Positions 1 to 64,000 of a DNA stretch of 64,000 nucleotides are shown here, piece after piece. Numbering within the stretch: the first letter of the stretch is position 1; each line of letters opens with the position of its first letter. This DNA is from Vicinamibacterales bacterium (lineage in GTDB: Bacteria; Acidobacteriota; Vicinamibacteria; Vicinamibacterales; 2-12-FULL-66-21): positions 24,242 through 88,241 of the forward strand of contig DASPXV010000059.1 of assembly GCA_035637115.1 (NCBI GenBank). Reading direction: 5' to 3'. The notes under the pieces are model-generated. The model saw only the letters and a list, made by a program, of their open reading frames with translations, was not told where the DNA came from and did no database searches. The position numbers were made by a program, and so were the translations under genes.

Positions 1-508
<508 letters not shown>

Positions 509-515
509 CAACAAA

Positions 516-608
516 CTCCCAATTCCCAATTCCCAATTCCCAATTCCCAATTCCCAAGTCCACAACTTGGTAGTTGGGAGTTGGTAGTTGGGAGTTGGTC
601 GTTGGGTG
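516..608. repeat. Heptamer-repeat hairpin filling the sufB-sufC spacer
   Basis: Six units of (C/T)TCCCAA at 516..557, a 9-nt centre, then six units of TTGGNNG at 567..608. The two blocks are imperfect reverse complements of each other. Confidence 0.8.
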
Positions 609-610
609 TT

Positions 611-2056
611 TTAGCCGACCGATCCTTCCAGGCTGACACTGAGGAGCTTCTGCGCTTCCACCGCGAATTCCATCGGGAGCTCGCGGAACACTTCCTTGCA
701 GAAGCCGCTGACGATCATGTTGACGGCGTCTTCCGTCGGCAGGCCGCGCTGGCGGCAGTAGAAGATCTGGTCTTCGCCGATCTTCGACGTGGACGCTTCG
801 TGCTCGACCTTCGCCGACGTATTGCGAATCTCGAGATACGGGAACGTATGCGCACCGCACTTGTCGCCGATCAGCAGCGAATCGCACTGCGAGTAGTTGC
901 GGGCGTTCGACGCGTTCTTGCCGATCCGCACCAGGCCGCGGTACGTGTTCTGGCCGTGGCCGGCGGAAATCCCCTTCGACACGATCGTGCTGCGGGTGTT
1001 CTTCCCGAGATGCACCATCTTGGTGCCGGTGTCCGCCTGCTGCCAGTTGTTCGTCGTCGCCACCGAATAGAATTCGCCGATCGAGCCGTCCCCCTGCAGG
1101 ATGCAGCCCGGGTACTTCCAGGTGATCGCCGAACCGGTTTCGACCTGCGTCCAGGTAATTTTCGAATGCCGCCCCTGGCACAGACCGCGCTTCGTGACGA
1201 AGTTGTAGATCCCGCCCTTGCCTTCCTTGTCGCCGGGATACCAGTTCTGGATCGTCGAATACTTGATGGTCGCATCGTCGTGCGCGACGAGCTCGACGAC
1301 AGCGGCGTGGAGCTGGTTTTCATCGCGCATCGGCGCCGTGCAGCCCTCGAGATAGCTCACGTAGGAGCCCTCGTCCGCGATGATCAGCGTGCGCTCGAAC
1401 TGCCCCGTGTCCTTCGCGTTGATGCGGAAGTAGGTGGACAGCTCCATCGGGCAGCGGACCCCCTTCGGCACGTAGACGAAGGAGCCGTCGCTGAACACCG
1501 CCGAGTTGAGCGCGGCGAAGAAATTGTCGGTGTGCGGCACGACGGAGCCGAGATATTTCTTCACGAGATCCGGGTGGTGCTGTACCGCCTCGGAGAACGA
1601 CATGAAGATGATCCCCATGCTCGCGAGCTTGTCGCGGAAGGTCGTCGCGACCGAGACGCTGTCGAACACGGCGTCAACCGCGACGCCCGCGAGGAGCTTC
1701 TGCTCTTCGATCGGGATGCCGAGCTTGTCGAAAGTCGCCTTCACCTCGGGATCGACTTCGTCGAGGCTGTTCAGCGCTTTCTTCTTCTTCGGCGCCGAGT
1801 AGTAAATGATGTCCTGGTAGTTGATCGGGTCGTACTTGACGTTCTGCCAGCTCGGCTCCTTCATCGTGAGCCAGAGGCGATACGCCTTGAGACGCCACTC
1901 GAGCAGCCACTCGGGCTCGTTCTTCTTCTTCGAGATGAGCCGCACGACGTCCTCATTGAGTCCCTTCGGGATCGACTCGCTCTCGACGTCGGTGATGAAG
2001 CCGTACTTGTACTCGCGATTGGCGAGTTGTTCGATGGTCTCAGTTGCTGTGCTCAT
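611..2056 (-). CDS. sufB: Fe-S cluster assembly protein SufB
   Basis: 481-aa ORF: [27 protein letters not shown]...[34 protein letters not shown]... This is typical full-length SufB. Confidence 0.95.
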
Positions 2057-2068
2057 GGCAGCTTTCGT

Positions 2069-2395
2069 CTAAACGCTGAACGAGGTTCCGCACCCGCACG
2101 ATGATTTTGCGTTCGGGTTGTTGAAGATGAATCCCTTGCTGACCAGGCTCATGTCGTAGTCGAGCGTGGTGCCGTCAAGGAATCGGAAGCTGCGGGGATC
2201 GACGTAGACCTTCGATCCATCCGGACCGTCGAAGACGCGGTCCCCTTCGCGCGGCGCCGCTTCCCAGGCGAATGTGTAGCTGAGTCCGGAGCAGCCGCCC
2301 GCCTTGATTCCGATGCGCAGTCCGCCGTCCGGGATGCCGTTTTTTGCGGTCATTTTCCGGATCAGCTTCCCCGCGTTTTCACTGATTTGAAGCAT
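2069..2395 (-). CDS. IscA/HesB-family iron-sulfur cluster insertion protein
   Basis: 108 aa with ...GLRIGIKAGGCSGLSYTF... and a C-terminal ...SSCGCGTSFSV cysteine motif. It lies upstream of sufB. Confidence 0.85.
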   Translation of the reverse strand: MLQISENAGKLIRKMTAKNGIPDGGLRIGIKAGGCSGLSYTFAWEAAPREGDRVFDGPDGSKVYVDPRSFRFLDGTTLDYDMSLVSKGFIFNNPNAKSSCGCGTSFSV

Positions 2396-2475
2396 CGGCT
2401 CTAAACACCGACCATATGAGTCTTATATTACCACTTACGCGCGTCGTGCTAAAGGGGTTAAGCGCGCTCGAGGTG

Positions 2476-3588
2476 CTAATTGTGCTGGATTTCGTTGAGC
2501 CAGCTGAGGATACCGCCCGAGAGGTTGACCGCCCGGGTATAGCCCTTGCCGCGCAGCAGCGTCACCGCGCGCGCGCTCCGCGCGCCGGATCTGCAGTGGA
2601 CGACGATCTCGCGGGAGGGATCGATTTCGTCCAGGCGCCGAGGCAATTCGCCGAGGGGAATCAGCAGGGATCCCGGGATGCGCGATTCCGCAGCCTCTGC
2701 CGGTTCGCGGACGTCGAGGATGACCGGTACGCGTCCCGCGTCGATGCGCGCCTTCAGTTCGCGTGCCGTCATCTCCGCCACCGCAGGCGAACAGGGCGCC
2801 GCGTATTCACGCAGCGCCGTGATCGTTGGACGCGTCCCGCACACCGGGCAATCGGGATCTTTCGGCAGCTTCAGGTCGCGGAACCGCATCTTGAGCGCGT
2901 CGTAAATCAGGAAACGGCCGACGAGCGGCTCGCCGACGCCGAGAATCCACTTGATCGCTTCCGTCGCCTGAATCGTGCCGATGATACCCGGCAGCACTCC
3001 AAGCACGCCCGCTTCCGCGCAACTGGGCACGAGCCCGTCGGGCGGCGGCTCCGGATGCAGGCAGCGATAACACGGGCCGCCGGGCGCGGCGAATACCGAC
3101 GCCTGACCTTCGAAGCGGAAAATGCTGCCCCACGCGTTGGGTTTTCCGTACAGCACGCAGGCATCGTTGACGAGGTATCGCGCGGGAAAATTGTCAGTGC
3201 CATCGAGGACGACGTCGAACGCCTCGACGAGTTTCTTTCCGTTCGCCGCCGAGAAGCGCGCCTCGAACGTCTCGACGCGCACCTCGGGATTCAGCGACTC
3301 GAGTCTCGCCTGCGCCGCTTCAAGCTTCGAGCGGCCCACGTCGTTCGCGCCGTAGATGATCTGGCGCTGCAGATTGCTGACGTCGACGACGTCGAAGTCG
3401 ACCAGCCCGATCGTGCCCACGCCTGCGGCGGCGAGATAGAGTGCCGCCGGTGAACCGAGGCCGCCAGCGCCGACACAGAGGACGCGGGCAGCCTTCAGGC
3501 GCCGCTGCCCCTCGTTGCCTACCTCAGGCAGCAGGAGGTGCCGACTGTATCGCTCGCGCTCGCGCGGGCTCAGCTGGGCGTGATCCAT
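2476..3588 (-). CDS. moeB: MoeB/ThiF-family adenylyltransferase with a C-terminal rhodanese domain (MoeZ-like)
   Basis: RYSRHLLLPEVG..., the nucleotide loop VGAGGLGSP, CYRCL...CPVCG zinc motifs, and a C-terminal ...VVHCRSGARS rhodanese active-site loop. Confidence 0.85.
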   Translation of the reverse strand: MDHAQLSPRERERYSRHLLLPEVGNEGQRRLKAARVLCVGAGGLGSPAALYLAAAGVGTIGLVDFDVVDVSNLQRQIIYGANDVGRSKLEAAQARLESLNPEVRVETFEARFSAANGKKLVEAFDVVLDGTDNFPARYLVNDACVLYGKPNAWGSIFRFEGQASVFAAPGGPCYRCLHPEPPPDGLVPSCAEAGVLGVLPGIIGTIQATEAIKWILGVGEPLVGRFLIYDALKMRFRDLKLPKDPDCPVCGTRPTITALREYAAPCSPAVAEMTARELKARIDAGRVPVILDVREPAEAAESRIPGSLLIPLGELPRRLDEIDPSREIVVHCRSGARSARAVTLLRGKGYTRAVNLSGGILSWLNEIQHN

Positions 3589-3681
3589 TCAGGTGATCAT
3601 AAGCCGCCGCCGCGGAAGGCGCGGAAGGCGCGGCACGAATCCATTGTGATCTCGGGCGGTTTCGCCTAAACTTCGTGCATC

Positions 3682-4875
3682 GTGATCACCCCGCTTCTCG
3701 TGCTCGGCACGCTCTGCGCCGCGGCGGCCGCATGGGCGCTCGTCGCGGAACGGCGCGCCGCCTCCCTGGCCGCCGAGCTCGCCGCGGAACGCCGCGGATC
3801 CGCTGAGAAGCTCGCGCTCGTGGAACAGACGCGTGCGTCGCTCAGCGAAACATTCGCCGCCCTATCGTCGGACGCGCTGCGCAAGAACAACCAGTCGTTC
3901 CTCGAGCTCGCCGGCTCTTCGTTCGAGCCCGTGAAGTCGTCGCTCGACAAACTCGGCACGCACCTGCGCGAGACGGAGCGCGAGCACTCCGCGTTGAAAG
4001 GACAGCTTCGCTCCGTGAGCGAGACGCAGGAGCTGCTGCGCCAGCAGACGCAGGCGCTCGTCAACGCGCTCAAGTCGCCGAACCAGCGCGGGCGCTGGGG
4101 GGAAATCCAGCTGCGCAACATCGTCGAACGCGCCGGGATGGCGCAGTTCTGCGGCGATTTCAGCGAAAAGAATTTCATCGAGGACGAGACGGGTCGGCGA
4201 TCGATTCCCGACATGACGGTCCGCCTGCCCAACGGCTCGTGCATCGTGATCGACTCGAAAGTGCCGATCGACGCCTACCTCAACGCGGTCGATACCGATG
4301 GCGCGCGGCGGGACGCGCTGATGAAAGATCACGCGCGCCAGGTGCGCGAGCACATCAAGGGCCTCTCGACGAAGACGTACTGGGCCAAGTTCACGCCGAC
4401 GCCGGAACTCGTCGTGATGTTCGTTCCCGGCGAGCCGCTGTTCAGCGCCGCGCTGCAGTACGATCCGGCGCTCTTCGACTATGCGGCGGACCAGCGGGTG
4501 ATTCCTGCGTCGCCGCTGACGCTGCTCGCGCTGCTGCGAACGGTCGCATCGGCGTGGCAGCAACAGCGCATGGCGCAGAGCGCCGAAGAGGTGCGCGCGC
4601 TCGGTACTGAGCTCTACGAGCGGCTCTCGGTCATGGCCGAAAACATCCAGTCGGTTGGAATGAACCTCAAACAGGCGGGCGCCGCGTACGACCGGTTCGT
4701 CGGGTCACTGGAGTCGCGTGTGCTCGTCACGGCGCGCAAGTTTCGTGAGCTCGGCGTGAGCGCCGCAAAGGAAATCCCCGACCTGGATCCTGTCCAAATC
4801 GAAGTGCGCGAACCTCGCGCGCCGGAGCTCCGCGCTCCCGTCCAGGAATCGTTGATAGAAGAGGTCAGCAGCTAG
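3682..4875 (+). CDS. rmuC: DNA recombination protein RmuC
   Basis: 397 aa with an N-terminal TM and coiled-coil region, then ...GRWGEIQLRNIVERAGM...PDMTVRLPNGSCIVIDSKVP..., which is characteristic of RmuC. The start codon is GTG. Confidence 0.85.
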   Translation: MITPLLVLGTLCAAAAAWALVAERRAASLAAELAAERRGSAEKLALVEQTRASLSETFAALSSDALRKNNQSFLELAGSSFEPVKSSLDKLGTHLRETEREHSALKGQLRSVSETQELLRQQTQALVNALKSPNQRGRWGEIQLRNIVERAGMAQFCGDFSEKNFIEDETGRRSIPDMTVRLPNGSCIVIDSKVPIDAYLNAVDTDGARRDALMKDHARQVREHIKGLSTKTYWAKFTPTPELVVMFVPGEPLFSAALQYDPALFDYAADQRVIPASPLTLLALLRTVASAWQQQRMAQSAEEVRALGTELYERLSVMAENIQSVGMNLKQAGAAYDRFVGSLESRVLVTARKFRELGVSAAKEIPDLDPVQIEVREPRAPELRAPVQESLIEEVSS

Positions 4876-4884
4876 TGTAGCGGT

Positions 4885-5598
4885 TCACTTGATCGCCGCT
4901 GTGAGGGTGACGCGGGCCCTGACCTCAATCTCGCCCGCCTCGATCGGCACCGCGGCCTGCGCGGCCTCATTGCGCATCGCCGCCATTGGCATGGGCCGCG
5001 GACCGTCCACCACGTCGCGCTGCTCCTCGATTCGGATCACACGCTCGATGGCGACATCACCGCCGCTCGCCGCGGCGTCGGCCCGGCGGCGCGCATCGCG
5101 CACCGCCAGCCTGAGTGCTTCCCGCTCGACCGAGTCCCGATCTTTCAGATCGAAACGCACGCCGCTGACGTTCGTCGCGCCCGTCGAGACCGCCGCCGCA
5201 ATGATGTCACCGGTCTTCGCCAGCGCATCGACCCGGACCTGCACCTGGTTGCGCGCCACGTATCCGCGCAACGTCTGCTTCCCATTCGCGTAGTCGAACT
5301 CGGGCTGCAGGTTGTAGCCGGTGGTCTGGATCGCGTCGGCCGCAATGCCGGCTGCCTTGATCTTGTCGACGACCGCCGTCATTGCATCGGTATTCATCCG
5401 CTGCGCATCCTGGGCCGTGCGCGCGCGGCTTTCCGCAGCAATCGATACCCAAGCGCGATCCGGCGCTTGTTTGATGATGCCTTCACCATTCGTGACAATC
5501 ACGGCGGGCGGCGGCGGCGGCGGCTGCGTTGCTGATTGCGCGAATGAAGAAGCAGCGGCAAGAACACAGATGGCAAGAGTTACCGAAAGATGTTTCAT
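4885..5598 (-). CDS. SIMPL/DUF541-domain periplasmic protein
   Basis: Signal peptide MKHLSVTLAICVLAAASSFAQS, then ...GYNLQPEFDY...RGYVARNQVQVRV..., which resembles the 26-kDa periplasmic immunogenic protein family. Confidence 0.75.
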   Translation of the reverse strand: MKHLSVTLAICVLAAASSFAQSATQPPPPPPAVIVTNGEGIIKQAPDRAWVSIAAESRARTAQDAQRMNTDAMTAVVDKIKAAGIAADAIQTTGYNLQPEFDYANGKQTLRGYVARNQVQVRVDALAKTGDIIAAAVSTGATNVSGVRFDLKDRDSVEREALRLAVRDARRRADAAASGGDVAIERVIRIEEQRDVVDGPRPMPMAAMRNEAAQAAVPIEAGEIEVRARVTLTAAIK

Positions 5599-5616
5599 GA
5601 GATCACCAGGCGGAAG

Positions 5617-6414
5617 CTACAAGGAACATGCGACGCGAAATCCGATGCCGTACGAGTATGTGTCGGGCGGCACCTTGTGGCGGTGACTGCACGACAGCAT
5701 CCGCACGTCCGCGACCAGCCAGCTGCCGCCGCGAAGCAGCCGCAGATGCCCGAGCGGCGGACCGGTGGGGTTGCGCGCGCCCGCGGTCCCGTAATAACGC
5801 GCGTCGTACCAATCGTGCACCCACTCCCAGACGTTCCCCGCCATGTCGAACAAACCGTACGCGTTCGGCGGATATGAGCGGCACGGCGTGGTTCCGTGCG
5901 TCGGCTTCAACGCGGGATCCACGAGGAAGTTTGCCAGGTTGCGATCGAGCCGATCTCCCCACGGATACCGTTTGGACTCCGCCCCTCCGCGCGCGGCCTT
6001 TTCCCATTCCGCCTCGGTCGGCAGCCTGAAGATGCGTCCGGTTGAGGCCGAGAGCCACGCGCAGTACGCGGAGGCATCGTCGTAGCGGACGAGGCACACG
6101 GGATGATCGGCGCGGTCCGCCGGAGGCATGACGTCGTGCCACACGTATGGCGCCCCCGCCTGCCGGAATGCGTGCTCGCGTTCGGCGCCGCCGGCCTTCA
6201 CGACCATCGGCAGCTCGTAGATCGCCGGCGTGCGGTGGCCGGTGTCGTGCACGAAGCGCGCGTAGTCGGCATTCGTAACCGGCTGCACCGCGAGGAAGAA
6301 GTCGTCCACGTGCACCCGGTGGATCGGGCGTTCGTCCTCCTCGGCGTCGTCGGATCCCATGAGGAATTCGCCGCCGGGGATCAGCGCCAGTTCGGGCGCG
6401 AGGTCGGTGCTCAT
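5617..6414 (-). CDS. Formylglycine-generating-enzyme (SUMF1/EgtB-like) family protein
   Basis: MSTDLAPELALIPGGEFLMGSDD...RVHVDDFFLAVQPVTNADYARF...NVWEWVHDW...RLLRGGSW... I use the start at M95 of the track ORF; the longer version overlaps the divergent gene. Confidence 0.8.
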   Translation of the reverse strand: MSTDLAPELALIPGGEFLMGSDDAEEDERPIHRVHVDDFFLAVQPVTNADYARFVHDTGHRTPAIYELPMVVKAGGAEREHAFRQAGAPYVWHDVMPPADRADHPVCLVRYDDASAYCAWLSASTGRIFRLPTEAEWEKAARGGAESKRYPWGDRLDRNLANFLVDPALKPTHGTTPCRSYPPNAYGLFDMAGNVWEWVHDWYDARYYGTAGARNPTGPPLGHLRLLRGGSWLVADVRMLSCSHRHKVPPDTYSYGIGFRVACSL

Positions 6415-6438
6415 CGCGTGTGTCAAGAAGGATAGCGC

Positions 6439-7605
6439 ATGATGCTTTTCGACTACACTTGCCCGATGAAACTCGAAACGTTCGCGCTCGAACGTTTTCA
6501 GTCGATCTGGGAAAACCGGGTCGCGTGGAACGTGTCCGAAAGTGGCGTGCATCCGCTGCGCGTCGCCGAGCTGGTGGACACCACCGAGCTGCGCGACGCG
6601 CTCCTGGAACACGAGCTCGGATACCCGCAGACCAACGGCACCGTCGAACTGCGCGAGCTGATCGCCGCGATGTATCCAGGCGCGACGCCTGAGCACGTGC
6701 AGGTGACCAACGGCGGCTCCGAAGCGAACTGCGTGCTGCTGATGCGGCTGGTGGAGCCGGGCGACGAGATCGTCTTCATGACGCCGAATTACATGCAGGC
6801 TTCAGGGCTTGCACGCGCGCTCGGCGCCACAGTGCGGCCGTGGCGCCTGCGCGAGACAGGCACGGGCGAAGATGCGCGCTGGATGGCGGACCTGGACGAG
6901 TTGAAGGACCTGGTCGGCGCGCGCACGCGGGCGATCCTGCTGTGCAACCCGAACAACCCCACGGGCGCGCGCGTCGAAGAGGCAGCACTCGATGAAATTT
7001 GCCGGATCGCATCTGCGGTCGGTGCCTGGGTGATCGGCGACGAGATCTATCGGGGCGCGGAACGCGTGGCCGACGACACGCCTACCGTATGGGGCCGCTA
7101 CGAGCGCGCGATCGTATCGAGCGGATTGTCGAAGGCGTACGGCCTGCCGGGACTCCGCATCGGATGGAGCGTGGCGCCGCCTGATCTGATCTCGGACCTC
7201 TGGGCAATCCATGACTACACGACAATCGCGCCCGGCGGGATCAACGATCGCCTCGCGCGGACGGCGCTGACTCCCGAACGACGCGAAATCCTGCTGGCCA
7301 GGACCCGCGGCATCATCCGCACGAACTACCCGCTCGTGCGCCGATGGATCGAGAAGCAGGACGGATTGAGCCACATCGCGCCGGAAGCGGGCGCAATCGT
7401 GTTCGTGAAGCACCAGCACCCATTCCGATCCTCAGAGCTCACCGAACGGCTGCGCGATGAGCGCAGCGTACTCGTGGTGCCGGGCGATTACTTCGACATG
7501 GACGGCTACCTGCGCATCGGCTTCGGCTCTGACCCGGATTACCTCGCGTCGGCGCTGACGCTCATCGGCGAATTCCTGGCTTCCATCGGCATGCATGCGG
7601 GCTGA
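6439..7605 (+). CDS. Class I/II PLP-dependent aminotransferase
   Basis: 388 aa with ...NPNNPTGA...SSGLSKAYGLPGLRIGW..., which contains the PLP-lysine motif. Confidence 0.8.
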   Translation: MMLFDYTCPMKLETFALERFQSIWENRVAWNVSESGVHPLRVAELVDTTELRDALLEHELGYPQTNGTVELRELIAAMYPGATPEHVQVTNGGSEANCVLLMRLVEPGDEIVFMTPNYMQASGLARALGATVRPWRLRETGTGEDARWMADLDELKDLVGARTRAILLCNPNNPTGARVEEAALDEICRIASAVGAWVIGDEIYRGAERVADDTPTVWGRYERAIVSSGLSKAYGLPGLRIGWSVAPPDLISDLWAIHDYTTIAPGGINDRLARTALTPERREILLARTRGIIRTNYPLVRRWIEKQDGLSHIAPEAGAIVFVKHQHPFRSSELTERLRDERSVLVVPGDYFDMDGYLRIGFGSDPDYLASALTLIGEFLASIGMHAG

Positions 7606-8671
7606 TCTCGCGCTGGTCGGCTTCGGCCACGTGGGACGACGGTTCGCGCGCCTGATCGAGGAACGGCGCGACTGGCTGGCGCTCGACTACGACCTCGAAT
7701 GCCGCGTCGTCGGCGTCGCCACACGTCATCACGGCAGCGTGTTTCGCGAGTCGGGGCTCGACGGTGTCGCCATGGCCGTGAACGTCGAGAGCGGTCATCC
7801 GATCGTGCAGCCCGGCATCGAGGCCGCGGATGGTTTCGAAGTGATCAAGCAGCTCTCCTCCACGGACGCCCCGGTGAAGGTCGTCGTCGAAACGACGATG
7901 CTCGACATCGCCGCCGGGCAGCCGGCGATCGATCACGTGCGCGCGGCATTGCAGGCGGGGTGTCACGTGACGACGGCGAACAAGGGGCCGGCCGCGTTCG
8001 CCTTCGAGGAGCTCAGCGTTCTCGCGGACGATCGCGACAGATCGTTCCTGTTCGAGGGCGCGGTGATGGACGGCGTTCCGATTTTCAACTTGGTGCGCGA
8101 GACGCTGCCGGCCGTGCAGATCACCGGACTCCGCGGCGTCATCAACAGCACGACGAACCACATCCTGACGGCGCTCGAGGACGGTCAGAGCTTCGACGCC
8201 GCGTTGCAGCGGATGCAGGCGCTCGGCATCGCGGAAGCGGATGCGTCGCTGGACGTTGACGGCTGGGACGCCGCGGCGAAGACATCGGCGCTCGCGAACG
8301 TGCTGATGCGCGCGCGAATGACACCGCAGGCCGTGGAAAGGGAAGGAATCGGGCCGGCGACCGCACGGCTAGCCATGGCCGCGAAGGCGCGCGGCGCGCG
8401 CGTGCGGCTGGTTGCTTCCGCGCGCACCACGCCTGACGGTGTGATGACCTCGGTCCGGCCGGTGGAGTTGCCCGAAACTGATTTGCTGGCTGGCCTTCGC
8501 GGAATGGCGAACGCGCTGATCCTGCAGACCGATCTGCTCGGCGAGGTCGCAATCTGCCAGTTGAGCGGCAGCCTGACCCAGACCGCTTATGCGTTACTCA
8601 GCGACCTGGTTACGATCCGCCGCCGCCTGCCGCCAATGCCGCACGCAGCCGTGCCTGGTCGAATCCGGTGA
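7595..8671 (+). CDS. Homoserine dehydrogenase-family oxidoreductase
   Basis: The N-terminal sequence LVGFGHVGRRF is Rossmann-like. Later motifs are ...VTTANKGP... and ...EGAVMDGVPIFN... The start overlaps the aminotransferase stop by 11 nt. Confidence 0.7.
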   Translation: MRADLALVGFGHVGRRFARLIEERRDWLALDYDLECRVVGVATRHHGSVFRESGLDGVAMAVNVESGHPIVQPGIEAADGFEVIKQLSSTDAPVKVVVETTMLDIAAGQPAIDHVRAALQAGCHVTTANKGPAAFAFEELSVLADDRDRSFLFEGAVMDGVPIFNLVRETLPAVQITGLRGVINSTTNHILTALEDGQSFDAALQRMQALGIAEADASLDVDGWDAAAKTSALANVLMRARMTPQAVEREGIGPATARLAMAAKARGARVRLVASARTTPDGVMTSVRPVELPETDLLAGLRGMANALILQTDLLGEVAICQLSGSLTQTAYALLSDLVTIRRRLPPMPHAAVPGRIR

Positions 8672-8858
8672 TGACTTGGTCGCCGATCACGATTGTTGGA
8701 ACAGAGCGGGCGCCCAGCGCCATCAGCTCGTCATAAGCCGTGTCGTCTTCCTCGATGTTCTTCGCTTCGAACGGGTGCCCTTCGCGTGAAAGAAACTCCT
8801 TCACCAGATCGCACGCGCGTCAACGCGAGCCGGAATACACAGTGATCTTCAGCGCCAT
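8610..8858 (-). CDS. Small glutaredoxin/NrdH-like protein with an in-frame TGA at the CxxC position (candidate selenoprotein, UxxC)
   Basis: The tail of track ORF 8820..9212 (MALKITVYSGSR) and track ORF 8610..8804 are in the same frame, separated only by TGA at 8822..8820. Joined they read MALKITVYSGSR-U-RACDLVKEFLSREGHPFEAKNIEEDD...SVPTIVIGDQVITGF... Confidence 0.55.
8786..8804 (-). promoter_or_regulatory. Candidate bacterial SECIS stem-loop
   Basis: The mRNA sequence GUGAAGGA-GUU-UCUUUCAC starts 16 nt after the UGA. It forms 8 bp including one G.U pair, with GU in the apical loop. Confidence 0.4.
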
Positions 8859-8867
8859 ATTCCTAGT

Positions 8868-10019
8868 ATGACGCCGCTCGAGAACGTCACGGTTCTGGAT
8901 TTCAGCCGGGTGCTGGCCGGGCCGTACTGCACGATGCAGCTCGGAGACCTCGGCGCGCGAGTCATCAAAATCGAGCAGCCGGGACGCGGCGACGACACGC
9001 GCGCGTGGGGACCGCCGTTCGTGAACGGCGAAAGCGCCTACTTCCTGAGCGTCAATCGCAACAAGGAAAGCGTGGCGCTCGATCTGAAGGACGACAGCTC
9101 GCGGCCGATCGTCGCAGCGCTTCTCTCGCGGGCCGACATCCTCGTGGAGAATTTCCGGCCGGGCACGATGGAGCGTCTCGGGTTTGGATACGACGCGATA
9201 GCGGCGAAACACCCACGCCTGATCTACTGCTCGATTTCAGGCTTCGGGCAGACGGGCCCGCGCAGCGCCGAGGCGGGCTACGACGCGATGATCCAGGCCG
9301 AGGGTGGGTTGATGAGCATCACGGGAGCGCCGGAGGGGTCCCCTTACCGCCTCGGCGTGGCGATCGGCGATATCGCCACCGGCATGTTCGCCGTCCAGGC
9401 GATCCTGGCGGCCCTGCTCGTGCGCGAGCGGACGGGCCGCGGGCAGCGCGTCGACATCGCGATGCTGGACTCTGTGACATCGCTGCTCACTTACCAGGCA
9501 TCCAGCGCGTTCGCCACCGGGGTCACGCCAACGCGGATGGGCAATCGTCATCCATCCATTGCGCCGTATGACACGTTTGCTGCCGCGGACGGCGAGTTCG
9601 TGCTTTCCGTCGGTAACGACGAGCAATTCCGCCGTCTTTCAGAAGTCCTCGGGCGTCCGGCACTCGCGCAGGATTCCCGCTTCGTGACGAATGCACAGCG
9701 CGTGGAGAACTACGAGGTGCTGAGGCACGAGCTGTCGGGGCTTCTCGTCAACTGGACCCGCGAGAAAGTGCTTGCCGCGTTGACCGCTGCAGGAGTGCCG
9801 TGTGGCGCGGTGCGCACCGTGACAGAGGCGCTCGCCGATCCGCAGCTGGCCGCGCGCGACATGATCGTTCCGCTCGAACATGCGACCGCGGGGCCCATCA
9901 AGGTGCTCGGCACACCGCTGAAGCTGTCTGAAACGCCCGCGAGAATCCGCACGCCGCCGCCTGCGCTGGGTCAACACACGGCCGCGGTGCTGCGAGAGCT
10001 GGGATTTACCGTTCGATAA
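8868..10019 (+). CDS. CaiB/BaiF family III CoA-transferase
   Basis: MTPLENVTVLDFSRVLAGPYCTMQLGDLGARVIKIEQPGRGDDTRAWGPPF... is the canonical family III N-terminus. Confidence 0.85.
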   Translation: MTPLENVTVLDFSRVLAGPYCTMQLGDLGARVIKIEQPGRGDDTRAWGPPFVNGESAYFLSVNRNKESVALDLKDDSSRPIVAALLSRADILVENFRPGTMERLGFGYDAIAAKHPRLIYCSISGFGQTGPRSAEAGYDAMIQAEGGLMSITGAPEGSPYRLGVAIGDIATGMFAVQAILAALLVRERTGRGQRVDIAMLDSVTSLLTYQASSAFATGVTPTRMGNRHPSIAPYDTFAAADGEFVLSVGNDEQFRRLSEVLGRPALAQDSRFVTNAQRVENYEVLRHELSGLLVNWTREKVLAALTAAGVPCGAVRTVTEALADPQLAARDMIVPLEHATAGPIKVLGTPLKLSETPARIRTPPPALGQHTAAVLRELGFTVR

Positions 10020-10434
10020 AGGGTACGAGCTCTTCGAGGAGGATGCCAACGACGTCCTCCTGCGTAAGCTGCGCGATCGCGGCGCCTTCCCGAACGCTGC
10101 GCTCGACGCTGATGATGCGGCGCCCGCGGCCGCGCGTCGAATGAACCATCAGCGCCGGCATATCGCGAGCGGTGTCGAGCACGAGCTCGATGAACTCCTC
10201 CGCGGATCGCTCCGGCGACAGCCGCACGGCATCGCCGGGGGTGAGAACCTTGAAGCGGTGGCCTTCGCCTGTGAGCGCTGAGGCCATCGCATGGAACGCG
10301 GGCACGGCGATCGTCGGGAGGACTTCCTGCCACGCTCGCGACGCCTCGTCGGCGCGGGCGCGCCGGTCGGCCGCGCGGCGTTTCGCATCCTCGATGGCGC
10401 CGCGCAGCCGGCGCCTGACGTCGGAGACTTCCAT
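10006..10434 (-). CDS. Hypothetical protein
   Basis: ORF starting at MEVSDVRRRLRGAIEDAKRR..., with native codon bias. I recognise no family. The start is chosen to avoid overlap with ubiE. Confidence 0.45.
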   Translation of the reverse strand: MEVSDVRRRLRGAIEDAKRRAADRRARADEASRAWQEVLPTIAVPAFHAMASALTGEGHRFKVLTPGDAVRLSPERSAEEFIELVLDTARDMPALMVHSTRGRGRRIISVERSVREGAAIAQLTQEDVVGILLEELVPFIER

Positions 10435-10448
10435 CCGGCGATCGTACC

Positions 10449-11165
10449 CTAGTCCGCGCGCGGTCGCGAGCGCGCGACGTTGATCGCCATCAAGCCACCG
10501 AGCAGCGCCACGACGCGGCAACCCTCGAACCCGGAGTGCTCGAGCAGCGATGACACTGCGGCGGCGCCAGGATAGCGGGAAATCGATGCGGGAATGTACC
10601 GATACGTGTCCGCATTGCCATGAAGCAGCCAGCCGAGCGCTGAGCCGACGACATTCAGGTAGCCGAGGTAGACGGCGCGAACGATCGCATTCGACGGGCG
10701 ATCGAAGTCGAGAGATACAAACGTGCCGCCCGGTCGCAGCACGCGGTGGATTTCATTGATCGCGGGTTGAATCCTCGGGACGTTGCGAATGCCATAGCCG
10801 GCCGTGACGATGTCAAAGGCTGCGTCCGGGAATGGCAAAGACGTCATGTCGCCGGCAACGAACGGTACGCGGCCCTTCGAACGCGCGATCCGGAGCATCC
10901 GCAGCGTGATGTCGAGGCCCGTAACCTGTGCGCCGCAATCCGCGAGGGCGAAGGCGATGTCGCCGGTGCCGCACGCCAGGTCCAGCGCGCGCGATCCCTG
11001 CCGTACGTTCGCGAGATTGACGAGCCGTTTCTTCCACGAACGATCGCGGCCGAACGAGAGCAGCACGGTGATCAGGTCGTAGCGATCGGCAATGGTGTCG
11101 AACAGCCGTCGCACGTAGCGCGCCTTCGTCTCGGGCGAGGCGAGCGCACCGCGGAGATCCGTCAT
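10449..11165 (-). CDS. ubiE: UbiE/MenG-type quinone C-methyltransferase
   Basis: ...YVRRLFDTIADRYDLITVLLSFGRDRSWKKRL...LDLACGTGD...YGIRNVP...EIHRVLRPGG... The ATGA start-stop overlap is with the upstream cupredoxin gene. Confidence 0.8.
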   Translation of the reverse strand: MTDLRGALASPETKARYVRRLFDTIADRYDLITVLLSFGRDRSWKKRLVNLANVRQGSRALDLACGTGDIAFALADCGAQVTGLDITLRMLRIARSKGRVPFVAGDMTSLPFPDAAFDIVTAGYGIRNVPRIQPAINEIHRVLRPGGTFVSLDFDRPSNAIVRAVYLGYLNVVGSALGWLLHGNADTYRYIPASISRYPGAAAVSSLLEHSGFEGCRVVALLGGLMAINVARSRPRAD

Positions 11166-11527
11166 TCCACGGTTATCGTACCCTTCATCATCGACGCATG
11201 CGGCGTGCAGTTGTACTGTGCGCTGCCGCGGTCGGGTGCGCGAAACTCCACGGTCGCTTCGCCGCGTCCGGCCAGGACGGGGGTCGCGATACCCCAATCC
11301 GGAATCGTGAAATCGTGGCGCATGCCCGTGTCGGCGTTGCGAAACACGATGCGCACCGTTTCACCCGCGCGGACGCGAACCACTGGATTGGGTTCTGCGC
11401 TCCCGTCAGCGTAGAAGGTCATGTTGCGCGCGACCAGGCGTATCTCGCGTGGCTGCGGTCCTGACGACAGCGACAGCAGCAGGCACACGCAGGCAAGTTT
11501 GTCAGCCAACGAGCATCCCCGTTCCAT
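11162..11527 (-). CDS. Cupredoxin (type-1 copper-like) domain protein
   Basis: Signal-like ...KLACVCLLLSLSS, then ...RHDFTIPDW... and ...YNCTPHASMMKGTITVE, which gives a C-x2-H-x3/4-M copper-ligand pattern. An alternative in-frame TTG start lies at 11509. Confidence 0.65.
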   Translation of the reverse strand: MERGCSLADKLACVCLLLSLSSGPQPREIRLVARNMTFYADGSAEPNPVVRVRAGETVRIVFRNADTGMRHDFTIPDWGIATPVLAGRGEATVEFRAPDRGSAQYNCTPHASMMKGTITVE

Positions 11528-12683
11528 ACATCACGGCAAACCCGCCGAGGAGTCCGAGCATCACTGGCGCCGATGCAAATCGTGCGGAAGGCTCGCGCGA
11601 GATCTGCCGTGAGAGTTGATGGACGACCTGTGCAATCGCGCCGGCCCCGAGGCCCAGGCAGAACACCGCCGCGACCGGCGAATAGACGAAGCCGCCGAGC
11701 CATGCGCCGGCGATTGTCGGGGCGCCGCCTATCAGCCCGAGCTGCGCCAGGAATCGGATCGAAGGGCGCTCCTTCGCGATCGGCGACAGGATCGCGAGTC
11801 CTTCGGTCGTGTTGTGCAGCGTGAATCCGACGATCAGCAAGGTGCCGAGCGCCGCTTCCCCGAGCGCGAATGCCGCCCCGATGGCGAGTCCCTCGCCGAA
11901 GTTGTGCAGTCCTATGCCGATCGCGATCAGCAGCGCGAGTACTGCGCCCGAACCTGTCGCACCGCCGCTGCGTCGCGCCCGCGCACGTCGCAGCCACTGT
12001 CCTGTCGTTTCCAGACCCATGTATGCCGCGGCCGCGGCGCCCGCAAATAGCGCGACGCCCTGGTACGATTCCGCCAGCTGCGATGCACCGTCGAGCCCCT
12101 CCTGCACCGCGTCGATCAGCAGGAACCCAAGCAGCCCGATCGTTACGGCCAGCAGTACGTCGAGACCACCGCGTCCGAGTCGAGCCAGGACTGGGAACCA
12201 GCAGAGTCCGAGAGCGACCGGGAGCACGCCGACATACAGACCGACGACTGCAAAACTTCCCAGTTGCGCAGCAGTCAGCCGGGGGGTCTCGACCGCAACG
12301 GCGATCTCATGCTCGAACGTTGCCCCGGTGGACGTCAGGACCTTCACGAGATGGGCTTCACCCTCGACCCAGGGGTATGGCACGTGAATCGTGGTTCCGG
12401 CCAGGTGCCGCAGTGTCGGACCAGTGGTGCTCGTGAATGCCCAGTAGGCATCATCCACCGTGACCTGCGCGATGGTGACAGGGTCTGGACCGTCGTTGAG
12501 AACGGCGAGGCGGATGCCATCAGCTCCGAGCGAGGCGCGCGAAATCGTGAGCCGCTCCACGGGAGGCATCGCCGCCGGACGCAGTGTGTCGCCGGGTTGG
12601 AGCCTGACGATCGCCATGATGAGCAGGGCCAGGAGTACGAGTGGAACCGCTGCCCAGAACCAGACTGCAGGATTACGTTGCAC
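11502..12683 (-). CDS. ZIP-family divalent metal transporter with an N-terminal extracytoplasmic extension
   Basis: C-terminal half: ...GIGLHNFGEGLAIGAAF...GFTLHNTTEGLAI..., which are ZIP signature helices. The first ~130 aa form an extra domain following one TM helix. Confidence 0.8.
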   Translation of the reverse strand: MQRNPAVWFWAAVPLVLLALLIMAIVRLQPGDTLRPAAMPPVERLTISRASLGADGIRLAVLNDGPDPVTIAQVTVDDAYWAFTSTTGPTLRHLAGTTIHVPYPWVEGEAHLVKVLTSTGATFEHEIAVAVETPRLTAAQLGSFAVVGLYVGVLPVALGLCWFPVLARLGRGGLDVLLAVTIGLLGFLLIDAVQEGLDGASQLAESYQGVALFAGAAAAAYMGLETTGQWLRRARARRSGGATGSGAVLALLIAIGIGLHNFGEGLAIGAAFALGEAALGTLLIVGFTLHNTTEGLAILSPIAKERPSIRFLAQLGLIGGAPTIAGAWLGGFVYSPVAAVFCLGLGAGAIAQVVHQLSRQISREPSARFASAPVMLGLLGGFAVMYGTGMLVG

Positions 12684-13719
12684 GGCGTGCCTCCACGGCT
12701 TCGAACATGCCCATCCAACCCAGCTCGGCGAACTCGCTCTGGTGTGCGTGGAACATGAACTTTCCCGGGTAGCGGAAGCGGGTTTCGAGCACGGCGCGTT
12801 CTCCCTGGCAGAGCATCACCGTATCGGTTCGCTCGGTGGTCGCGAGCGAGGTCCCGGTTCGGAATACGTCGAAGAACATTCCATGCAGGTGCAGGCTGTT
12901 GACGAGATCGAACTCGGTCACGTTGACGACGTACATCCGTACGAGGGCGCCGACGTTCACGCGAATCGGCTCGGACATGAAGTGGTGCGCGACCGTGTTC
13001 ACGGCGTAGACCTCGTTCTCCGCGTCGAAGTTCGTGTCGAACGCGTTCATCACCATCACCAGTTCGTCGGCAGGAGGCCGCGGCGTTTTGGGATCCACGA
13101 TGAAGGCGCCATACAGCCCCTTGTGCATGTGGCGTTTCAAGGGAACGGCGTGGCAGTGATACAGGTGCATCCCGAACGGATCCGCATCGAACTCGTAGAC
13201 GAAGCTTCCTCCCGGCTGCACCTGGTGCTCCGGAAGCGAGCCGTCCATCTCGGGCGGATGCCAGCCGTGAAAATGGATCGTGTGAGGGTGCGAGCCGGCG
13301 TTCACGAACGTCACGCGCACCCGATCCCCTTCGGTCGCACGCAGCGTGGGTCCGGGCACCTGGCCGTTGAACGTCCAGGCAGGAAAAAAGATGCCCGGCG
13401 CGATTTCGATCTCCCGATCGGCCGCCACGAGCTGGTATTCACGGAGGCGAGTGCCGTCCGGACGCAGCGTCTCGCGATAGAATCGGCCGCGCTCCTCCTC
13501 GGGAAGGTGCCCGAAATTCCAGGAGCGCATGAACACGGAAGGATCGAAGGTCTCGGTCGAGACGCGGCCGACGGGCCCCATGGCATGTGCGGCATGCGCG
13601 CTGGCGTCGTAGGACCGTGCGGCCTGGCCGGATACCCGGGTTCCTGCCACGGCCGCGGTGCCCGCGGCGGCGCCCAACCCGGCGAGCTTCAGGAGAGAGC
13701 GGCGAGACAGGTTCGGCAT
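12673..13719 (-). CDS. Tat-exported two-domain multicopper oxidase (NirK/2dMCO-like)
   Basis: MPNLSRRSLLKLAGLGAAAG is a twin-arginine signal. Copper motifs are HPHTIHFHG, LYHCHAVPLKRHMHKGLYG and FMFHAHQSEF. Confidence 0.8.
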   Translation of the reverse strand: MPNLSRRSLLKLAGLGAAAGTAAVAGTRVSGQAARSYDASAHAAHAMGPVGRVSTETFDPSVFMRSWNFGHLPEEERGRFYRETLRPDGTRLREYQLVAADREIEIAPGIFFPAWTFNGQVPGPTLRATEGDRVRVTFVNAGSHPHTIHFHGWHPPEMDGSLPEHQVQPGGSFVYEFDADPFGMHLYHCHAVPLKRHMHKGLYGAFIVDPKTPRPPADELVMVMNAFDTNFDAENEVYAVNTVAHHFMSEPIRVNVGALVRMYVVNVTEFDLVNSLHLHGMFFDVFRTGTSLATTERTDTVMLCQGERAVLETRFRYPGKFMFHAHQSEFAELGWMGMFEAVEARRAT

Positions 13720-13738
13720 CTTTGATATCCTTCGATAG

Positions 13739-13776
13739 TAATAGTTTTGACAAATCAAAATACATAATTCTATTAT
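13739..13776 (+). promoter_or_regulatory. Sigma-70-like promoter with an overlapping palindromic operator in an AT-rich divergent spacer
   Basis: TTGACA (13747..13752), an 18-nt spacer, then TATTAT (13771..13776), with the ATG at 13787. A perfect palindrome TTTTGA-caaa-TCAAAA (13745..13760) overlaps the -35 element. An outer pair TAATAG/CTATTA is also present. Confidence 0.45.
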
Positions 13777-13786
13777 ACGAAGTCAA

Positions 13787-15238
13787 ATGGCGCTCCCCTC
13801 CCCGACTGTTGAGAACTACCTGAAGGCGATCTTCCAGGCGCAGCTGCACCTCGAACGACGGACCGGTCTCGTGCCGATGGGCCAGCTGGCTGCCGCCCTG
13901 GGCGTCGTGCCTGGAACGGCGACGACGATGGTGAAGACGCTGGCGGACTCGGGGCTGGCGAAGTACGAGCCCTACGCCGGCGTGCGCCTGACGCCTTCCG
14001 GCGAGAAGCTCGCGGCGCTGGTCGTGCGGCGTCACCGATTGATCGAGTTGTTCCTGGTAAAAGTGATGGGCATGAGCTGGACCGAGGTCCACGACGAAGC
14101 CGAACTGCTGGAGCACGCGGTGTCGGATCGGCTGATCGAGCGCATCGACGAAATGCTCGGCCGTCCGGAAGCAGATCCACACGGCGATCCGATTCCCGAC
14201 GCGGAGGGAGTACTCGAGCGGCGTCCGTTCGACACACTGCTCACATGCCCGTTGAATGCACCGGTGACGGTGCGGCGCGTGACCGATCAGGACCCGGAGT
14301 TCCTGCACTTCGTTGAACGCCGCGATCTGAAGCCGGGCGAGACCGTGGAAGTGATCGAGCGGGATGCGGCAGCGGACAGCGTGCGCGTGCGCGGCCGCAA
14401 AGAGCGCGCGATCACGATCGGCGCGCGTGCCGCGTCGAAGGTGCTCGTGCAACTGGCGACGGTCGCCACCATCGTTCTCGCGTTCGCGGCGGCCGGGTTC
14501 GCGCAAACGGTGGCGCCGCAGCCGGCAGCGCAACCGTTCCAGATTCTCGACAACTCATTCTTCGTCGAGGAAGCGTTCAACCAGGAGCGCGGGATCTTCC
14601 AGAATATTTTCGGCATGAGGCACGAGGGGGGGGACTGGCAGCTCACGTTTACGCAGGAGTGGCCGGCGCCGGCGCAGCGGCATCAGCTCTCCTACACGGT
14701 CGCGGCGGAATCCGTCGGGTCGAAGTCAGGCTTTGGCGATGTCTATCTGAACTACCGGTTCCAGGCGTTGGAGGAAGCCGGCGGACATCCCGCGTTCTCG
14801 CCGCGCGTCAGCGTCATCGTTCCATCGGGACGGCAGTCAACAGGCGCCGGCGAAGGCGGACTGCAGGTGAATCTCCCGTTCAGCAAGCAGCACGGCGACG
14901 TCTACTTTCACTGGAATGGCGGCTTCACGTGGCTGCCGCGCGGCGAGCGCGTCGATCTCGTCTCGCCTACGCTCGCCGGAAGCGCGATCTACCGACTCAG
15001 GCCGATGCTGAATCTGATGCTCGAGTCCGTCCTGGCGTTCGACGCCGATGAGACTTCACCCGGCATCGTCGAACGGACACGCGCGTTCACTCTGTCTCCG
15101 GGAGTGCGCGGCGGATGGAACGTGGCCAAGGACACGCAGCTGGTTCTTGGCGCGGCACTGCCGATCACACGCGTCAGTGGTGACGCGTCGGTCGGCGTGT
15201 TCGGGTACGTGTCGTACGAATTACCGTTCGTGAAGTGA
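13787..15238 (+). CDS. DtxR/MntR-family metal-dependent regulator (aa 1-221) read through, without a stop, into a signal peptide and a beta-barrel-like outer-membrane protein (aa 222-483)
   Basis: N-terminal part: ...TVENYLKAI...VRLTPSGEKLA...RRHRLIELFL...HDEAELLEH..., plus an SH3/FeoA-like tail. Then comes LATVATIVLAFAAAGFAQT and a segment with alternating beta-strand-like pattern ending ...GYVSYELPFVK. Confidence 0.7.
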   Translation: MALPSPTVENYLKAIFQAQLHLERRTGLVPMGQLAAALGVVPGTATTMVKTLADSGLAKYEPYAGVRLTPSGEKLAALVVRRHRLIELFLVKVMGMSWTEVHDEAELLEHAVSDRLIERIDEMLGRPEADPHGDPIPDAEGVLERRPFDTLLTCPLNAPVTVRRVTDQDPEFLHFVERRDLKPGETVEVIERDAAADSVRVRGRKERAITIGARAASKVLVQLATVATIVLAFAAAGFAQTVAPQPAAQPFQILDNSFFVEEAFNQERGIFQNIFGMRHEGGDWQLTFTQEWPAPAQRHQLSYTVAAESVGSKSGFGDVYLNYRFQALEEAGGHPAFSPRVSVIVPSGRQSTGAGEGGLQVNLPFSKQHGDVYFHWNGGFTWLPRGERVDLVSPTLAGSAIYRLRPMLNLMLESVLAFDADETSPGIVERTRAFTLSPGVRGGWNVAKDTQLVLGAALPITRVSGDASVGVFGYVSYELPFVK

Positions 15239-15631
15239 GTACGTCGCGACGGACGTCGGGGTTTCCCAGACTCTAACGGACTGAATGTCCACACCGAGCT
15301 CGCGCCCGTTGTCGAAAATCAGTTTCGCGATGCGCTCGACGGTGGGATTACTCTCGAGCAGGTACATCGGTTCGCCGAGCTTCCGCAGCGGCTCGACGAG
15401 CGGATCGTCCTGGCGCAGAATCATCTTGTGGTCGAGTTCGCGATCGATCCAGCCTTTGACGATCCGCTTGATGTCGCTGAAGTCGACCACCATGTTGCGA
15501 TTGTCGAGGCTGTCGGTCCGCACGTCGATTTCGACGGACGCATTGTGACCGTGCGGATGCTTGCACACGCCGTCATAGTCGAGCAGGCGGTGTCCGTAGC
15601 AGAACTCGATGCGCTTGGTCACGAGGTACAT
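15221..15631 (-). CDS. queD: 6-carboxy-5,6,7,8-tetrahydropterin synthase (QueD/PTPS family)
   Basis: MYLVTKRIEFCYGHRLLDY...CKHPHGHNASVEI...VVDFSDIK..., including the His/Cys catalytic motifs. Confidence 0.85.
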   Translation of the reverse strand: MYLVTKRIEFCYGHRLLDYDGVCKHPHGHNASVEIDVRTDSLDNRNMVVDFSDIKRIVKGWIDRELDHKMILRQDDPLVEPLRKLGEPMYLLESNPTVERIAKLIFDNGRELGVDIQSVRVWETPTSVATYSLHER

Positions 15632-16328
15632 GTCTCACGAGTATAAAGCCACCGGCGTGCTGTTTTCCGGCGGGCTCGACAGTGCAGTGCTCGCTGCACA
15701 AGCGGCACGTGAAGGTGCGGTGCGCACGCTGTACATCAGCGTCGGCTTCGCGTGGGAGGCGGAAGAACGCGCGATGGCCGCGCGGCTTTTCTCGCGGCCG
15801 CCGTTCGCCGGCCACGTCGATCCTCCGGTCGAACTCGCCTTCGATATGCGTGACGTCTTCCCGCCCGACTACTGGGCGGTCCGGGGTGTCGCGCCGGCAT
15901 TCGATACACCGGATGAAGACGTGTACCTCCATGGACGGAACATCATCCTGCTCTCGAAAGCCGCGGTATACATGGCGGCAGCGTTGTCGAAGCAGCACGT
16001 TCGCGTCATGCGGCTGCTGATGGGGCAGCTCGCCGGCAATCCCTTCCCTGATGCCACGCCGGCATTCCTCGCCGCCACAGCCACCTCGCTTTCGCTCGGA
16101 TTGTCGATGTCGATCGAGGTGGCGACGCCGTTCGCGTCGCTGAGCAAGGCGGATGTGATCCGTCGAGGCGTGGAGCTCGGCGTGCCGCTGGAGCTCACGC
16201 TGTCGTGCATGCAGCCACGCGGGGGATTGCACTGCGGCCGCTGCAGCAAATGCAGAGAGCGGCGCGACGCCTTCAGGCAGGCAGGTGTGATCGATCCGAC
16301 GCGGTACGAGAGCGCGCCGATCCGCTGA
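15630..16328 (+). CDS. queC: 7-cyano-7-deazaguanine synthase
   Basis: MSHEYKATGVLFSGGLDSAV is a PP-loop, and ...SCMQPRGGLHCGRCSKCRERRDAF is the zinc cluster. An alternative ATG start lies at 15609. Confidence 0.85.
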   Translation: MSHEYKATGVLFSGGLDSAVLAAQAAREGAVRTLYISVGFAWEAEERAMAARLFSRPPFAGHVDPPVELAFDMRDVFPPDYWAVRGVAPAFDTPDEDVYLHGRNIILLSKAAVYMAAALSKQHVRVMRLLMGQLAGNPFPDATPAFLAATATSLSLGLSMSIEVATPFASLSKADVIRRGVELGVPLELTLSCMQPRGGLHCGRCSKCRERRDAFRQAGVIDPTRYESAPIR

Positions 16329-16333
16329 GCGTG

Positions 16334-17221
16334 CTAACTGACCTTCAGGTGAATGCCGCCGTCGCCGGTCCGGATCGTGAGCGTCTTGCCTCCGGCACCG
16401 AGCGTGCCGCGCAGAGTACGGCGCTCTGATTCACTGTTCTCGTTCTGGATCTTCAGATCGTTTCTGATCGTTCCGTCGCCGGTATGCGCGTCGAGCTGCG
16501 CCCCGAAGTCTGTTGGCAGGTAGAGCACGATGCCACCGTCTCCGGTAACCAGCGACCAGTCTGCGTTCATCACGGTGCCCGGCTCCGCGCGAAACGTGAT
16601 CGCGCCGTCACCGGTGTGCAGCTTCACGCCGCCCAGTTTTCCAGCAACGCTGACGCTGCCGTCGCCGGTATCGATATTGACGTCTCCTTCGGCGTTGTCG
16701 ATGGTGACCGAGCCGTCGCCGGTCGCGATCGTCATCTGTCCCGCGACTTCGCTCGCGCGGATGCTGCCATCGCCGGTCCGCAGATCCAGCCGTCCGCGGA
16801 CGCGCTCGATACGGATTGCGCCGTCGCCACTCCGCGCCGTCACGTGACCGTCGCGCGGCATCGTGACAATCAGGCTCGCCGTGGGCGACATCCGACCGAT
16901 GCCCAGCAGCACCATGTCCTTCGGCGGGCGCTTCACTTCAATCTCGATGCGGTCCCCGTCTTGTTTCGTTTCGATCTTCAGCTCGTCGATCGCTTCCTGC
17001 GTCGGCCCGCGCTTCTCGATCTCGACGAGCACGGTCTTCGTGTCCGCGGAGCGGATCTGGATCGATCCGTCGAACGTCGTGAGCTTCAGCTCAGGCGTTC
17101 CTGTAATCGTGAAGCGCTTCTCATCGCGCGCGATGTGTCCCTGGGAGTCGACGACGACGCAGCCGCCCAACGCGAGCGGCAGGAGCGCTGCCGCGCAGAC
17201 AGCGGGGAGTACAGATTTCAT
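16334..17221 (-). CDS. DUF4097-like beta-strand-repeat lipoprotein
   Basis: The lipobox MKSVLPAVCAAALLPLALGGC is followed by many T/SGDG(S/A)(I/V) repeats. Confidence 0.7.
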   Translation of the reverse strand: MKSVLPAVCAAALLPLALGGCVVVDSQGHIARDEKRFTITGTPELKLTTFDGSIQIRSADTKTVLVEIEKRGPTQEAIDELKIETKQDGDRIEIEVKRPPKDMVLLGIGRMSPTASLIVTMPRDGHVTARSGDGAIRIERVRGRLDLRTGDGSIRASEVAGQMTIATGDGSVTIDNAEGDVNIDTGDGSVSVAGKLGGVKLHTGDGAITFRAEPGTVMNADWSLVTGDGGIVLYLPTDFGAQLDAHTGDGTIRNDLKIQNENSESERRTLRGTLGAGGKTLTIRTGDGGIHLKVS

Positions 17222-17229
17222 ACAGAGTC

Positions 17230-18468
17230 CTACGAAAAAGGGGGTTCTGGAGTTCTGAAGTTCTGCTTTCGTTCCCACGCGAGAGTGCCCGCGACCCAGG
17301 TTTGCACAACGTTCAGGTCGAGATCGAGGATGGCGAGGTCGGCCACGGCACCTGCGGCTACCACCCCGAAGCCCTGCAGCCCGAGTGCGCGGGCGGGCGT
17401 GGTCGCGCAGACGGTGGCGGCGTCGGACAAACTGAGGCCCACCTGCGAAACGAGCTTCGCAAAGGCGCGATCCATCGTCAGCGAGCTACCCGCGATGGTG
17501 CCGTCGTCCAGGTACGCGGCGTCGCGAATCGTGATCGGATAGCCGCCCAGCGTGACCCGCGAACCCTTAGGCAGTCCGGAGCCGGCGGTGCCATCGGTAA
17601 TGGCCATGATTCGCTCTGGTCGCTTCGCCGCGAGCGCGGCGCGCATCATCGCGGGATGCACGTGGACGCCGTCGCAGATCAGCTCCGCGACGACTTCGTC
17701 CGACTCGAGGACGGCTCCGGCGAGGCCGGGCACGCGGTGACCGAGCGCCGGCATCCGGTTGAACAGGTGCGTCGCCTGTCGCGCGCCAGCGCGAATTCCC
17801 GCCAGCGCCTGCTCGTAGGTCGCGCCGGAGTGCCCGAGCGACACGTGGTGGCCGTGCGACACGAGGTCGGCGATCAGTTCGAGCGCGCCATCGAGTTCCG
17901 GCGCGAGCGTGACGATCCCGACGTCAGGCCTTGCCGCGGCGATCTCGTCGAGGACTTCAGCGCCGGACCAGGTGCCCTCAGGCCGCAGTGTGACGCCTCG
18001 CAGACATGCGAGCGGCTGCGCCCCCTTGTATTCAGGATTGATGAAATTGCTCTCCAGGTGCGCGGGGAGCACGCGCGCGCCGCCGGGAGGGCGGGTCGTG
18101 CGCGCGAGGCGGACGCCGGCGAGCATCTGTCGCAGCGTCGCGGGATCGCAGGCGATTGACGTCGGACAGAACGCGGTCACACCGTAACGCGGCAAGCGTT
18201 CGGCCATCGTGGCGATCGCGCTGCCGCCATCGAGCGCGTCCGTGCCTTCGATGCCGTGCACGTGCACGTCGATGAAGCCAGGGACTATGTAGTGATCGGG
18301 GAAGTCGAGACTGAGAGTGTCCTCGGTGTAGTGGCTTCCGCCTTGAGGCGGAAGATCCTTAGCTTCAGACGAAAGGATTTCCGCGATTCGATCGCCCTCG
18401 AGAACGAGCGTTGCGCCGGCGAGCACGCGATCCGGCAGCACCAGGTCAGCGCCGGACAGGAGGATCAT
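17230..18468 (-). CDS. nagA: N-acetylglucosamine-6-phosphate deacetylase
   Basis: MILLSGADLVLPDRVL...PGFIDVHVHG...LGHSGATYEQ...HLFNRMP...DGVHVHP... There is an ATGA overlap with the ROK gene. Confidence 0.85.
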   Translation of the reverse strand: MILLSGADLVLPDRVLAGATLVLEGDRIAEILSSEAKDLPPQGGSHYTEDTLSLDFPDHYIVPGFIDVHVHGIEGTDALDGGSAIATMAERLPRYGVTAFCPTSIACDPATLRQMLAGVRLARTTRPPGGARVLPAHLESNFINPEYKGAQPLACLRGVTLRPEGTWSGAEVLDEIAAARPDVGIVTLAPELDGALELIADLVSHGHHVSLGHSGATYEQALAGIRAGARQATHLFNRMPALGHRVPGLAGAVLESDEVVAELICDGVHVHPAMMRAALAAKRPERIMAITDGTAGSGLPKGSRVTLGGYPITIRDAAYLDDGTIAGSSLTMDRAFAKLVSQVGLSLSDAATVCATTPARALGLQGFGVVAAGAVADLAILDLDLNVVQTWVAGTLAWERKQNFRTPEPPFS

Positions 18469-19301
18469 GCCGGCGCGATGAAAGCGAGACGCGCCGCGCC
18501 GATCGCGACCTCGTCGGCGCCAAGTGTGGAAAATTCGACCCGCAGATCGTGCATCGCGTCCGGCGGAAGCCGGCGGGCGCACTCCTGGCGGACCGGTTCG
18601 AGCATCAGGTCCGCCGCCGCGACGCTGCCGCTGATGATGATGACGTCGGGATCGATCGCGGCCGCAAGGGTCGCGACGGCCATGCCGATGTATTTGGCGG
18701 TGTCGCGCACGACGGAGATTGCGACGCCGTCACCGGTGCGGGCACCTTCGAACACGTGCTGTCCCGTGATCGCGTCGAGCGATCCCCCCGCTGCTTCGAG
18801 GACGCGCGACTGATCGCCCGCCTGGATGCGCCACGAGAGGCGCCGCGCGATTCCGCGCGCGGACACTTCGGCTGCGAGACTTCCCAGCCGGCGGTAGTCC
18901 TGCCGCTCGACGGGATTGAGCGCGAGCCATGCCGCGGCACCGGCACGGTTATGTGCGCCACCCCACGGCTTTCCGTCGAGCATGACGCCGGCATAAACCT
19001 CGTCGCCGATATGGAGGCAGATGGCGTGCTGCACACCTTGGGCCGCGCCGAGCCACGCTTCGGCGGCGATGGCCGCAGCGCCGGCAGTGCACCGGGTGAT
19101 CGACTTGATGCCTGAGACCGCCGTCTTCTCGCCAGGTTCCGCCGAGGCCACACCGGCGCGCTCCGGCGTCTTGGCGCTCATGACGGAGCCTGCCGCGTGC
19201 GCCGCCGTATCGCCACTGCCGCGGGCGACCACCTGTCCGCGCTCGTCGATAACGACGGCGCGCGCCGGACGTTCCGACAGGTCAAGACCCAGGCTGAGCA
19301 T
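18465..19301 (-). CDS. ROK-family sugar kinase/regulator
   Basis: MLSLGLDLSERPARAVVIDERGQVV... plus glycine-rich ATPase-fold motifs. It is adjacent to nagA. Confidence 0.7.
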   Translation of the reverse strand: MLSLGLDLSERPARAVVIDERGQVVARGSGDTAAHAAGSVMSAKTPERAGVASAEPGEKTAVSGIKSITRCTAGAAAIAAEAWLGAAQGVQHAICLHIGDEVYAGVMLDGKPWGGAHNRAGAAAWLALNPVERQDYRRLGSLAAEVSARGIARRLSWRIQAGDQSRVLEAAGGSLDAITGQHVFEGARTGDGVAISVVRDTAKYIGMAVATLAAAIDPDVIIISGSVAAADLMLEPVRQECARRLPPDAMHDLRVEFSTLGADEVAIGAARLAFIAPA

Positions 19302-19704
19302 CGATGTGCCACTCCACCTTGCGCCGCTCGAGCGGCAGCGCACGCGCGTCGGCGGCCCTGAAAAGCTCGCGGTCCATCCGCGCCAGCAGGCGCCGCAGCC
19401 ACCGTTCGTCCGGTGCGCAGAACACGATCACGCCGGCCCCTTCGTCGGGCGGAAACTGCCGGTCGTCGAGATAATCGCGGTCCAGGGTCACGAGCGTGCG
19501 CCCAAGCTGCCGCGCCAGGCGGAAATGTTCGATATCGCGCGCGCGGCGGAGATCGTCATGCTCGAGCACGAACAGCACATTCCATCCGAGCTTCTCGCGC
19601 ATGAATGCGACAACGCCGTTGGGCATGTTCGCATCGGCGTACACGCGCGGTCGGTCGGCGACCTGTTCGACGAGCGGTCCCAGCTCGGACGAAAGCGTTC
19701 CCAT
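19282..19704 (-). CDS. DUF5615/Mut7-C PIN-like domain protein
   Basis: ...RVYADANMPNGVVAFMREKLGWNVLFV...LGRTLVTLDRDY... resembles a PIN-like toxin-type fold. The start is taken at MGTLSS. Confidence 0.55.
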   Translation of the reverse strand: MGTLSSELGPLVEQVADRPRVYADANMPNGVVAFMREKLGWNVLFVLEHDDLRRARDIEHFRLARQLGRTLVTLDRDYLDDRQFPPDEGAGVIVFCAPDERWLRRLLARMDRELFRAADARALPLERRKVEWHIDAQPGS

Positions 19705-19747
19705 TAATACAAGCAGGGCGCAGGACGAAAGCCAGAAGTCCCGGCGA

Positions 19748-20908
19748 TCATCGGTGCCTGTCCACTTCCGCCGGTTCTCTCGCCGTGTCGGCCTTCGAAG
19801 TCTTCGCCGCTTGCGCCTGCCGCAGCAGATCGGCCACAAGCGCGTCGCGCTTGTGCACCAGTTCCCGGCGCTTCCGCCGGTTGTGCGTCGATCCGACGGC
19901 GTATTCGCAGAACAGTGGGAAGGCGATCGTCGAGTCGCAGTAGGCCACGACCGTGTCGGGCAGCACGCCCGGATTCACCTTGCCCCAGCTGACGGCTTCC
20001 GCGGGCGTCGCGCCGGACAGACCGCCCCAGACGACCTGGTCGGTCGTGATCTGGATGAAGTAATCGTTCCCCCCTTTGGGGATGCCATACACCTCCCAGA
20101 GCGTCGGCTGCCCCTGGAGGTAGAAGTTCTTCGGCGATCCGCCGCCCAGGATCACGCAGCCATTCTGCTTGCCGGCGAGAATGATCGCGCAAACCTCGTT
20201 GACGTCGCGATTCGGATCGATCATCAGCGTGCCGTTGTTCATCAGCTCGTGGTACGCGATGTTCATGCCGATGGAACTGTCACCTGGCGACGACGTGTAG
20301 ATCGGCATGCCGCACTGCGCGGCCTTGGCGACCACCGAGTACTCCGCGCATGCGGGATTCTTCTCGAGAAGATCCAGTCCGAGGCGGTAATGAAATTCCG
20401 CGGTCGACATCGTCCCCGATATCTTCGAGCGGACCAGGAAATCGCGGATGTACGAGTCGGTCTCGAGCAGGACGGTCGCCGGAAACAGGACGTCGTAAAT
20501 TCGAATGACGCCCTGCTCGTACAGCTCGACGTCGTCCATGAACGGCGAGCCGCGGTGCAGCGAGAAGTTCAGGGCGTAATGGAGGTCGTGATACAGGTTC
20601 GCGCCCGTGCTGATCATGAAGTCGATCAGTCCGCGCTCCATCATCTCGATGACGCAGCCCCCCAGTCCCGCGGGGGTCAGAGCGCCGGCAACCGTCAGGC
20701 CGACCGTCGTGTCGTTCTCGGGCGCCAGCATCTTGTCGGCGTAGATGTGACACGCTTCGGAGAGGCGCCCGGCGTTGAATGCCTGGAATCCGTCGTCGAT
20801 CAACTGTCTGATGTCGGCGCTGCCCTTTGGCCGGTAGTAACGAATCTGCTTGCCTTGGAGGTATTGAGCGGGTCCGTGACCCGGCGATCCGGGCGCCCTA
20901 TACGGCAT
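19748..20908 (-). CDS. Deoxyhypusine synthase-like protein
   Basis: ...VGLTVAGALTPAGLGGCVIEMMERGLIDFMISTGANLYHDLH...GGGSPKNFYLQ... The start at MPYRAPGS matches 'cat' at 20906..20908. Confidence 0.8.
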   Translation of the reverse strand: MPYRAPGSPGHGPAQYLQGKQIRYYRPKGSADIRQLIDDGFQAFNAGRLSEACHIYADKMLAPENDTTVGLTVAGALTPAGLGGCVIEMMERGLIDFMISTGANLYHDLHYALNFSLHRGSPFMDDVELYEQGVIRIYDVLFPATVLLETDSYIRDFLVRSKISGTMSTAEFHYRLGLDLLEKNPACAEYSVVAKAAQCGMPIYTSSPGDSSIGMNIAYHELMNNGTLMIDPNRDVNEVCAIILAGKQNGCVILGGGSPKNFYLQGQPTLWEVYGIPKGGNDYFIQITTDQVVWGGLSGATPAEAVSWGKVNPGVLPDTVVAYCDSTIAFPLFCEYAVGSTHNRRKRRELVHKRDALVADLLRQAQAAKTSKADTAREPAEVDRHR

Positions 20909-21003
20909 TCTGAGAGAATAGCACCAACCAACCGATAAGACTCTTGACACCGGGCGCCCGCAGGAGCGACTGTTAAGTCGCTTCCGCGCCGTATTTTGAA
21001 CGT

Positions 21004-21429
21004 ATGGACGACACGAACACGCTGCTGCTTTGGACGATCGGCGTGGGCGCGATCGGGGTGGCCCTCGTCGGCCTGTGGGTCTGGTCGCGCGGACGCCGGC
21101 TGTCCGGCGAGCACGTGTTCCGTGCGAGCCGCTGGAGCCGCGGGAACCACCTGTTCCCGACACAGGTGGCAGTCACGCCGGAGAGCGTGGTTCACTACAC
21201 GCCGCAGTGGTTCGGGCGGCGCGAACACTCGATCCACATGGCGCATGTGGCGTCGGTGGAAGTCGACACGAACCTGTTTTTTTCGAACGTCGTGATCGAG
21301 ACGAGCGGCGGATCCGAGCCCGTGCGGTGCCACGGCCACAGAAAGCGTGATGCGGTCGAAATGAAACGGCTGATCAACCAATACCAATCGGACTACTACG
21401 GCCCCAACCGTCAGCCGAAGAATGTCTAA
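21004..21429 (+). CDS. Membrane-anchored bacterial PH (bPH_2/YdbS-like) domain protein
   Basis: One TM helix (LLLWTIGVGAIGVALVGLWVW), then ...IHMAHVASVEVDTNLFFSNVVIETSGG... Its stop overlaps the start of the next gene (ATGTCTAA). Confidence 0.6.
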   Translation: MDDTNTLLLWTIGVGAIGVALVGLWVWSRGRRLSGEHVFRASRWSRGNHLFPTQVAVTPESVVHYTPQWFGRREHSIHMAHVASVEVDTNLFFSNVVIETSGGSEPVRCHGHRKRDAVEMKRLINQYQSDYYGPNRQPKNV

Positions 21430-22759
21430 CGCCGACAACATGGTCGCGCGGCGCGCGGATCCCGCCGAAGTCACGGCGAGGTTCCAGGGACTCGTGCAGT
21501 CGCCGCTGCGCGCCGCGATCCTGCGCTTCATGTGCGCGCGTCCCGACGAATCGTTCGACGTCGAAGCGCTGATGCAGACGTTCGGGCGGATGCGGCTCGA
21601 CGTCGAGAACTGCGTGCGCGAGCTCAACGCGTTCGGGATTGCAAAGAAGACCGCCGGCCCCGGCGCGCCGAAGTACGGCTTCGTGCAGCCGGACAACGAC
21701 GTGCTGCACGAACTGCTCGACGAGTTCCTCGAGCGGCGCGCGACCGTCAGCAGCGAAGACCGCTCCCCCGCGGTGCAGCGCTTCCGCGAGATGATCGGGC
21801 GCGACGAGAAGATGCTCGTCATCTTCGAATGGATCCGCACGGCGGCGAAATCGGACATCTCGGTCCTGATCCTCGGGCCAACGGGTTCCGGCAAGGAGCT
21901 CGTCGCGCGAATGATCCACGAACTGAGCCGCCGCGGCACGCATCGCTTCCAGGCGGTGAACTGCGCGGCGCTGCCCGACACGCTGTTCGAGTCGGAAATC
22001 TTCGGCTACGAAAAAGGCGCGTTCACCGGCGCGCACGATCGGAAGCCCGGACGGCTGGAACTCGCCAACAACGGCACGCTCTTCCTCGACGAAATCGGCG
22101 ACATGTCGCTGATGGCGCAGGCAAAGCTGTTGCGCGTGCTCGAAGAACGCCGTTTCGAACGCCTCGGCGGAAATACGTCGATCGAGGTGAACTTCCGATT
22201 GATCTCCGCGACGAACCGCCCGCTCGAGCAGTTCGTGCGCGATACGCGCTTCCGCGAAGACCTCTACTACCGCGTCAACGCGTTTTCGATCCGGCTGCCG
22301 TCGCTGCGCGAGCGCACGATCGACATCCCGGTTCTGGCGCAGCGGTTCCTGGCGCGTTACTGCGCCGCGAACGGACTCCCCCTCGATGGCAAGTCGTTCT
22401 CGAAAGAAGCCGCCGAGCTGCTGATGCACTACCACTGGCCAGGTAACATCCGCGAGCTGGAAAGCACCGTCTCGCGCGCGGCGTTGTCTTCACCGGGACG
22501 TGTCATTCGCGGCACTGACGTCGAGTTCCTTCACGCCGCGGAAACGCCGGTCGAGTCCTCGCGGGAGCGCCTCCCGTCGCTCGCGGATGCGGAGCGCGTG
22601 CATATCTCGCGCGTGCTCGAAAGCGTCAATTGGAACAAGAAGCAGGCAGCGGCGGTGCTCGAAATCAGCCGCGGGACGCTGTACCGCAAGATCGTCGAAT
22701 ACGGCCTCGAAGAGGTGCCGCCACCGTCCCGAAACAGAACAACCAGGGCCGAAACGTAG
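21422..22759 (+). CDS. Sigma-54-dependent transcriptional activator (AAA+ and Fis-type HTH) with a non-receiver N-terminal domain
   Basis: ...VLILGPTGSGKELVAR...ESEIFGYEKGAFTGA...RVNAFSIRLPSLRER...NWNKKQAAAVLEISRGTLYRK... Confidence 0.85.
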   Translation: MSNADNMVARRADPAEVTARFQGLVQSPLRAAILRFMCARPDESFDVEALMQTFGRMRLDVENCVRELNAFGIAKKTAGPGAPKYGFVQPDNDVLHELLDEFLERRATVSSEDRSPAVQRFREMIGRDEKMLVIFEWIRTAAKSDISVLILGPTGSGKELVARMIHELSRRGTHRFQAVNCAALPDTLFESEIFGYEKGAFTGAHDRKPGRLELANNGTLFLDEIGDMSLMAQAKLLRVLEERRFERLGGNTSIEVNFRLISATNRPLEQFVRDTRFREDLYYRVNAFSIRLPSLRERTIDIPVLAQRFLARYCAANGLPLDGKSFSKEAAELLMHYHWPGNIRELESTVSRAALSSPGRVIRGTDVEFLHAAETPVESSRERLPSLADAERVHISRVLESVNWNKKQAAAVLEISRGTLYRKIVEYGLEEVPPPSRNRTTRAET

Positions 22760-22998
22760 CTCGATCTGGAACACCTCGCAGCCAGCTCACCCAAAAGGAC
22801 TTAGCGCCAGAATTTGGTGATGCTGTCTCAGGACGGGACAAGCGCGCACCACTCTTCGACGCGCGTCATTTTGGGGAACACCAGACCCAGCACGTAACGC
22901 CATTGTAATCATGAGCTTACGAAACTGTGCTTCTGGACCGTTTTCGGCAGACAGATTGCAAAACCGCTGGGCCGGGCGCCCCGCGCCTCCCCTGCGAA

Positions 22999-24870
22999 AT
23001 GTCCCGAAAGTTCGTCGTCATCGCCGCCCTCCTGACGGTATTTCGGGCCGCGCCGGTCTTTGCCGCGCCGGCCGAAAGACCGTCCGCGGGTGAAAGCAAG
23101 CTCGATCGCGAGCTCCAGGCCCGCGCGCGCGTGCCGCGTGGCAGCTCGCGCGTCATCCTCCGGCTGACTCCTGGCGTTTCCCCCGCGTCCGCTGAACGCG
23201 CCATCCGCAGCTTCCGCGGAACGATCGGCCGCCGCCTCGCGTCCGTTGGCGGTCAGGTCGCGTACGTTCCCGACGGCTCGCTCGACGCGCTTGGGCGCGT
23301 ACCGGGCGTGTCGAGCGTGAGCCTCGATCGCCGCGTGCAGGGAACGCTGGAGCGCACGGGCGGCACCATCGGTGCGAACTGGGTCCGCGAGAACCTCGGG
23401 TTCGACGGCACGGGCGTCGGCGTCGCGATCATCGATTCGGGCGTCGCCAACTGGCACGACGACCTCGGCAGCGCCCGTGTCTCGCGCTTCGTCGATTTCG
23501 TGAACTTCCAGACCGCCGCCTATGACGACTATGGCCACGGAACCCACGTCGCGGGGGTAATCGCGGGGGACGGCCACGACTCCGAGGGACGCCGCAGCGG
23601 CATCGCGCCTGGCGCCACGCTGCTGGTCGAGAAAGTCCTCGACGCGTCGGGTCAGGGATATATCAGCAACGTCATCGCCGCGATCGATTACGCGATCGCA
23701 AACAAGGACGAGCTCCACATCCGCGTCCTCAATCTCTCGGTGGCCGCGGGTGTTTACGAGTCGTACAACACCGATCCGCTGACGCTCGCCGCGAAGCGCG
23801 CCGTCGAAGCGGGCATCGTCGTCGTCTCCGCCGCGGGCAATCTTGGGAAGAATGCGGAGGGACAGCCGCAGTACGGCGGCGTCGGTGCCCCCGGCAACGC
23901 GCCGTGGGTGATCACGGTAGGCGCCTCGAGCCACAACGGCACGACGGATCGGTCGGACGACACGGTCGCGGGATTCAGTTCGCGCGGACCGAGCGCGATC
24001 GATTTCCAGGCGAAGCCGGATCTCGTCGCGCCCGGCGTCGGCATCGAGTCGATCGCGGAAGCGGGCAGCACGCTGTGGAACACCAAGCCGCTGATGCGGC
24101 TGTGGGGCACGGTCCCGACCGCGACCGAGCCGTACCTCTCTTTGAGCGGCACGAGCATGGCGGCCCCAGTCGTCACCGGCACGATCGCGCTGATGCTGCA
24201 GGCGAACCCGGCGCTCACACCGAACCTCGTAAAGGCGGTCCTGCAGTTCACCGCCGAAACGCACACCGCTTACAACGGCCTCACGCAGGGTGCGGGATTC
24301 CTGAACGCGCACGGCGCGGTGGATCTGTCGCGCTCGGTCGCAACCGGCGCGTCTCTCGATGCGTCAAACGTGACGACCACCACCGACACGGTCGAGTGGG
24401 GACGCCGGATCATCTGGGGCAACCATCGCGTGGGGGGCGGCGAGCTGCGCGCGGATGCGAGCGCCTGGCGCACCGACGTGATCTGGGGCAGCGGACTCAC
24501 GCCTGACGGGTCGCCCGTCGTCTGGGGCACGGCATGCACCGGTGACTCCGAGTGCGACAATATCGTCTGGGGCACGACGTGCGACACCGCCGAGTGCGAC
24601 AACATCGTGTGGGGCACGGAGTGCGGCGGCGCCGACTGCGACAGCATCGTCTGGGGCACCGCGTGCGACAGCGCCGAGTGCGAAAAAACCGTCTGGGGCA
24701 CCGCGAGCGAGAGTGACAACATTGTTTGGGACATGGACGCCGACGGGGAAAACGACAATATCGTCTGGGGCACCAACGTCCTCGATGAATCCGACAACCT
24801 TGTCTGGGGCGCGCCGGCGATCCGGCGGCAGTCCCGGATTCTCACCGTGATCGATCCCTGGTTTAAATGA
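22999..24870 (+). CDS. Secreted subtilisin-like (S8) serine protease with a C-terminal xxIVWG repeat region
   Basis: The signal peptide is MSRKFVVIAALLTVFRAAPVFAAPA. The Asp/His/Ser motifs are VAIIDSGV, HGTHVAG and SGTSMAAP. Confidence 0.85.
   Translation: MSRKFVVIAALLTVFRAAPVFAAPAERPSAGESKLDRELQARARVPRGSSRVILRLTPGVSPASAERAIRSFRGTIGRRLASVGGQVAYVPDGSLDALGRVPGVSSVSLDRRVQGTLERTGGTIGANWVRENLGFDGTGVGVAIIDSGVANWHDDLGSARVSRFVDFVNFQTAAYDDYGHGTHVAGVIAGDGHDSEGRRSGIAPGATLLVEKVLDASGQGYISNVIAAIDYAIANKDELHIRVLNLSVAAGVYESYNTDPLTLAAKRAVEAGIVVVSAAGNLGKNAEGQPQYGGVGAPGNAPWVITVGASSHNGTTDRSDDTVAGFSSRGPSAIDFQAKPDLVAPGVGIESIAEAGSTLWNTKPLMRLWGTVPTATEPYLSLSGTSMAAPVVTGTIALMLQANPALTPNLVKAVLQFTAETHTAYNGLTQGAGFLNAHGAVDLSRSVATGASLDASNVTTTTDTVEWGRRIIWGNHRVGGGELRADASAWRTDVIWGSGLTPDGSPVVWGTACTGDSECDNIVWGTTCDTAECDNIVWGTECGGADCDSIVWGTACDSAECEKTVWGTASESDNIVWDMDADGENDNIVWGTNVLDESDNLVWGAPAIRRQSRILTVIDPWFK
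24409..24810 (+). repeat. Ten coding repeats of (I/V/L)(I/V)WG spaced 8-20 aa apart, many as CDNIVWGT
   Basis: Recurrent ATCGTCTGGGGC-type motifs encode IIWG, VIWG, VVWG, IVWG x3, TVWG, IVWD, IVWG and LVWG. Confidence 0.75.
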
Positions 24871-27365
24871 AGGCACTCCCGCTCGCCGCGCGGATTTACG
24901 TCTGCGCCATCATCGCCATGGGCGCCGGGCTTCTCGCGGCTTTCTTCCCGACCCATTTCGTCGGCAGTCCGTGGCTCTTCGCCGCGCTGCTGCTCCTGTC
25001 GTCGATCACGTCGGTGTTCAAGGTCAACCTGCCGCTCGCACGGCGGTCGTCGACGATGTCGGTGTCGTACGCGGTCGACTTCGCGTCGCTGCTGCTGCTT
25101 GGCCCGAACGAGACGATGATCGTTGCGGCGGCGAGTGCGTTCAGCCAGTGCACGTTCCGCATCAAGGAGCGCAATCCGATCCATCGCACGCTGTTCAGCA
25201 TGGCCTGCCTGGTGGTGACGGTGCAGGCGGCAGGCATCGCCTACAAGTGGCTGGGCGGACATCCGGGCGCGGTCACCTCCATGGCGATCGCGAAGCCGCT
25301 GGTCGGAGCCGCTACGGTTTACTTCCTGTTCAACACGCTGACGGTTGCCACGGCAATTGCCCTGTCGGTTAAACAGCCGCTGCTGAAAGTCTGGAACGAG
25401 AACTTCCTCTGGAGCGCGCCCAGTTATTTCGTCGGTGCGGGCGCGGCCGCGGGAGTCGCCTGGATTACGAACCTGCAGCAGCAATGGGTCGCGCTGCTGC
25501 CGCTGCTCGCGGCGCCGCTGTATCTCACGTATCGCACTTACAAGGTGTATCTCGGGCGCGTCGAAGACGAGCGGCGCCACACGCAGGAAATGGCGGATCT
25601 CCATCTCGCGACGATCGAAGCGCTGGCGCTCGCGATCGATGCGAAGGACCAGACGTCGCAGCTCCACATCCGCCGCGTGCAGCTCTATGCGGCGGCGCTG
25701 GCGCGCGGCCTGGGGATGAACGAGAACGAAATCCAGGGCGTGAAGACGGCCGCGCTGCTGCACGACATCGGCAAGCTTGCGGTGCCGGAACACATCCTCT
25801 CCAAGCCCGGCCCACTCACGCCGGAAGAGTTCCAGAAGATTCGCGCGCATCCGAAAGTCGGCGCCGATATCGTCAGCTCGGTGCCGTTCCCGTACCCTGT
25901 CGCGCCGCTGATCCTCAACCACCACGAGCGCTGGGACGGCAAGGGCTACCCCGCCGGCCTGAAGGGTGAAGAGATTCCGCTCGGCGCGCGGATCCTGTCG
26001 GTCGTTGATTACTTCGACGCGCTGATGGCGGAGCGCCCGTACCACAAGGCGATGACGTCAGATGCGGCCATCGGGTTGCTGCAGCAGGAGGCGGGGAAGG
26101 GCCTCGACCCGCAGGTTGTGAGCATGTTCACCGAGCTCCTGCCGACACTGCAGCAGGAAGCGCTGACGCTCGATCAGAGCGTGCGCCGCGAGGCGCCGCA
26201 GGACAGCAACCCGCACGCGCAGCCGGCGACGGGCCTGGCGCCAGAGCAGTCGAAGAAGAACGTTTTCGAGGACATCGCGCTCGCGCACCGCGAGATTTAC
26301 GCGCTCTACGAGATCGCGCAGGCAATGGGCACCAGCCTCGGCGTCTCCGACACGATGGCGCTCATTTCCGCGAAGCTGACGAACCTCGTACCGTTCGCGT
26401 GCGCGGCACTCTTCCTGTTCGACGAAGAGACGGAGACGCTCCGCTGCCGATTCGCGACCGGCACGGACGCCGACATCATTCAACAGGTCGCCGTGCACAG
26501 CGGGGAAGGGCTGACCGGATGGGTCGCGCGCAACCGCCGCCCGCTGGTCAATGCGCGCCCGAGCGCGGACCTCGAAGCCGCCGGCCTCGCGCACCTTTCA
26601 ACGAGCCTGCAATCCGCGCTCGTCTGCCCGCTCATGTTCAACGAGCGGTTCATCGGCACGCTCTCGGTCTACCACACCGACGCCGCGTTCTACCGCGACG
26701 ATCACCGCCGGCTGCTCGACCGCGTATCTGAGCAGGCTGCGGCCGTCATCAACAACTCGATGCTGTTCGAGCAGACGCAGGAAGACTCGCTGACAGATCC
26801 GCTGACCGGCCTTCCGAACACGCGATTCCTGTTCATGCACCTGACGCGCGAGCTCGCGCGCGCCGAGCGGCTGAAAGCCGAGGTCTCCCTGATGGTCATG
26901 GACCTCGACAACTTCAAGGAGATCAACGACAACCACGGCCACCACGTCGGCGACCGCGCGCTGTGCGAAGTGGCGCGCGTGCTGCGCGCCGCGATCCGGC
27001 CGTACGACATCTGCGTCCGCTACGCGGGTGATGAATTCATCGTCGTGCTCTCGGGCTGCAGCGCCGACGAGGCGGAGCACAAGCGGCAGGAACTGCAGAA
27101 AGCGGTGCAGGACGTCTACTTCGAAGCGCGTCCCGCCAAGCGGCTGCAGCTCGGCATCAGCATCGGCGCTGCCGTTTTCCCGCAGGATGGGGAATCGTAC
27201 GAAGCGCTTCTCGCGACGGCGGACAGCCGGATGTACCAGGACAAGTCCGGTCGCAAGCGCCACACGGGGCGCGACTATCCGCCGACGGCCGTTCTCGCCG
27301 GAAACGCCGCGTACTCCGAGCTGACGGACATCGATATTCAGCGGGCCGCCGCCGGCATTCTCTAG
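24867..27365 (+). CDS. Membrane-anchored HD-GYP / GAF / GGDEF cyclic-di-GMP signalling protein
   Basis: A polytopic N-terminus is followed by ...LLHDIGKLAVPE...HHERWDGKGYP..., a GAF-like middle region and ...RYAGDEFIVVL... There is an ATGA overlap with the S8 protease stop. Confidence 0.85.
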   Translation: MKALPLAARIYVCAIIAMGAGLLAAFFPTHFVGSPWLFAALLLLSSITSVFKVNLPLARRSSTMSVSYAVDFASLLLLGPNETMIVAAASAFSQCTFRIKERNPIHRTLFSMACLVVTVQAAGIAYKWLGGHPGAVTSMAIAKPLVGAATVYFLFNTLTVATAIALSVKQPLLKVWNENFLWSAPSYFVGAGAAAGVAWITNLQQQWVALLPLLAAPLYLTYRTYKVYLGRVEDERRHTQEMADLHLATIEALALAIDAKDQTSQLHIRRVQLYAAALARGLGMNENEIQGVKTAALLHDIGKLAVPEHILSKPGPLTPEEFQKIRAHPKVGADIVSSVPFPYPVAPLILNHHERWDGKGYPAGLKGEEIPLGARILSVVDYFDALMAERPYHKAMTSDAAIGLLQQEAGKGLDPQVVSMFTELLPTLQQEALTLDQSVRREAPQDSNPHAQPATGLAPEQSKKNVFEDIALAHREIYALYEIAQAMGTSLGVSDTMALISAKLTNLVPFACAALFLFDEETETLRCRFATGTDADIIQQVAVHSGEGLTGWVARNRRPLVNARPSADLEAAGLAHLSTSLQSALVCPLMFNERFIGTLSVYHTDAAFYRDDHRRLLDRVSEQAAAVINNSMLFEQTQEDSLTDPLTGLPNTRFLFMHLTRELARAERLKAEVSLMVMDLDNFKEINDNHGHHVGDRALCEVARVLRAAIRPYDICVRYAGDEFIVVLSGCSADEAEHKRQELQKAVQDVYFEARPAKRLQLGISIGAAVFPQDGESYEALLATADSRMYQDKSGRKRHTGRDYPPTAVLAGNAAYSELTDIDIQRAAAGIL

Positions 27366-27369
27366 CCTG

Positions 27370-28050
27370 TTACCAGTCCTCTGTAACGATTTGGGTGCGG
27401 GGTATGCCCAGGCGCATGAGAGCCTGCGGCACGTCGGTGACCATCGACGGCGGGCCGCACACGAAACACAGCGTCCTCGGTGTCGCGAGTTCCGCGAGAT
27501 GCCGGTCCCCCGTCCGGCCGCGGGCATGCCGCCAATCCTTCGCGTCCCCGGTCAGCGTCAACGTGAGATCCACCTTCCCCTTGTCCGCGAGCGCCCGGAA
27601 TTCCTCGGCGTATGCGAATTCTTCAGGCGTGCGCGCGGAGTAGACGAGCGCCGGCCGCAGACGGTGGAGGCGATGGAGGTACTCCCGAATCATCGAACGC
27701 ACCGGCGCGATGCCGGTGCCTCCGGCGATGAAAAGCAGGCGGTTTTTTACGTCACCCGAGGGTAGGACGAACCTGCCCGTTGCACCAGTCACGACCAGCG
27801 GTGCGCCAGCCTGCAAGTCCGTGACTACCGATCCGAAGCGCGTGGATCCGTCGACCTTCACGAGGAATTCGAGAAAGCCATGCTCCGCCGTATCGCGTGG
27901 TGCGGAGGCAATCGAGTACGGAGTCAGGTGCTGCTCGTCGATCCCGACAGAGGCGGCCTGCCCGGCTGCGTAAGGAAATGAGGCGCCATCAAGCGCCACT
28001 CGAATCGCGCGGGTCGTCGGTGTCGCGGCCGAATTCGACAGCAGGCGCAC
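27370..28050 (-). CDS. Ferredoxin-reductase-type FAD/NAD(P)-binding oxidoreductase
   Basis: ...LTPYSIAS... is an RxYS-like FAD motif. ...LLFIAGGTGIAPVRSMI... and ...FVCGPPSM... are also present. Confidence 0.7.
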   Translation of the reverse strand: MRLLSNSAATPTTRAIRVALDGASFPYAAGQAASVGIDEQHLTPYSIASAPRDTAEHGFLEFLVKVDGSTRFGSVVTDLQAGAPLVVTGATGRFVLPSGDVKNRLLFIAGGTGIAPVRSMIREYLHRLHRLRPALVYSARTPEEFAYAEEFRALADKGKVDLTLTLTGDAKDWRHARGRTGDRHLAELATPRTLCFVCGPPSMVTDVPQALMRLGIPRTQIVTEDW

Positions 28051-28381
28051 GGGGAAATTCTATTCTCAACTCCGATTTCACGTCTTTCACGCCCTTCACC
28101 CGCCGGGCCGCGGCGATGGCCTGATCGACGTCCGATTGCGATTTGACCGTGCCCGAAAGCGTAACGACGCCCTGGAATGTCTTCGCGTCGATGCGGAATG
28201 GAGCGACTTGCGGATCGTTGAGAAGCGCGATCTTCACCCGCGTCGAGATCGACGCGTCGTCATGCGTCGCGCTCGTCGTCGCGCCGCATGCGGTGAGGAG
28301 GAGGAGGAGCAACAACACTTCCGCCTGAAGGCGGAAGCTACAAGAACCCTTTTCACATACCCGTCGCATGGTAGCCACCAT
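27989..28381 (-). CDS. BON-domain lipoprotein
   Basis: The lipobox is LLLLLLLTAC. It is followed by ...VKIALLNDPQVAPFRIDAKTFQGVVTLSGTVKSQSDVDQAIAAARRVKGVKDV... Confidence 0.7.
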   Translation of the reverse strand: MVATMRRVCEKGSCSFRLQAEVLLLLLLLTACGATTSATHDDASISTRVKIALLNDPQVAPFRIDAKTFQGVVTLSGTVKSQSDVDQAIAAARRVKGVKDVKSELRIEFPRAPAVEFGRDTDDPRDSSGA

Positions 28382-29126
28382 CTACCATCAGTACTTCCGC
28401 GGTGACCGCGCGGCCCGCATTGCTCAGGAGGAAGATCGCCGCGTCCGCGACTTCAGATGTATCGATGGTTCGGCGCAGCGGTGCGCGGTCGCGGTACACC
28501 TGGAGGATGCTCGAAAAACCGGAGACCCCGGCGGCCGCGAGCGTCTTGATAGGACCGGCAGAGATCGCGTTCACGCGGATGTTCTTCGGCCCGAGATCCG
28601 CGGCGAGGTAGCGCACCGTGGATTCGAGCGCGGCCTTCGCGACGCCCATGACGTTGTAGTTCTGGAAGACGCGCTCGCTGCCGAGATAGGTGAGCGTCAC
28701 GATGCTGCCGCCCCCCTTTTTCTCCAGGAGAGGCAGCGCGCCGCGCGAGAGCGCGATCAACGAGTAGGCGCTGACGTCGAGCGCGAGCTTGAAACCGTCC
28801 CGAGTCGTCTGCACGAATGGATTCGACAGCTCCCCGGGCGGCGCGAATGCCGCACCGTGCACGACGAAGTCGAGCCCGCCGAAGGTTCGATCGATTTCCT
28901 GGAAGACGTTGGCGATCTGCTCGTCGCTGGTCACGTCGAGCGGGAGGACGAGTGGATCCGACAGGCCCGCGGCGAGGTCGCGGACGTTTTCTTCGAGCCG
29001 CTGCCCCTGGAATGTCACCGCGACGCGCGCGCCGGCGTTGGAGGCGGCCTGCGCGATCGCCCAGGCAATTGAACGTTTGTTGGCGACGCCAACGATGAGG
29101 CCGGTCTTGCCGGAAAGGTCCGCCAT
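28353..29126 (-). CDS. fabI: Enoyl-ACP reductase FabI
   Basis: MADLSGKTGLIVGVANKRSIAWAIA...YNVMGVAKAALE...RVNAISAGPIKT... The Ala-rich upstream extension in the track is rejected. Confidence 0.9.
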   Translation of the reverse strand: MADLSGKTGLIVGVANKRSIAWAIAQAASNAGARVAVTFQGQRLEENVRDLAAGLSDPLVLPLDVTSDEQIANVFQEIDRTFGGLDFVVHGAAFAPPGELSNPFVQTTRDGFKLALDVSAYSLIALSRGALPLLEKKGGGSIVTLTYLGSERVFQNYNVMGVAKAALESTVRYLAADLGPKNIRVNAISAGPIKTLAAAGVSGFSSILQVYRDRAPLRRTIDTSEVADAAIFLLSNAGRAVTAEVLMVDGGYHATGM

Positions 29127-29136
29127 GGACCCCAGT

Positions 29137-29841
29137 CTACCGCGAACGTTTTCTGGGTCCGCCCTGCCGATGCTGGTTGCCGCCGCCGGGACCGCGGCCA
29201 AAGCCCTGGCCCGGGCCGCGCCCGCCGCCGCGATTGGGGCCGCGGCCAAACCGATGTCCGCCGGATCCATTTCCGGTGCCGGTGCCACCGCCGCTGCCGC
29301 CATGGCCGCGGCCACGGAAGCCGCCGCCGGGACGGCCGCTGTTCTGACGGATGGTGAATTCCGGCGCGGGCCGTTCGATCTTGAGGCCTTCCGGACGCGG
29401 CAGCTGCGCGCGAATCAGCGGACGATGCACCGGGCCCTCATCGGGCGGAAGCATCTGCATCTGGCCATCCTGAGAATCGTCCTGCGAGTCGTCCAATGAA
29501 TCGTCCTGCGGCTCTTCAGCCTCGCGGCCGTCAGCCGTGTTGAGAGAAACGTCTTCGTCTTCTGGACTGTCTGCCATCTCGACCTCGTCGAGTACGGGGA
29601 CACGCGCGGCCGGATCTTCGATCCCAGCGAGCACTTCCTTGTAGAGCGCGCCCGTCGTGTCCGCCTTCTTCCGGCGCGGCGCCTTGCCGCCCTTGTAGAC
29701 GTGCTCGGCGTCGCACGTCGTGCATCGTGTCTGTTTCACGTCTTCTTCGATCATCGCGACGACGGCGTGATTGGTCACCCGCCGCTCGCGCGGACAGTAG
29801 TCGTCCAGAATGTCACCGAGACGCAGCCGGCGCTGCTCCAT
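29137..29841 (-). CDS. Zinc-ribbon-like protein with an acidic linker and an RGG-rich C-terminal tail
   Basis: ...DDYCPRE...RCTTCDAEH... gives a CxxE...CxxC pattern. An acidic DDSLDDSQDDSQDG segment follows, then ...GGGFRGRGHGGSGGG...GRGPNRGGGRGPGQGFGRGPGGG... Confidence 0.5.
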   Translation of the reverse strand: MEQRRLRLGDILDDYCPRERRVTNHAVVAMIEEDVKQTRCTTCDAEHVYKGGKAPRRKKADTTGALYKEVLAGIEDPAARVPVLDEVEMADSPEDEDVSLNTADGREAEEPQDDSLDDSQDDSQDGQMQMLPPDEGPVHRPLIRAQLPRPEGLKIERPAPEFTIRQNSGRPGGGFRGRGHGGSGGGTGTGNGSGGHRFGRGPNRGGGRGPGQGFGRGPGGGNQHRQGGPRKRSR

Positions 29842-29956
29842 TACTTACTTCCCCCGAAATTGTCCTGAAGATGGGCTGGGATAGACGCGTTGCAGGTACT
29901 TCAGTCTAACAGAACGCGTGCCAAAAGCGCAACCCTGGTGGCCGCAACCCCTGCTT

Positions 29957-31264
29957 TTACTTATGCTTGCGGTCGATCCAGGCCAGCGCCCGCTCGAGCG
30001 TCGCGTCGTGCCCGGACAGCAGCGACTCGCGCGTGAGATCCACGGGTTCGTCGGGAATCACGCCGCGACCTTCGATCCGGACGCCGGTACCAGTAACGAA
30101 ATCCCCCCACGCATGGATCAATACATCGCCGTTCGGCAGGCGATCGAACAGCGCTGGAAGCGCCTGCCCCATCGACGTCTGCCCGAACACTCGCGCGCGG
30201 CCGATCGACTGCATCCCGCCGCTGAAACATTCGGAGGCGCTGCCCGTCAGGCCGTCCACGAGGATCGCGACCGGCCCGTCGTACGGCTCGACGCGCTCGC
30301 CCGCCGCGCTCACGAGCCGCGGGTTGGCGTTGAAGCGCAGCGGCTGCGACTGCTTCGTCGTCATCACGCCGAGCGTCGCGCGCTCCGGAAAGAAATGTCC
30401 CGCGAGTCCCATGATCATCGCGGCCAGTCCGCCGGGATTCCCGCGTAGATCGATCACGATGCCGTCGGCGCCGCGAAACCGATCCATCGCCGCCTGGAAT
30501 TCGCGATCCACCGCGGCCATCCAGACGTTGAATCCGATGACGCCCGCCTTATGTCCGCCCGGAGTTTGCGTCAGCGATGACGACACTCTGACGAACATCG
30601 TCGGCAGGCTGCCGACGGTCACCGGCTCGCCGCGCTCGAACTTGCGCTCGATCGTCTTCTTCACGCTCGCGCCGGATCCGTCGATGAACGTGATCTCCAC
30701 CGGCGAGTTCGACGGCCCGCGAAGCCGCAACAAGGCCAGGCGCCACGCCTGCAGCTGCGCGAGCCGCGGAGGCGTCGATTCGGGGATCGTCTCGAGGAAC
30801 GAAGAGACGGCCGTCGCGTCAATGCGATCCACGATCCAGCCCGGCTTCACGCCCGCGGCGGCCGCACCACCTTGAGGATCGACGCTCGTCACCACGAGCG
30901 TCCGTCCGAGAAGGCGGACGTCAAGGCCTGGCTGACCTCCGAGATCCACGTGGTGCGACGGATTGTCGGGCGTCGCTGGAATGACGGCGAAATGCGACAG
31001 GCCGAGGCGTCCGAGCATGTCGGCCAGAACCCCGCGAAGATCGCCGGGTGTCTTTGCCTCTACAGCCTTGGGACGCAGTTCGGCGTTGATGCGATCCCAG
31101 TTCGCGCGATCGAACGCGGGATCGAAGTGGCTGTCGCGCACGATCGTCCAGACCGCATCGAACGTTTCCGCCGCTTTGTAGGTCTCGGCTGCATGGCCGC
31201 GGACCGCCGTGAAGAACAAGACCGCGAGCAGCCCGGCCGCCGAGACCGAATGCCGCAATCTCAC
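29957..31264 (-). CDS. S41-family (tail-specific-like) peptidase
   Basis: A signal peptide is followed by ...IVIDLRGNPGGLAAM... and ...AILVDGLTGSASECF... Confidence 0.8.
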   Translation of the reverse strand: MRLRHSVSAAGLLAVLFFTAVRGHAAETYKAAETFDAVWTIVRDSHFDPAFDRANWDRINAELRPKAVEAKTPGDLRGVLADMLGRLGLSHFAVIPATPDNPSHHVDLGGQPGLDVRLLGRTLVVTSVDPQGGAAAAGVKPGWIVDRIDATAVSSFLETIPESTPPRLAQLQAWRLALLRLRGPSNSPVEITFIDGSGASVKKTIERKFERGEPVTVGSLPTMFVRVSSSLTQTPGGHKAGVIGFNVWMAAVDREFQAAMDRFRGADGIVIDLRGNPGGLAAMIMGLAGHFFPERATLGVMTTKQSQPLRFNANPRLVSAAGERVEPYDGPVAILVDGLTGSASECFSGGMQSIGRARVFGQTSMGQALPALFDRLPNGDVLIHAWGDFVTGTGVRIEGRGVIPDEPVDLTRESLLSGHDATLERALAWIDRKHK

Positions 31265-32025
31265 CTGATAAGCGCCTTGATTGCCGCCGGCGGTTCGAAC
31301 ACCGACGGATCGACCTTGTCGAACTCGACCGAGATCAGCGTGATCATCTGCTCGACGCCCATGATTTTCTGGGTGACGATCGTCGCCTGCATCAGGTCGC
31401 CGAATTTCTTGTATGCACCGTCAATGCTGGTCATCGTCATGGTGCCCATCGGAGACTCGCGGGTGTTGATCCCGCCCGCGCGAAGTCCCGTCGTCGCATC
31501 GTAGAAGTCGAAGTCCTCGACGCCGTCGATGCGCGACAGCGCGACCTTGTAGCACGGACGGCCGTCGAACGTCGTTTTCTCGACGGTCTTCACCGTCGGA
31601 TATTTCTTCGGGTCGCGCAGCTCGCTGTAGAAGTCCGCGTCGAGCTTCGTCTGCGTGAGCTCCTTGCCGACCTTGAGCATCGGTCCGGTCATCGGGGACA
31701 CGGACCAGGCATGCGAGCCATCGAAGCCCTCCATGATGTCGCCGATTCCCTGTACGGACGTCTTCACGATCACGCGGTCGGGCCCGGTGGCGCCGAACAT
31801 CTCGATTGGGCCGGAGAGGCCGGATGCAGGCACGGAGAGCGTGCCGGCAGCGTGCATCGACTTGTGCGCGAGCACAACCTCACGGCCGCCGATCGCCTTG
31901 ATGTGGCGATTGATGATCTCGCGCGCATCCGGCAGCGTCTCTGCTGCTGTCTGCGACGTGGCCGGGGCTTGCGCATAAAACGGCGCGAACAGCAGCGCCG
32001 CAGACGCGACGACTCTTAAGAACAT
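31261..32025 (-). CDS. Secreted hypothetical protein (possibly LolA-fold-like)
   Basis: The signal peptide is MFLRVVASAALLFAPFYAQA. There is an ATGA-type overlap with the S41 gene. I cannot confirm a family. Confidence 0.45.
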   Translation of the reverse strand: MFLRVVASAALLFAPFYAQAPATSQTAAETLPDAREIINRHIKAIGGREVVLAHKSMHAAGTLSVPASGLSGPIEMFGATGPDRVIVKTSVQGIGDIMEGFDGSHAWSVSPMTGPMLKVGKELTQTKLDADFYSELRDPKKYPTVKTVEKTTFDGRPCYKVALSRIDGVEDFDFYDATTGLRAGGINTRESPMGTMTMTSIDGAYKKFGDLMQATIVTQKIMGVEQMITLISVEFDKVDPSVFEPPAAIKALIR

Positions 32026-32106
32026 GCAGGAACTCCTGAACGGGCGGGAAGCTCACTAAGTTTAGCTCAATTCCGCAAACGGAGGGTCGGCTCTCCGGAC
32101 CCTTGT

Positions 32107-32340
32107 TCAGGATGTAGGCTCTGCTTTGGTTATGTGAGTGACAACGCCGACGACATAGTGCAGATCGACGAGGTCACCGCTGTCCAGTCCACGCGGGATG
32201 GACTCTTTGCCAACGCGGGCGATGCGAACCTGCCCCTGCGGGTCGTCCGGCTCGGTGTAATAAACGTCGAGTGACACCTGGCCGTGAATGCTGACCGGCT
32301 GGATTTTCTTCACGACAGCCGGTTTCGAGCCCTTGAGCAT
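32107..32340 (-). CDS. Small hypothetical protein
   Basis: 77-aa ORF with native codon usage and no recognisable motif. Confidence 0.35.
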   Translation of the reverse strand: MLKGSKPAVVKKIQPVSIHGQVSLDVYYTEPDDPQGQVRIARVGKESIPRGLDSGDLVDLHYVVGVVTHITKAEPTS

Positions 32341-32365
32341 TTCGTCAGTATAGATCCGCGGCGGT

Positions 32366-33574
32366 TCACCGCTTCCTTCCCTTTACGAAGACATCGACGT
32401 TGTCGGGCCGCGGGTTCGAGAAGGACAAACGGATCCTGCCGTCCAGATCCTGGGAGATGACGGCAGGGATGGAGCTCGTCGTCAGGTACCACCCGGCGGG
32501 CAGGACCATATCATTGCGCGGGCGACCGAAGCTGCGATGCCACATGAGCTGTCCGTCGACGAGTGCGTAGCGCGTTGGATCGGTGTAGGTCTCGGAGATT
32601 CTGAGACGCACCGACGTGCCTTTCGCCACTGGCGTGAACGGGATGAGCACGAGTTGCGTGTCGGGATCGACGCGATCGGGGATGTCGATCTTCTCGCGCG
32701 CAACGTCCGCGCCCGTCAAGACGCGCGTCTTCAGGACTTCGCCGGTATCGAGGATTCTGGCCGACGGCTCCGAGACGGTGCTGCCGGTGCGCACGACATT
32801 GACGTACTGATGCTCCCCCTCGCGGGACGCTGTGTAGTCGTGGTACAGCGAGAAGGCGTGCGTCTCGGGCTCCTTCAGGAAATAGACGATCTCTCGATCC
32901 TGGAGCGCGCGTTCGGTGACGCGGATCAGGTTCATCGCCTGCTCGCGCGACGGCGCGTCCGCCATCGGCGGAGTCGGTGCGGCCGCCGGCGGGGCCGCGG
33001 AAGACGTGGGCCGCGCTGCAACAGGACGTGCCTTGATGACGAGTGGCGCCTCGACGGGGTACAGGTTCATGAAGCTTGCGGCGATCCGGCCGTCCGCTTC
33101 TTCGATCACTTGCACCGGGACATTCGCCGCCACAAGCTCGTAGTTGCCGGGAAGCACGACGGCGTTCCGTTTCACGTCCACGGTCCGCTTGAACACCAGC
33201 GTGTCCCCGTCGCGTGAATAAGACTTCGGGTCTTTGAAGGTCTCAACGATCCGCAGACGCGTCTCGCCCCCTTCGGGCACCGGCCGCGCAAGGTCGATGC
33301 GGATGCTGTTCGATGCGATCGCGAACTTGAGCGGGCGACCGGTCAAGATGTCGATCACCGACACATCACTCGGTCGGTCTTCGCCGGCGATCGCGACAGC
33401 AAACGATTTGGCGCCAACCGTCCCCGCCGTCACGTCGTACGTCAAGCGATAGCCCGCCGTCTCCGGCGCGAGCAACTCGTAGCGCGCGTACTCGTCTTCA
33501 CCGTGGGTCTGCGCAAAAGAGGACGCGGCCGAGAACATAAACCAAACGGCGAGCACCGGTTTCATAGTGAACAT
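32366..33574 (-). CDS. Secreted hypothetical protein with an internal two-domain duplication
   Basis: The signal peptide is MFTMKPVLAVWFMFSAASSFAQT. The two halves share ...RLRI(V/S)ET(F/Y)(K/T)DP..Y...VLP(G/A).(Y/W)...DGRI..SF.N... Confidence 0.55.
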   Translation of the reverse strand: MFTMKPVLAVWFMFSAASSFAQTHGEDEYARYELLAPETAGYRLTYDVTAGTVGAKSFAVAIAGEDRPSDVSVIDILTGRPLKFAIASNSIRIDLARPVPEGGETRLRIVETFKDPKSYSRDGDTLVFKRTVDVKRNAVVLPGNYELVAANVPVQVIEEADGRIAASFMNLYPVEAPLVIKARPVAARPTSSAAPPAAAPTPPMADAPSREQAMNLIRVTERALQDREIVYFLKEPETHAFSLYHDYTASREGEHQYVNVVRTGSTVSEPSARILDTGEVLKTRVLTGADVAREKIDIPDRVDPDTQLVLIPFTPVAKGTSVRLRISETYTDPTRYALVDGQLMWHRSFGRPRNDMVLPAGWYLTTSSIPAVISQDLDGRIRLSFSNPRPDNVDVFVKGRKR

Positions 33575-33582
33575 ACGTTTAG

Positions 33583-33825
33583 CACAGAGACGCACAGAGC
33601 GTACTTCGGGCTGTGGCACCGCCGGGGCCGGCCGTCGGAAGGCGAGGGTACTCACGGATCCAAGGGCCACAGGATCGACGGGCGCTTGGATCCGTGAGTA
33701 CCCTCGCCTTCCCGCCGCGCGAAGCGCGGCCCGGCGGTCGATACGCGCAACTAAGGTCCGCGACGAGGTTTTCGTCGGTGTAATCCGCGTGGTCCGTGGC
33801 TAATTTCGCTCTCTGCGTCTCTGTG
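33583..33825. repeat. Nested palindromic intergenic element (MITE-like or structured RNA)
   Basis: The outer 19-bp inverted repeat (33583..33601 and 33807..33825) matches at 18 of 19 positions. The inner inverted repeat is a perfect 28 bp (33637..33664 and 33685..33712) with a 20-nt loop. There are two further small hairpins. Confidence 0.8.
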
Positions 33826-33865
33826 ACCTCCGCGCCTCCGTGGTTAACGTCCTCCGCGTCCTCCC

Positions 33866-35089
33866 TCAACTCAGCGCCCTCCCCTTCGTCTCAGGTATCC
33901 AGATCCAGAACATCGCGGCGAGCAGGAACGCGGCGGAGCAGACGAGCAGCGCCTGGCCGAAGCCGCGCGTATCGGCGAGGGTGCCGACGAGATACGGCGC
34001 GGCGGCGCTCGCGAGGCGGCCGATGTTGTACGTGAAGCCCTGCGCCGTTGCGCGCACGGCGGTCGGATAGATCTCCGCCGTCACGGCGCCGAAGCCGCTG
34101 AAATATCCGGTCGCGGCGAAAGCGACGCACGGGCCGAGCACGAGCAGCAGCATCGGGTTCCTCACGGTGACGTAAATCGCGAGGAGTACCGCCGCCGCGA
34201 GCAGGTAGCTGACATACGCCGCCTTGCGGCCGATGCGATCGCTGATGAATCCAAACGTCACATATCCGACCCACATGCCTGCCTGCATCACGAACAAATA
34301 GCTGGTGGTCGTGGCGCCGCTGAGTCCCGCACCTCCCTGCGCTGGCGAGGACTTCAGATAGCTCGGGAGCCACAGATTGAAGCCCCACCACGCGAACAGC
34401 GTGCAGGTGTTCATCAGCGTGAGGATCACGGTGAGCCGCCCGATCCCGCTGCGGAAAATCGTCAGGAAACCGGCGGACCCGGCACGCGACTTCGCCGACA
34501 TGGTCCAGATGGCCGGTTCCTTTACTCGGCGCTGGACCCACAACGTGAAGAACGCCGGCAGAATGCCGACGAAGAACACGGCGCGCCAGCCGAAGCGCGG
34601 CTGCACGAACCCGGCGACGAGCACGGCGGCGGCATAGCCAATCGCCCAGCCGCTCTGCATGAAGCCGAGCGCGCGGCCGCGGCTCGAGGCAGGCCACGAC
34701 TCGGACACGAGTGCCGCGCCGCTCGACCACACGCCGCCCATTCCGAATCCGAGGAAGATGCGGAGCACGACGAACTGCGCGAGCGTGTTCGCGAAGCCGC
34801 ACAGGAACGTGAAGACCGAGTACAACGCGACGCTGAGCATGAGCGCGCGCGTGCGGCCGAATCGATCCGCGATCCGGCCCGAAATCACGCCCCCGACCGC
34901 GGCGGCAACGAGCATGACGGATCCGAGGATGCCACCCTGCGCCTTGGTAAGCGCGAGATCTGCGCTGACGGCCGGCAACACGAGCGCGAACAACATCACA
35001 TCGAACGCGTCGAGCATCCAGCCGAACGTGCCGGCGGCGAGCCCGCGGTGCGCGTCACTGCCCGCTTCGCGCCACCAGCCCGGTGTCAT
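33866..35089 (-). CDS. MFS transporter
   Basis: 407 aa with roughly 12 hydrophobic helices and ...GRIADRFGRTRAL..., an MFS loop 2-3 motif. Confidence 0.85.
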   Translation of the reverse strand: MTPGWWREAGSDAHRGLAAGTFGWMLDAFDVMLFALVLPAVSADLALTKAQGGILGSVMLVAAAVGGVISGRIADRFGRTRALMLSVALYSVFTFLCGFANTLAQFVVLRIFLGFGMGGVWSSGAALVSESWPASSRGRALGFMQSGWAIGYAAAVLVAGFVQPRFGWRAVFFVGILPAFFTLWVQRRVKEPAIWTMSAKSRAGSAGFLTIFRSGIGRLTVILTLMNTCTLFAWWGFNLWLPSYLKSSPAQGGAGLSGATTTSYLFVMQAGMWVGYVTFGFISDRIGRKAAYVSYLLAAAVLLAIYVTVRNPMLLLVLGPCVAFAATGYFSGFGAVTAEIYPTAVRATAQGFTYNIGRLASAAAPYLVGTLADTRGFGQALLVCSAAFLLAAMFWIWIPETKGRALS

Positions 35090-38000
35090 CGCTGCGGCGA
35101 ACTCGGACTCGAGCTGATGGCCGTGCGCGCGCCCTTGCCGGGCTTCACCGGGCGCACGCGCAGCATCGTCAGCGACACGGCATCGCGCGTTCCAGGCTCC
35201 TCGATGCGCTCGATCGTGAATTGGCCGTCGCGGAGGTAGTTCACGTGCGCCATGAGAAACGAGAAACCGGCTCTTGAGACGAGATTGAGCCAGTCCCCTT
35301 GCGCCGTCTCGTCCGGCGCCTCGGTCATGCCGACGTTGAAGGTGACCTGCGGGTACTGGTTCATCGCCCTTCCGCCACCACTACCGCCGCCGCGCCCGCC
35401 GCTTCCCGGCGTCGGTATGCGCCGGCTGCCGCGCGGCTCGCCAGTCTCCGGGTCCGTGTAGTAAATCGCCGTGTCCTTGTAGATCTCCTGGCCGTAGACG
35501 CTCGGACTGAAGCCGTACGCCCACTTGCGGTAGCGCGCCTGGCTGCGCAGGTTCATGGCGCGCACGTCGGCGTTGCGGTTGATCTCTTTCACGATGTCTT
35601 CACGCAGCGCCTCCGTCGCCTGAATCAGATCCGGCTCGCGCGGATCGCGGACGCCCGACAGGTTCGTGTACCAGCCCCGCGTCGACCAGTAGGTGCGGAA
35701 GCCGGGCGGCACGTAGCCGGCGAACTGCTGCACCCACTCGTGCGACGGATAGCCGTGCGGATTCAGGTAAATGTCTGGCAGCCACTCACGCCAGACCTTT
35801 CCTCGAACCTGCGATTCAGGCAGCAGCGCGCTGTTGCTCTCGACATCCTGCCCGAGGGCGCTGTAACGGCCGGCGTGGAGCATGTGTGTCGGCGTCAGCT
35901 TCTGAAGGTCGTACGCCATCTGTGCGCCGTCGGGGTTTGTCATCGGGTGGAGGATGACGTTCACCTTCTTGAGGATTTCCTTGTACGAAGGATCGGTCAC
36001 CAGCAGCTCACCGAGCTTGAGGATGTGATTGGTGGACGACACTTCGTTTGCGTGCTGGCGGCCGCTGATGAAAATCGTCGGCTTCAGCGCCGAGTACTTC
36101 GCCACCGAAATCATTTCGCTCTGCGTCGGGAGCGTGACTTCGAGGATCGAGATGTCGCGGCCGCGGTACGAGTGCCCGACTTTGTAGGCCTTCACCTCAG
36201 GGAACGCGGCCAGTTTGCGGATCAGCGCCTCCGACTGGTCCGGATCGATGATTTGATCGAAGGGGACGAACGCGCCTTTTGGCCGCGCGTCCGCAGTGCG
36301 GACGTTGCTCGGCGCGAACTCGCCGGTGCTGGGCAGGAGGAGCCGTCCGCGCCCATCCTTCGTCGCAATGGCGACGGCTACGCGATCGACTCGCGCGTAG
36401 GAAAGCTCAGTCTTGTACAACCCCGCCTCGTGCAGGCGCGCGAAGTTGTCGAGCATGTCGGCGGCGCGCAGCGCCTCGCGATCGTCGCGAGGTTCGATCT
36501 GCAGCTCGATCTCGTTGACGCGATCCGAAGTGACGACAGTCCGCACGGCGAGCGGCCCCGTGCCTTCGATTCGCGCCAGGTCGCGCTGCACGCGTGTGGG
36601 ACGTTCCTGACCTTTTTCTTTGTATGAGATCTCGAGCCGCGCGCGCGGCGCCGCATTGCCGGCGTAGAGCACCCGCGCCGATCCCGGCTTGCCTTCACGC
36701 GAGGGATGAATGATCGGGAAGACCTTCCCCGGTGCGTTCAGCCGCGCGTTCGTCGCGCTCAGGCTGCGTCCGATGGCGACGAAAAAGTCCAGCGTGTCGA
36801 AATACAGATCTTCGTGCAGCGACTCGAGTGACGACACGAGCTCCTGGTCGATGCCAATGCTGAAGTCCGGCTCGCTCATCCAGACCTCGATGTCGAAGTC
36901 GCGGTGATACGGCTGCTTGTCGGCTGTCGGCCGATTACCGGTCGTCCGCATCACGTAGTCGTAGACCTTCGGCAGCTCCTTCTGCTGGTACACGTCCCAG
37001 AAGCGCTCCGGGTCCGTTGCGATCCGCTGGTCGATCGCGCTCGCGCCGTCGACTGTGGCGGCGATCCATCCAGTCGTCACCTTCACGCGCGTCCACCCGG
37101 GAAACTTCTCGAGATACTCACGCTCCACCCACTTGGGGCTGAACGCCGCCTTGTAAACGACTTGGCCGGACGCGTTCTGCGCTTCGAGCGAGTACGTGTC
37201 CTTCGCAGCGTCCACGAGCTCCATCTGGAACGCCGCCTTCGGCAGTCCGAGATCGCGCTCGAAGATTTCATCGGCGGGATAGAGCTCGTGCAGCCAGCGG
37301 CTCGGGACTTCGTGGAACCGATACTTCTTCGTGAGGTCGGGATTGTTCGTCGCGACCTTGATGTACACGGACTTGGCGCTCTTGCCCTTTAACTCGGGCA
37401 GCACCTGCTCGGTCAGCCAGAGGTAGCCCTGCTTGTAGGCGGAGAGCACCTTCACCGAGGGATCCTTCGCGCCCGCCTTGACGAGCTCCTCTCGCGCTTG
37501 CGCCGCAATCGATTTTCGCAGTGCTGGCGATTCGCTGAGGCGCGTCTCGAGCGTCACCGTGGAGCCGGCTTTCACCTTCGGCAGGACGTCACTCCTGAAC
37601 TTTGACCAGAAGTCGTCAACCTCCCACGGAATGTCGAACTTGTCGTCGAACACGGTAACCGGATCGGTGATCCCCTGGCTGTTCACGGTGACGGGCGTGT
37701 CCTTCAGAAACGGCGACGCTTTGGCGCGCGCGGCGAAGTACTTCTCGAACGCGGGATTCGCCGCTTCGAGGTAAACCTTCGCTTCGAACGATTCGATCGT
37801 CTTTCCGTCGAGCGTCTTGAGCACGTCGTCGAGCTCGCGGATCGCCAGGCTCGCCTGACCGCCGCCGGTTTTGAGCGCGAGGAAATCCCCCGCATGCTCC
37901 TTCACATCGTCCAGCGACACCGCGCCGCGTGCGGTGTCCCAGAGGTACGGCAGCCTTCGCGCCAGGTACCATGCGGCAGCGTTCGTGCCCGCCGGGTCGG

Positions 38001-39615
38001 CGCCAGCGACCACCGTGGCTGTAGGCGCGCCAAAGGCCCGCGGCACGATCTGGATCGCCCCCTCACCGGGCTTCAAATCGTCGACGCGCGCCTTGCCAAT
38101 CTTCAGGAGCTGGCGCACCAGCTCGTTGTCCCGTCCGACGAGGATCGGATTCGGTTCCGCGGAGGGGTTTGTGATCTTGCGGCCGTCGCGCGCGAGCGGG
38201 AGCGTGATGCCTGTCGTCTCGAGACCCAGACGCGTCGCGATGTGGGCGGCGCCGAATGATTCCTTCGCGTTGCCGACCACGATCGCCGTCTCGAGGCGAT
38301 CGGGCAACAGGTCGACATATGAATCGCCGAACCATCCTTCGATTGAGTACGCGTTCGACAGATCGAAGGTCTTTGCCGGAATCGGAGCTACTTGCGCGCC
38401 GAACGGTCCGCCACCACCGCCCGCTTCCGTCGCAGCCGCATTTGCCGGCGGGGCCGTTCCGCCGCCGGGGCCGGAAGCCACACCTTCGGGTGTCTGCGCT
38501 TCGCCGCGGCCGCCGCCCGTGGCAGCCTCAGTTGGCGGAGGTGTTGTAGCAATGTCGCCGCGACCGGCGCCTCTTCCCGCGCCCGCAGGTTCCGTCGTTT
38601 CACCACCGCGACCGGCAGCCTCTCCGCGACCCGCGGCCTCTCCGCGACCCGCGGCCTCTCCGCGGCCGGCGCCGCGTCCGACCGCCGGAGCCGCCGCAAT
38701 AATAGTTGCGCCGCGGCCGAGTTCGTCGTCGGGCGGGGTCAGCGTGCGCGGATTCAATCCGGAGCGCCGCACCGTGGCGACGCCCGCCTTGCGCCCGTCC
38801 GCCCAGATCTCCACGACCGTCGCCGCCGCATTCATGTAATTAAGCGTGTCCGGCTCGAGACCGCGCCGGTGGGCGAGGTCAAGGTCCTCGATGACTCTCG
38901 TCGCTCTCGAGACGTCGCCCGGCGCGACGTCGAGCCGCAACGTGAGCTGCGCGAGACCGCGGCGATCGCTGTCCACGAGCATCGACGTGACGCCACGAAC
39001 CGTACCAACGAGGGCACGCGTGCGGAGGTAACCTGCGGCCTGGCTCTCCGCTTGTGAGATGCGCGCGCCGGTCGCGCCCCATAAGCGCGGGAGATTGACG
39101 GCGAGTTCATTCGCGGCGTTCAGCGTCCCCTCATCGTCCGCTCCCGCAATCGCGATCCCGTCCGGACCGCCGAGTGGAGACACGACGACGGCGAGCAGGC
39201 CCTGCCCTTTCTTGAGAGGCTTGAGATCGAGCGCGCCGCGCTCAATCAATCGCGCGATGTACTGGTTCCCGCGGCCGACGAGTATCGGAACCGCGATCGC
39301 GGCTGGCTGCTGCACGTCCGGCGCCTTGAGGACGACGGGAAGCGACAGCGCGGTCGTTTCGAACCCGAGGCGTCCCGCGATGTTCGCGGCCGCCTGGATG
39401 TCTTCGACCGAAGGCTCAGCCGCAACGATGACGCGTGCAGCGACGCTGTCGGCAAGGCCGTCTCCGTTCGTGTCGCGGACCGCGCCCGCGGCGATCGAGT
39501 AGATCGAGGCGAGTCCGGTGAGCTCGGCATGCTGTGCCGCGGCGGATTCGTCGCGCGGCGGATGCAGGCACATGAAGACAATGAGTGCGCCGAGCGCGGG
39601 TACGAAGCGTTTCAT
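35086..39615 (-). CDS. Very large secreted protein with a C-terminal M14 zinc-carboxypeptidase domain
   Basis: 1509 aa with a signal peptide and a duplicated N-terminal module (IAGRLGFETTALSLP.../IATRLGLETTGITLP...). The M14 motifs are ...ISGRQHANEVSS... (HxxE) and ...HPMTNPDG... Confidence 0.8.
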   Translation of the reverse strand: MKRFVPALGALIVFMCLHPPRDESAAAQHAELTGLASIYSIAAGAVRDTNGDGLADSVAARVIVAAEPSVEDIQAAANIAGRLGFETTALSLPVVLKAPDVQQPAAIAVPILVGRGNQYIARLIERGALDLKPLKKGQGLLAVVVSPLGGPDGIAIAGADDEGTLNAANELAVNLPRLWGATGARISQAESQAAGYLRTRALVGTVRGVTSMLVDSDRRGLAQLTLRLDVAPGDVSRATRVIEDLDLAHRRGLEPDTLNYMNAAATVVEIWADGRKAGVATVRRSGLNPRTLTPPDDELGRGATIIAAAPAVGRGAGRGEAAGRGEAAGRGEAAGRGGETTEPAGAGRGAGRGDIATTPPPTEAATGGGRGEAQTPEGVASGPGGGTAPPANAAATEAGGGGGPFGAQVAPIPAKTFDLSNAYSIEGWFGDSYVDLLPDRLETAIVVGNAKESFGAAHIATRLGLETTGITLPLARDGRKITNPSAEPNPILVGRDNELVRQLLKIGKARVDDLKPGEGAIQIVPRAFGAPTATVVAGADPAGTNAAAWYLARRLPYLWDTARGAVSLDDVKEHAGDFLALKTGGGQASLAIRELDDVLKTLDGKTIESFEAKVYLEAANPAFEKYFAARAKASPFLKDTPVTVNSQGITDPVTVFDDKFDIPWEVDDFWSKFRSDVLPKVKAGSTVTLETRLSESPALRKSIAAQAREELVKAGAKDPSVKVLSAYKQGYLWLTEQVLPELKGKSAKSVYIKVATNNPDLTKKYRFHEVPSRWLHELYPADEIFERDLGLPKAAFQMELVDAAKDTYSLEAQNASGQVVYKAAFSPKWVEREYLEKFPGWTRVKVTTGWIAATVDGASAIDQRIATDPERFWDVYQQKELPKVYDYVMRTTGNRPTADKQPYHRDFDIEVWMSEPDFSIGIDQELVSSLESLHEDLYFDTLDFFVAIGRSLSATNARLNAPGKVFPIIHPSREGKPGSARVLYAGNAAPRARLEISYKEKGQERPTRVQRDLARIEGTGPLAVRTVVTSDRVNEIELQIEPRDDREALRAADMLDNFARLHEAGLYKTELSYARVDRVAVAIATKDGRGRLLLPSTGEFAPSNVRTADARPKGAFVPFDQIIDPDQSEALIRKLAAFPEVKAYKVGHSYRGRDISILEVTLPTQSEMISVAKYSALKPTIFISGRQHANEVSSTNHILKLGELLVTDPSYKEILKKVNVILHPMTNPDGAQMAYDLQKLTPTHMLHAGRYSALGQDVESNSALLPESQVRGKVWREWLPDIYLNPHGYPSHEWVQQFAGYVPPGFRTYWSTRGWYTNLSGVRDPREPDLIQATEALREDIVKEINRNADVRAMNLRSQARYRKWAYGFSPSVYGQEIYKDTAIYYTDPETGEPRGSRRIPTPGSGGRGGGSGGGRAMNQYPQVTFNVGMTEAPDETAQGDWLNLVSRAGFSFLMAHVNYLRDGQFTIERIEEPGTRDAVSLTMLRVRPVKPGKGARTAISSSPSSPQR
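38618..38671 (-). repeat. 18-bp coding tandem repeat (x3) encoding AGRGEA units
   Basis: GCCTCTCCGCGACCCGCG occurs twice in identical form, followed by one diverged copy. Confidence 0.7.
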
Positions 39616-39627
39616 TGGGATTCTTTC

Positions 39628-40389
39628 CTAGAGGGAACGAACATGGATGCCGGCGGCTTCGAGCCCGGCCCGGATCCGTTTCGTGAGCAGGGGCGCGCCA
39701 GGCGTGTCGCCGTGGACGCAAATCGTATCGATCTTCATCGGTATCTCGGCGCGCTCGATGGTGAGCACCACGCCGTCGCGGACCATGCGAACGGCACGGT
39801 CCACGACGACTGCGGCATCGTGCACCACTGCGCCGGGACGCGATCGCGGCGTCAACGATCCGTCAGGCTCGTACGCGCGATCGGCGAATCCTTCCGATGC
39901 CGCGCGCAGTCCGGCCGCAAGGGCCGCATCGATCATTGGCGACTTCGGCAGGGCGAACATGATGAGCGCCGGATCGCAGGCTTTGATCGCTCGCGCGATC
40001 GCGTCGGCGAGGCGGCAATCCCGCGCGGCCATGTTGTACAGCGCGCCATGCGCCTTCACATGACGCATGGGTACCTGTTCCGCGCGTGCGATTGCCGAAA
40101 GCGCTCCGATTTGCGCGATGAGCGAATCCTCGATTTCCGACGGATCCACCGGGAACTCGCGGCGGCCGAAGCCCTGGAGATCGGCGAAGCCAGGATGCGC
40201 GCCGACGGAGACGCCGTGCTGCTTCGCGAGCCGCACGGTACGCCGCATCACGGAAGGATCACCCGCGTGCGCGCCGCAGGCGATGTTCGCGGAGGTGATG
40301 TTCGGCATCACCTCCGCGTCGGCGCCCATCGTCCAGGCGCCGAACGATTCCCCCATGTCGCAGTTGATATCGACGGTCAGAACTTCCAT
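39628..40389 (-). CDS. pxpA: 5-oxoprolinase subunit A (LamB/YcsF family)
   Basis: MEVLTVDINCDMGESFGAW...NIACGAHAGDP...VGAHPGFADLQGFGRR... Confidence 0.85.
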   Translation of the reverse strand: MEVLTVDINCDMGESFGAWTMGADAEVMPNITSANIACGAHAGDPSVMRRTVRLAKQHGVSVGAHPGFADLQGFGRREFPVDPSEIEDSLIAQIGALSAIARAEQVPMRHVKAHGALYNMAARDCRLADAIARAIKACDPALIMFALPKSPMIDAALAAGLRAASEGFADRAYEPDGSLTPRSRPGAVVHDAAVVVDRAVRMVRDGVVLTIERAEIPMKIDTICVHGDTPGAPLLTKRIRAGLEAAGIHVRSL

Positions 40390-43301
40390 CTCACCGCGAA
40401 TTCCGCCTGACGCGACGGCGCGTTGATGTTGGCGAGCAGTGACTGGCTCTGGCCGAAGAGCGGACGCCCCTTCAAGTCGTTGGCGGCCGTGATGCTGCCG
40501 TTCGGCGTCGCGAAGTTCGCGCGGTTGAACACGTTGAACAGCTGCGCGATGAACTCGACCTGGTGACCGGCCGCGAGGCTGAAAAACTTCGAGAACCGCA
40601 GATCGACGTTCGCGAAGCCCGGGCAATCAACCTGCGTGACTGCGGTCAGGTTGCGCGAGGCGCGAATCGCATTGATCGTGTCCAGATTGAGGCCACGGCA
40701 GCCGGATCCCGGCAGCACGCCAGCCGGCAGATCCCCCGTGTAGCCATCGTTATTCAGATCGCCGAGCGCGCTCGACGGGCTGAATGGCAGGCTCGATCGG
40801 AAATCGCCGATCGCCGAGACCTGCGCTTGTCCCGGGAGCTGCACGATGCCGCTGACGACCAGCCGGTGGCGCCGGTCCGCCGTGCCGTACCGGTCCACGT
40901 TGTAATACCCGTAACGGTCCCCGAGGCTGTTCACGAAGTTCTGGTCCTTCGCATAGGACAGCGTATACGACGTCAGGAACTGGTAGTGGTGAGACATGCG
41001 CTTCTCCACCTTGACCAGCAGTGCACGATACGTGTTGTCCGCAGTGGACTGCCAGAAACTCACGCGATTGAACTGCGGATACAACTTCACGCGCGTGGTC
41101 TGATTCGGGATGTTCGGGTCGACCGTGTCGCGATCGGAATAGCGGTTGATGAACGACCAGTCGGCGGTGACGGCGAACTGGCGCATGACGATGCGGTTCA
41201 CTCCAACATTGAACTGGTGGGCGTAGGGATTGACCGTGGCATTCGACATCACGCTGATGTTCGGTGGGGCGGTGGAGACGAACTGGCTCCGCGAGGCCCC
41301 CTGATAAGGATCGGGAAAGCTCGGACGGTTGATCGTAACCGCCTGCGCCTGCGGCCACGTCAGCTCGCCGAAGTTCTGCAGCGTCCGCATGTTGTCGTAG
41401 AACATGCCGTAGCCGGCGTGGATGTTCATCACGCCGTTGCGCTGCGGGTCCCACGCGACACCGACGCGAGGGCCGAAGTTATTGAAATCGCCGCGGCCTG
41501 ACTTCGGCTGCGCGATGACCGAAGGATCGACCGGGAACGTGCCGTTGCGTCCGAGCTTGTCCTGGATCTTGCCGAGAAGACCGGGGATGTCCTCGTTGAA
41601 CGATCCCTTCTGCAGGTCGTATCGCAGTCCGAGATTGAACGTGAGGCCGTCGCGCGCCTTCCAGTCGTCCTGGAGGTAGGTCGCAAACGTGTGCGTCGGA
41701 ATGTCCGCGTAGGTTGGCAGTGATTCGCTGTAGTTCGTCGGCCAGGTCGACGTATCGTTCGCGTTGTACACGGCGTCCTTCGGGAACGTCCAGCTCCCGA
41801 ACGGAGAGTTCGTCAGGTCTCCCTGGAACGGGATGTAGCTGTAATCCATGCCGATCTTCCACTGGTGGGAGCCGCCCCATCCCTGCATGAGATGCGAGAG
41901 GTCATCCTTGATCTGGTATCGGTGCTCCGGTCCCATCTGGGCGTTGCCGCAGCCGCCGATGATGACGGCGGGATAGCTGAACACCGGTGTGCACAGCTTG
42001 ATGCGTTCGGTGAAATCGCCAGGCTCCCAGTCGCCGTGGCTATAGGGCGGCGCCACCTGGTATTTGGAGTAGGCGTACTGGAACCTGACGTCGTTCAGCG
42101 AGCGCGGACCGATGATCCATGTATGGCTGCCCACGGCGGACTGTCGCGGCACGCCGAAATCGAAGCTCGCGCTCGGCGTCGTCCGGCCGCCCGTCGTGAT
42201 GATGGGACGGTACTCGTCTTCGGCGCCAAAGCGGAAGAAGACGCTCTGGCTCGCCGAAAGCTGGTGATCGATCTTGGTGTTATAGGTCCAGCGCGTCTGC
42301 TTGCTGGGGAACACGCCCTGGTACTGCGGCCAGATGCCGTTAGTATTGATCGTGAAGTTCTGCTGCTCTTTGGTTCCCTCGTACGCGAAAAAGAAGTGCG
42401 TCTTGTTCTGCACGATCGGGCCGCCGACAGTGCCGCCGTACTGATAGCGGTGATACTTCGGTTCGTTCGTTCCCTCGGGCACCTTCTGGGCGGCATCGAG
42501 CTGCTTCTGCGGATATTCCTCGGCGGTGATGCGCGAATCGCGCACGAACATCAGTCCCGATCCGTGTATCTGGTTCGTGCCGGACTTCGTCACGACGGTA
42601 AGGAGGCCGCCCGTTGCCAGGCCGTACTCGGCCTTGTAGTTCGATGTGGAGACCTTGAACTCCTGGATCGCGTCCATCGCGAAGTTCTGCCGCGGTTCTC
42701 CCATCTCGGCCCACGTGTTGTTCACGCCGTCCACGACGAAGCCGTTCGAATACTCGCGCGTGCCGCCGCCGATGTTGACGTTGCCGCGGTAGAAGAATCC
42801 GCGAATGTTGTCCTGTGATGTCCCCGGCGTCAGCATCGCCAGGTCGATCCACCGCCGTGAGGCAACAGGCAAATCCTGGATCTGTATCGTCGAAACCGAC
42901 GTGGATACGTCCGACTTCGTCGTATCGACGATCGGCGATTCGGCGGTGACCGTGAGCTCTTCGGAGACCGCCGCGGGCTTGAGCGTGAAATTGATGACGG
43001 CGTCCTGGTCGATGACGAGCACGATCTCCGGACGCTTTTCGGTGCTGAATCCCTGCATCTCCGCGGTCACGGAATAGGATCCGGGCGGCAGGGCCGGCAC
43101 TCGATACTCACCGGCCGCCTCTGTCACCGCCGACCTGGTCAGGCCGGTGGCAAGATTTCTGGCCGTGACAATTGCCCCGGGCAACACGCCACCGGACTGA
43201 TCTTTCAGGGTTCCGGAGATCTGGGCGTTTTGCGCGAACGCGGGCGCCGCAAACAGCACGCCGGCGATCGTGAAGGCGAGAGACAGGATTCGCATCCGCA
43301 T
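40377..43301 (-). CDS. TonB-dependent receptor-like outer-membrane protein with an N-terminal carboxypeptidase-regulatory-like domain (Oar-like)
   Basis: The signal peptide is MRMRILSLAFTIAGVLFAAPAFAQ. It is followed by ISGTLKDQSGGVLPGAIVTARN...GEYRVPALPPGSY... The C-terminus ends ...FAVRWKF. Confidence 0.8.
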   Translation of the reverse strand: MRMRILSLAFTIAGVLFAAPAFAQNAQISGTLKDQSGGVLPGAIVTARNLATGLTRSAVTEAAGEYRVPALPPGSYSVTAEMQGFSTEKRPEIVLVIDQDAVINFTLKPAAVSEELTVTAESPIVDTTKSDVSTSVSTIQIQDLPVASRRWIDLAMLTPGTSQDNIRGFFYRGNVNIGGGTREYSNGFVVDGVNNTWAEMGEPRQNFAMDAIQEFKVSTSNYKAEYGLATGGLLTVVTKSGTNQIHGSGLMFVRDSRITAEEYPQKQLDAAQKVPEGTNEPKYHRYQYGGTVGGPIVQNKTHFFFAYEGTKEQQNFTINTNGIWPQYQGVFPSKQTRWTYNTKIDHQLSASQSVFFRFGAEDEYRPIITTGGRTTPSASFDFGVPRQSAVGSHTWIIGPRSLNDVRFQYAYSKYQVAPPYSHGDWEPGDFTERIKLCTPVFSYPAVIIGGCGNAQMGPEHRYQIKDDLSHLMQGWGGSHQWKIGMDYSYIPFQGDLTNSPFGSWTFPKDAVYNANDTSTWPTNYSESLPTYADIPTHTFATYLQDDWKARDGLTFNLGLRYDLQKGSFNEDIPGLLGKIQDKLGRNGTFPVDPSVIAQPKSGRGDFNNFGPRVGVAWDPQRNGVMNIHAGYGMFYDNMRTLQNFGELTWPQAQAVTINRPSFPDPYQGASRSQFVSTAPPNISVMSNATVNPYAHQFNVGVNRIVMRQFAVTADWSFINRYSDRDTVDPNIPNQTTRVKLYPQFNRVSFWQSTADNTYRALLVKVEKRMSHHYQFLTSYTLSYAKDQNFVNSLGDRYGYYNVDRYGTADRRHRLVVSGIVQLPGQAQVSAIGDFRSSLPFSPSSALGDLNNDGYTGDLPAGVLPGSGCRGLNLDTINAIRASRNLTAVTQVDCPGFANVDLRFSKFFSLAAGHQVEFIAQLFNVFNRANFATPNGSITAANDLKGRPLFGQSQSLLANINAPSRQAEFAVRWKF

Positions 43302-43368
43302 GACAAGCTCCTCCCCACTGCAGTTGTGGGGCGAGAGTAATGAGCGGGTGCGCCGGTGTCAACCAGCT

Positions 43369-44820
43369 TTACATGCGCAGCACGGCGGCAATAATGACGA
43401 TGCCGTCGAAAAACGTGCCGAGACGCAGGTTCTCGTTCTCCTCGTGCTGGTTGTTATCGAAATTGACGATCGGCACGATGAGCGCCGGAAATCCGAGCGC
43501 CTCGATGAACGGCGCGATAGGAACGGTACCGCCGAGCGTCCGCAGCTGCACTGGAGGCGCGCCGAACGTCTGCGTCACAGAAGCGACCAGCGCACGCGCC
43601 CGTGGATCGGATGTAGACGTGCGGAACGCGTTGATCAGCGGGCCGTCGATCGCGAACCGCGCGATCTTCGTATAACGCGCGCGAGTCGCATCGTCGGGAT
43701 CGGCATCAACGAGGTGATATCCCTGCTTCTGGATATGTGCGCGCAGCTTGGCAACGAGGTCTGTCGCGGGTGTCTCCTTTACGAGCCTCAGATCCAGTGC
43801 CGCCGTCGCGCGATCGGGCACGATCGTCCTCGCGCCCGCGCCGACGAACGAGCTCGCCAGCCCGCGGATGTTCAAGGTCGGATACTGCATTGCGTCCTGC
43901 AGCTTCGGGTACGCCTTCTCCGGCGCCGCGACACCGAACGTGCGCAGCATCCGCTCTGAATCGTCCGGAACGGCATCGAGCATCGCGCGCTCGTCCGCGG
44001 TCAGCGGAACAACGGCGTCGTTATAGCCCGCCACCAGCACGCGGCCGTCGTCATCCTTCATCGACCCGAGGAGCGACGCGAGACGCATCGCCGGGTTCGG
44101 CATCCAGTTCCCGTAGTTGCCGCTGTGGACGCCGCTCTTCGGCCCGTAGACGGTGAGATCCACCGTCGCGATACCGCGCGCGCCGTAGACGACCGTCGGC
44201 CGGCCGCTCGAGTGCGCGGGACCATCAAGAATCACCATCAGATCGGCGCGCAGCTTGTCGCGGTAGCGCGCGATCGCCGGCACGAGGCTCGGCGAACTCG
44301 CTTCTTCCTCGCCGTCGAGGATGACGTGAATGTTCGACGTCAGCTCCAGATTGGATCGCTTCAGCGCGTCGATCGCCGCCATGAGCGCAACGATCGGCCC
44401 CTTATCGTCCGATGCGGATCGCGCGTAGATGCGAGCGTCCGCGCCTTCACCACGGATGACGGGCTCGAACGGATCGGTCTGGTTCCACTTCTTTGGATCG
44501 ACCGGCTGGCCGTCATAGTGGCAATAGAACAGGATCGTGCGCGGCTTCTGCGCGTCGATCGCGCCATAGACCAGCGGGTTCCCCTCGGTCTCCAGCAATT
44601 CCGTCTTGAACTCACGCCCGGCCAGCATCCGCTGCAGGTGCTCCGCGTTGCGCCTGATGTTCGGCCGGTCCGCCGCTACGTTCGGAATGGCCAGCAGCGC
44701 CATCAGCTCGTCGACAATGGCCTTCTGGTGCTGCGCGACGTCGCTGCTGACCCGCTGCCGCAGGTCGTTCGCCTGCCCGATCAGAGCGGCGAACAGAACC
44801 GGAACAAGAACCCTGAACAT
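43369..44820 (-). CDS. M20-family dipeptidase
   Basis: A signal-like N-terminus is followed by ...FYCHYDGQP..., ...SASDDKGP... and ...LDGEEEASS... Confidence 0.8.
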   Translation of the reverse strand: MFRVLVPVLFAALIGQANDLRQRVSSDVAQHQKAIVDELMALLAIPNVAADRPNIRRNAEHLQRMLAGREFKTELLETEGNPLVYGAIDAQKPRTILFYCHYDGQPVDPKKWNQTDPFEPVIRGEGADARIYARSASDDKGPIVALMAAIDALKRSNLELTSNIHVILDGEEEASSPSLVPAIARYRDKLRADLMVILDGPAHSSGRPTVVYGARGIATVDLTVYGPKSGVHSGNYGNWMPNPAMRLASLLGSMKDDDGRVLVAGYNDAVVPLTADERAMLDAVPDDSERMLRTFGVAAPEKAYPKLQDAMQYPTLNIRGLASSFVGAGARTIVPDRATAALDLRLVKETPATDLVAKLRAHIQKQGYHLVDADPDDATRARYTKIARFAIDGPLINAFRTSTSDPRARALVASVTQTFGAPPVQLRTLGGTVPIAPFIEALGFPALIVPIVNFDNNQHEENENLRLGTFFDGIVIIAAVLRM

Positions 44821-44835
44821 GAGACCCTCAGAACT

Positions 44836-47046
44836 TCAGAACTCGATGAGAATGCCCACCGACGGAACGATCGGCAGCATCGAGTCGAACGGCCGCGACA
44901 CAGATCGCGACGACACGTTGATCACCGGTGGATCGAACCGCACGTTGGCGCGATTCAGCACGTTGATCACTTCGGCAAAAAGGGTGAGCCGCCGTCTCGA
45001 CCAGTCGAATGCCCGGTTCGCGCGGAGATCCAGGCGCGCGTAAACCGGCAGCCTCGCGCCGTTTCGTACATCGCTCAACTGGTACACGTCCGTACCGGAT
45101 TCCTTGGCATAGTAGCCGGGAATCGGGAAGTTGCTGCCGACGCGCAGCTTCGTGACAAAGCTGACGCGATCGGAGTGCCGGTACATGGCGTACGCGTTCA
45201 GTGTGTGGCGCTGATCGTTGTCCCCCCAGAACGATTCGTGCGAGACAACGTCCATGTCGCGGTTACGGCTATACGCGTAAGAGAACCAGCCGGAAATCCC
45301 CGCACGGGCGACCGTGCGCTGCACCATCAGCTCGACGCCGCGCGCGAAACCGTCAAGCCGGTTCTCGTACTTGGAGCTCGCGAGACGGCGGACGACGCGG
45401 CCGTTTACGACCCGCGTTTCATTGCCGAACTGCCTCAGCATCTGATCCTCTTCGCGGTCATACACTGTTGCGGTGAGTCGTAGAGAACGCGAAAGCCGCT
45501 GCTCGACGCCGATGTCGAACTGTGAGGCGCGTTCCGGAACGAGCCCGACGCCGCCCGACGCGCCGAGCACCTTGTCGAAGTCCGCGAACTGCTGATACTG
45601 TCCGGCGGCGCCGCGAATCTTGAATCCTTCGAACGCACGCCACTCCGCCTGGATCCACGGCGACGTCGTGGACTGCCGCGTCAGGTTCCAGTGATCCGCG
45701 CGCAGACCGGGCGCGATCGTGAGCGTTGAGCGTGGAGACCACTTCAGCAGGGCGTAACCGCCGGTCGCCGCTCCATTCGCGCTGTAGTCGTCGAGCTGCG
45801 CAAGCGTGAGGCGGTTGGACGCGAGGCGGCGTCTCACTCGCCGGTCGTCGCGACGCTCCGCCTCGCCACCGGCGTCCAACTCCAGCGCCGGGCTGACGAC
45901 GAACCTCGCATCCGCGCGATACGCGAGCTGACGATCTTTGCCGTTGTCGAGCTCGACGTCGGCCTGGTTCTCGTTCCTGAAATGGTTTTCGGCCGCGAGT
46001 ACGCGCTGCGTGAGAATCACGCGCGGCCGCGCGATGCGCCACGACGCAACGCCGACGACGGCCGCGTTCGTCGCATCGTAGACGTCGTCGATGTCGTGCT
46101 CCCCCGGCTCGTTCTGAAAACGTGAGTGCCCGGAGAGCAGCGTGACGTCGACGTGCTGCGACGGCGACACGTCGTACGCGAGCCGTGCCTGCGCATCCGC
46201 GAAGCCAAAGCTGACCCCGTGTTCCGTGAGATGACGAACCAGGTGATCGATGTACGACTGCCGTCCCGACACGAGCCAGGAGCCGCGGCGGTTCCGTCCG
46301 AACGGTCCTTCCGCGACAGCGGAGGCGCTCGTTCCGCTGACCGCGACGCGAAAGATGCGACGGTCCCGCGCCCCTTCGCGCAACCGGAAGTCCACCTCCG
46401 CCCCTGTATGTCCGCCATAACGCTGCGGATAGCCGCCGTTGAGCAGCGTCACGTCGTCCAGCACATCGCTGTTGATCATGGCGACGGAACCCGTCGGCCC
46501 GCGGTCCTCCACGCCGCGGACGGTGTGCAGCAGGTAGGGCGTGGCGAAGCCGTCGACGGTGAACGTGAGATGGCGGAAGTCGCTGCCGCGCACGGTGAAC
46601 TCACTGCGAAGATCGTCGCCGGTCGCGACGCCGGGGAGCACCTGCACCGCGCGAAGGGGATCGTCGGCAAGCACGCCGCGCAGGTTCAGGAGCTCAGCGC
46701 TGCCAAGGACGGATGCGGACGGAACGGGATCGGGCGGTGATCGGAACGTATCCCCTCTGACCGTCACGGACTCGCTGTAGGCGGTCGTCCCCTCGCTCAA
46801 TCGCACCACGACGGACGTGTTGTCCCGCGCGACCACTACTTGGGCTCTGAACACGGCGTAGCCGACGACAGAGACGTAGAGGCGGTGGACGCCTGGCGCG
46901 AGTCCCTCGATGCGCCAGGCACCGTCCGCGCCGGTCAGCACCGCCTGCCCGGTGTCTTCGATGACCACGCGGACACGTTCCAGCGGTGCCCCTGTCCGCG
47001 CATCGACCACCTGCCCGGCGAGAGGGGTCAAACCGGGGTCAGACAC
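44836..47046 (-). CDS. TonB-dependent receptor with a carboxypeptidase-regulatory-like domain; the true start probably lies upstream of the called GTG
   Basis: ...GQVVDARTGAPLERVRVVIEDTG...GAWRIEGLAPGVHRLYV... is followed by plug and barrel regions, ending ...VGILIEF. The called N-terminus lacks a signal peptide. Confidence 0.75.
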   Translation of the reverse strand: MSDPGLTPLAGQVVDARTGAPLERVRVVIEDTGQAVLTGADGAWRIEGLAPGVHRLYVSVVGYAVFRAQVVVARDNTSVVVRLSEGTTAYSESVTVRGDTFRSPPDPVPSASVLGSAELLNLRGVLADDPLRAVQVLPGVATGDDLRSEFTVRGSDFRHLTFTVDGFATPYLLHTVRGVEDRGPTGSVAMINSDVLDDVTLLNGGYPQRYGGHTGAEVDFRLREGARDRRIFRVAVSGTSASAVAEGPFGRNRRGSWLVSGRQSYIDHLVRHLTEHGVSFGFADAQARLAYDVSPSQHVDVTLLSGHSRFQNEPGEHDIDDVYDATNAAVVGVASWRIARPRVILTQRVLAAENHFRNENQADVELDNGKDRQLAYRADARFVVSPALELDAGGEAERRDDRRVRRRLASNRLTLAQLDDYSANGAATGGYALLKWSPRSTLTIAPGLRADHWNLTRQSTTSPWIQAEWRAFEGFKIRGAAGQYQQFADFDKVLGASGGVGLVPERASQFDIGVEQRLSRSLRLTATVYDREEDQMLRQFGNETRVVNGRVVRRLASSKYENRLDGFARGVELMVQRTVARAGISGWFSYAYSRNRDMDVVSHESFWGDNDQRHTLNAYAMYRHSDRVSFVTKLRVGSNFPIPGYYAKESGTDVYQLSDVRNGARLPVYARLDLRANRAFDWSRRRLTLFAEVINVLNRANVRFDPPVINVSSRSVSRPFDSMLPIVPSVGILIEF

Positions 47047-47102
47047 GGGTCTGACTCCGGTTTGAGCCCGGTCTGACCCCGGTTTGACCCCGGTTTGACC
47101 CC
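47025..47102. repeat. REP-like palindromic repeat cluster
   Basis: GGGGTCAAACCGGGGTCAGAC (47025..47045) is followed by its reverse complement twice. The copy at 47049..47069 has 2 mismatches and the copy at 47071..47091 is perfect. An extra GGTTTGACCCC follows. Confidence 0.8.
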
Positions 47103-47304
47103 ACGCCGGGGACGCGAGGAAAAGCGCGAGAAACCAAAAGTGTGATCGCAGCGGCGATTTTTGTCGCTGGGCTGAGCGCGAGATCCGCCGAAATGCCAGG
47201 AAAAACAGCGGTACGTCCCTTGCTCAATAGGGTGGTGCAGACGGTCTGTATATTTACGGCAGGGAGCCGTGAGTTGCTGGGGAGCCGGGCCGGCTGCAAA
47301 TCCT

Positions 47305-47338
47305 AAGGGCACCGTTGAAAAGCGGTGCCCTTTTTTTA
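47305..47338. terminator. Intrinsic terminator hairpin (T7 tract on the plus strand, weaker U-rich tail on the minus strand)
   Basis: AAGGGCACCG-ttgaaaag-CGGTGCCCTT followed by TTTTTTT. It lies 62 nt downstream of the minus-strand DGQHR gene stop. Confidence 0.65.
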
Positions 47339-47399
47339 TCCGGAGGAATATCGCGCCTCGGCAGCTCCGCAGACCTGTCGCGCTTCCCCCGGATAAACT

Positions 47400-48536
47400 T
47401 TAGACCGACGCGCCCTCCGGGTACTGCAGCGCGAGCCGCAGTTCCTTCGAGAGCGAATCCACCGTCGTCCCGGCGCGCTTCCAGGCCCCTTCGGTCTCGA
47501 ACCGCAGATCGCCGATGCGGCGGCCCCACGGGCTGATGACGCGGCCGATAGCGCGGAAATCCGTGCGGTCCGCGTGCTCCTGATCCAGCCGCCGGACGAC
47601 GTCGGGGGCGACGCGGATGAAGGCGCGGAGCGCTGACGCGCTCTTGATGCTGTACTTCCGGCCGTTCCATGCCGCGCCGAACACCTGGGCGACCTGCTTG
47701 AGGTAGTTCACGAAGAACTTCTTCGACTCTTCGCGGAACTCCTCCGCCTTGCGACCAGCGCCGAACGCTTCGGTGGCAAAGAGCTTCTTCAGCTCCTGCG
47801 CGAGCGGTGCCTGCGCGACGCGGCCGCCGCCGACGCCGAGCAGCTTGATCTCGCCATAGAGCGGTGAATCCTCGCGATCGTTGAGCGCGCGGACGACGTC
47901 GTGCGCCGCCGCGAGGTTCTCGTCGCGATAGAGCTGGCGACCGGACAGCGACACGAGATGCGACGCGTTCAGCCGCGTGTGCTTCGCGTTGATCGTCACG
48001 AACATCTGGACCACGTGATCTTCGGGGAGCCGATCGAAAATGATCGCGGGAACGGTGAAGCTTTCCTCGCCGAACCGGTCGATGTCCGCGTGGAGCGCGA
48101 GCAGCCGGTGCTGGCCGTCGATCGCGCGGAGGATGCCTTCGCGCTCGGGCACCTTCAGCGTGCCGAGCGGAGATCCGTTCTCGACAGGCTCGAATTTCAG
48201 CGCCTCGTCGCACGAGATGATGACGGCGCCGGCGATAGACGGGAGGTCGCGCGCCTGCCGGCACTGCTCGTAGTACTGGACCAGTTCGTCGATCTTCTTG
48301 CGGATGATCGCCCGCTGGTAGGCCTTCTCACTCGACGCGATACGCCGTTCGAGCAGGTCCCAGTTCACCTTCGACGGGGCGCTGCTCTTTTTGCGGCCGC
48401 CGCGCACGGGCTGCGCCTGTTCGCCGTAATCGAGCACCTCGAACCGGACGAGCTTGTCGATGTCGTTGGCAGAGAGAGACGCCTGGTAGAACTGCACCCC
48501 GAACTGCTGCATCCGGATGGCGGCGACGCTGATCAA
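47400..48536 (-). CDS. DGQHR-domain protein (DndB/DpdB-like, ParB/sulfiredoxin superfamily)
   Basis: ...ILRAIDGQHRLLAL... and ...VVQMFVTINAKHTRLNASHL... are the two hallmark motifs. The protein is 378 aa with native GC and codon usage. Confidence 0.8.
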   Translation of the reverse strand: MISVAAIRMQQFGVQFYQASLSANDIDKLVRFEVLDYGEQAQPVRGGRKKSSAPSKVNWDLLERRIASSEKAYQRAIIRKKIDELVQYYEQCRQARDLPSIAGAVIISCDEALKFEPVENGSPLGTLKVPEREGILRAIDGQHRLLALHADIDRFGEESFTVPAIIFDRLPEDHVVQMFVTINAKHTRLNASHLVSLSGRQLYRDENLAAAHDVVRALNDREDSPLYGEIKLLGVGGGRVAQAPLAQELKKLFATEAFGAGRKAEEFREESKKFFVNYLKQVAQVFGAAWNGRKYSIKSASALRAFIRVAPDVVRRLDQEHADRTDFRAIGRVISPWGRRIGDLRFETEGAWKRAGTTVDSLSKELRLALQYPEGASV

Positions 48537-48571
48537 TGGGCCTCCAGTAGCATGTTTATATTGTGTCGGCG

Positions 48572-49669
48572 CTAGAACATCAAGGGCTGAGCCCGACGGT
48601 TCAGCTTCTCACGTAAGTCGCGTTTCGCCAAATACTTACGCTTTGCGCTGTCCTTCACGACCGCGGCGCCGAGCATCAGCACCCAGAATACCCCGAGCGC
48701 AACCCACGCGCCTCCTACAGAAAACGCCCGGTGCAGCGGGTTCGAAACGATCCCGTAGACCATTTCGACGTGGATCCAGTAGATGAAAAGCGACGAGCGC
48801 CCGAGCACCTGAAGCGGGCTCCAGCGTAATCCCGCGCCCGGGCGCTGTTCCCACACCCAGGCGACACCGATCGCCGCGATCATGAGACCGAGACGCATGA
48901 AAAAGAAGCTCACCGACGTCGTCCAGAAGCTCGATCGGACGTCGAGCGGCGGCAGGAACGACGCTTCGTATGCGATGAACGCCAACGCAAACCCGCCGGC
49001 CAGCAACGCGATGTTCGTCCGGCGATCCTGGACATCGCTGCGCGCCATGTCGAGCACCACGCCGATCGCCGCACCCGCCGTCAGGAATGCGGCCCACGGG
49101 AAAAAAGTGAAGTTCGTGAGACCGGGGATAGGCCGAAGGTATCCCTCGATCGAATCAGGCAGTGACGCGAGTGCGCCGGCGTGGCGAATCAAAGGGGTGA
49201 CAAGAACGATCGCCAGCGTCGCCGCGATGAAACCGGCGATTCGCGCCTTCGGCGCGCGAAATAGCGCCCACACCCCCACGGCGGCGACCATCGATGGTCC
49301 CATCACGTTGAGAATGTCCACCTTCAGCAGCGTCCACGCGGGCGCATGACTGAGGATGAACGACTGGAATCGAAAGAGAAAGGCGAGCGCGAAAATCTGC
49401 AGCCCCCGCTTCCGGACCGCCGCCGCCGCCGCGCGCGAATCCCCCGACCGTCGCGCCTTGGAGCCTGCCGACATCGCGATCGCGACGCCTGCGAGGAACA
49501 GGAAGAGTGGAGCGGCAAAGCCGCCGAGGATGAGGGACTCGCCGAATGCACGCGACCGCCGATCCGCGACACGCGTCCACGAATCGATCACGTGCGCCTC
49601 GATCATGATCAGCACGGTCATGCCACGCAGCACGTCGAGATATCTCCGCCGAGCGGCGGGTGCGTTCAT
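48572..49669 (-). CDS. DUF1624/heparan-alpha-glucosaminide N-acetyltransferase-like membrane acyltransferase
   Basis: ...RRRYLDVLRGMTVLIMIEAHV... is followed by about 9 further TM helices. There is an ATGA overlap with the osmC-like gene. Confidence 0.65.
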   Translation of the reverse strand: MNAPAARRRYLDVLRGMTVLIMIEAHVIDSWTRVADRRSRAFGESLILGGFAAPLFLFLAGVAIAMSAGSKARRSGDSRAAAAAVRKRGLQIFALAFLFRFQSFILSHAPAWTLLKVDILNVMGPSMVAAVGVWALFRAPKARIAGFIAATLAIVLVTPLIRHAGALASLPDSIEGYLRPIPGLTNFTFFPWAAFLTAGAAIGVVLDMARSDVQDRRTNIALLAGGFALAFIAYEASFLPPLDVRSSFWTTSVSFFFMRLGLMIAAIGVAWVWEQRPGAGLRWSPLQVLGRSSLFIYWIHVEMVYGIVSNPLHRAFSVGGAWVALGVFWVLMLGAAVVKDSAKRKYLAKRDLREKLNRRAQPLMF

Positions 49670-50070
49670 TCGGAGACTGAGAAGCGGGTCTGGAACGCGA
49701 TGTCCTGCCGCATCGAGTGCCACACCGAACAGTACTTTGAGTGGGAGAGATCGATCGCCCGCTCGATTTGATCCTTCGGCACGGCCCCGGTGACGGCGAA
49801 CTCGATGCTGACCGCGGTGATGCGATGCGGATCTTCCGGCGCGCGCTCCGCGGTCAGCGCGACCCGCAGGCCGCGTAAATCCTGACGCCCCTTGCGGAGG
49901 ATGTGCACGACATCCATGCCTATGCAGCCGGCGAGCGCGAACGCCAGCGTCTGCACCGGCGAAGGTCCGGCCTGCCCGGCGCTGTCGAGCACGATCGACG
50001 CGTCGCCGGAATGCCCGCCGAAGACGAGATCCCGCTCCCAGACCAGCTCCAGAGTCGTCGGCGCCTTCAT
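49666..50070 (-). CDS. OsmC/Ohr-family peroxiredoxin-like protein
   Basis: ...LAFALAGCIGMDV... and ...SHSKYCSVWHS... supply the two conserved Cys residues. Confidence 0.85.
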   Translation of the reverse strand: MKAPTTLELVWERDLVFGGHSGDASIVLDSAGQAGPSPVQTLAFALAGCIGMDVVHILRKGRQDLRGLRVALTAERAPEDPHRITAVSIEFAVTGAVPKDQIERAIDLSHSKYCSVWHSMRQDIAFQTRFSVSE

Positions 50071-50079
50071 GCGCCTATT

Positions 50080-50856
50080 CTACGCGGCTTGCGAGCGCGG
50101 TCCTTTGCCGAAGAGGCTCGAAACGGCGAGCCAGGCGAGAGGAAGCGCCACGAGGAGATACGTGAGGTAGTGACCGTAAATGCCGTCAGGTCCATAGGGC
50201 TCGGTAGCCCAGTGGAGCGCTTCGCTGTTCGGAAGCACATTCGCTTCCGCGAGCTCGTGGAAACCGTAGATGAACAGCTGCACGACGAACACGAGCAGGA
50301 AGACCGCGGTGACCTGGAAGAATCGCGACAGGTTCACTCGATGCCCATAGCGCGACCAGAGGAAGGCGATGAACGCCGCCAGGATGGTTCCGCCGAACGC
50401 GCCGGCGACGATGTTCATGGCTTTCACCTGGAAGAGCAGCGCGTTCATCAGCATGGCGGTCTCCATGCCTTCGCGCGTGATCATCAGCAGCGTGAAGAGG
50501 AACACACCCCAGAACGCCGCGCGGCCGGTCCGGACCGAGGAGGCCGCCAGCTTGCCCTCGATGTCCTTCTTCATGTGCCGCCCGGCGCGCCACATGTGCA
50601 CCGTCAGCGACGCGACCAGGAATGCCGCGGCGATGCCGAGAATCCCTTCCCACAGCGACTGGTTCCGCGCCTTCGACAGCAGCAGGCCGGCGCCGATGCT
50701 CAGCAGGATGGACGTCGCGACTCCCCAATGTATGGCTGGAATGAGCTCGCGGCGGCCCGTTTTGCGAAGGTACGCGAGACTGATGGCGACGATGAGGAAG
50801 GCTTCGAGCCCTTCACGCAGCGTGATGACGAACGCCTGGACCATGGGTGACCTCAA
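50080..50856 (-). CDS. FTR1/EfeU-family iron permease
   Basis: MVQAFVITLREGLEAFLIV contains an REGLE motif, and a second ...TREGMETAM... motif follows. The protein is polytopic. Confidence 0.8.
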   Translation of the reverse strand: MRSPMVQAFVITLREGLEAFLIVAISLAYLRKTGRRELIPAIHWGVATSILLSIGAGLLLSKARNQSLWEGILGIAAAFLVASLTVHMWRAGRHMKKDIEGKLAASSVRTGRAAFWGVFLFTLLMITREGMETAMLMNALLFQVKAMNIVAGAFGGTILAAFIAFLWSRYGHRVNLSRFFQVTAVFLLVFVVQLFIYGFHELAEANVLPNSEALHWATEPYGPDGIYGHYLTYLLVALPLAWLAVSSLFGKGPRSQAA

Positions 50857-50913
50857 AGTGTAGTAGCGGAAGTCCGACCGGTCAAGTCGGGGTTCGCGGC
50901 AGTAACATGGGGC

Positions 50914-52848
50914 ATGGCCCGTTTCGTTTGTCTTTCAGCCCTGGTGGTGCTCTCGATGGCCGCGTCTGCCCAGCCGAACCTGCTCGACCGCGCACGCGCG
51001 CTGCACAGGCAGGCCCTGCTGATCGACGGGCATAACGACTTCCCCTGGGCGCTTCGCGAGCACGATCCGGCGCGGGATCTCGACAAGCTCGATATCCGCA
51101 ATCCGCAGCCCGCGATCATGACGGACATCGCCAGGCTGAAGACCGGCGGCGTCGGCGGCCAGTTCTGGTCCGTATACGTGCCCGTCGAGCTGCAGGGACA
51201 GGGAGCCGTCACCGCCACGCTCGAGCAGATCGACATCGTCCATCGCATGATCCGGAAGTATCCGGACACGTTCGAGCTGGCGCTGACGGCAAGCGATGTC
51301 GAGCGGATTCACAAGGCGGGAAAGATTGCGTCGCTGGTCGGCATGGAGGGAGGCCACTCGATCGACAACTCGCTCGCCGACCTGCGCATGTTCTATCGGC
51401 TCGGCGCGCGCTACATGACGCTCACGCACACGAGCAACACGCCGTGGGCGGATTCCGCGACCGATACGCCAAAGAACAACGGGCTCTCGCCGTTCGGCGA
51501 GGAAGTCGTTCGGGAGATGAACTGGCTCGGGATGCTCGTCGACCTGAGCCACGTGTCACCCGACACGATGGAAGACGCGATCCGCGTCTCGCAGGCGCCG
51601 GTAATCTTTTCTCATTCGGTCGCGCGCGCGCTCAACGATCATCCGCGCAACGTCCCCGATAACGTCCTGCAGATGCTCTCGAAGAACGGCGGCGTGATCA
51701 TGGTCACGTTCGTCCCCGGCTTCGTGAACGCGAAGGTGAACGCCTGGAACAAGCTGCAGACCGCCGAGCAGGATCGGCTGAAGGTCGCGATGCCGAACGA
51801 TCCGCCGGCGGTGAAGGCCGGCGTGGACAAGTGGACGGCGGCCAATCCGCCGCCGCGCGCCGCGATAACGGACGTCGCCGATCACATCGATCACATCCGC
51901 AAGGTCGCCGGTATCGATCACATCGGCATCGGGAGCGATTTCGACGGCATCACGCAGACGGTCAAGGATCTCGACAACGTGTCGACCTATCCGCTGCTCA
52001 CGGCGGAACTGTTGAAGCGCGGATATTCCGACGCGGACGTCAGGAAGATTCTCGGCCTCAACGTTCTTCGGGTCATGCGCGAGGCGGAAACGGTCTCGAA
52101 GCGGCTACAGGCCCAGCGCGGCCCATCGATGGCGACGATGGCGGCTGCGCCGACGTCCACGCAGGCGGAGGGTCCCATCACGATTACCCTGCAGCGCACG
52201 ATCTGCTTCGGGATGTGTCCCGCTTACATCGTGACGCTGCGTGACGACGGGACCGTCACCTACAATGGCGCGGAATACACGAAGATCAGCGGAAAGCAGA
52301 CGTGGAAGATCGATCCGGGCGCGGTGCATGCCCTCGCGAAGGAAATGCAGGACGCGGGCTATTTCGATCTCCAGAACGAGTATCGCGCGATGGTCACGGA
52401 TCATCCGACCGTCTACACGTCGCTGACGATCGGGACGCGAACGAAGAAGATCCAGGATTACGTCGCCGGACCGCCGCGCCTGAAGGAGCTCGAGGATCGC
52501 ATCGACGAGGTCGCGGGGACGAAGAAGTACGTCAGGGGACAGGACCCGCTGCTCGAGGCGATCCTCGTGGGCAACGTCGACATCGTGCGGGGCCAGCTCG
52601 CGGCCGGCGCGAACGCGCGGGCCACGGACGAGAACAAGGTCACGCTCGTGATGCGCGCCGCGGAAACCGGTCACGCGGAGATCGTCCGCCTGCTGCTGGC
52701 CGCCGGCGCCGATCCCACGGCGCGGGATCGCTACGGTCGAAACGCCGCGGACCGCGCGCGCGACGGCGTTGCTTCAGGCGAGCCGAGGCAATTCGAGATC
52801 ATCCTGCGTCTCCTGACGGACGAGGCGGCTGAATCTGAAATTTGCTAA
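50914..52848 (+). CDS. Secreted M19 membrane-dipeptidase domain fused to a DUF6438-like domain and ankyrin repeats
   Basis: A signal peptide precedes ...LIDGHNDFPW...LTHTSNTPWAD...GIGSDFDG..., which is M19. Then comes ...RTICFGMCPAYIVTL..., followed by ...MRAAETGHAEIVRLLLAAGADPTARD... Confidence 0.85.
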   Translation: MARFVCLSALVVLSMAASAQPNLLDRARALHRQALLIDGHNDFPWALREHDPARDLDKLDIRNPQPAIMTDIARLKTGGVGGQFWSVYVPVELQGQGAVTATLEQIDIVHRMIRKYPDTFELALTASDVERIHKAGKIASLVGMEGGHSIDNSLADLRMFYRLGARYMTLTHTSNTPWADSATDTPKNNGLSPFGEEVVREMNWLGMLVDLSHVSPDTMEDAIRVSQAPVIFSHSVARALNDHPRNVPDNVLQMLSKNGGVIMVTFVPGFVNAKVNAWNKLQTAEQDRLKVAMPNDPPAVKAGVDKWTAANPPPRAAITDVADHIDHIRKVAGIDHIGIGSDFDGITQTVKDLDNVSTYPLLTAELLKRGYSDADVRKILGLNVLRVMREAETVSKRLQAQRGPSMATMAAAPTSTQAEGPITITLQRTICFGMCPAYIVTLRDDGTVTYNGAEYTKISGKQTWKIDPGAVHALAKEMQDAGYFDLQNEYRAMVTDHPTVYTSLTIGTRTKKIQDYVAGPPRLKELEDRIDEVAGTKKYVRGQDPLLEAILVGNVDIVRGQLAAGANARATDENKVTLVMRAAETGHAEIVRLLLAAGADPTARDRYGRNAADRARDGVASGEPRQFEIILRLLTDEAAESEIC

Positions 52849-53510
52849 TGCCATTTTGCATCGCGGCTCTCATCGCCGGCACGATGATCGCTACTGTCCA
52901 GGCTCCGCGCGTCCGCGTCGTGGCGATGGGTGACTCGACGACGGCCGGCACGCCGGCGTTCAAGTCGCCGCGCGAGGCGCCACCCACAGGCGCCGGTGAC
53001 GAGACCAGCCAGTACGCCTACTGGCTGATGAAAGCGCATCCGGAGTGGGATGTGATCAACCAGGGCGTCAACGCGCAGCGGAGTGACGTCATCGCCGCGC
53101 GCTTTGATGCGGACGTGATCGCGCAGAAACCCGCGGTCGTCGTCATCGTCGCCGGCGTGAACGACGTCTACCAGGGACGGCCCGCGCAGCACGTCAAGGA
53201 TCACCTCGCCGCGATGTACAAGCGCGCACAGGACGCCGGCATCAACGTCGTTGCCGGCAGCATCATTCCCTACAACACCGCGACCGCCGACCAGAACGCG
53301 CGCATGCGCGAGATTAACGACTGGATCCGCCAGCAGGCGCAGGCCGATCCACGGATCGTGTTCGCCGATACTCGCGCTGCGGTTGCCGCACCGGGGAAGC
53401 CGGACATGCTCGTGAGCTCTCCCGACGGTCTCCACCCCGACACGGCGGGCTATCGCAAGATGGCGGACGCGATCGGGCCGGCCATTCAGCAGGCGTTGCG
53501 CGGCCGCTGA
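52842..53510 (+). CDS. SGNH/GDSL hydrolase
   Basis: The block I motif is ...VVAMGDSTTAG... Also present are ...VIVAGVNDV... and ...DGLHP... Confidence 0.75.
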   Translation: MLMPFCIAALIAGTMIATVQAPRVRVVAMGDSTTAGTPAFKSPREAPPTGAGDETSQYAYWLMKAHPEWDVINQGVNAQRSDVIAARFDADVIAQKPAVVVIVAGVNDVYQGRPAQHVKDHLAAMYKRAQDAGINVVAGSIIPYNTATADQNARMREINDWIRQQAQADPRIVFADTRAAVAAPGKPDMLVSSPDGLHPDTAGYRKMADAIGPAIQQALRGR

Positions 53511-53608
53511 GACAATCAGCCGCGGAACATTCGGACAACGCGTTTATTCCTGACGCTTTGCGACCCCGGCGAACTCCGCTTGACTACGTACGTAACAGGC
53601 GCCGGTAA

Positions 53609-55420
<1,812 letters not shown>

Positions 55421-55493
55421 TGTCGCGATTCTAGCCGATGGCCGAACGCGGTATAGTGGAAGAGCCACCTGCCCACGTTTTCCAGGGATACCA

Positions 55494-56396
55494 ATGCGCC
55501 GGATTGCACTCGCTGTCGCCGCCCTGGCGCTCGTCGCGCCGACTGCGGCCAGCAGCCAGAATCAGAAAATCAAAGTTTCGACGGAGTCCGTACCCGTTTA
55601 CGTGACGGTCACGGACAGCGAGAAGCGGCTCGTACCGGATCTCGTCCTTGACGACTTCGAAATCCTCGACAACGGAAAGCCGCAGAACGTCAACATCTTT
55701 GAGAACAGGCCGACGCCGATCACCGCGGTCGTCATGATCGACACGAGTGGCAGCATGACGACGGCGCTGGATCTCGTGAAGGATGGCGCAGAGCAGTTCC
55801 TGCTGCGCTTACTCCCTGAGGATCGAGCCCAGGTCGGCGAGTTCAGCGACAAGATCAAGTTTCACCCCGGCAGTTTTATCGACGATCGTGATCGCCTCGT
55901 CTATTTACTGAAGCACGATCTGGATTTCGGCTACCCGACGCGGCTGTATGACGCTGTGGACGAGAGCCTCCAGCGGCTTGAACCTGCGGATGGGAGGAAA
56001 GTCGTGCTCGTCTTCACGGATGGCGATGACACGTCGAGCAAGGTGGGTGTCGGGAAAGTGATGGATCGGGCGCGCGAGAAGGATGTGATGGTGTACGCGA
56101 TCGGCCTGGTGAACGACTACTTCAACGGTCAGCAGCGCGTGCGCAGCCAGCCCGATCGCGGACTCAAGAAGCTGGCCGAAGATACCGGCGGCGGCTACTT
56201 CGAGTTGAAGCGCACCGCCGATCTGGCCCAGACCTTCACGCGCGTCGCGCAGGAACTGCACAGCCAATACGTGCTCGGGTTTTCCCCGGGAGCCGTCGAT
56301 GGCCGGGTTCACAAGCTCGAAGTTCGCGTGAAGAAGGGCGGGATGAACGCCCGGGCCCGGAAATCCTACGTGGCGGCGTCAGCGGGAACGCGCTGA
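55494..56396 (+). CDS. VWA-domain protein of the acidobacterial VWFA-related type
   Basis: A signal peptide precedes ...[32 protein letters not shown]... and ...VMIDTSGSM... Confidence 0.8.
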
Positions 56397-56403
56397 CGCC
56401 GTA

Positions 56404-56493
56404 CTACACGAGCGCGATCAGAACCGTGACCGCCAGGAGAACCGCGACGAGCCGGTCGGCATTGCTCGAAATGTTCCATTCCATGTAACGCAT
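56404..56493 (-). CDS. Candidate 29-aa small membrane protein
   Basis: MRYMEWNISSNADRLVAVLLAVTVLIALV. A perfect AGGAGG sits 6 nt upstream of the ATG (complement of 56500..56505). It is below the ORF-track size cutoff. Confidence 0.35.
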   Translation of the reverse strand: MRYMEWNISSNADRLVAVLLAVTVLIALV

Positions 56494-56560
56494 CTTGTGC
56501 CTCCTTTCACACAGTTAGACGGACGGGCCCCCCATTCAGTTTAGCGAGCGGTCACGAATC

Positions 56561-56914
56561 GTGCGTTTTCTGGTGGTCGGAGGGCTGACGACCGCTTTCA
56601 GCTACGCGATCTACGCATTGCTCCTTCTATTGGGCCTGAATTACGCAATTTCGAACTTCGGGGCGCTCGTCGGCGGAATACTCTTCGGGTTCAAGACGCA
56701 GGGCACGCTGGTGTTCGGCAATCCCGACAACCGCCTGATCTGGCGCTTCGTCGCGTGCTGGCTGCTCATCTATGCCGTAAATGTCACATTCATCCAACGG
56801 ATGATGTCGCTCGGGCTGAACGCCTACATCTCGGGAGCGCTCGCTCTTCCTGTTATCGCCGCCATCTCGTATCTCGTACAGCGTTTCCTCGTGTTTCGCC
56901 TGCCGGCACGATAG
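56561..56914 (+). CDS. GtrA-family polyprenol-sugar flippase-like protein
   Basis: MRFLVVGGLTTAFSYAIYALLL... 117 aa with 4 TM helices and a GTG start. Confidence 0.8.
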   Translation: MRFLVVGGLTTAFSYAIYALLLLLGLNYAISNFGALVGGILFGFKTQGTLVFGNPDNRLIWRFVACWLLIYAVNVTFIQRMMSLGLNAYISGALALPVIAAISYLVQRFLVFRLPAR

Positions 56915-58850
56915 CTCCCAGCGCTAACGTCGGAACATTCGGCGCAAACGGGTCAAACGACAGCGCATGCAGCGTTACGCGGATCGCGTCGCGATAGAAG
57001 GAGGTCACGTCCCCCGGTCCTCGCAACTCGAAATATCGGACTCGCCGTCCCGGCGCGAGCAGGCGAATGTCCTGGCGGATCAAGTCATCGAACGCCGCGG
57101 GTGAGTCGATGAGGGGGCTAAGAAGAAAGCCTTGTCGCGCCATGTCGGGAACCAGCCGATGAACCCGTTGACGTCCATCCTCGAGCAGCAGCGCAACTTC
57201 GAGCGGCGGCAGCTTGTAGAACGTGTTGCACAGATGGCCGAACGCTGTCGTCTCAATCTCGATCGTCACCCACACGAGCGCGGCATCGCGGGGAAGCTCG
57301 AACGCCTTCCACCATGTCGTCTGTGAATCGCTCACCGCGCGAAGCTCCACACGTCGGGGAACCGCGCGACGTTTCAGCAGCAGGTACCGGCCTGCCATCC
57401 CGCCGGGATCGTAGTGCGCGATCACGTCGGGCCACAGCTGTCCTTCATCAAGCGATGGGAACCGATTGTCGATCGTTTCCATGTCGAAGATCAGCGTGGA
57501 CGCGGCGCGCTCGCCGCCGACGCGCGCGCGATTGAGAGCCATCAGGGCACCGTTGTAAACCACGTAGCTCTGGTACACCGGCCGAGGCACGTAATCCAGG
57601 CCGTGCGCGAGCGGGACTGCTGCGTCCCATGGGTAGATGTCGACCGTCCCCCGGATTTGTGGAAGCGGGTGCTCCGCTCGTATTGCGGCGAGGGCTTTCT
57701 CCCGCTGCTCCGTCAATGCGGCGCGGCGTCCATCCAGCAACACGTCCCGCGCGCTGGACGCCCGCTCCAGCAGCCCCCTTCCGAAATTGACGTCTACAAA
57801 GGTTGCAAACGTCTGTTCCGTCTTGGCGTGATGGATCGACAACGCGACCGCAGCAACGTAGCCGCACAGCATGAGCATCGCGATCCGGCGAACCGTACCG
57901 GGGACGATGCGGCAGTACCGGCTGGCATAGACGGCAGAGCCCGAACACAAACTGCCCCACGCGATTAGGCTGTGCAGGTCGTGCCGGACGAAGCCGGCCT
58001 TGAACGCAATGAAGATGTACAGCACGAAGGCGAGCAGCAACGTCACGCCTTCCCATTCGCCGGTGCGCCATTCCCCGTGCTGCCATTCCGCGTATGCCCC
58101 CAGCATCAGCACGCACGCGGCGAGCCCGAGGAAATGCGTGATCTCGAACGCATCGCCCGGTAGCTGCATGGCTTCCGAATAGCCCGCGGCGACCGTCAGT
58201 GAGGTCGCGATATAAGACGGAAGATGCGCGAGCCGCTGGCCGGCCAGCCAGAAAAACACGACGGCGCAGGCAATCGCGAACAGCAGGTAGGCCGGCACGA
58301 ACCGCCGCCGTGAGATGCGGTTCAATTCGATCAGGACGACGAGCGGAAGGCCCAGCAGCGCAAAGCTGAATTTGATCAGCGCCGATAGCGCCGTCAAGGC
58401 AATCAGGGGCAGGACCAGGGAACGCGCGACGGAACGATTCGGATGGAAGTACAGGAAAACCGCGAGCAGCGGCATCAAAAAGAAAACCGGATCGTTGATG
58501 AGTCCCGCGCGCAGCCCGACGAAGACGAGGACAACGATCGCGCTGCGCTCAGCCCACCGGCCGGCCGGCAGGAGACAGGTGGCGCCCGCCGCAATCGCCA
58601 CCGCGAGCACAAGCCAGAACGCCATCGTCACCGAGTAGTTGCCGGGGTCGAACAGGTTGGTTGCCAGGAACCCGTACGGCCCGTACGTGAGCACCAGGTC
58701 GGTCCCGAACTGCCAACGCTGATTGAAGGCGTGGCCTTGGACCGTCATCCACGAAGGGTCCAGCCCCGACGCGGGCATCGCGGGAATCCAGGGCGGCAGC
58801 AGCAGCGCCGAAATGAGAACGACGAGGAGTTTCCTCATCAAGGACTGCAC
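56853..58850 (-). CDS. Large polytopic membrane protein with a C-terminal soluble domain (possibly GT-C-like)
   Basis: 665 aa. The N-terminal ~330 aa form a multi-TM region and the C-terminal ~330 aa are hydrophilic. The location is within a glycosylation cluster. I cannot confirm a family. Confidence 0.5.
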   Translation of the reverse strand: MQSLMRKLLVVLISALLLPPWIPAMPASGLDPSWMTVQGHAFNQRWQFGTDLVLTYGPYGFLATNLFDPGNYSVTMAFWLVLAVAIAAGATCLLPAGRWAERSAIVVLVFVGLRAGLINDPVFFLMPLLAVFLYFHPNRSVARSLVLPLIALTALSALIKFSFALLGLPLVVLIELNRISRRRFVPAYLLFAIACAVVFFWLAGQRLAHLPSYIATSLTVAAGYSEAMQLPGDAFEITHFLGLAACVLMLGAYAEWQHGEWRTGEWEGVTLLLAFVLYIFIAFKAGFVRHDLHSLIAWGSLCSGSAVYASRYCRIVPGTVRRIAMLMLCGYVAAVALSIHHAKTEQTFATFVDVNFGRGLLERASSARDVLLDGRRAALTEQREKALAAIRAEHPLPQIRGTVDIYPWDAAVPLAHGLDYVPRPVYQSYVVYNGALMALNRARVGGERAASTLIFDMETIDNRFPSLDEGQLWPDVIAHYDPGGMAGRYLLLKRRAVPRRVELRAVSDSQTTWWKAFELPRDAALVWVTIEIETTAFGHLCNTFYKLPPLEVALLLEDGRQRVHRLVPDMARQGFLLSPLIDSPAAFDDLIRQDIRLLAPGRRVRYFELRGPGDVTSFYRDAIRVTLHALSFDPFAPNVPTLALGAIVPAGETRGNAVRDTRWRR

Positions 58851-58873
58851 GGGGTTGGTTTAGTCTACTGGAC

Positions 58874-59722
58874 ATGCCCTCGCCGAGCTCCGCCCTGCCG
58901 ACGGTCTCGGTCTGCATCCCCACGTATCGCGGCGCCCTTCACCTCCGGGCGTCCATCGATTCCGTCCTCGCCCAGACGTTCGGGGATTTCGAGGTGCTGA
59001 TCATCGACGACAACTCGCCGGATGACACTTTCGAGATAGCCGCGGCCTACGGCGACTCGCGGGTGAGATGCCTGCGCAACCCTCGGAACCTCGGCCCTGA
59101 GGGCAACTGGAACCGATGCCTCGACGAAGCCACGGGCCGATACGTTAAGTTGCTGCCGCAGGACGACGTCCTGGCGCCTGGTTGCCTGCAACGGCAAGTA
59201 GAAGTCCTGGAAGGCGATCGACGACAGGAGATCGCGCTCGTGTTCTGCGCTCGCACGATCATCGACGGCCGTGGGCGACAGGTGCTCTCGCGGCGGACGT
59301 TCGGACGGGAAGATCGCCGCATCACGGGCGCGACGCTATTCCGCAGATGTCTCTGGCGGGGCACGAACGTGATCGGCGAGCCGGGCGGCGTCCTCTTCCG
59401 GCGCGCGCTGGCCAGAGCTGTCGGACCGTTCGACGCGTCCTATCCCTACGTCGTCGATCTCGACTTCTGGCTCCGCCTTCTCGCGCATGGGGACGGGTAC
59501 TACATCGCCGTGCCGCTGGTCTCGTTCCGCATCTCGCCCGGCGCGTGGAGCGTCGCGATCGGCGCCAGCCAGGCGGCGCAGTTCCGGGGCCTCGCGGCGA
59601 AGATGGTCGAGAGTGGCCGGATGCGCGCCGGCGTGGTCGATCTGGCGGCCGGTCGTGTGCTTGCCTTGCTGAACAACGTCGGGCGCCTGTTGCTTTACCG
59701 CTTTCTGTTTGCGAGAGGGTGA
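58874..59722 (+). CDS. Family 2 glycosyltransferase
   Basis: ...VSVCIPTYRGALHLRASIDSVLAQTFGDFEVLIIDDNSPDDT...LPQDD... Confidence 0.85.
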   Translation: MPSPSSALPTVSVCIPTYRGALHLRASIDSVLAQTFGDFEVLIIDDNSPDDTFEIAAAYGDSRVRCLRNPRNLGPEGNWNRCLDEATGRYVKLLPQDDVLAPGCLQRQVEVLEGDRRQEIALVFCARTIIDGRGRQVLSRRTFGREDRRITGATLFRRCLWRGTNVIGEPGGVLFRRALARAVGPFDASYPYVVDLDFWLRLLAHGDGYYIAVPLVSFRISPGAWSVAIGASQAAQFRGLAAKMVESGRMRAGVVDLAAGRVLALLNNVGRLLLYRFLFARG

Positions 59723-59728
59723 CCGGGC

Positions 59729-60340
59729 ATGCCCGCCAAACCAGTATTCGGGCAGGACTACGCGGCGCGCCAACTGCGCAGGCGGCGGAGCCCGCTTCGT
59801 CGCGCCATCAAGCATTTCTACCTGCAGAACATACTGCGCGAGGTACGCGGACGGACCGTGGATTTCGGTTTCGGCGCGGGACAGTTGCTCGAACGATTGC
59901 CTGCGGGTTCGCTGGGTCTCGAAGTGAATCCGCACCTGGTCGAGGATGCGCGGCGGGCGGGCTTGAACGCCGTTCTGTACGACGCAGACACCGAACCGCC
60001 GCTGATCGGAATCGTGCCTCCTGGTACCTATTCGACCCTCGTGATGGCACATGTGCTCGAACACGTTGAGGACGCGGCGGGTTTCCTGCGGCGGTTACTT
60101 CGTTCCTGTGCGGAACTCGGCGTCGGCAGAGTGATTCTTGTCGTCCCGGGCGCAAAGGGCTATCGGTTCGACAGCACCCATCGGACCTTCGTGAACAAGG
60201 AATATCTGACCAAGCACAATTTGCTCGCGTTCGAGGACTACGTGCTCAGCAAGACGCGCTATTTTCCCGGCGACCGGGAATGGATCGGCCGCTACTACGT
60301 GTTTCACGAGTTCATGTTCGTCTACGACCGCTCGCGCTGA
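59729..60340 (+). CDS. Class I SAM-dependent methyltransferase
   Basis: ...VDFGFGAGQLLE... is motif I, followed by ...LVMAHVLEHV... Confidence 0.65.
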   Translation: MPAKPVFGQDYAARQLRRRRSPLRRAIKHFYLQNILREVRGRTVDFGFGAGQLLERLPAGSLGLEVNPHLVEDARRAGLNAVLYDADTEPPLIGIVPPGTYSTLVMAHVLEHVEDAAGFLRRLLRSCAELGVGRVILVVPGAKGYRFDSTHRTFVNKEYLTKHNLLAFEDYVLSKTRYFPGDREWIGRYYVFHEFMFVYDRSR

Positions 60341-60358
60341 TCCGCGGCTGCAGCAACT

Positions 60359-62107
60359 TCAGCGGCTCAGATCGAGCGGCTTCGCGCTTCCACCGTCGAA
60401 GGGAACGAGCGCCAGAAATGGCGCTTCGCTCAAGGGCACCAGCCGGAAGAAGCGACGATCGCGAAGTGAGTCGCGCACGGATTCCACAGTCCCCTGCGCA
60501 TCACGCAGGAACAGCACGTCGTCTTCGAGATTGAGCCGGGGGCGGCGCCAGTCGTGCACCCATGTCCCGATCTCCCGCATATCCGGTTGCGCGTTCACGA
60601 CTGCAAAGAACCAGGGTGCCAGGACCACGGCCTTGCGACCATCTGGATCGCGCACACCGCGCTCGATGGCGCTGTAGAGCGTGCGCTGGATCTCTGATTG
60701 GCGCCGAAGGGCCAGCGCCTGTACGACCGTAAATGTACCGAGCCCGAGCGCGAGCGATACGACAAGCGCGGCCGCGACCTTCGTAGCATTTATTCCGTGG
60801 TGCTTCGCGCAGTTCACCAGGTTGGCGAGCCCGTATGTCGCGATGACGGTCAGCGGAACCGCGCACTCCGAGTAATGGATCGGACCGACGATGTGCAGCC
60901 CGGAGTTGTCGTGGAACAGCGTCAGCGACAGATCCGCGACAACACAGAGTCCGAGCAGCTTCGTAAAGCGGTCCGCCAGCGCGCCTGCGGCAACCAGGAT
61001 CAGGCCGAGCGGTCCGAGAAACCAGACGGCGAGCATGAGCAGGTTGTAGCTGAAGTTGTCGCCGAAGCGACCCCACAGCGACAGCGAGGTCATATCGGTG
61101 TGTCCCTCCGCCGCAAAGCGTGCGGGCAGCAGCGCGTTGCCGGTCATCGCATATGAGTGCCACGCAAGCACGGCGACGGCGGGCAGGAACCCGGCGATCA
61201 GGCCGGCCAGCGCAAGGTTGTCGCGCACGCTGCCGCGCGCTGCCTGGAGGATCGCCCATAGCGCAATCGGGGCTGCGAAGAACGCGGTTTCGAGTGGCCG
61301 GCACAGGAATGCGAGTCCGAAGAAGCATCCGGTGAGCGTCCACTTCGAAACCGCTGCGTCCCGTTCGGCCGTCGAGAGCGTCAACAGCGCGAGCGCGAGA
61401 AACGCCCTCGATGCCAGGTGGACATGTGTCGTCATGGACAGCAGCGCGACCATCGGGGAGCAGAGGAAGAGGAACACCGCCGCAAGCCCCCACGTCGCTC
61501 CGAGGCGGCGTGCCATCAGGAACGCAAGCGCGGCGACGGGGGTCGCCGCCAATATCGCCCACAGCCACGCGCCGAGGCGCGTCAGATACGCGATGGCTGC
61601 GATCGCCTGGCCTCCAATCCAGTCGAAGCTGCCCACTGCGCCGTTCCTGAAGTAGAGGAACAGCGCAGGAATGCTCTCGCGCGGCAGCGGCAGATGGGCC
61701 ATGACGTGACCGGACGCGAGGATGCGTCCGCCGAAGTCGACGGCGTACTCGTCATCGGTCACCGGAAAATCGAGCAGGAAAAGGGCGCGACCCAGCCGAG
61801 CGCTTGCAACGGCGACCAACGTGAGCGCGAGGATGCCGAGCCGGCGGTCGCGGGCGGTAAGGCCTCGAATGGCGCGTGCCATTCTTGCCACGAACGGAGC
61901 GACGCGCAACGCGAATCCATATCCGATGAGCAGCGTGCCAGGAAAAAGCAGGAGCGCATGACCGAGCCAGAGATTCAGCTCGCCCGGCGAACTGCTGGTC
62001 AGCGCGCCACGAAACGTGACCGTGGTTCCGTTGGACGACGCCTGGAGACCGAAAAAGGAGAGGAGCAGGACGTAACCGGCGATGCGCGCGATTCCCGCGT
62101 TGGTCAC
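60359..62107 (-). CDS. GT-C fold (ArnT/PMT-like) membrane glycosyltransferase
   Basis: Taken from the GTG at 62107 (GTGA overlap with the upstream GT2 stop): VTNAGIARIAGYVLLLSFFG... There are many TM helices and a C-terminal periplasmic-type domain. The 192-aa longer track version overlaps the GT2 gene. Confidence 0.65.
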   Translation of the reverse strand: MTNAGIARIAGYVLLLSFFGLQASSNGTTVTFRGALTSSSPGELNLWLGHALLLFPGTLLIGYGFALRVAPFVARMARAIRGLTARDRRLGILALTLVAVASARLGRALFLLDFPVTDDEYAVDFGGRILASGHVMAHLPLPRESIPALFLYFRNGAVGSFDWIGGQAIAAIAYLTRLGAWLWAILAATPVAALAFLMARRLGATWGLAAVFLFLCSPMVALLSMTTHVHLASRAFLALALLTLSTAERDAAVSKWTLTGCFFGLAFLCRPLETAFFAAPIALWAILQAARGSVRDNLALAGLIAGFLPAVAVLAWHSYAMTGNALLPARFAAEGHTDMTSLSLWGRFGDNFSYNLLMLAVWFLGPLGLILVAAGALADRFTKLLGLCVVADLSLTLFHDNSGLHIVGPIHYSECAVPLTVIATYGLANLVNCAKHHGINATKVAAALVVSLALGLGTFTVVQALALRRQSEIQRTLYSAIERGVRDPDGRKAVVLAPWFFAVVNAQPDMREIGTWVHDWRRPRLNLEDDVLFLRDAQGTVESVRDSLRDRRFFRLVPLSEAPFLALVPFDGGSAKPLDLSR

Positions 62108-63162
62108 GCGCCGCCCTGGGCAGCAGGCGGGTTCGCTGTCGGCACCACGCTCCGCGGAGGCTCGATTGACGTCACGGTGTTGATGCGCCGCCGAACGATG
62201 TAGATCGGTCGCTGCTTCAGCTCCTCGTAAATCCGACCTACGTATTCGCCGACCATCCCAAGGCACACGAGGATGGCGCCTCCGAGCAGGCTCTCGAGCA
62301 CGACGAGGGTCGCCCAGCCGGGCACGAGATCCCTTTTCAGCATCGAGTGCACGAACACGCGCAGCCCGTACAGCATCCCGATCAGGAACGTGAGGAAGCC
62401 GAAGTACGTCGAGATCCGAAGCGGCAGCGTCGAGAACGACAGAATGGCGTCCCAGCCGAAGATCATCATCTTTCGTTTCGAATACTTCGTCGTGCCGGCG
62501 GCGCGCGGCGGCCGCTCGAATGGCACGGCAACCTGGGAGAACCCGATCCAGGTCACCATGCCGCGCAGGAATCGCTGGCCCTCGCGCAGGTGGCCGAGCG
62601 CCCGCACCGCGTCGCGCGACATCAGCCGGAACTCGCTCGAGTTCGGCGGCAGATCGCGGTGGATGAACTTCCGCATGATCCAATAGAAGGTGGCGGCCGT
62701 TGCGACCTTGAAACGTGTTTCACCATGCCGCTTCGTTCGCTGCGCATACGCGACGTCGTAGCCTTCGCGATAGCGCTCGAGCATGCCCACGACCACCTCG
62801 GGAGGATCCTGAAGATCGGCGTCCATGATCACGACAGCGTCGCCCGCCGCGTGATCGAGACCCGCCGTGAGCGCCGCGGCATGGCCGAAGTTGCGCGCGA
62901 GGTCCAGAAACTTCACCCTGGCGTCACGTTCCGCCCACGCCGCCAGCAGGGCCGCGGTGCCGTCGCGGCTGCCATCATTGACGACGACCCATTCGATCGC
63001 ACACGGGAGAGACTCCGCGAGCGACTCCAGGCGCCGGATCAATAGCGGGAGTACGTCGGCCTCGTTGTACATGGGCACGACGAACGACAGCAGGCCGGGA
63101 TTCGGCCTGGCTACCAGGTTCAGCGGCACGGCCTCGCGTGCCGGAGGCGTGGACGTGGACAT
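62104..63162 (-). CDS. Polyprenol-phosphate glycosyltransferase (GtrB/ArnC/DPM1-like GT2 with C-terminal TM helices)
   Basis: ...LSFVVPMYNEADVL...VVNDGSRDGT...NFGHAAALTAGLDHA...VIMDADLQDPPE... Two C-terminal TM helices follow. Confidence 0.85.
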   Translation of the reverse strand: MSTSTPPAREAVPLNLVARPNPGLLSFVVPMYNEADVLPLLIRRLESLAESLPCAIEWVVVNDGSRDGTAALLAAWAERDARVKFLDLARNFGHAAALTAGLDHAAGDAVVIMDADLQDPPEVVVGMLERYREGYDVAYAQRTKRHGETRFKVATAATFYWIMRKFIHRDLPPNSSEFRLMSRDAVRALGHLREGQRFLRGMVTWIGFSQVAVPFERPPRAAGTTKYSKRKMMIFGWDAILSFSTLPLRISTYFGFLTFLIGMLYGLRVFVHSMLKRDLVPGWATLVVLESLLGGAILVCLGMVGEYVGRIYEELKQRPIYIVRRRINTVTSIEPPRSVVPTANPPAAQGGA

Positions 63163-63227
63163 CCCGATACGCTTTATCGGCCGCACGGTTCCAGCGCTGC
63201 AGACGCGCGCCCTGCGGACCTCAGGCT

Positions 63228-63479
63228 TTAACCCCCGGAGATGGTTGGGATGATTTCTACAGTGTCACCGTCCGCGAGCCGGCGCTCCCGCGCGTGCTGG
63301 AGCAGCATCTCGTCGTTGACGGCGAAGTTGAAGACCGAGTCGTCGAGCTGGTCCTTAAACCCCGGAATGCGCGCATCCAGCGCGTCGATCAGCTCCGCGA
63401 CGGTCGCGAGAGGCCCTTCGAACATGAGCGTGTCGGACGGGCCGACCCGCAGCGTACCCGGCAATCGGACCGTAATCAT
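63228..63479 (-). CDS. MoaD/ThiS-family ubiquitin-like sulfur carrier
   Basis: 83 aa ending ...GDTVEIIPTISGG, a C-terminal Gly-Gly. There is an ATGA-type overlap with the upstream AOR gene. Confidence 0.75.
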   Translation of the reverse strand: MITVRLPGTLRVGPSDTLMFEGPLATVAELIDALDARIPGFKDQLDDSVFNFAVNDEMLLQHARERRLADGDTVEIIPTISGG

Positions 63480-64000
63480 TGGCCGAGCGTCTCCGCGAGC
63501 TGCGCTCGCCAGGAGCCCGCGGGCTGGCCGGTATCATCGAGCCCGGAGATCTCGTAGAAGCGCGAGAGCATCTTTTCGAATTCCGCGCGGTCGATCTTTT
63601 CTCCGGCGTACTGCCCCACCGTCACGGGCTCCTCGAACCACCGGTCCGGCAAGGTATCGTGCGCGCGCGTGACGCCGAGACGGCCGTTGATCAGACGTTC
63701 GACGCCCATGATGTTGTGACCGACTTCGCTCAATTCTGAATCGCTGAACTGCAGCCCGGTCACGTTTCCGATCTGGTTCGCGAACTCCTCGAGCCCTGGC
63801 AGCGACGGACTGTTGAACAGCTTCGTCGTGAACCGGCACATGCCGACGCTGTCGCCGACGCCATAGGTGTTCTCGCACACGCGGACGGCGCGCTCCTTTG
63901 TCTCGTAGCTGTTCGGCGCGGCGCTGACCGCTCCTCCGTAGAGCCGTTCCTTGAACGCCGGATCGTCGTTGATGCGCGAGTTGATCTCGAGCGTCACGCG
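63476..64000 (-). CDS. Aldehyde:ferredoxin oxidoreductase family protein (C-terminal part; the 5' end lies beyond the window)
   Basis: ...ENTYGVGDSVGMCRFTTKLF...GHNIMGVERLINGRLGVTRAHDTLPDRWFEEP... is typical of the AOR C-terminal domain. Confidence 0.85.
   Translation of the reverse strand, partial: RVTLEINSRINDDPAFKERLYGGAVSAAPNSYETKERAVRVCENTYGVGDSVGMCRFTTKLFNSPSLPGLEEFANQIGNVTGLQFSDSELSEVGHNIMGVERLINGRLGVTRAHDTLPDRWFEEPVTVGQYAGEKIDRAEFEKMLSRFYEISGLDDTGQPAGSWRAQLAETLGQ

Follow-up and report, generated by a model that had tools for sequence, protein, structure and literature searches.

A gene on the minus strand at 8858..8610 of the window, the 64,000-nucleotide stretch of DNA analysed here, very probably encodes an 82-residue thiol/selenol-disulfide oxidoreductase of the glutaredoxin fold, in which selenocysteine (Sec) is predicted at the attacking residue of the active site (U13-R-A-C16). 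On this reading public databases systematically mis-annotate a chromosomal gene, conserved in Vicinamibacteria and related Acidobacteriota, as a fragment without its active site, and the mis-annotation hides a predicted selenoprotein of a soil lineage that ranks among the most abundant.

The gene was proposed in a sequence-only reading of the window, which joined two same-frame open reading frames of the minus strand, split by one TGA at 8822..8820, into a single read-through product. Every coordinate of that proposal was confirmed and our translation of the 82-residue product is identical to the sequence it gave. The frame opens with an ATG at 8858..8856, whose Met is kept in relatives, and continues through 82 sense codons, one of them the UGA read as Sec, to a TAA stop codon at 8612..8610. 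The UGA specifies residue 13 and lies on the column of the first Cys of a CxxC motif, where it begins the active site UGA CGC GCG UGC (U-R-A-C) at 8822..8811; its assignment to Sec is based on conservation across the clade and on alignment to the catalytic Cys or Sec of CxxC homologues. The gene stands between a CoA-transferase III gene and a homoserine dehydrogenase gene, and synteny around it is kept in the 10-kb flanks of related loci on two 200-kb Vicinamibacterales contigs.

When U was replaced by C, the read-through product matched the Pfam Glutaredoxin profile (PF00462) from end to end (positions 1-60 of 60, E 3.8e-12), with a whole-protein score of 46.7 bits (gathering threshold 22.9), so that read-through does restore a full glutaredoxin domain carrying a UxxC motif. 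A shorter product would result if the TGA at 8822..8820 were a true stop codon, or part of an untranslated leader, and translation began at the GTG at 8804..8802, or in many relatives at an ATG one codon earlier; the 64-residue fragment so produced would be without strand beta-1 and the redox motif. It is this fragment that gene callers and NCBI record. The public entry, HYT65893.1, is the truncated protein of 64 residues, 119 of the best 120 database homologues are likewise truncated calls of 63-69 residues starting from (M)VKEFLSR, and an exact look-up of the full-length protein, in a C or an X version, returned no entry from the protein collection. The fragment spans only positions 16-60 of the Glutaredoxin profile, in agreement with the earlier remark that it lacks beta-1 and the active site, and the segment upstream of it aligns to the first 16 residues of a solved glutaredoxin.

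The choice between these products was decided largely by comparison with relatives. The clade set comprised the window, seven genome loci and 80 metagenome loci, giving 88 sequences (75 unique) with 55-99% protein identity, drawn from Vicinamibacteria and other Acidobacteriota. TGA occupies the active-site column in all 88 recovered sequences, although one pattern of the two used to scan for relatives demanded a Cys codon. In all related loci that do not run off the end of a contig, a Met stands 10-13 codons upstream of the TGA and the segment Met...(I/V)-V-Y-S/T-G is kept. Among unique clade sequences the upstream Tyr codon is TAC in 39 and TAT in 34; the upstream Gly is invariant with four codons in use, and the upstream Val likewise uses four. 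By this pattern, the 12 codons upstream of the TGA evolve as coding sequence under protein-level selection. Downstream, the second active-site Cys is invariant, encoded by TGC in 56 sequences and TGT in 19, and some relatives depart from URAC by replacing R with H or L, or A with S. The in-frame UGA is thus conserved and is flanked on both sides by amino-acid conservation with synonymous variation, a pattern that marks a selenoprotein gene. Some homologues have Cys aligned to the UGA column: TGC is found in one relative (P0005/L098), and among more distant proteins CxxC occurs in Oceanicoccus, Tahibacter, Bacillus and other homologues.

These observations make a start at the GTG highly improbable. 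In its favour, the GTG is invariant and is directly preceded by ATG in 30 of the 75 unique sequences; but the preceding codon may be M, L or Q, so that there is no conserved start, and the invariance of the GTG is accounted for by its position within a hairpin stem (below). Orthologues beginning at the GTG and devoid of CxxC were not what the search returned; on the contrary, the 88 loci keep the TGA and, where uncut, the upstream segment, with the 12 upstream codons and U-R-A-C conserved as protein through synonymous variation. Where the TGA has been replaced, moreover, it is by TGC and not by another stop codon. The same comparison bears on the chance of a pseudogene, or of an error of sequencing or assembly behind the TGA, which we regard as negligible. 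Artefacts can place a lone in-frame stop in one assembly, and nothing further speaks for this, whereas the same TGA recurs in 88 of 88 sequences from many samples and assemblers at 55-99% protein identity, with the frame intact on either side. The same TGA-bearing sequence itself recurs in records that differ in source and sample, namely NCBI WNGA01038794.1, the Logan assembly of SRR10360623 and ENA ERZ27253208.

Downstream of the UGA, the mRNA can form a 19-nt hairpin of SECIS type within the coding sequence (8804..8786, minus strand), at the position and with the GU-containing apical loop that the sequence-only reading described; in a consensus structure from 69 sequences all of its pairs are kept. 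Its 5' arm (GUGAAGGA, 8804..8797) pairs with its 3' arm (UCUUUCAC, 8793..8786) in eight base pairs, one of them G-U, around a GUU loop at 8796..8794. The UGA and the stem are separated by 15 nt, the stem starting from the 16th, and the UGA and the loop by 23 nt. The published bacterial SECIS model calls for a stem of 4-16 bp, a loop of 3-9 nt with G at its first or second position, a distance of 16-37 nt between UGA and loop, and a minimum free energy no higher than -7.5 kcal/mol. The hairpin agrees with it, having an 8-bp stem, a 3-nt loop (GUU) and a spacing of 23 nt, and its minimum free energy is -8.4 kcal/mol for the 21-nt hairpin and -12.5 kcal/mol for a 45-nt region. The proposed likeness to a bacterial SECIS element therefore holds by all four of the published pattern rules; the covariance search suggested alongside it gave no match, since Rfam models found nothing at gathering score in the window and nothing in 8700..8900 even with E relaxed to 10. 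The element lies outside the bacterial SECIS models of Rfam. The geometry filter is also permissive, in that 4% of the 1660 TGA triplets in the window precede a qualifying hairpin of at least 8 bp, and the 45-nt region, folded against shuffled sequences, has a z-score of -0.31, which is not significant. Taken alone, in one sequence, the hairpin is no more than chance would give. What goes beyond chance is the precise coincidence of the TGA with the CxxC column in a full-length domain, and with it the evidence from comparison among relatives.

That evidence includes constraint on the hairpin at the level of RNA. Throughout the clade the element, GUGAARGA-GUU-UCUUUCAC, is near-invariant and the flanking codons vary freely. 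In the 75 unique sequences the hairpin codons GTG, GAG, CTT and TCA are each found 75 times and TTT 73 times, and the sole variable positions retain the structure: AAG or AAA, which forms a G-U or an A-U pair, and UUU or UUC at the edge of the loop. Codon entropy averages 0.19 over the six codons of the hairpin and 0.89 over the others (Mann-Whitney p = 0.001). The frozen codons are seldom used by genes of the window, in which TTT, CTT and TCA make up 12.6%, 6.7% and 6.1% of their families (joint probability 5e-4). Nucleotide conservation thus exceeds what the protein needs, through a synonymous freeze on rare codons. A natural control is provided by P0005/L098, the only Cys-form relative found, in which GAG has become GAC, with loss of the loop G, and CUU has become CUG, which breaks one stem pair; the energy of its hairpin is -3.4, as against -6.8 and -7.1 kcal/mol. 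Both the synonymous freeze and this decay in the Cys form indicate selection on a SECIS at the RNA level. RNAalifold found no compensatory double substitutions in the stem among 69 sequences, because the stem is invariant, and covariation within the clade therefore leaves the base pairing itself unproven. The predicted pairing rests instead on the one-sided G-U/A-U changes and on L011, a UPPC relative from Bryobacterales whose hairpin shares the geometry but differs in stem sequence and has GUA as its loop.

A separate question is which amino acid the UGA specifies. A suppressor or near-cognate tRNA might insert Cys, Trp or Gly, with the hairpin serving as a general stimulator of read-through or a pause site, and two observations are compatible with this: neither the 64-kb window nor some 458 kb from related loci showed any Sec machinery, and the hairpin is without the bulged U and the GGUC loop of E. 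coli fdhF. The first of these stands on several searches. The window and the related loci gave no tblastn hits to selA, selB or selD, with E. coli SelA, SelB and SelD sequences as queries, and ARAGORN detected no tRNA-Sec in the same DNA. There were no sel genes in the 10-kb flanks on the two 200-kb Vicinamibacterales contigs, no selenium genes among the 20 ORFs between 611 and 22759 in a Pfam scan, and none in the window's other ORFs by eye or by tblastn. A description of Sec use in Vicinamibacteria was not found in the literature. Nevertheless, we think non-Sec read-through very unlikely to be the explanation. Of 48 crude gene calls in the window, 24 end in TGA, and there is therefore no global reassignment of the codon; the UGA falls on the nucleophilic Cys of CxxC, a classic site for Sec; the closest solved homologue natively has Sec in the same column; the G-U of the loop and its spacing agree with a SelB-type model; and other Acidobacteriota are documented users of Sec. 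Sec at residue 13 is the reading we adopt.

We also surveyed the window for other selenoprotein candidates. Twelve further in-frame TGAs had a coding signal on both sides; they were rejected, as none had a redox motif and most were adjacent genes or antisense frames. The filter, which combines an in-frame TGA with coding signal, is a weak one and missed the glutaredoxin gene itself.

In the mechanism that we propose by analogy with other bacteria, the hairpin, which begins 15 nt past the UGA and presents a G-U-U loop on its 8-bp stem, would act as a bacterial SECIS during translation, with binding by SelB and insertion of Sec as in the bacterial Sec system. Sec13 would then attack a substrate disulfide or sulfenate, as Sec does in other UxxC redoxins, Cys16 would resolve the mixed selenenylsulfide, and the oxidised protein may be re-reduced by glutathione or by thioredoxin reductase. 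There is a small chance that the UGA is instead recoded outside the canonical SelA/SelB/SelC/SelD pathway, either by a lineage-specific factor that recognises the 19-nt hairpin or as a selenium-dependent switch between full-length redoxin and terminated product. The invariance of the hairpin, with no covariation in 75 unique sequences, is greater than a generic SECIS would need.

The predicted Sec is kept almost without exception, in 88 of 88 loci beside a single Cys form, which points to strong selection for selenium chemistry in this redoxin and implies that soil bacteria of this clade need selenium. Frozen in the clade and decayed in the one Cys form, the 19-nt hairpin amounts to a natural experiment on how a SECIS constrains codon choice within a coding sequence, and it offers a simple DNA signature by which such genes could be found and corrected in metagenomes.

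Among known recoding signals, the SECIS of E. coli fdhF has a bulged U and a GGUC loop some 20 nt past the UGA. Each of the two elements is a stem-loop that closely follows the UGA inside the coding sequence and whose apical loop exposes G-U, and both fit the general bacterial SECIS model. They differ in that the loop of the window gene is 23 nt from the UGA, its 8-bp stem is perfect, with neither the bulge nor a conserved lower stem, and its loop is the 3-nt GUU, or a 5-nt AGUUY if the closing A-U opens, in place of GGUC.

At the protein level, the NrdH/YruB-like character first suggested for the protein is retained as a resemblance and not as membership of either family. It has the size and fold of NrdH-redoxin and YruB proteins (TIGR02194, TIGR02196) and of Bacillus cereus BC3987 (PDB 3zit), and these families are its best NCBIfam similarities, yet its scores are below the curated cut-offs for YruB (TIGR02196, 69.9 bits against 88.55) and for NrdH (TIGR02194, 54.8 against 85.75; NF007657, 31 against 131). 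NrdH proteins in the PDB match it at E of about 1e-7 to 1e-6. NrdH-redoxins are defined by the motifs CVQC and WSGFRP, which are not present in the protein sequence, and the window protein has a predicted Sec where NrdH and YruB proteins have Cys. The Uxx-star glutaredoxin-like model NF041212 scores 42.3 bits against a cut-off of 66, and models related to it 23-28 bits against cut-offs of 72-100.

Bacterial Sec-glutaredoxins in selenoproteome surveys, for example WP_010943784.1 of Geobacter sulfurreducens, correspond to the window protein, as matched by description, in their PF00462 domain, UxxC motif and in-frame UGA with a hairpin in the coding region; those surveys of Sec-glutaredoxins that we examined make no mention of the Vicinamibacteria clade. 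The best match in the PDB is Grx1 of Clostridium (Alkaliphilus) oremlandii (7c10; E 5.5e-13, 41% identity, 31 of 75 residues being identical). Grx1 (PDB 7c10/7c12) is reported to be a native selenoprotein (Kim et al. 2011, as cited in PMC13188914 and PMC7642778). The catalytic residue of 7c10, natively Sec and Cys in the crystal, aligns with U13, so that the closest solved homologue has Sec in the column where the selenoprotein reading places it; by homology and by the predicted Sec at the first position of U-x-x-C, the window protein groups with Sec-glutaredoxins of the Grx1 type. Both are single-domain glutaredoxin folds of about 82-84 residues and share a VKEFLS helix, a cis-Pro (VP) and a GFD motif. 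The active site is U-R-A-C in the window protein (URSC, UHSC or ULSC in relatives) and U-P-H-C in Grx1, the hosts are high-GC soil Acidobacteriota and Clostridium respectively, and the window gene, unlike that of Grx1, has no msrA neighbour. Sec-glutaredoxins are already established, and the biology described here is not new in kind.

On the minus strand, the glutaredoxin-like gene (Grx) occupies a frame from ATG 8858..8856 to TAA 8612..8610 whose sole interruption is a TGA at 8822..8820, and we hold it to be highly probable that this UGA is decoded as selenocysteine. Translation with read-through gives an 82-residue protein, the same frame and sequence that a sequence-only reading had proposed, in which the TGA opens the active-site motif U-R-A-C (TGA CGC GCG TGC, 8822..8811). 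With U written as C, the Pfam Glutaredoxin profile is matched from end to end (positions 1-60 of 60, 46.7 bits, cut-off 22.9), which places the TGA, as claimed, at the first-Cys position of CxxC in a full domain; the 64-residue product from GTG 8804 matches profile positions 16-60 only and is, as also anticipated, an incomplete domain. Half of the crude gene calls (24 of 48) end in TGA, so this codon is not reassigned genome-wide. The nearest NCBIfam models are YruB (69.9 bits), NrdH (54.8) and Uxx-star (42.3); because all three scores lie under the curated cut-offs, the earlier label 'NrdH/YruB-like' stands as a resemblance and fails as a membership, and Grx is a small, NrdH/YruB-like redoxin with a glutaredoxin fold that falls outside those curated families.

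A 15-billion-protein collection has no exact entry for the full-length protein, while the 64-aa form lacking the read-through part is NCBI HYT65893.1. A protein search returned 508 homologues; among the best 120 of these, 119 are gene calls of 63-69 residues starting (M)VKEFLSR, just 3' of the TGA, and the only full-length entry is P0005, a Cys-form relative of 91 aa with the motif CRAC. Several of the short homologues are titled 'glutaredoxin family protein [Vicinamibacterales bacterium]'. At the DNA level, the TGA stands in the same column in 7 of 7 genomes (Vicinamibacteria and uncultured Acidobacteriota, 55–78% identity) and in all 80 further loci from a metagenome scan that was, if anything, biased toward Cys forms, since one of its two patterns demanded a Cys codon at this site. 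Counting the window, the column is therefore TGA in 88 of 88 sequences (75 unique over 141 nt), with motif variants URAC, URSC, UHSC and ULSC in which TGA and the second Cys are constant; it is Cys in P0005 and in more distant homologues carrying CxxC (Oceanicoccus, Tahibacter, Bacillus and others). Such conservation excludes a sequencing error or pseudogene, and leaves the chance that the TGA is an artefact negligible. An identical TGA-bearing sequence occurs in records of different sources and samples (NCBI WNGA01038794.1, the Logan assembly of SRR10360623 and ENA ERZ27253208).

The segment 5' of the TGA, which the shortened gene calls omit, has the codon pattern of coding sequence. Tyr is found in 73 of the 75 unique sequences (TAC 39, TAT 34), Gly is constant through four codons, Val is likewise written with four, and a Met lies 10-13 codons 5' of the TGA in every locus not cut by a contig end. 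Widely as it is repeated among the homologues, the shortened-protein annotation is very improbable; Grx is an unrecognised Sec-glutaredoxin, mis-annotated throughout public databases.

The SECIS candidate is a hairpin within the coding sequence at 8804..8786, exactly where it had been placed, with an 8-bp stem (GUGAAGGA, 8804..8797, paired with UCUUUCAC, 8793..8786), a GUU apical loop (8796..8794) closed by A-U, and spacings of 15 nt from UGA to stem and 23 nt from UGA to loop. Its energy is -12.5 kcal/mol in a 45-nt context and -8.4 kcal/mol for the 21-nt hairpin. A 2026 review gives the bacterial consensus as an apical loop of 3-9 nt with G in its first two positions, commonly N1-G-[G/U]-N-N2 in which N1 pairs with N2, an upper stem of 4-16 bp, a UGA-to-loop distance of 16-37 nt and a minimum free energy of -7.5 kcal/mol or lower (PMC13188914). 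All four rules are satisfied, the loop reading A-G-U-U-U in that notation, and the proposed fit in shape and placement is thus upheld. The E. coli fdhF element has a bulged U and a GGUC loop; the present hairpin, in contrast, has neither. Taken alone in one sequence, the hairpin is not beyond chance. Hairpins of at least 8 bp meeting bacterial SECIS geometry follow 4% of the 1660 TGA triplets on both strands of the window, the 45-nt region is no more stably folded than its dinucleotide-shuffled versions (z = -0.31), and the covariance search that the sequence-only reading had looked to yielded no Rfam family, either in a gathering-score scan of the window or at E up to 10 in 8700..8900. What carries the case, therefore, is where the TGA sits in the domain, together with the comparative evidence. 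No conserved lower stem was found below the hairpin in the consensus structure of the clade sequences.

Comparison of the six hairpin codons with the rest of the gene across the 75 unique sequences shows them to be nearly frozen: Val is GTG, Glu GAG, Leu CTT and Ser TCA in 75 of 75, and Phe is TTT in 73, mean codon entropy being 0.19 in the hairpin vs 0.89 outside (Mann-Whitney p = 0.001). Synonymous variation is unrestricted in the adjacent codons for Arg, Ala, Cys, Asp, Glu, Gly and His; directly 3' of the stem, Arg is written as CGC, CGA, CGG and CGT. The frozen codons are disfavoured in this 65% GC genome (among the genes of the window, TTT has a 12.6%, CTT a 6.7% and TCA a 6.1% share of its family; joint probability by codon usage 5e-4); outside the hairpin, this gene mostly uses CTG or CTC for Leu, and its second Phe is encoded by TTC in 71 of 75. 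The only variable hairpin positions are AAG/AAA (29 vs 40 sequences), which turns a G-U pair into A-U and keeps the structure, and UUU/UUC in two sequences, where the closing A-U is opened to a structure-compatible loop, AGUUC. In the DNA of P0005, which reads TGC ... GTGAAGGACTTTCTGTCAC, GAG has become GAC with loss of the loop G, CTT has become the preferred CTG with one A-U pair broken, and predicted stability falls from -6.8 and -7.1 kcal/mol to -3.4 kcal/mol; this Cys form is a natural control in the expected direction, as a single case. Freezing of rare codons at the RNA level and decay in the Cys form both support the reading of the hairpin as a SECIS element.

No compensatory double substitutions in the stem were found within the clade by consensus-structure alignment, a real limitation on the hairpin case. 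The nearest available thing to covariation comes from a second glutaredoxin/thioredoxin-like family whose first Cys position is an in-frame TGA (U-P-P-C), seen at two related loci, L011 of Bryobacterales (355-414) and L015 of Terriglobales (3025-3084). The former has an 8-bp stem of other sequence (CUGAGAGA/UCUCUUGG, GUA loop) whose start is as far from the UGA as in the window; in the latter, a GGA loop caps an 8-bp stem approximately 32 nt 3' of the UGA. These genes are probably further unannotated Acidobacteriota selenoproteins.

A scan of the window and of ~458 kb of related loci found no tRNA genes at all, and tblastn over the same sequence with approximate E. coli queries gave no match to SelA, SelB or SelD. 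Published work documents Sec-decoding in Acidobacteriota, with three selenoprotein families in a 2006 survey, three selenoprotein genes in Occallatibacter riparius and Sec-hydrogenases on record; our search found no account of Sec use in Vicinamibacteria. Read-through with an amino acid other than Sec is, we judge, unlikely. Domain position, the TGA in 88 of 88 sequences and the hairpin freeze support the original proposal of a UxxC selenoprotein glutaredoxin with an in-frame SECIS hairpin.

Gene order is common to the window and two ~200 kb contigs of other Vicinamibacterales: CoA-transferase III (divergent), Grx, homoserine dehydrogenase (convergent), aminotransferase, FGE-sulfatase-like, SIMPL, RmuC, ThiF/rhodanese, Fe-S assembly and SufB. 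Grx is a syntenic chromosomal gene rather than part of an island, and its neighbourhood suggests no partner gene. Its ATG (8858, minus) and that of the CoA-transferase (8868, plus) are separated by 9 bp (8859-8867), so that the promoter and any leader of each gene lie inside the other; from positions, the gap is apparently as short in the related loci L102 and L104. The sole Shine-Dalgarno-like motif for Grx is AGGA (8864..8861), 2 nt from its ATG. The 3' end of Grx overlaps that of homoserine dehydrogenase (7595..8671, plus) by 62 nt (8610-8671), as likewise in L102 and L104 (10137..10198). In L104 (ENA contig_133907), several genes at 12963-17071 are broken up or shortened (ThiF into two pieces, FGE-sulfatase to 75 aa, Fe-S_biosyn to 55 aa), although the window and L102 have them intact, which suggests frameshift errors in the L104 assembly; the Grx TGA and hairpin are intact there despite the split neighbours.

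A metal-related cluster (11162-13758) adjoins the locus, comprising a multicopper oxidase (12673..13758), a membrane protein (11502..12683) whose L099 and L104 counterparts match the Zip family weakly, and a small ORF (11162..11527) where L099, another related locus, has a cupredoxin-domain protein. The adjacent ORF 13787-15238 (483 aa) carries DtxR-type iron-dependent repressor and FeoA domains in residues 1-222, followed by ~260 residues without Pfam match; L102 and L104 have counterparts of 149 and 226 aa, and the long ORF could reflect gene fusion, loss of a stop codon or an artefact of ORF calling. A cluster at 611-3588 combines SufB with the gene of a HesB/IscA-type Fe-S assembly protein and a MoeZ-like ThiF-rhodanese gene. 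In other bacteria, HesB-like and rhodanese-like families are among the known or predicted selenoproteins; in the window neither of these two genes is interrupted by an in-frame TGA, and the HesB/IscA-type protein has at its end a CGCG motif, which contains Cys.

A Sec-glutaredoxin as such will not surprise the specialist; what deserves recording is that an abundant soil lineage has kept Sec almost universally, and that the Cys form serves as a natural control in a clean case of codon freezing imposed by a SECIS. By analogy, the nucleophilic attack would fall to Sec13 and the resolving step to Cys16, with glutathione or thioredoxin reductase as candidate reductants. Sec-glutaredoxin (PF00462, UxxC) is counted among the experimentally verified bacterial selenoprotein families, and is on record in Geobacter, Alkaliphilus and Moorella. 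The best solved-structure match (E 5.5e-13, residues 1-75 to 1-75, 31 of 75 identical) is PDB 7c10/7c12, glutaredoxin-1 of Clostridium oremlandii. According to its structure paper, this protein is natively a selenoprotein (active site U(C)PXC), had its Sec replaced by Cys for crystallisation and is the proposed reductant of selenoprotein MsrA (PMC7642778); its catalytic residue aligns with U13 of the Grx protein.

Follow-up and report, generated by a model that had tools for sequence, protein, structure and literature searches.

The 291-nt spacer between an MFS transporter gene and the gene for a secreted conserved hypothetical protein in a Vicinamibacterales bacterium holds a nested palindrome whose outer arms are tandem arrays of short C-R-C-R-G-A-G units, opened by a TTAAC-type foot. 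Arrays of the same design form intergenic hairpins across many bacterial phyla, and tailed phages carry such arrays too. On balance, we read the palindrome as a DNA-level element of the REP/BIME/MITE kind that would ride passively in the operon transcript, and as neither a terminator nor a selected RNA. This reading is drawn from the lack of a target site duplication (TSD), the lack of strand bias in the family, and a neutral-like pattern of uncompensated substitutions.

The window is the whole 64-kb stretch of DNA that was analysed, and positions are counted from its first letter. The original prediction placed the element between an MFS stop codon at 33866 and the start codon of the next gene on the same strand at 33574, and this gene pair was confirmed, with both genes on the minus strand in DNA of 65-69% GC. 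The names attached to identical and related proteins mark the organism as a Vicinamibacterales member of the Acidobacteriota. The source contig's own gene calls leave the spacer without annotation. Two ORFs crossing the spacer had been put down to artefacts of the repeat; a search of 5.8 billion proteins returned no homologue of either, in agreement with that view. The features of the locus are listed in Table 1.

Table 1. Features of the spacer and of the genes that flank it, with positions in the window.
Feature	Position	Strand	Remarks
Secreted conserved hypothetical gene, downstream	32366..33574	-	399/402 aa; no Pfam family
Left foot ACGTTTAG	33575..33582	+	Counterpart of right foot; adjoins start codon of downstream gene
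Left outer arm, two-unit array CACAGAGA CGCACAGAG CG	33583..33601	+	Inverted-repeat and array searches
Left linker	33602..33636	.	GC-rich part, 33625-33644, in middle-level stem
Inner hairpin	33637..33712	.	Arms 33637-33668 and 33681-33712, loop 33669-33680
Right linker, 94 nt, mostly unpartnered	33713..33806	.	Contains two 6-bp hairpins, 33714-33728 and 33761-33777
Right outer arm, gene-sense reading CACAGAGA CGCAGAGAG CG	33807..33825	-	Inverted-repeat and array searches
Two extra array units CACGGAGG CGCGGAGGT	33826..33842	-	No left-side partner; aligned with the L247 array
Right foot ACGTTAAC	33843..33850	-	Array family most often has TTAAC as its 5' foot
Degenerate unit-like tract GGGAGGACGCGGAGG, MFS stop to foot	33851..33865	-	Sequence and alignment
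MFS transporter gene, upstream	33866..35089	-	Stop codon 33866-33868

Both inverted repeats described in the original prediction are present. The outer repeat pairs 33583-33601 with 33807-33825 at 18/19 positions and reaches 24 nt (88%) by ungapped extension. When it was compared with 100 dinucleotide shuffles, two matches were obtained in 0/100. The inner repeat, GGAAGGCGAGGGTACTCACGGATCCAAG, pairs 33637-33664 with 33685-33712 at 28/28 positions around a 20-nt loop. When extended it is 32 nt long (97%) with 12 nt separating the arms, and it is the longest local inverted repeat within the window. The inner hairpin also contains the motif GGAAGG-N-GGGT-N-GGATCC. A middle-level stem was seen in folds, where 33625-33644 is imperfectly paired with 33713-33732 (70% complementary).

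The outer arms are composed of units of 8-9 nt, each consisting of C-R-C-R-G-A-G plus 1-2 nt. Read in gene sense from 33850 down to 33807, the MFS-proximal side is ACGTTAAC-CACGGAGG-CGCGGAGGT-CACAGAGA-CGCAGAGAG-CG, which is a canonical foot followed by four units. Its composition is TTAAC, two GG units and two AG units. The left foot, ACGTTTAG, aligns with the foot CTCTGTG(C/T)TAA(A/C)CGT of the related elements L247, L249 and L250. Arrays of at least two units occur in the window at this element alone (0.2 expected from shuffles), and the gene-sense arm is its sole four-unit array. Because four units and a foot lie on the MFS-proximal side, the element is asymmetric and extends from ~33575 to ~33850. 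The nested palindrome proposed originally therefore stands, but its 245-bp boundaries do not, as the arm runs two units and a foot further to ~33850. The two small hairpins that were also pointed out do exist but carry little significance: 6-bp hairpins are trivial in DNA of this GC content, and the second of them is broken in the near-identical strains L002 and L003.

A footed CRCRGAG family was defined as a TT(A/C/G)AC foot plus at least two tandem C-R-C-R-G-A-G units with 1-3-nt spacers, the array being intergenic and an inverted partner optional. The window element belongs to this family, with its array on the minus strand from 33850 to 33807 and a partner array at 33583-33601. A scan with CACAGAGACGCASAGAGCG of one genome per GTDB species generated at least 118 stretches, where uniform composition predicts ~9 by our own arithmetic, a value that probably underestimates the expectation for repeat-like patterns. 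The matches extend to a foot (TTAAC, TTCAC or GAAC) that is usually followed by three C-R-C-R-R-A-G units with 1-3-nt spacers. Among the matches listed, 66/119 have an inverted partner arm of CTYYGYG units (at least 19/26 positions, within 400 nt), and the resulting array-pair hairpins span 54-500 nt. Clear hairpins were identified in ~11 phyla, represented by Cyanobacteriota, Chloroflexota, Planctomycetota, Acidobacteriota, Gammaproteobacteria, Myxococcota/'delta' bins, Thermodesulfobacteriota, Bacteroidota, Armatimonadota, Deferribacterota and FCPU426. Lone matches with no partner were also seen in Prevotella, Rhabdochlamydia and a Methanotrichaceae archaeon, and these could be due to chance.

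Arrays come in the flavours CAGAG, CGGAG, CAAAG and CGAAG, and an array tends to keep to one of them. The variable dinucleotide is equal across the first three units in 132/201 arrays, compared with 38.7 expected, in a set of arrays that was not chosen by our search patterns. Inverted partners have the complementary flavour, so that CACAAAG is found with CTTTGTG and CACGAAG with CTTCGTG. Homogeneity within arrays together with complementary partners points to unit duplication or homogenisation. The inner hairpin motif also recurs. In 3.9 Mb, 4/5 matches to GGAAGR-N-GGGY-N-GGATC lie inside array-flanked hairpins, all of them from Myxococcota or delta-proteobacterial MAGs, while 1.4 matches are expected by chance. 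The composite of arrays and inner motif is therefore itself a recurring design. Exact-sequence searches of 8 million papers, together with keyword searches, turned up no account of the array family and produced one relevant match, a B. fragilis PCR primer. This primer happens to include an array.

Arrays are also carried by phages. In IMG/VR the pattern (CRCAGAGRN)x3 identified at least 120 rows, and (CRCGGAGRN)x3 likewise at least 120 rows. Portal, terminase, capsid and tape-measure genes are present on the array-bearing contigs, which represent several tailed-phage clades. Most viral arrays of the AG flavour are solo, with 123/152 of those examined having no inverted partner within 250 nt. 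A control pattern with a permuted unit, (CRGACAGRN)x3, generated 36 viral stretches, mostly long in-frame coding repeats with no foot, whereas the AG and GG flavours both carry a 5' foot, TTAAC or TTCAC. Since the foot accompanies both true flavours and not the control, the family consists of a foot plus ~3 units and is more than a tandem repeat. Given the 36 control stretches, the naive chance expectation for tandem patterns is too low and was abandoned, and the case for a family is accordingly built on the foot that its members share, on inverted partners and on placement between genes rather than on counts. Cultured-phage GenBank records and PLSDB plasmids contain virtually no arrays.

Hairpins of the family are found between housekeeping genes. 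A Muproteobacteria MAG has four within 8 kb, in the gaps among hisD, hisC, hisB, hisA and hisF, and a Planctomycetota MAG has three among tsf, pyrH and frr. In Nostoc, hairpins separate PKS genes. Tandem, convergent and divergent gaps contain hairpins in the ratio 23:8:8, which in our judgement roughly resembles random intergenic placement and is unlike terminators. Copies from the same genome have common interiors (two in L046, three of ~500 nt in L056), so whole elements proliferate. In one Nostoc genome the arrays lie within a ~165-nt MITE that has its own 16-bp terminal inverted repeat (TIR) and TA flanks, so arrays can also be passengers of other elements. No second copy of the window element was detected in the window or in a 21-kb stretch of the source contig (L001). 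A metagenome scan with a 19-mer from the inner stem gave two matches, both in coding DNA and due to chance, and failed to pick up even the JGI copy that is known to exist.

The genes around arrays were searched for a recurrent neighbour by all-against-all clustering of 700 bacterial and 1033 viral ORFs. Only ordinary families were returned, namely response regulators, ABC ATPases, SDR proteins and phage structural genes. No transposase, RAYT or integrase recurs near arrays in 118 genome loci and the first 120 viral loci. The RAYT search covered the fetched loci; RAYTs are single-copy and may sit anywhere in genomes.

The MFS-hypothetical gene pair is syntenic in relatives, and its junction varies widely. 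In L006 the genes overlap (ATGA) and in L252 they are separated by a plain 53-bp spacer; arrays are absent from both. The L005 junction (115 bp) has direct GATTG-type repeats and the L004 junction is a 139-bp hairpin of CAKGAG units, neither with arrays of the window type. The 458-bp junction of L247, from a distant Vicinamibacterales lineage where the neighbouring protein is 73% identical to that of the window, has a window-like design. Its four-unit array, CACAGAGAT ACAGAGCT CACAGAGAC GCACAGAG, begins 27 nt past the MFS stop codon and is ~73% identical to the window array over roughly 49 nt, and an inverted array with the foot CTCTGTGTTAACCGT precedes the next gene. The core hairpins of L247 are unrelated to the window core. 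L249 encodes a neighbouring protein identical to that of L247, yet the apex of its innermost hairpin differs. Homologous arms at this junction are found in L247, L249 and L250. As the arms are common to a lineage with 73% protein identity, the window element is not a recent private insertion. The filled and empty orthologous junctions fit either an old insertion followed by loss or repeated insertion.

Within the species the spacer changes quickly. The window and L002 differ by 8 substitutions in the 291-nt spacer and by 22 in the remaining 5658 nt, giving the spacer a substitution rate ~7 times that of its flanks. At least 5/8 spacer substitutions hit stems or array units, and in no case does the partner arm show a compensating change. 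Taken together, the junction comparisons and the L002 substitutions suggest that the outer layer is old, that the inside is turning over fast, and that there is no within-species purifying selection on the sequence.

From these observations we infer a scheme of growth. Arrays would arise or enlarge via unit duplication and would be copied as inverted pairs, perhaps with some mobility in the source genome. The core would be replaced or lengthened at the hairpin tip, leaving the innermost layer youngest while the outer layers decay, and the perfect 28-bp inner hairpin would be such a young layer. The element would ride passively in an MFS-hypothetical co-transcript, where it would fold into a hairpin of great stability. 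If this altered mRNA stability, or translation of a downstream gene with no Shine-Dalgarno sequence, the effect would be incidental and not something selected for.

Several results weigh against the DNA-level reading. The 64-77 kb of source genome that were covered contain no second copy, and no TSD, transposase, RAYT or integrase is tied to the family. Arms and feet are kept between lineages more than neutral DNA should be; the ~73% identity over ~49 nt could reflect some function, a binding site or repeated re-insertion. Selfish spread alone also does not easily explain why one unit and foot have been retained across phyla and even in the compact genomes of phages. The conservation of the arms at this junction and of the unit and foot across phyla and phages keeps two functional explanations alive.

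The first of these, which we consider unlikely, is a selected cis-acting RNA that serves as a processing or stability determinant or controls translation of the downstream gene. As a processing signal it would be an RNase III substrate or a barrier to 3'-exonucleases, like the REP in malE-malF. The spacer folded as gene-sense RNA is extremely stable (-159.8 kcal/mol, z = -7.8), which favours such a role; folded as DNA it has z = -8.4. It is also favoured by the finding that a distant lineage carries the element in the same place and orientation, with its arms conserved. So does the start of the downstream gene. The gene has two candidate ATGs, 33574 or 33565, and no Shine-Dalgarno-like sequence lies from the palindrome to either of them, while its orthologues do have one (GGAG or GAGG). 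The start codon is 8 nt past the 3' arm. In addition, the L002 change in the inner stem gives a G.U pair on the sense strand.

Comparisons between strands speak against a selected RNA. Among 56 non-redundant hairpins, the more stable fold is that of the sense strand in 28 and of the antisense strand in 26 (Wilcoxon p = 0.97), and an earlier, cruder test of stability asymmetry was null as well. A coding strand was accepted as clear when at least 80% of the long-ORF length within 2.5 kb lay on one strand. Solo footed arrays are sense in 41 cases and antisense in 56 (p = 0.15). The idea that phage arrays are sense-strand 5'-UTR or promoter elements was dropped, since a crude bias of 38 vs 18 was an artefact of naive ORF calls and vanished (41 vs 56) once a robust coding strand was used. 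With no strand bias in either stability or orientation, nothing indicates selection for pairing in the transcript. The two independent stability tests led us to reject RNA-level selection, and the structured RNA offered as an alternative in the original prediction gained no support from them. The uncompensated substitutions that break stems and units at ~7 times the flank rate, the core swapped between lineages, the element missing at four orthologous junctions, and the hairpins in divergent and convergent gaps all point the same way.

No known RNA family or transcription signal was recognised in the spacer. Rfam, run in E-value mode at the window locus, returned sub-threshold miRNA-hairpin look-alikes on the inner stem only, and at 18 array-family loci it gave no match at gathering thresholds; a known RNA family was rejected on these results. 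The spacer has no terminator-like or sigma-70-like site on either strand. A U-tract is absent from both strands, so an intrinsic terminator was rejected, as had been anticipated. A sigma-70 promoter with the foot (TTGAC/TTAAC) as its -35 box was rejected too, as inspection of the arrays revealed no correctly spaced -10.

A second functional explanation, to which we give somewhat less credence, develops the protein-binding site that the original prediction also offered: the arrays would be double-stranded DNA sites to which a conserved protein binds. This could be a regulator, a mobilising enzyme or a nucleoid-associated protein. Each 8-9-bp unit would then be the site of one protomer and the foot would be the end of the site. 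The strict unit period, the typical number of three units and the defined foot would suit such a protein, as would the homogeneous flavour within an array. Arrays occur alone or in inverted pairs, even in compact phage genomes, they are orientation-independent, and their arms are conserved at the orthologous junction. Against this, no candidate protein recurs near arrays, a phased array on B-DNA would not usually have a period of 8-9 bp, and the units mutate freely between near-identical strains.

A classical MITE, meaning an IS-derived element with private TIRs that is moved in trans by a DDE transposase and leaves a TSD, is very doubtful. The element does have terminal inverted repeats (18/19, feet included) around a short non-coding core whose ORFs are without homologues, and its length (~245-276 bp) and intergenic position are those of a MITE. 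The genuine, TA-flanked MITE of Nostoc holds such arrays internally. However, neither candidate boundary has a direct-repeat TSD; ACGTTTAG and GTTAACGT, which flank the repeat, are inverted relative to each other and belong to the palindrome itself. No parent IS or transposase with the same ends was found in the ~240 loci fetched, which comprise 118 genome loci and the first 120 viral loci. The ends are tandem arrays that are common to several phyla and also occur alone, and orthologous arms are present in a distant lineage. With no TSD, no parent IS and no private ends, the element is not a classical MITE. The MITE proposal survives in its broader sense of a miniature, non-coding palindromic repeat.

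The element was found in three independent assemblies: ENA ERZ27253209, where it is in the middle of the 77-kb contig k141_1134156, NCBI GCA_009772835.1 (98.2% identity over 451 nt) and JGI 3300012532 (99.5% identity). It is therefore real, and the assembly artefact that the original prediction allowed for is contradicted. Five short contigs of relatives start within the spacer, so palindromes or repeats do disturb assembly here. Although these contigs would suit a fold-back chimera, an artefact or a chance palindrome can be dismissed as next to impossible, given the agreement of the three assemblies with a few point differences, the mid-contig position and the shuffle statistics.

It is possible, and we propose it tentatively, that the TTAAC-(C-R-C-R-G-A-G-N1-2)x3 arrays are an unrecognised class of tiny genetic element, found in at least ~11 phyla and several tailed-phage clades, whose spread or maintenance would depend on a new mobilising enzyme or a conserved DNA-binding factor. 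Inverted pairs may nucleate nested palindromes, and the window element may be a large, old, layered example. The apparent TIRs of this soil acidobacterial palindrome are one case of a footed, unit-built array with no linked transposase. At the locus itself, the element accounts for spurious ORF calls and contig breaks. The array family is possibly undescribed; the nearest idea on record is that of the small dispersed repeats (SDRs) of Nostocaceae. If it is truly undescribed, it becomes testable how repeats of <30 nt spread or persist across such a range, whether palindromes grow by insertion at the hairpin tip, and whether a conserved host or phage factor reads the arrays.

Small palindromic repeats, REPs, MITEs and SDRs among them, influence how operons are expressed, how genomes rearrange and how well they assemble, and origins are known for only a few families. 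The window element was compared with these and with other hairpin-forming systems. It is like an intrinsic terminator in being a GC-rich hairpin past a stop codon. It differs in the absence of a U-tract and in its far longer stem, and members of its family also lie in divergent gaps or separate operon genes that are tightly coupled. Integron attC sites share with the family imperfect palindromes every 1-2 kb between co-oriented ORFs (as in L039 and L043), AAC...GTT-like feet and a broad range of phyla including archaea. Unlike attC sites, the feet do not fit RYYYAAC/GTTRRRY, the stems are long and nearly perfect, and no integrase was found at the fetched loci. A cassette array was rejected because the flanking genes are members of housekeeping operons (his, tsf-pyrH-frr) and not cassettes. 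A retron ncRNA, suggested by an a1/a2-like outer repeat around a long inner hairpin, was rejected because the downstream gene is not a reverse transcriptase and no reverse transcriptase was found.

Correia/NEMIS, ERIC, RUP and Nezha elements have IS-derived private TIRs and a TSD (TA for Correia). The window element resembles them in its size class (100-300 bp), its TIRs, the folding of the whole element into a hairpin, gene-adjacent insertion and probable co-transcription. It is unlike them in having no TSD and no parent IS, and in that its 'TIR' is a unit array that is also found alone.

SDRs, attributed to Elhai et al. in 2008, are reportedly 21-27 nt long, intergenic in Nostocaceae, and nested in hairpins and larger MITEs. 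The relevant passage of PMC5861425 cites SDRs as reported only from Nostocaceae. Like SDRs and the heptamer arrays (STRR) of cyanobacteria, our arrays are short (24-27 nt) and abundant in Nostoc and Calothrix, and one set lies inside a Nostoc MITE. Unlike SDRs, they form clear hairpins in ~11 phyla and occur in phages, a comparison made by description.

REP units are imperfect palindromes of 20-40 bp that have a GTAG or CGTC tag and are linked to RAYTs (Bertels & Rainey 2011, PMC3116915; Di Nocera et al. 2013, PMC3733652). A RAYT-type REP was rejected for the present arrays: the tag is absent, and the RAYT-linked REP sequence of N. punctiforme differs. No RAYT was seen in the fetched loci. Surveys of REPs and RAYTs report other sequences than these arrays. 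The likeness in organisation is nevertheless close. As with the REP, BIME and REPIN elements of E. coli and Pseudomonas, the arrays are dispersed, intergenic, non-coding repeats found even inside housekeeping operons, as in the his and tsf-pyrH-frr genes, where inverted doublets produce long hairpins; mosaics are possible, and there is neither coding capacity nor a TSD. The arms themselves are different, in that they are non-palindromic tandem arrays of 8-9-nt units with a TTAAC-type foot in place of a tagged palindrome. REP families are mostly lineage-specific, whereas the array unit is common to many phyla and to phages.

Two ATG codons (window positions 33574 and 33565) are candidate starts for the gene downstream of the palindrome, and lie 8 or 17 nt past the palindrome's 3' arm. 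No Shine-Dalgarno-like sequence was found for this gene in window positions 33565-33582. GGAG or GAGG is present in orthologues of the gene that do not have the element or that have a longer 3' tail. A strain difference was found near the locus. The NCBI strain (GCA_009772835.1) is missing 128 nt found at 31377-31504 of the window, which joins the 254-aa ORF (31261-32025) to the peptidase S41 ORF (29957-31264), so that the two are called as a single 646-aa gene.

Across different metagenomes, five short contigs, one from another near-identical strain (L003) and four from relatives (L248, L249, L250 and L251), have their position 1 within the spacer separating the MFS transporter gene from the downstream hypothetical gene. 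The assemblies break at the spacer palindrome, and the cause is either the hairpin itself or a repeat at another place in these genomes. A different hairpin occupies the MFS junction of L004, a relative in which the neighbouring protein is 71% identical. The MFS junction seems prone to several kinds of unit-array palindromes.

The window contains two further palindromes assembled from short units. In the one nearest the window start, every unit pair has an identical T.G mismatch, which could form a wobble pair on the plus strand only. A GATTGGG unit resembling the units of this palindrome occurs as direct repeats in the MFS-junction spacer of another relative (L005). The other palindrome lies in the gap separating two minus-strand ORFs, and its GGGGTCAG matches the motif GGGGWSAS. 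This motif is reported in the terminal inverted repeats (TIRs) flanking tyrosine-transposase (TIRYT) genes, including those of Acidobacteria (Di Nocera et al. 2013, PMC3733652). The window also holds a tandem repeat, which may correspond to a putative repeated protein module because its period is divisible by 3.

Unit-built repeats in the window, at the MFS junction and in viral contigs
Feature	Coordinates	Description
Window, palindrome 505-612, 5' arm	517-561	TCCCAAT 7-nt unit, about six copies; short loop after
Window, palindrome 505-612, 3' arm	567-610	TTGGGAG/TTGGTAG units, about six copies
Window, tandem repeat	24519-24774	about four copies at a 42-nt period with 83% matches; core CGTCTGGGGCAC
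Window, third palindrome	47024-47102	11-nt GGGGTCAGACC / GGTCTGACCCC units; arms 32 nt, 88% complementary
L004, hairpin at MFS junction	1453-1591	8-nt CAGGAGAT/CATGAGAT units plus inverted CTCCTG/CTCTTG arm
Viral contigs L153, L140/L184, L170, heptamer arrays adjoining CAGAG arrays		AAATCAT/AAATCGC; CTTAAAA; CCAGTAT

CAGAG arrays, one flavour of the footed CRCRGAG-unit family, adjoin other short tandem arrays in the phage intergenic regions of these viral contigs. Nostoc sp. P10324 bin 2 has a MITE of ~165 nt, present in three copies in one genome (L023:3980-4145, L058 and L083), whose centre holds two CAGAG arrays as an inverted pair. This MITE is IS630/mariner-like, with a perfect 16-bp TIR (TAGCCCTTTCAAGGTG) and TA at both sides. 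The hairpin of the Nostoc PKS locus and its flanks are also present in L021, a contig from a MAG labelled Acetobacteraceae, and ORF clustering grouped the proteins of L021 with those of the Nostoc loci. L021 is probably a mis-binned cyanobacterial contig.

A reverse primer published for Bacteroides fragilis NCTC 9343, upstream of BF2782 (AACTCTGTGTTCTCTGTGGTG; PMC3090145), includes an array of two units that has a CAC foot. Next to the primer site is the large-capsule locus promoter, which is invertible. Since the array lies inside this primer, the footed-array family occurs in a tractable model organism.

Follow-up and report, generated by a model that had tools for sequence, protein, structure and literature searches.

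The 64-kb stretch of DNA analyzed here (the window) carries on its minus strand a gene for a 378-amino-acid protein with a DGQHR domain, and a small RNA gene on the plus strand runs toward its 3′ end. The features assigned at the locus are the following.

47400..48536, minus strand: gene for the DGQHR-domain protein, 378 aa, TTG start (open reading frame, supported by TIGR03187, PF14072, invariant motifs, and dN/dS)
47185..47342, plus strand: small noncoding RNA gene, convergent with the DGQHR gene (extent of the covariance-model match, which takes in the promoter; alignments and RNAalifold)
47210..47224, plus strand: putative sigma-54-type promoter of the small RNA (GGTACG-N4-TTGCT with GG-N10-GC spacing; consensus only)
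47305..47339, plus strand: predicted intrinsic terminator of the small RNA (12-bp GC-rich hairpin at 47305-47332 followed by T7)
48541..48583, minus strand: putative expression signals of the DGQHR gene (sigma-70-like −35/−10 and Shine-Dalgarno, inferred from sequence)

The open reading frame occupies exactly these coordinates, and both motifs quoted in the original prediction are present in its product (pI 9.25). Profile searches rule out a chance match of these motifs. The NCBIfam model of the DGQHR domain (TIGR03187) spans residues 6 to 313 with 132.4 bits (E = 2.5e-38; cutoff, 58.85 bits), and the Pfam DndB model (PF14072) scores 57.1 bits (cutoff, 29.1), with an alignment that ends at model position 243 of 338. 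The domain is defined by a QR pair, a near-invariant DGQHR pentapeptide, and an FxxxN motif (PMC4619093); the corresponding residues, Q74-R75, D140-G-Q-H-R144, and F179-V-T-I-N183, are all invariant in an alignment of the diverged family (A1). The protein also has a Box II-like GxxRxxA motif, G141-Q-H-R144-L-L-A147, with G, R, and A invariant in A1, which corresponds to the DndB Box II given as GQHRVEA in a survey of ParB-CTPases (PMC12704722 supplement). More than 5,600 database clusters match the protein. The GC3 of the gene (0.88) falls within the range of the window genes (0.76 to 0.88), with a local GC content of 0.63 to 0.65, in agreement with the native composition proposed earlier.

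In the predicted layout, an N-terminal beta/alpha core contains the QR pair (residues 74-75), DGQHR plus GxxRxxA (140-147), and FxxxN (179-183). Residues 38-58 are predicted to form a basic disordered loop (charge, +4), and residues 241-378 would be all-helical and basic (charge, +8). About 170 C-terminal residues had been described as unrecognized. This extent was too large, as the TIGR03187 match reaches residue 313 and leaves about 65 residues outside the domain model; the description itself holds insofar as the last 138 residues, scanned alone, match no Pfam family at an E value of ≤10. A HEPN C-terminal domain has been reported for DndB (PMC3632139). A HEPN profile gave no match to the C-terminal part of our protein, and a HEPN-like motif was rejected, since the sole C-terminal Rx4-6H string (R315/R316...H321) is absent in P0124, P0136, and other clade members.

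The DGQHR gene is probably transcribed from its own promoter. A putative sigma-70-like promoter (−35 TTGATG at 48583-48578, a 17-nt spacer, and −10 TATAAA at 48560-48555) and a Shine-Dalgarno sequence (GGAGG, 48545-48541) located 5 nt upstream of the TTG start extend across the end of the upstream acyltransferase gene, overlapping its stop codon. In the orthologues, a TTGA..-N17-TATAAA or TACAAT box is kept at a similar distance, regardless of the upstream gene or its strand. A consensus promoter scanner made no call here because the −10 box lacks the final T. On the other flank, positions 47024-47102 hold a single tandem, self-complementary array of an 11-nt unit that recurs neither elsewhere in the window nor at any of 81 related loci; as one local array without dispersed copies, it is not the REP-like cluster that it had been taken for. 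An apparently conserved downstream 115-aa open reading frame ("Cluster 5") turned out to be an artifact of arginine-rich antisense frames.

The predicted small RNA is ∼105 nt long (about 47236-47340). A long helix (P1) encloses a hairpin (P2; ACGGC-AGGGA-GCCGU) and an invariant GGGGAGCC stretch, and the terminator follows. The helices are supported by pairing in 94% of cells, compared with 37 to 49% with slid partners, and by nine pairs with compensatory changes; this pairing level was reached by none of 500 shuffles. At the window copy, covariance model R1 scores 147 bits, and the minimum free energy is −52.7 kcal/mol (z = −5.2). The sigma-54-type promoter is conserved in register among the aligned RNA copies, and it constitutes the only match to GGYAYRNNNNTTGCW in the 64-kb window. 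The original prediction had placed a terminator beside the DGQHR gene; the hairpin at 47305-47332 indeed exists, but its T-run is on the plus strand and it ends the convergent small RNA gene. This terminator lies 61 nt past the DGQHR stop codon, its stem pairs (helix 3) covary across loci, and it may also end the DGQHR transcript. The original prediction had overlooked that this terminator belongs to a conserved gene for a structured RNA in tight linkage with the DGQHR gene.

No Rfam family for the small RNA was found at the gathering threshold in the whole window, and a search at an E value of ≤1 over 46950-47450 returned nothing beyond hairpin noise and a CsrB match too weak to be accepted (18.9 bits against a threshold of 71). 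A 54-aa plus-strand open reading frame across the RNA gene (47142-47306) was rejected as coding, as it is unconserved and its alignment indels are not multiples of three. Comparison of the RNA by eye with the CRISPR repeat of locus L231 showed no obvious similarity. Our literature search found no sigma-54 small RNAs in Acidobacteria and no small RNA of this type.

In Vicinamibacterales (Acidobacteriota), an order of soil bacteria, the DGQHR gene forms a single-gene unit that is strongly conserved and passed on vertically. Its product is 81 to 96% identical across 81 species-level Vicinamibacterales genomes, and none of the 81 orthologues has a broken reading frame. No other gene of the neighborhood is as conserved: the median identity is 84% (47 to 71% for the neighbors), and dN/dS is 0.12 (0.19 to 0.38 for the neighbors) at a dS of about 0.9. 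The gene is inherited together with the core genes that flank it: the identity of the orthologues to the window protein tracks that of the flanking genes (Spearman rho, 0.61 to 0.91), and the immediate protein-coding neighbors vary among loci, comprising many unrelated metabolic families. Relatives on IMG/VR viral contigs are only 21 to 32% identical, suggesting that the gene is not mobile, and a plasmid collection yielded one distant Lactiplantibacillus DGQHR protein and nothing else. A literature search returned nothing on this gene in Vicinamibacterales. Its standing as the most conserved gene of the neighborhood had escaped the original prediction.

Annotation of every gene in the 64-kb window revealed no TGT/DpdA, DndC/D/E, SspB/C/D, Dpd-type helicase, or Cas protein, which bears out the reported absence of dnd and dpd partners. 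The DGQHR gene is solitary at the 81 orthologous loci as well, with no dnd, dpd, ssp, or cas gene within 10 kb of any orthologue (81 genomes, with ∼1.4 Mb of flanking sequence in total), and more distant relatives in three lineages also stand alone. Its neighbors in the window encode peptidases, transporters, OsmC, an acyltransferase, and sugar-nucleotide enzymes; a defense island would be marked by defense or mobile neighbors and a sporadic distribution, and here we found housekeeping neighbors and vertical inheritance. The window does contain queD (15221-15631, minus strand) and queC (15609-16328, plus strand), as had been pointed out. QueC and QueD supply preQ0 for tRNA modification. Nothing supports the functional link to the DGQHR gene that had been offered as a hypothesis: the two genes form an ordinary divergent pair ∼31 to 32 kb away, and there is no DpdA-like transglycosylase.

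The closest relatives that have partner genes occur in type I-G CRISPR-Cas operons of Myxococcota, not in the dnd or dpd clusters with which the gene had been associated. These proteins have the same size, are 43 to 45% identical to the window protein over their full length, and form the sister clade of the Vicinamibacterales proteins in a neighbor-joining tree. In all three loci examined, the DGQHR gene heads the operon and is followed by a conserved 150- to 201-aa open reading frame, cas7g, csb2, cas3, and a Cas3-extension gene; a WYL regulator gene precedes it in two of the three. We saw no cas8g in these loci, and the DGQHR gene stands where cas8g would be expected. The Cas-linked clade has long branches and evolves much faster than the short-branched Vicinamibacterales clade. 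Unlike in Myxococcota, the small open reading frame, cas7g, csb2, cas3, and WYL genes are absent near the window gene and its 81 orthologues, and tblastn searches with the small open reading frames and the Cas7g, Csb2, Cas3, Cas3-extension, and WYL proteins gave no hit to the window or to loci L005-L094. The position of the sister clade inside CRISPR-Cas operons shows that proteins of the DGQHR clade can serve defense. Our literature search gave nothing on DGQHR or DndB proteins in type I-G systems.

Judged by its sequence, the protein is a genuine DGQHR (ParB-like) protein but neither DndB nor DpdB. DndB is an ATP-modulated repressor encoded beside its target operon (PMC4507180; PMC10853773), and a DndB-like protein binds ATP and GTP (PMC12704722). 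The window protein shares with DndB the PF14072 and TIGR03187 matches, the QR, DGQHR, and FxxxN motifs, and a similar length, and an ATP-modulated DNA-binding repressor serves as our working model. It differs in scoring 49.4 bits against the DndB equivalog TIGR04172 (cutoff, 450), with no report for the second DndB equivalog, TIGR03233, at an E value of ≤1; in lacking dndC, dndD, and dndE near any of the 81 orthologues; in its vertical inheritance and a conservation well above that of the sporadically distributed dnd genes; and in having its own profile-less 138 C-terminal residues. DpdB, the ATPase that DpdA needs for preQ0 insertion into DNA, is DNA stimulated (PMC10164549). It resembles our protein in its DGQHR/DGQQR ParB-like N-terminal domain and helical C-terminal domain, and a homodimeric, NTP-gated DNA-binding model plausibly fits both. 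The score against the DpdB equivalog NF041060 is 48.8 bits (cutoff, 300), however, and no dpdA, dpdC, or other dpd gene is present in the window. The PADLOC models also match weakly (DpdB, only 39 to 49 bits; DndB likewise weak). On the equivalog scores, the label "DndB/DpdB-like" used in the original prediction does not hold in the sense of orthology.

With the ParB-CTPase fold (ParB, Noc, PadC, and KorB), the protein shares the Box II GxxRxxA motif and a match to the PHROG "ParB-like partition protein" family (E = 8.6e-6), but it falls below the thresholds of the ParB family profiles and has no parA partner or recognized ParB-type HTH. Vicinamibacterales already possess a canonical chromosomal parB (PMC12704722 supplement). 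Similarity to the N-terminal core of the DUF262-HNH effectors (SspE, DndI, and GmrSD) is distant: GmrSD_N (DUF262) scores 17.6 to 19.2 bits, below the Pfam cutoff of 33.2, and the protein has no DUF1524/HNH nuclease domain. The NTPase activity of SspE requires a DGQxR motif. AF2 models of the DGQHR protein are of moderate quality (pLDDT, 77 to 79; pTM, 0.49 to 0.58). Foldseek placed ParB-CDP (6sdk_B) as the top, weak match of the first model, with ParB-CDP and PadC among the top insignificant matches. No solved structure matched the models significantly, and the fold assignment therefore rests on sequence profiles. Sequence and profile searches for a PDB homologue gave nothing meaningful.

The small RNA is a more constant neighbor of the DGQHR gene than any protein-coding one. 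It lies 3′ of the gene in 72 of the 81 loci and within 290 nt in 63, where the two are convergent in 47 and codirectional in 16, so that adjacency has outlived inversion of the RNA. When metagenomes were scanned independently with the RNA core as the seed, the DGQHR gene was present on 68 of the 76 informative contigs, and the RNA always lay on its 3′ side. The gene and the RNA might therefore form a functional pair, in which the protein would bind the RNA or control its transcription or the RNA would control expression of the protein, and it fits this idea that regulators of the DndB type adjoin their targets. We nevertheless consider such a pair rather unlikely. All the genomes belong to one order, and given the short intergenic distance, few rearrangements would separate the gene and the RNA by chance. 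Eight RNA copies (∼10% of the informative ones) have no DGQHR gene nearby, seven loci with enough flank lack the RNA, and two sugar-nucleotide genes intervene in one sublineage. Model R1 gave no match around the more distant solitary relatives or at the Myxococcota loci, and inspection by eye revealed no complementarity between the RNA and the DGQHR translation-initiation region. The linkage could reflect inherited synteny rather than function.

Action in trans with an unlinked Dnd, Dpd, or Ssp module or a type I-G CRISPR-Cas system, as a regulator or NTPase subunit, would agree with the characterized DGQHR proteins, all of which act with partner enzymes (PMC10853773; PMC10164549), with the type I-G cas genes of the sister clade, with the frequent separation of dndA from other dnd genes (PMC3632139), and with the preQ0 genes in the window. 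This reading is unlikely: dndBCDE is sporadic, occurring in only 1.8% of bacterial genomes (PMC8569181), whereas the DGQHR gene shows high identity (81 to 96%) and a vertical signal in at least 80 species-level genomes, low dN/dS and short branches set it apart from the Cas-linked clade, and the flanking DNA of the 81 genomes holds no partner. Still less probable is a solitary defense effector, a ParB-superfamily enzyme that alone degrades nucleotides or nicks DNA upon infection. ParB/Srx-superfamily proteins of conflict systems have been proposed to be nucleotide-degrading or nuclease effectors (PMC10853773), and the weak PADLOC matches and the defense-linked sister clade point the same way, but the protein has no nuclease domain (HNH or DUF1524), its Rx4-6H strings are unconserved, its gene lies among housekeeping genes rather than in a defense island, and defense genes are not typically so extremely conserved or vertically inherited. 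The lack of partners in 64 kb could also mark a gene left behind by the loss of a dnd, dpd, or cas locus and drifting without function; the selection analysis refutes this reading, to which we give almost no credence, and intact frames, the highest conservation in the neighborhood, and the numerous matching database clusters speak against it too.

The explanation that we tentatively prefer, at somewhat short of an even chance for the whole of it, is that the protein represents a distinct, uncharacterized DGQHR (ParB/Srx) clade: a vertically inherited, constrained, self-transcribed gene for a nucleotide-switched regulator, neither a component of phosphorothioation or 7-deazaguanine modification nor a decaying orphan. 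By inference, its likeliest function would be in housekeeping, as a ParB-fold regulator that binds nucleic acid and is switched by NTPs. In the N-terminal ParB-like core, the intact GxxRxxA/DGQHR pocket would take up a nucleoside triphosphate, and the basic loop and basic helical C-terminal part would bind nucleic acid. Nucleic-acid binding would then be switched by nucleotide binding or hydrolysis, in the manner of the repressor DndB with ATP and of DpdB and ParB with ATP or CTP. Most economically, the protein would be a chromatin-type factor or a regulator that responds to nucleotides, and it would act on its own neighborhood, with the adjoining sigma-54-dependent small RNA gene as the obvious candidate target. 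A bolder extension, which we regard as quite improbable, is that the protein and the structured RNA beside it make up a dedicated module of protein and RNA (or of regulator and RNA gene) and that the whole clade, including the Myxococcota relatives at the place of cas8g, consists of ParB-fold NTPases working with RNA-guided or RNA-containing machinery; a literature search found no such role described for the ParB fold.

Until now, DGQHR/ParB-like proteins have been understood only in an accessory role within mobile defense systems that modify DNA (Dnd, Dpd, and Ssp). One DGQHR clade now appears as a core, slowly evolving gene, without a protein partner, in a soil-bacterial order that is abundant and for the most part uncultured, and it offers a natural case for what the nucleotide-switched DGQHR module does alone. 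Two leads follow from the locus: a structured, sigma-54-dependent small RNA conserved across Vicinamibacterales and new to both Rfam and the literature that we searched, and a Myxococcota type I-G variant, with no cas8g seen, that is headed by a DGQHR protein and a small conserved protein. If the link to the small RNA or to the type I-G system is functional, the known repertoire of the ParB-CTPase fold would be widened.

The gene under study encodes a genuine DGQHR-domain protein:

47400-48536, minus strand: DGQHR open reading frame, 378 aa, TTG start codon, GGAGG 5 nt upstream of the start

In profile searches, the protein matched TIGR03187 (DGQHR domain) over residues 6 to 313 (132.4 bits; E = 2.5e-38; cut-off, 58.85 bits) and Pfam DndB (57.1 bits; cut-off, 29.1). 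The domain is defined by three features (PMC4619093), namely, a QR pair, DGQHR, and FxxxN; all are present and are invariant in A1, an alignment of the diverged family that includes clade members down to 30% identity. Comparison of the gene with the window confirmed that its composition is native. A chance match of the motifs is thus excluded. The C-terminal 138 aa, scanned alone, matched no family.

The original prediction had called the protein DndB/DpdB-like. Orthology to DndB was ruled out by a score of 49.4 bits against the dnd-associated DGQHR equivalog (cut-off, 450 bits), and orthology to DpdB by a score of 48.8 bits (cut-off, 300 bits); the PADLOC DpdB and DndB models gave 28 to 49 bits. 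The annotation, which took in every gene of the window, drew on direct scans and on Pfam hits precomputed for identical contigs. No TGT/DpdA, DndC/D/E, Ssp, Pbe, Dpd-type helicase, or Cas gene was found among all annotated genes of the 64 kb, in agreement with the predicted lack of dnd or dpd partners. A functional tie to queC and queD had also been raised, but nothing connects the DGQHR gene to this divergent pair, which looks like ordinary queuosine-pathway housekeeping and lies 31 to 32 kb away:

15221-15631, minus strand: queD
15609-16328, plus strand: queC

The 5′ ends of the two calls share about 20 nt, and the pair directly follows an Fe-dependent repressor/FeoA fusion gene (13787-15238). 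The gene under study is thus a solitary DGQHR protein gene, neither DndB nor DpdB.

The same-strand order in the window is FTR1, OsmC, an Acyl_transf_3/HGSNAT-like membrane protein, the DGQHR gene, a CarboxypepD_reg outer-membrane protein, and an M20 peptidase. We compared 81 orthologous loci, comprising L005 and the best 80 of at least 425 loci recovered by scanning one genome per GTDB species. Directly upstream, 19 of these loci have a codirectional acyltransferase gene and 22 a divergent M14 peptidase gene, and downstream are at least six unrelated genes, including LamB/YcsF, M20, GDP-mannose dehydratase, hydantoinase, and a TonB-like receptor. The divergent M14 protein of those 22 genomes has 938 aa; the window itself encodes, at 35086-39615 (minus strand), a 1,509-aa protein whose sole domain is a C-terminal M14 carboxypeptidase, with a weak S-layer-like match. 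A −35/−10 pair is kept at a similar distance upstream of the DGQHR gene, whatever gene precedes it:

48583-48555: predicted sigma-70-like promoter, TTGATG-17 nt-TATAAA

Given the varied neighbors and the retained promoter-like pair, the gene is predicted to be transcribed as a unit of its own. Full-length relatives at greater distance are likewise alone among housekeeping genes:

57% identity, labeled Methylomirabilota: near ABC transporter, GreA, and SurA genes
38% identity, unlabeled: near ThyX and Ser/Thr kinase genes
31% identity, Planctomycetota: near anthranilate synthase and RibBA genes

A solitary gene of this kind could be an orphan remnant. The database holds more than 5,600 relatives of the protein, the best 120 of which are 87 to 96% identical (370 to 441 aa, mostly 376 to 382). 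The best 80 species-level loci show 81 to 96% identity and are nearly all labeled Vicinamibacterales or Acidobacteriota, with a few metagenome-assembled genomes carrying other taxon labels. Across the 81 loci, the median identity to the window is 84% for the DGQHR protein versus 47 to 71% for flanking genes where syntenic, and dN/dS (Nei-Gojobori) is 0.12 (dS, ∼0.9) versus 0.19 to 0.38 for the neighbors. The gene is vertically inherited: as expected under such descent, loci whose flanking genes are more similar to those of the window also tend to have a more similar DGQHR protein (rho, 0.61 to 0.91). Relatives in IMG/VR reach only 21 to 32% identity. This conservation, low dN/dS, and vertical descent refute the remnant reading and contrast with dndBCDE, found in 1.8% of bacterial genomes (PMC8569181). 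The clade is domesticated looking and strongly constrained.

The one constant neighbor is an RNA gene, a conserved block within the 354-bp spacer after the DGQHR stop codon:

47185-47342, plus strand: structured small RNA gene, ∼105 nt, with sigma-54-type promoter, intrinsic terminator, and covariation
47210-47224: sigma-54-type promoter, GG(T/C)AC(G/A)-N4-TTGC, by consensus match the sole such site in 64 kb

Alignments of 31 to 38 copies divide the block into four parts: the putative promoter, a core that hardly varies (ACGGCAGGGAGCCGUGAG-UUGCUGGGGAGCC), a long-range helix showing compensatory changes, and a GC-rich terminator. In the proposed structure, 94% of cells pair, versus 37 to 49% with slid partners; both-side changes occur at nine pairs, and none of 500 shuffles reached the observed values. 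The window copy has a minimum free energy of −52.7 kcal/mol (z = −5.2), and no Rfam family matches it. The terminator hairpin predicted to bound the DGQHR gene is present, but its T-run lies on the plus strand and it belongs to the small RNA.

R1, the covariance model of the RNA, detects it in 72 of the 81 loci, in every case on the 3′ side of the DGQHR gene: at most 290 nt away in 63 (47 convergent, 16 codirectional) and 0.75 to 2.8 kb away in 9. GDP-mannose dehydratase and nucleotidyltransferase genes intervene in most far cases, in genome and metagenome loci. One Vicinamibacterales sublineage (L043, L050, L051, L055, L066, L070, L082, and metagenome loci such as L131 and L165) has GDP-mannose 4,6-dehydratase and nucleotidyltransferase genes inserted there, with the RNA codirectional and 2.1 to 3.0 kb downstream of the DGQHR gene. 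As the reverse test, a metagenome scan seeded on the RNA core returned 120 contigs. The DGQHR gene was on 68, with the RNA on its 3′ side in all 68; 29 were too short to tell, 15 had the far arrangement cut by the contig end, and 8 were genuine exceptions. The linkage is tighter than for any protein-coding neighbor, yet not absolute, and may reflect function or inherited synteny.

The supposed REP-like cluster beside the gene is one local, long self-complementary array. It recurs neither elsewhere in the window nor in the 81 loci and hence is not a dispersed REP. It overlaps the annotated GTG start of the CarboxypepD_reg gene. This array and two further repeats of the window are as follows:

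47024-47102: six copies of an 11-nt unit (GGTCTGACCCC / GGTTTGACCCC)
517-561 and 567-610: back-to-back heptamer arrays (TCCCAAT)x6 and (TTGGGAG)x6
24548-24710: 42-nt unit repeated 3.9 times in tandem with 83% matches, 3′ end of a peptidase S8 gene (22927-24870)

The heptamer arrays, mutual reverse complements that would form a long hairpin, are just downstream of a SufB/D-like gene (611-2056, minus strand).

A search with P0136, a 45%-identical relative, returned a large set of 380- to 390-aa proteins named Polyangiaceae, Sandaracinaceae, Anaeromyxobacter, Labilithrix, and other Myxococcota. In all three Myxococcota loci examined, which are type I-G CRISPR-Cas loci, the DGQHR gene is followed by a conserved 150- to 201-aa ORF with an acidic linker and a conserved C-terminal RFDIDVV motif, the two heading the operon:

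L229, 8001-9700
L230, 6832-16696
L231, 1362-17000

In L230 and L231, cas7g (Csb1, TIGR02570), csb2, cas3, and a "type I-G Cas3-extension" gene come straight after this ORF; in L229, a cas7g-family gene alone remains, ∼4 kb downstream. Upstream is a WYL regulator in two loci and cas4-cas1, cas2, and a 36-repeat CRISPR array in the remaining one. The gene for a standard type I-G subunit, cas8g (Csx17; PMC9638904), was not seen in the three 17-kb stretches. In a rough neighbor-joining tree, rooted with uncertainty on viral DGQHR relatives, this fast-evolving clade is sister to a slow-evolving Vicinamibacterales-plus-Methylomirabilota clade, with solitary Planctomycetota and P0189 (a distant relative) lineages basal. 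Unlike the Myxococcota genes, the Vicinamibacterales gene adjoins neither cas genes nor the small ORF: the Cas, WYL, and small-ORF proteins have no match in the window or loci L005 to L094. Our literature search found no paper tying DGQHR or DndB proteins to type I-G systems.

Together with A147, the DGQHR pentapeptide corresponds to the GxxRxxA motif, Box II, of ParB-CTPase fold proteins (PMC12704722 supplement), and a PHROG ParB-like family matches residues 119 to 193. The protein is basic (pI 9.25), and its charge resides mostly in two places, a loop that is disordered (+4) and the helical C-terminal part (+8). Support from structure is weak: the models (pLDDT, 77 to 79) gave no significant PDB match. 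Among characterized relatives, DndB represses its adjacent operon in an ATP-modulated manner, DpdB is an ATPase stimulated by DNA, and a DndB-like protein binds ATP and GTP. From these motifs, charge, and precedents, we infer that the protein may be nucleotide switched and nucleic acid binding, with a regulatory or chromatin-type role. The neighboring small RNA gene would be its most plausible target. Two unexpected associations merit experiments, that of this gene with a sigma-54 small RNA and that of its sister clade with type I-G CRISPR-Cas.
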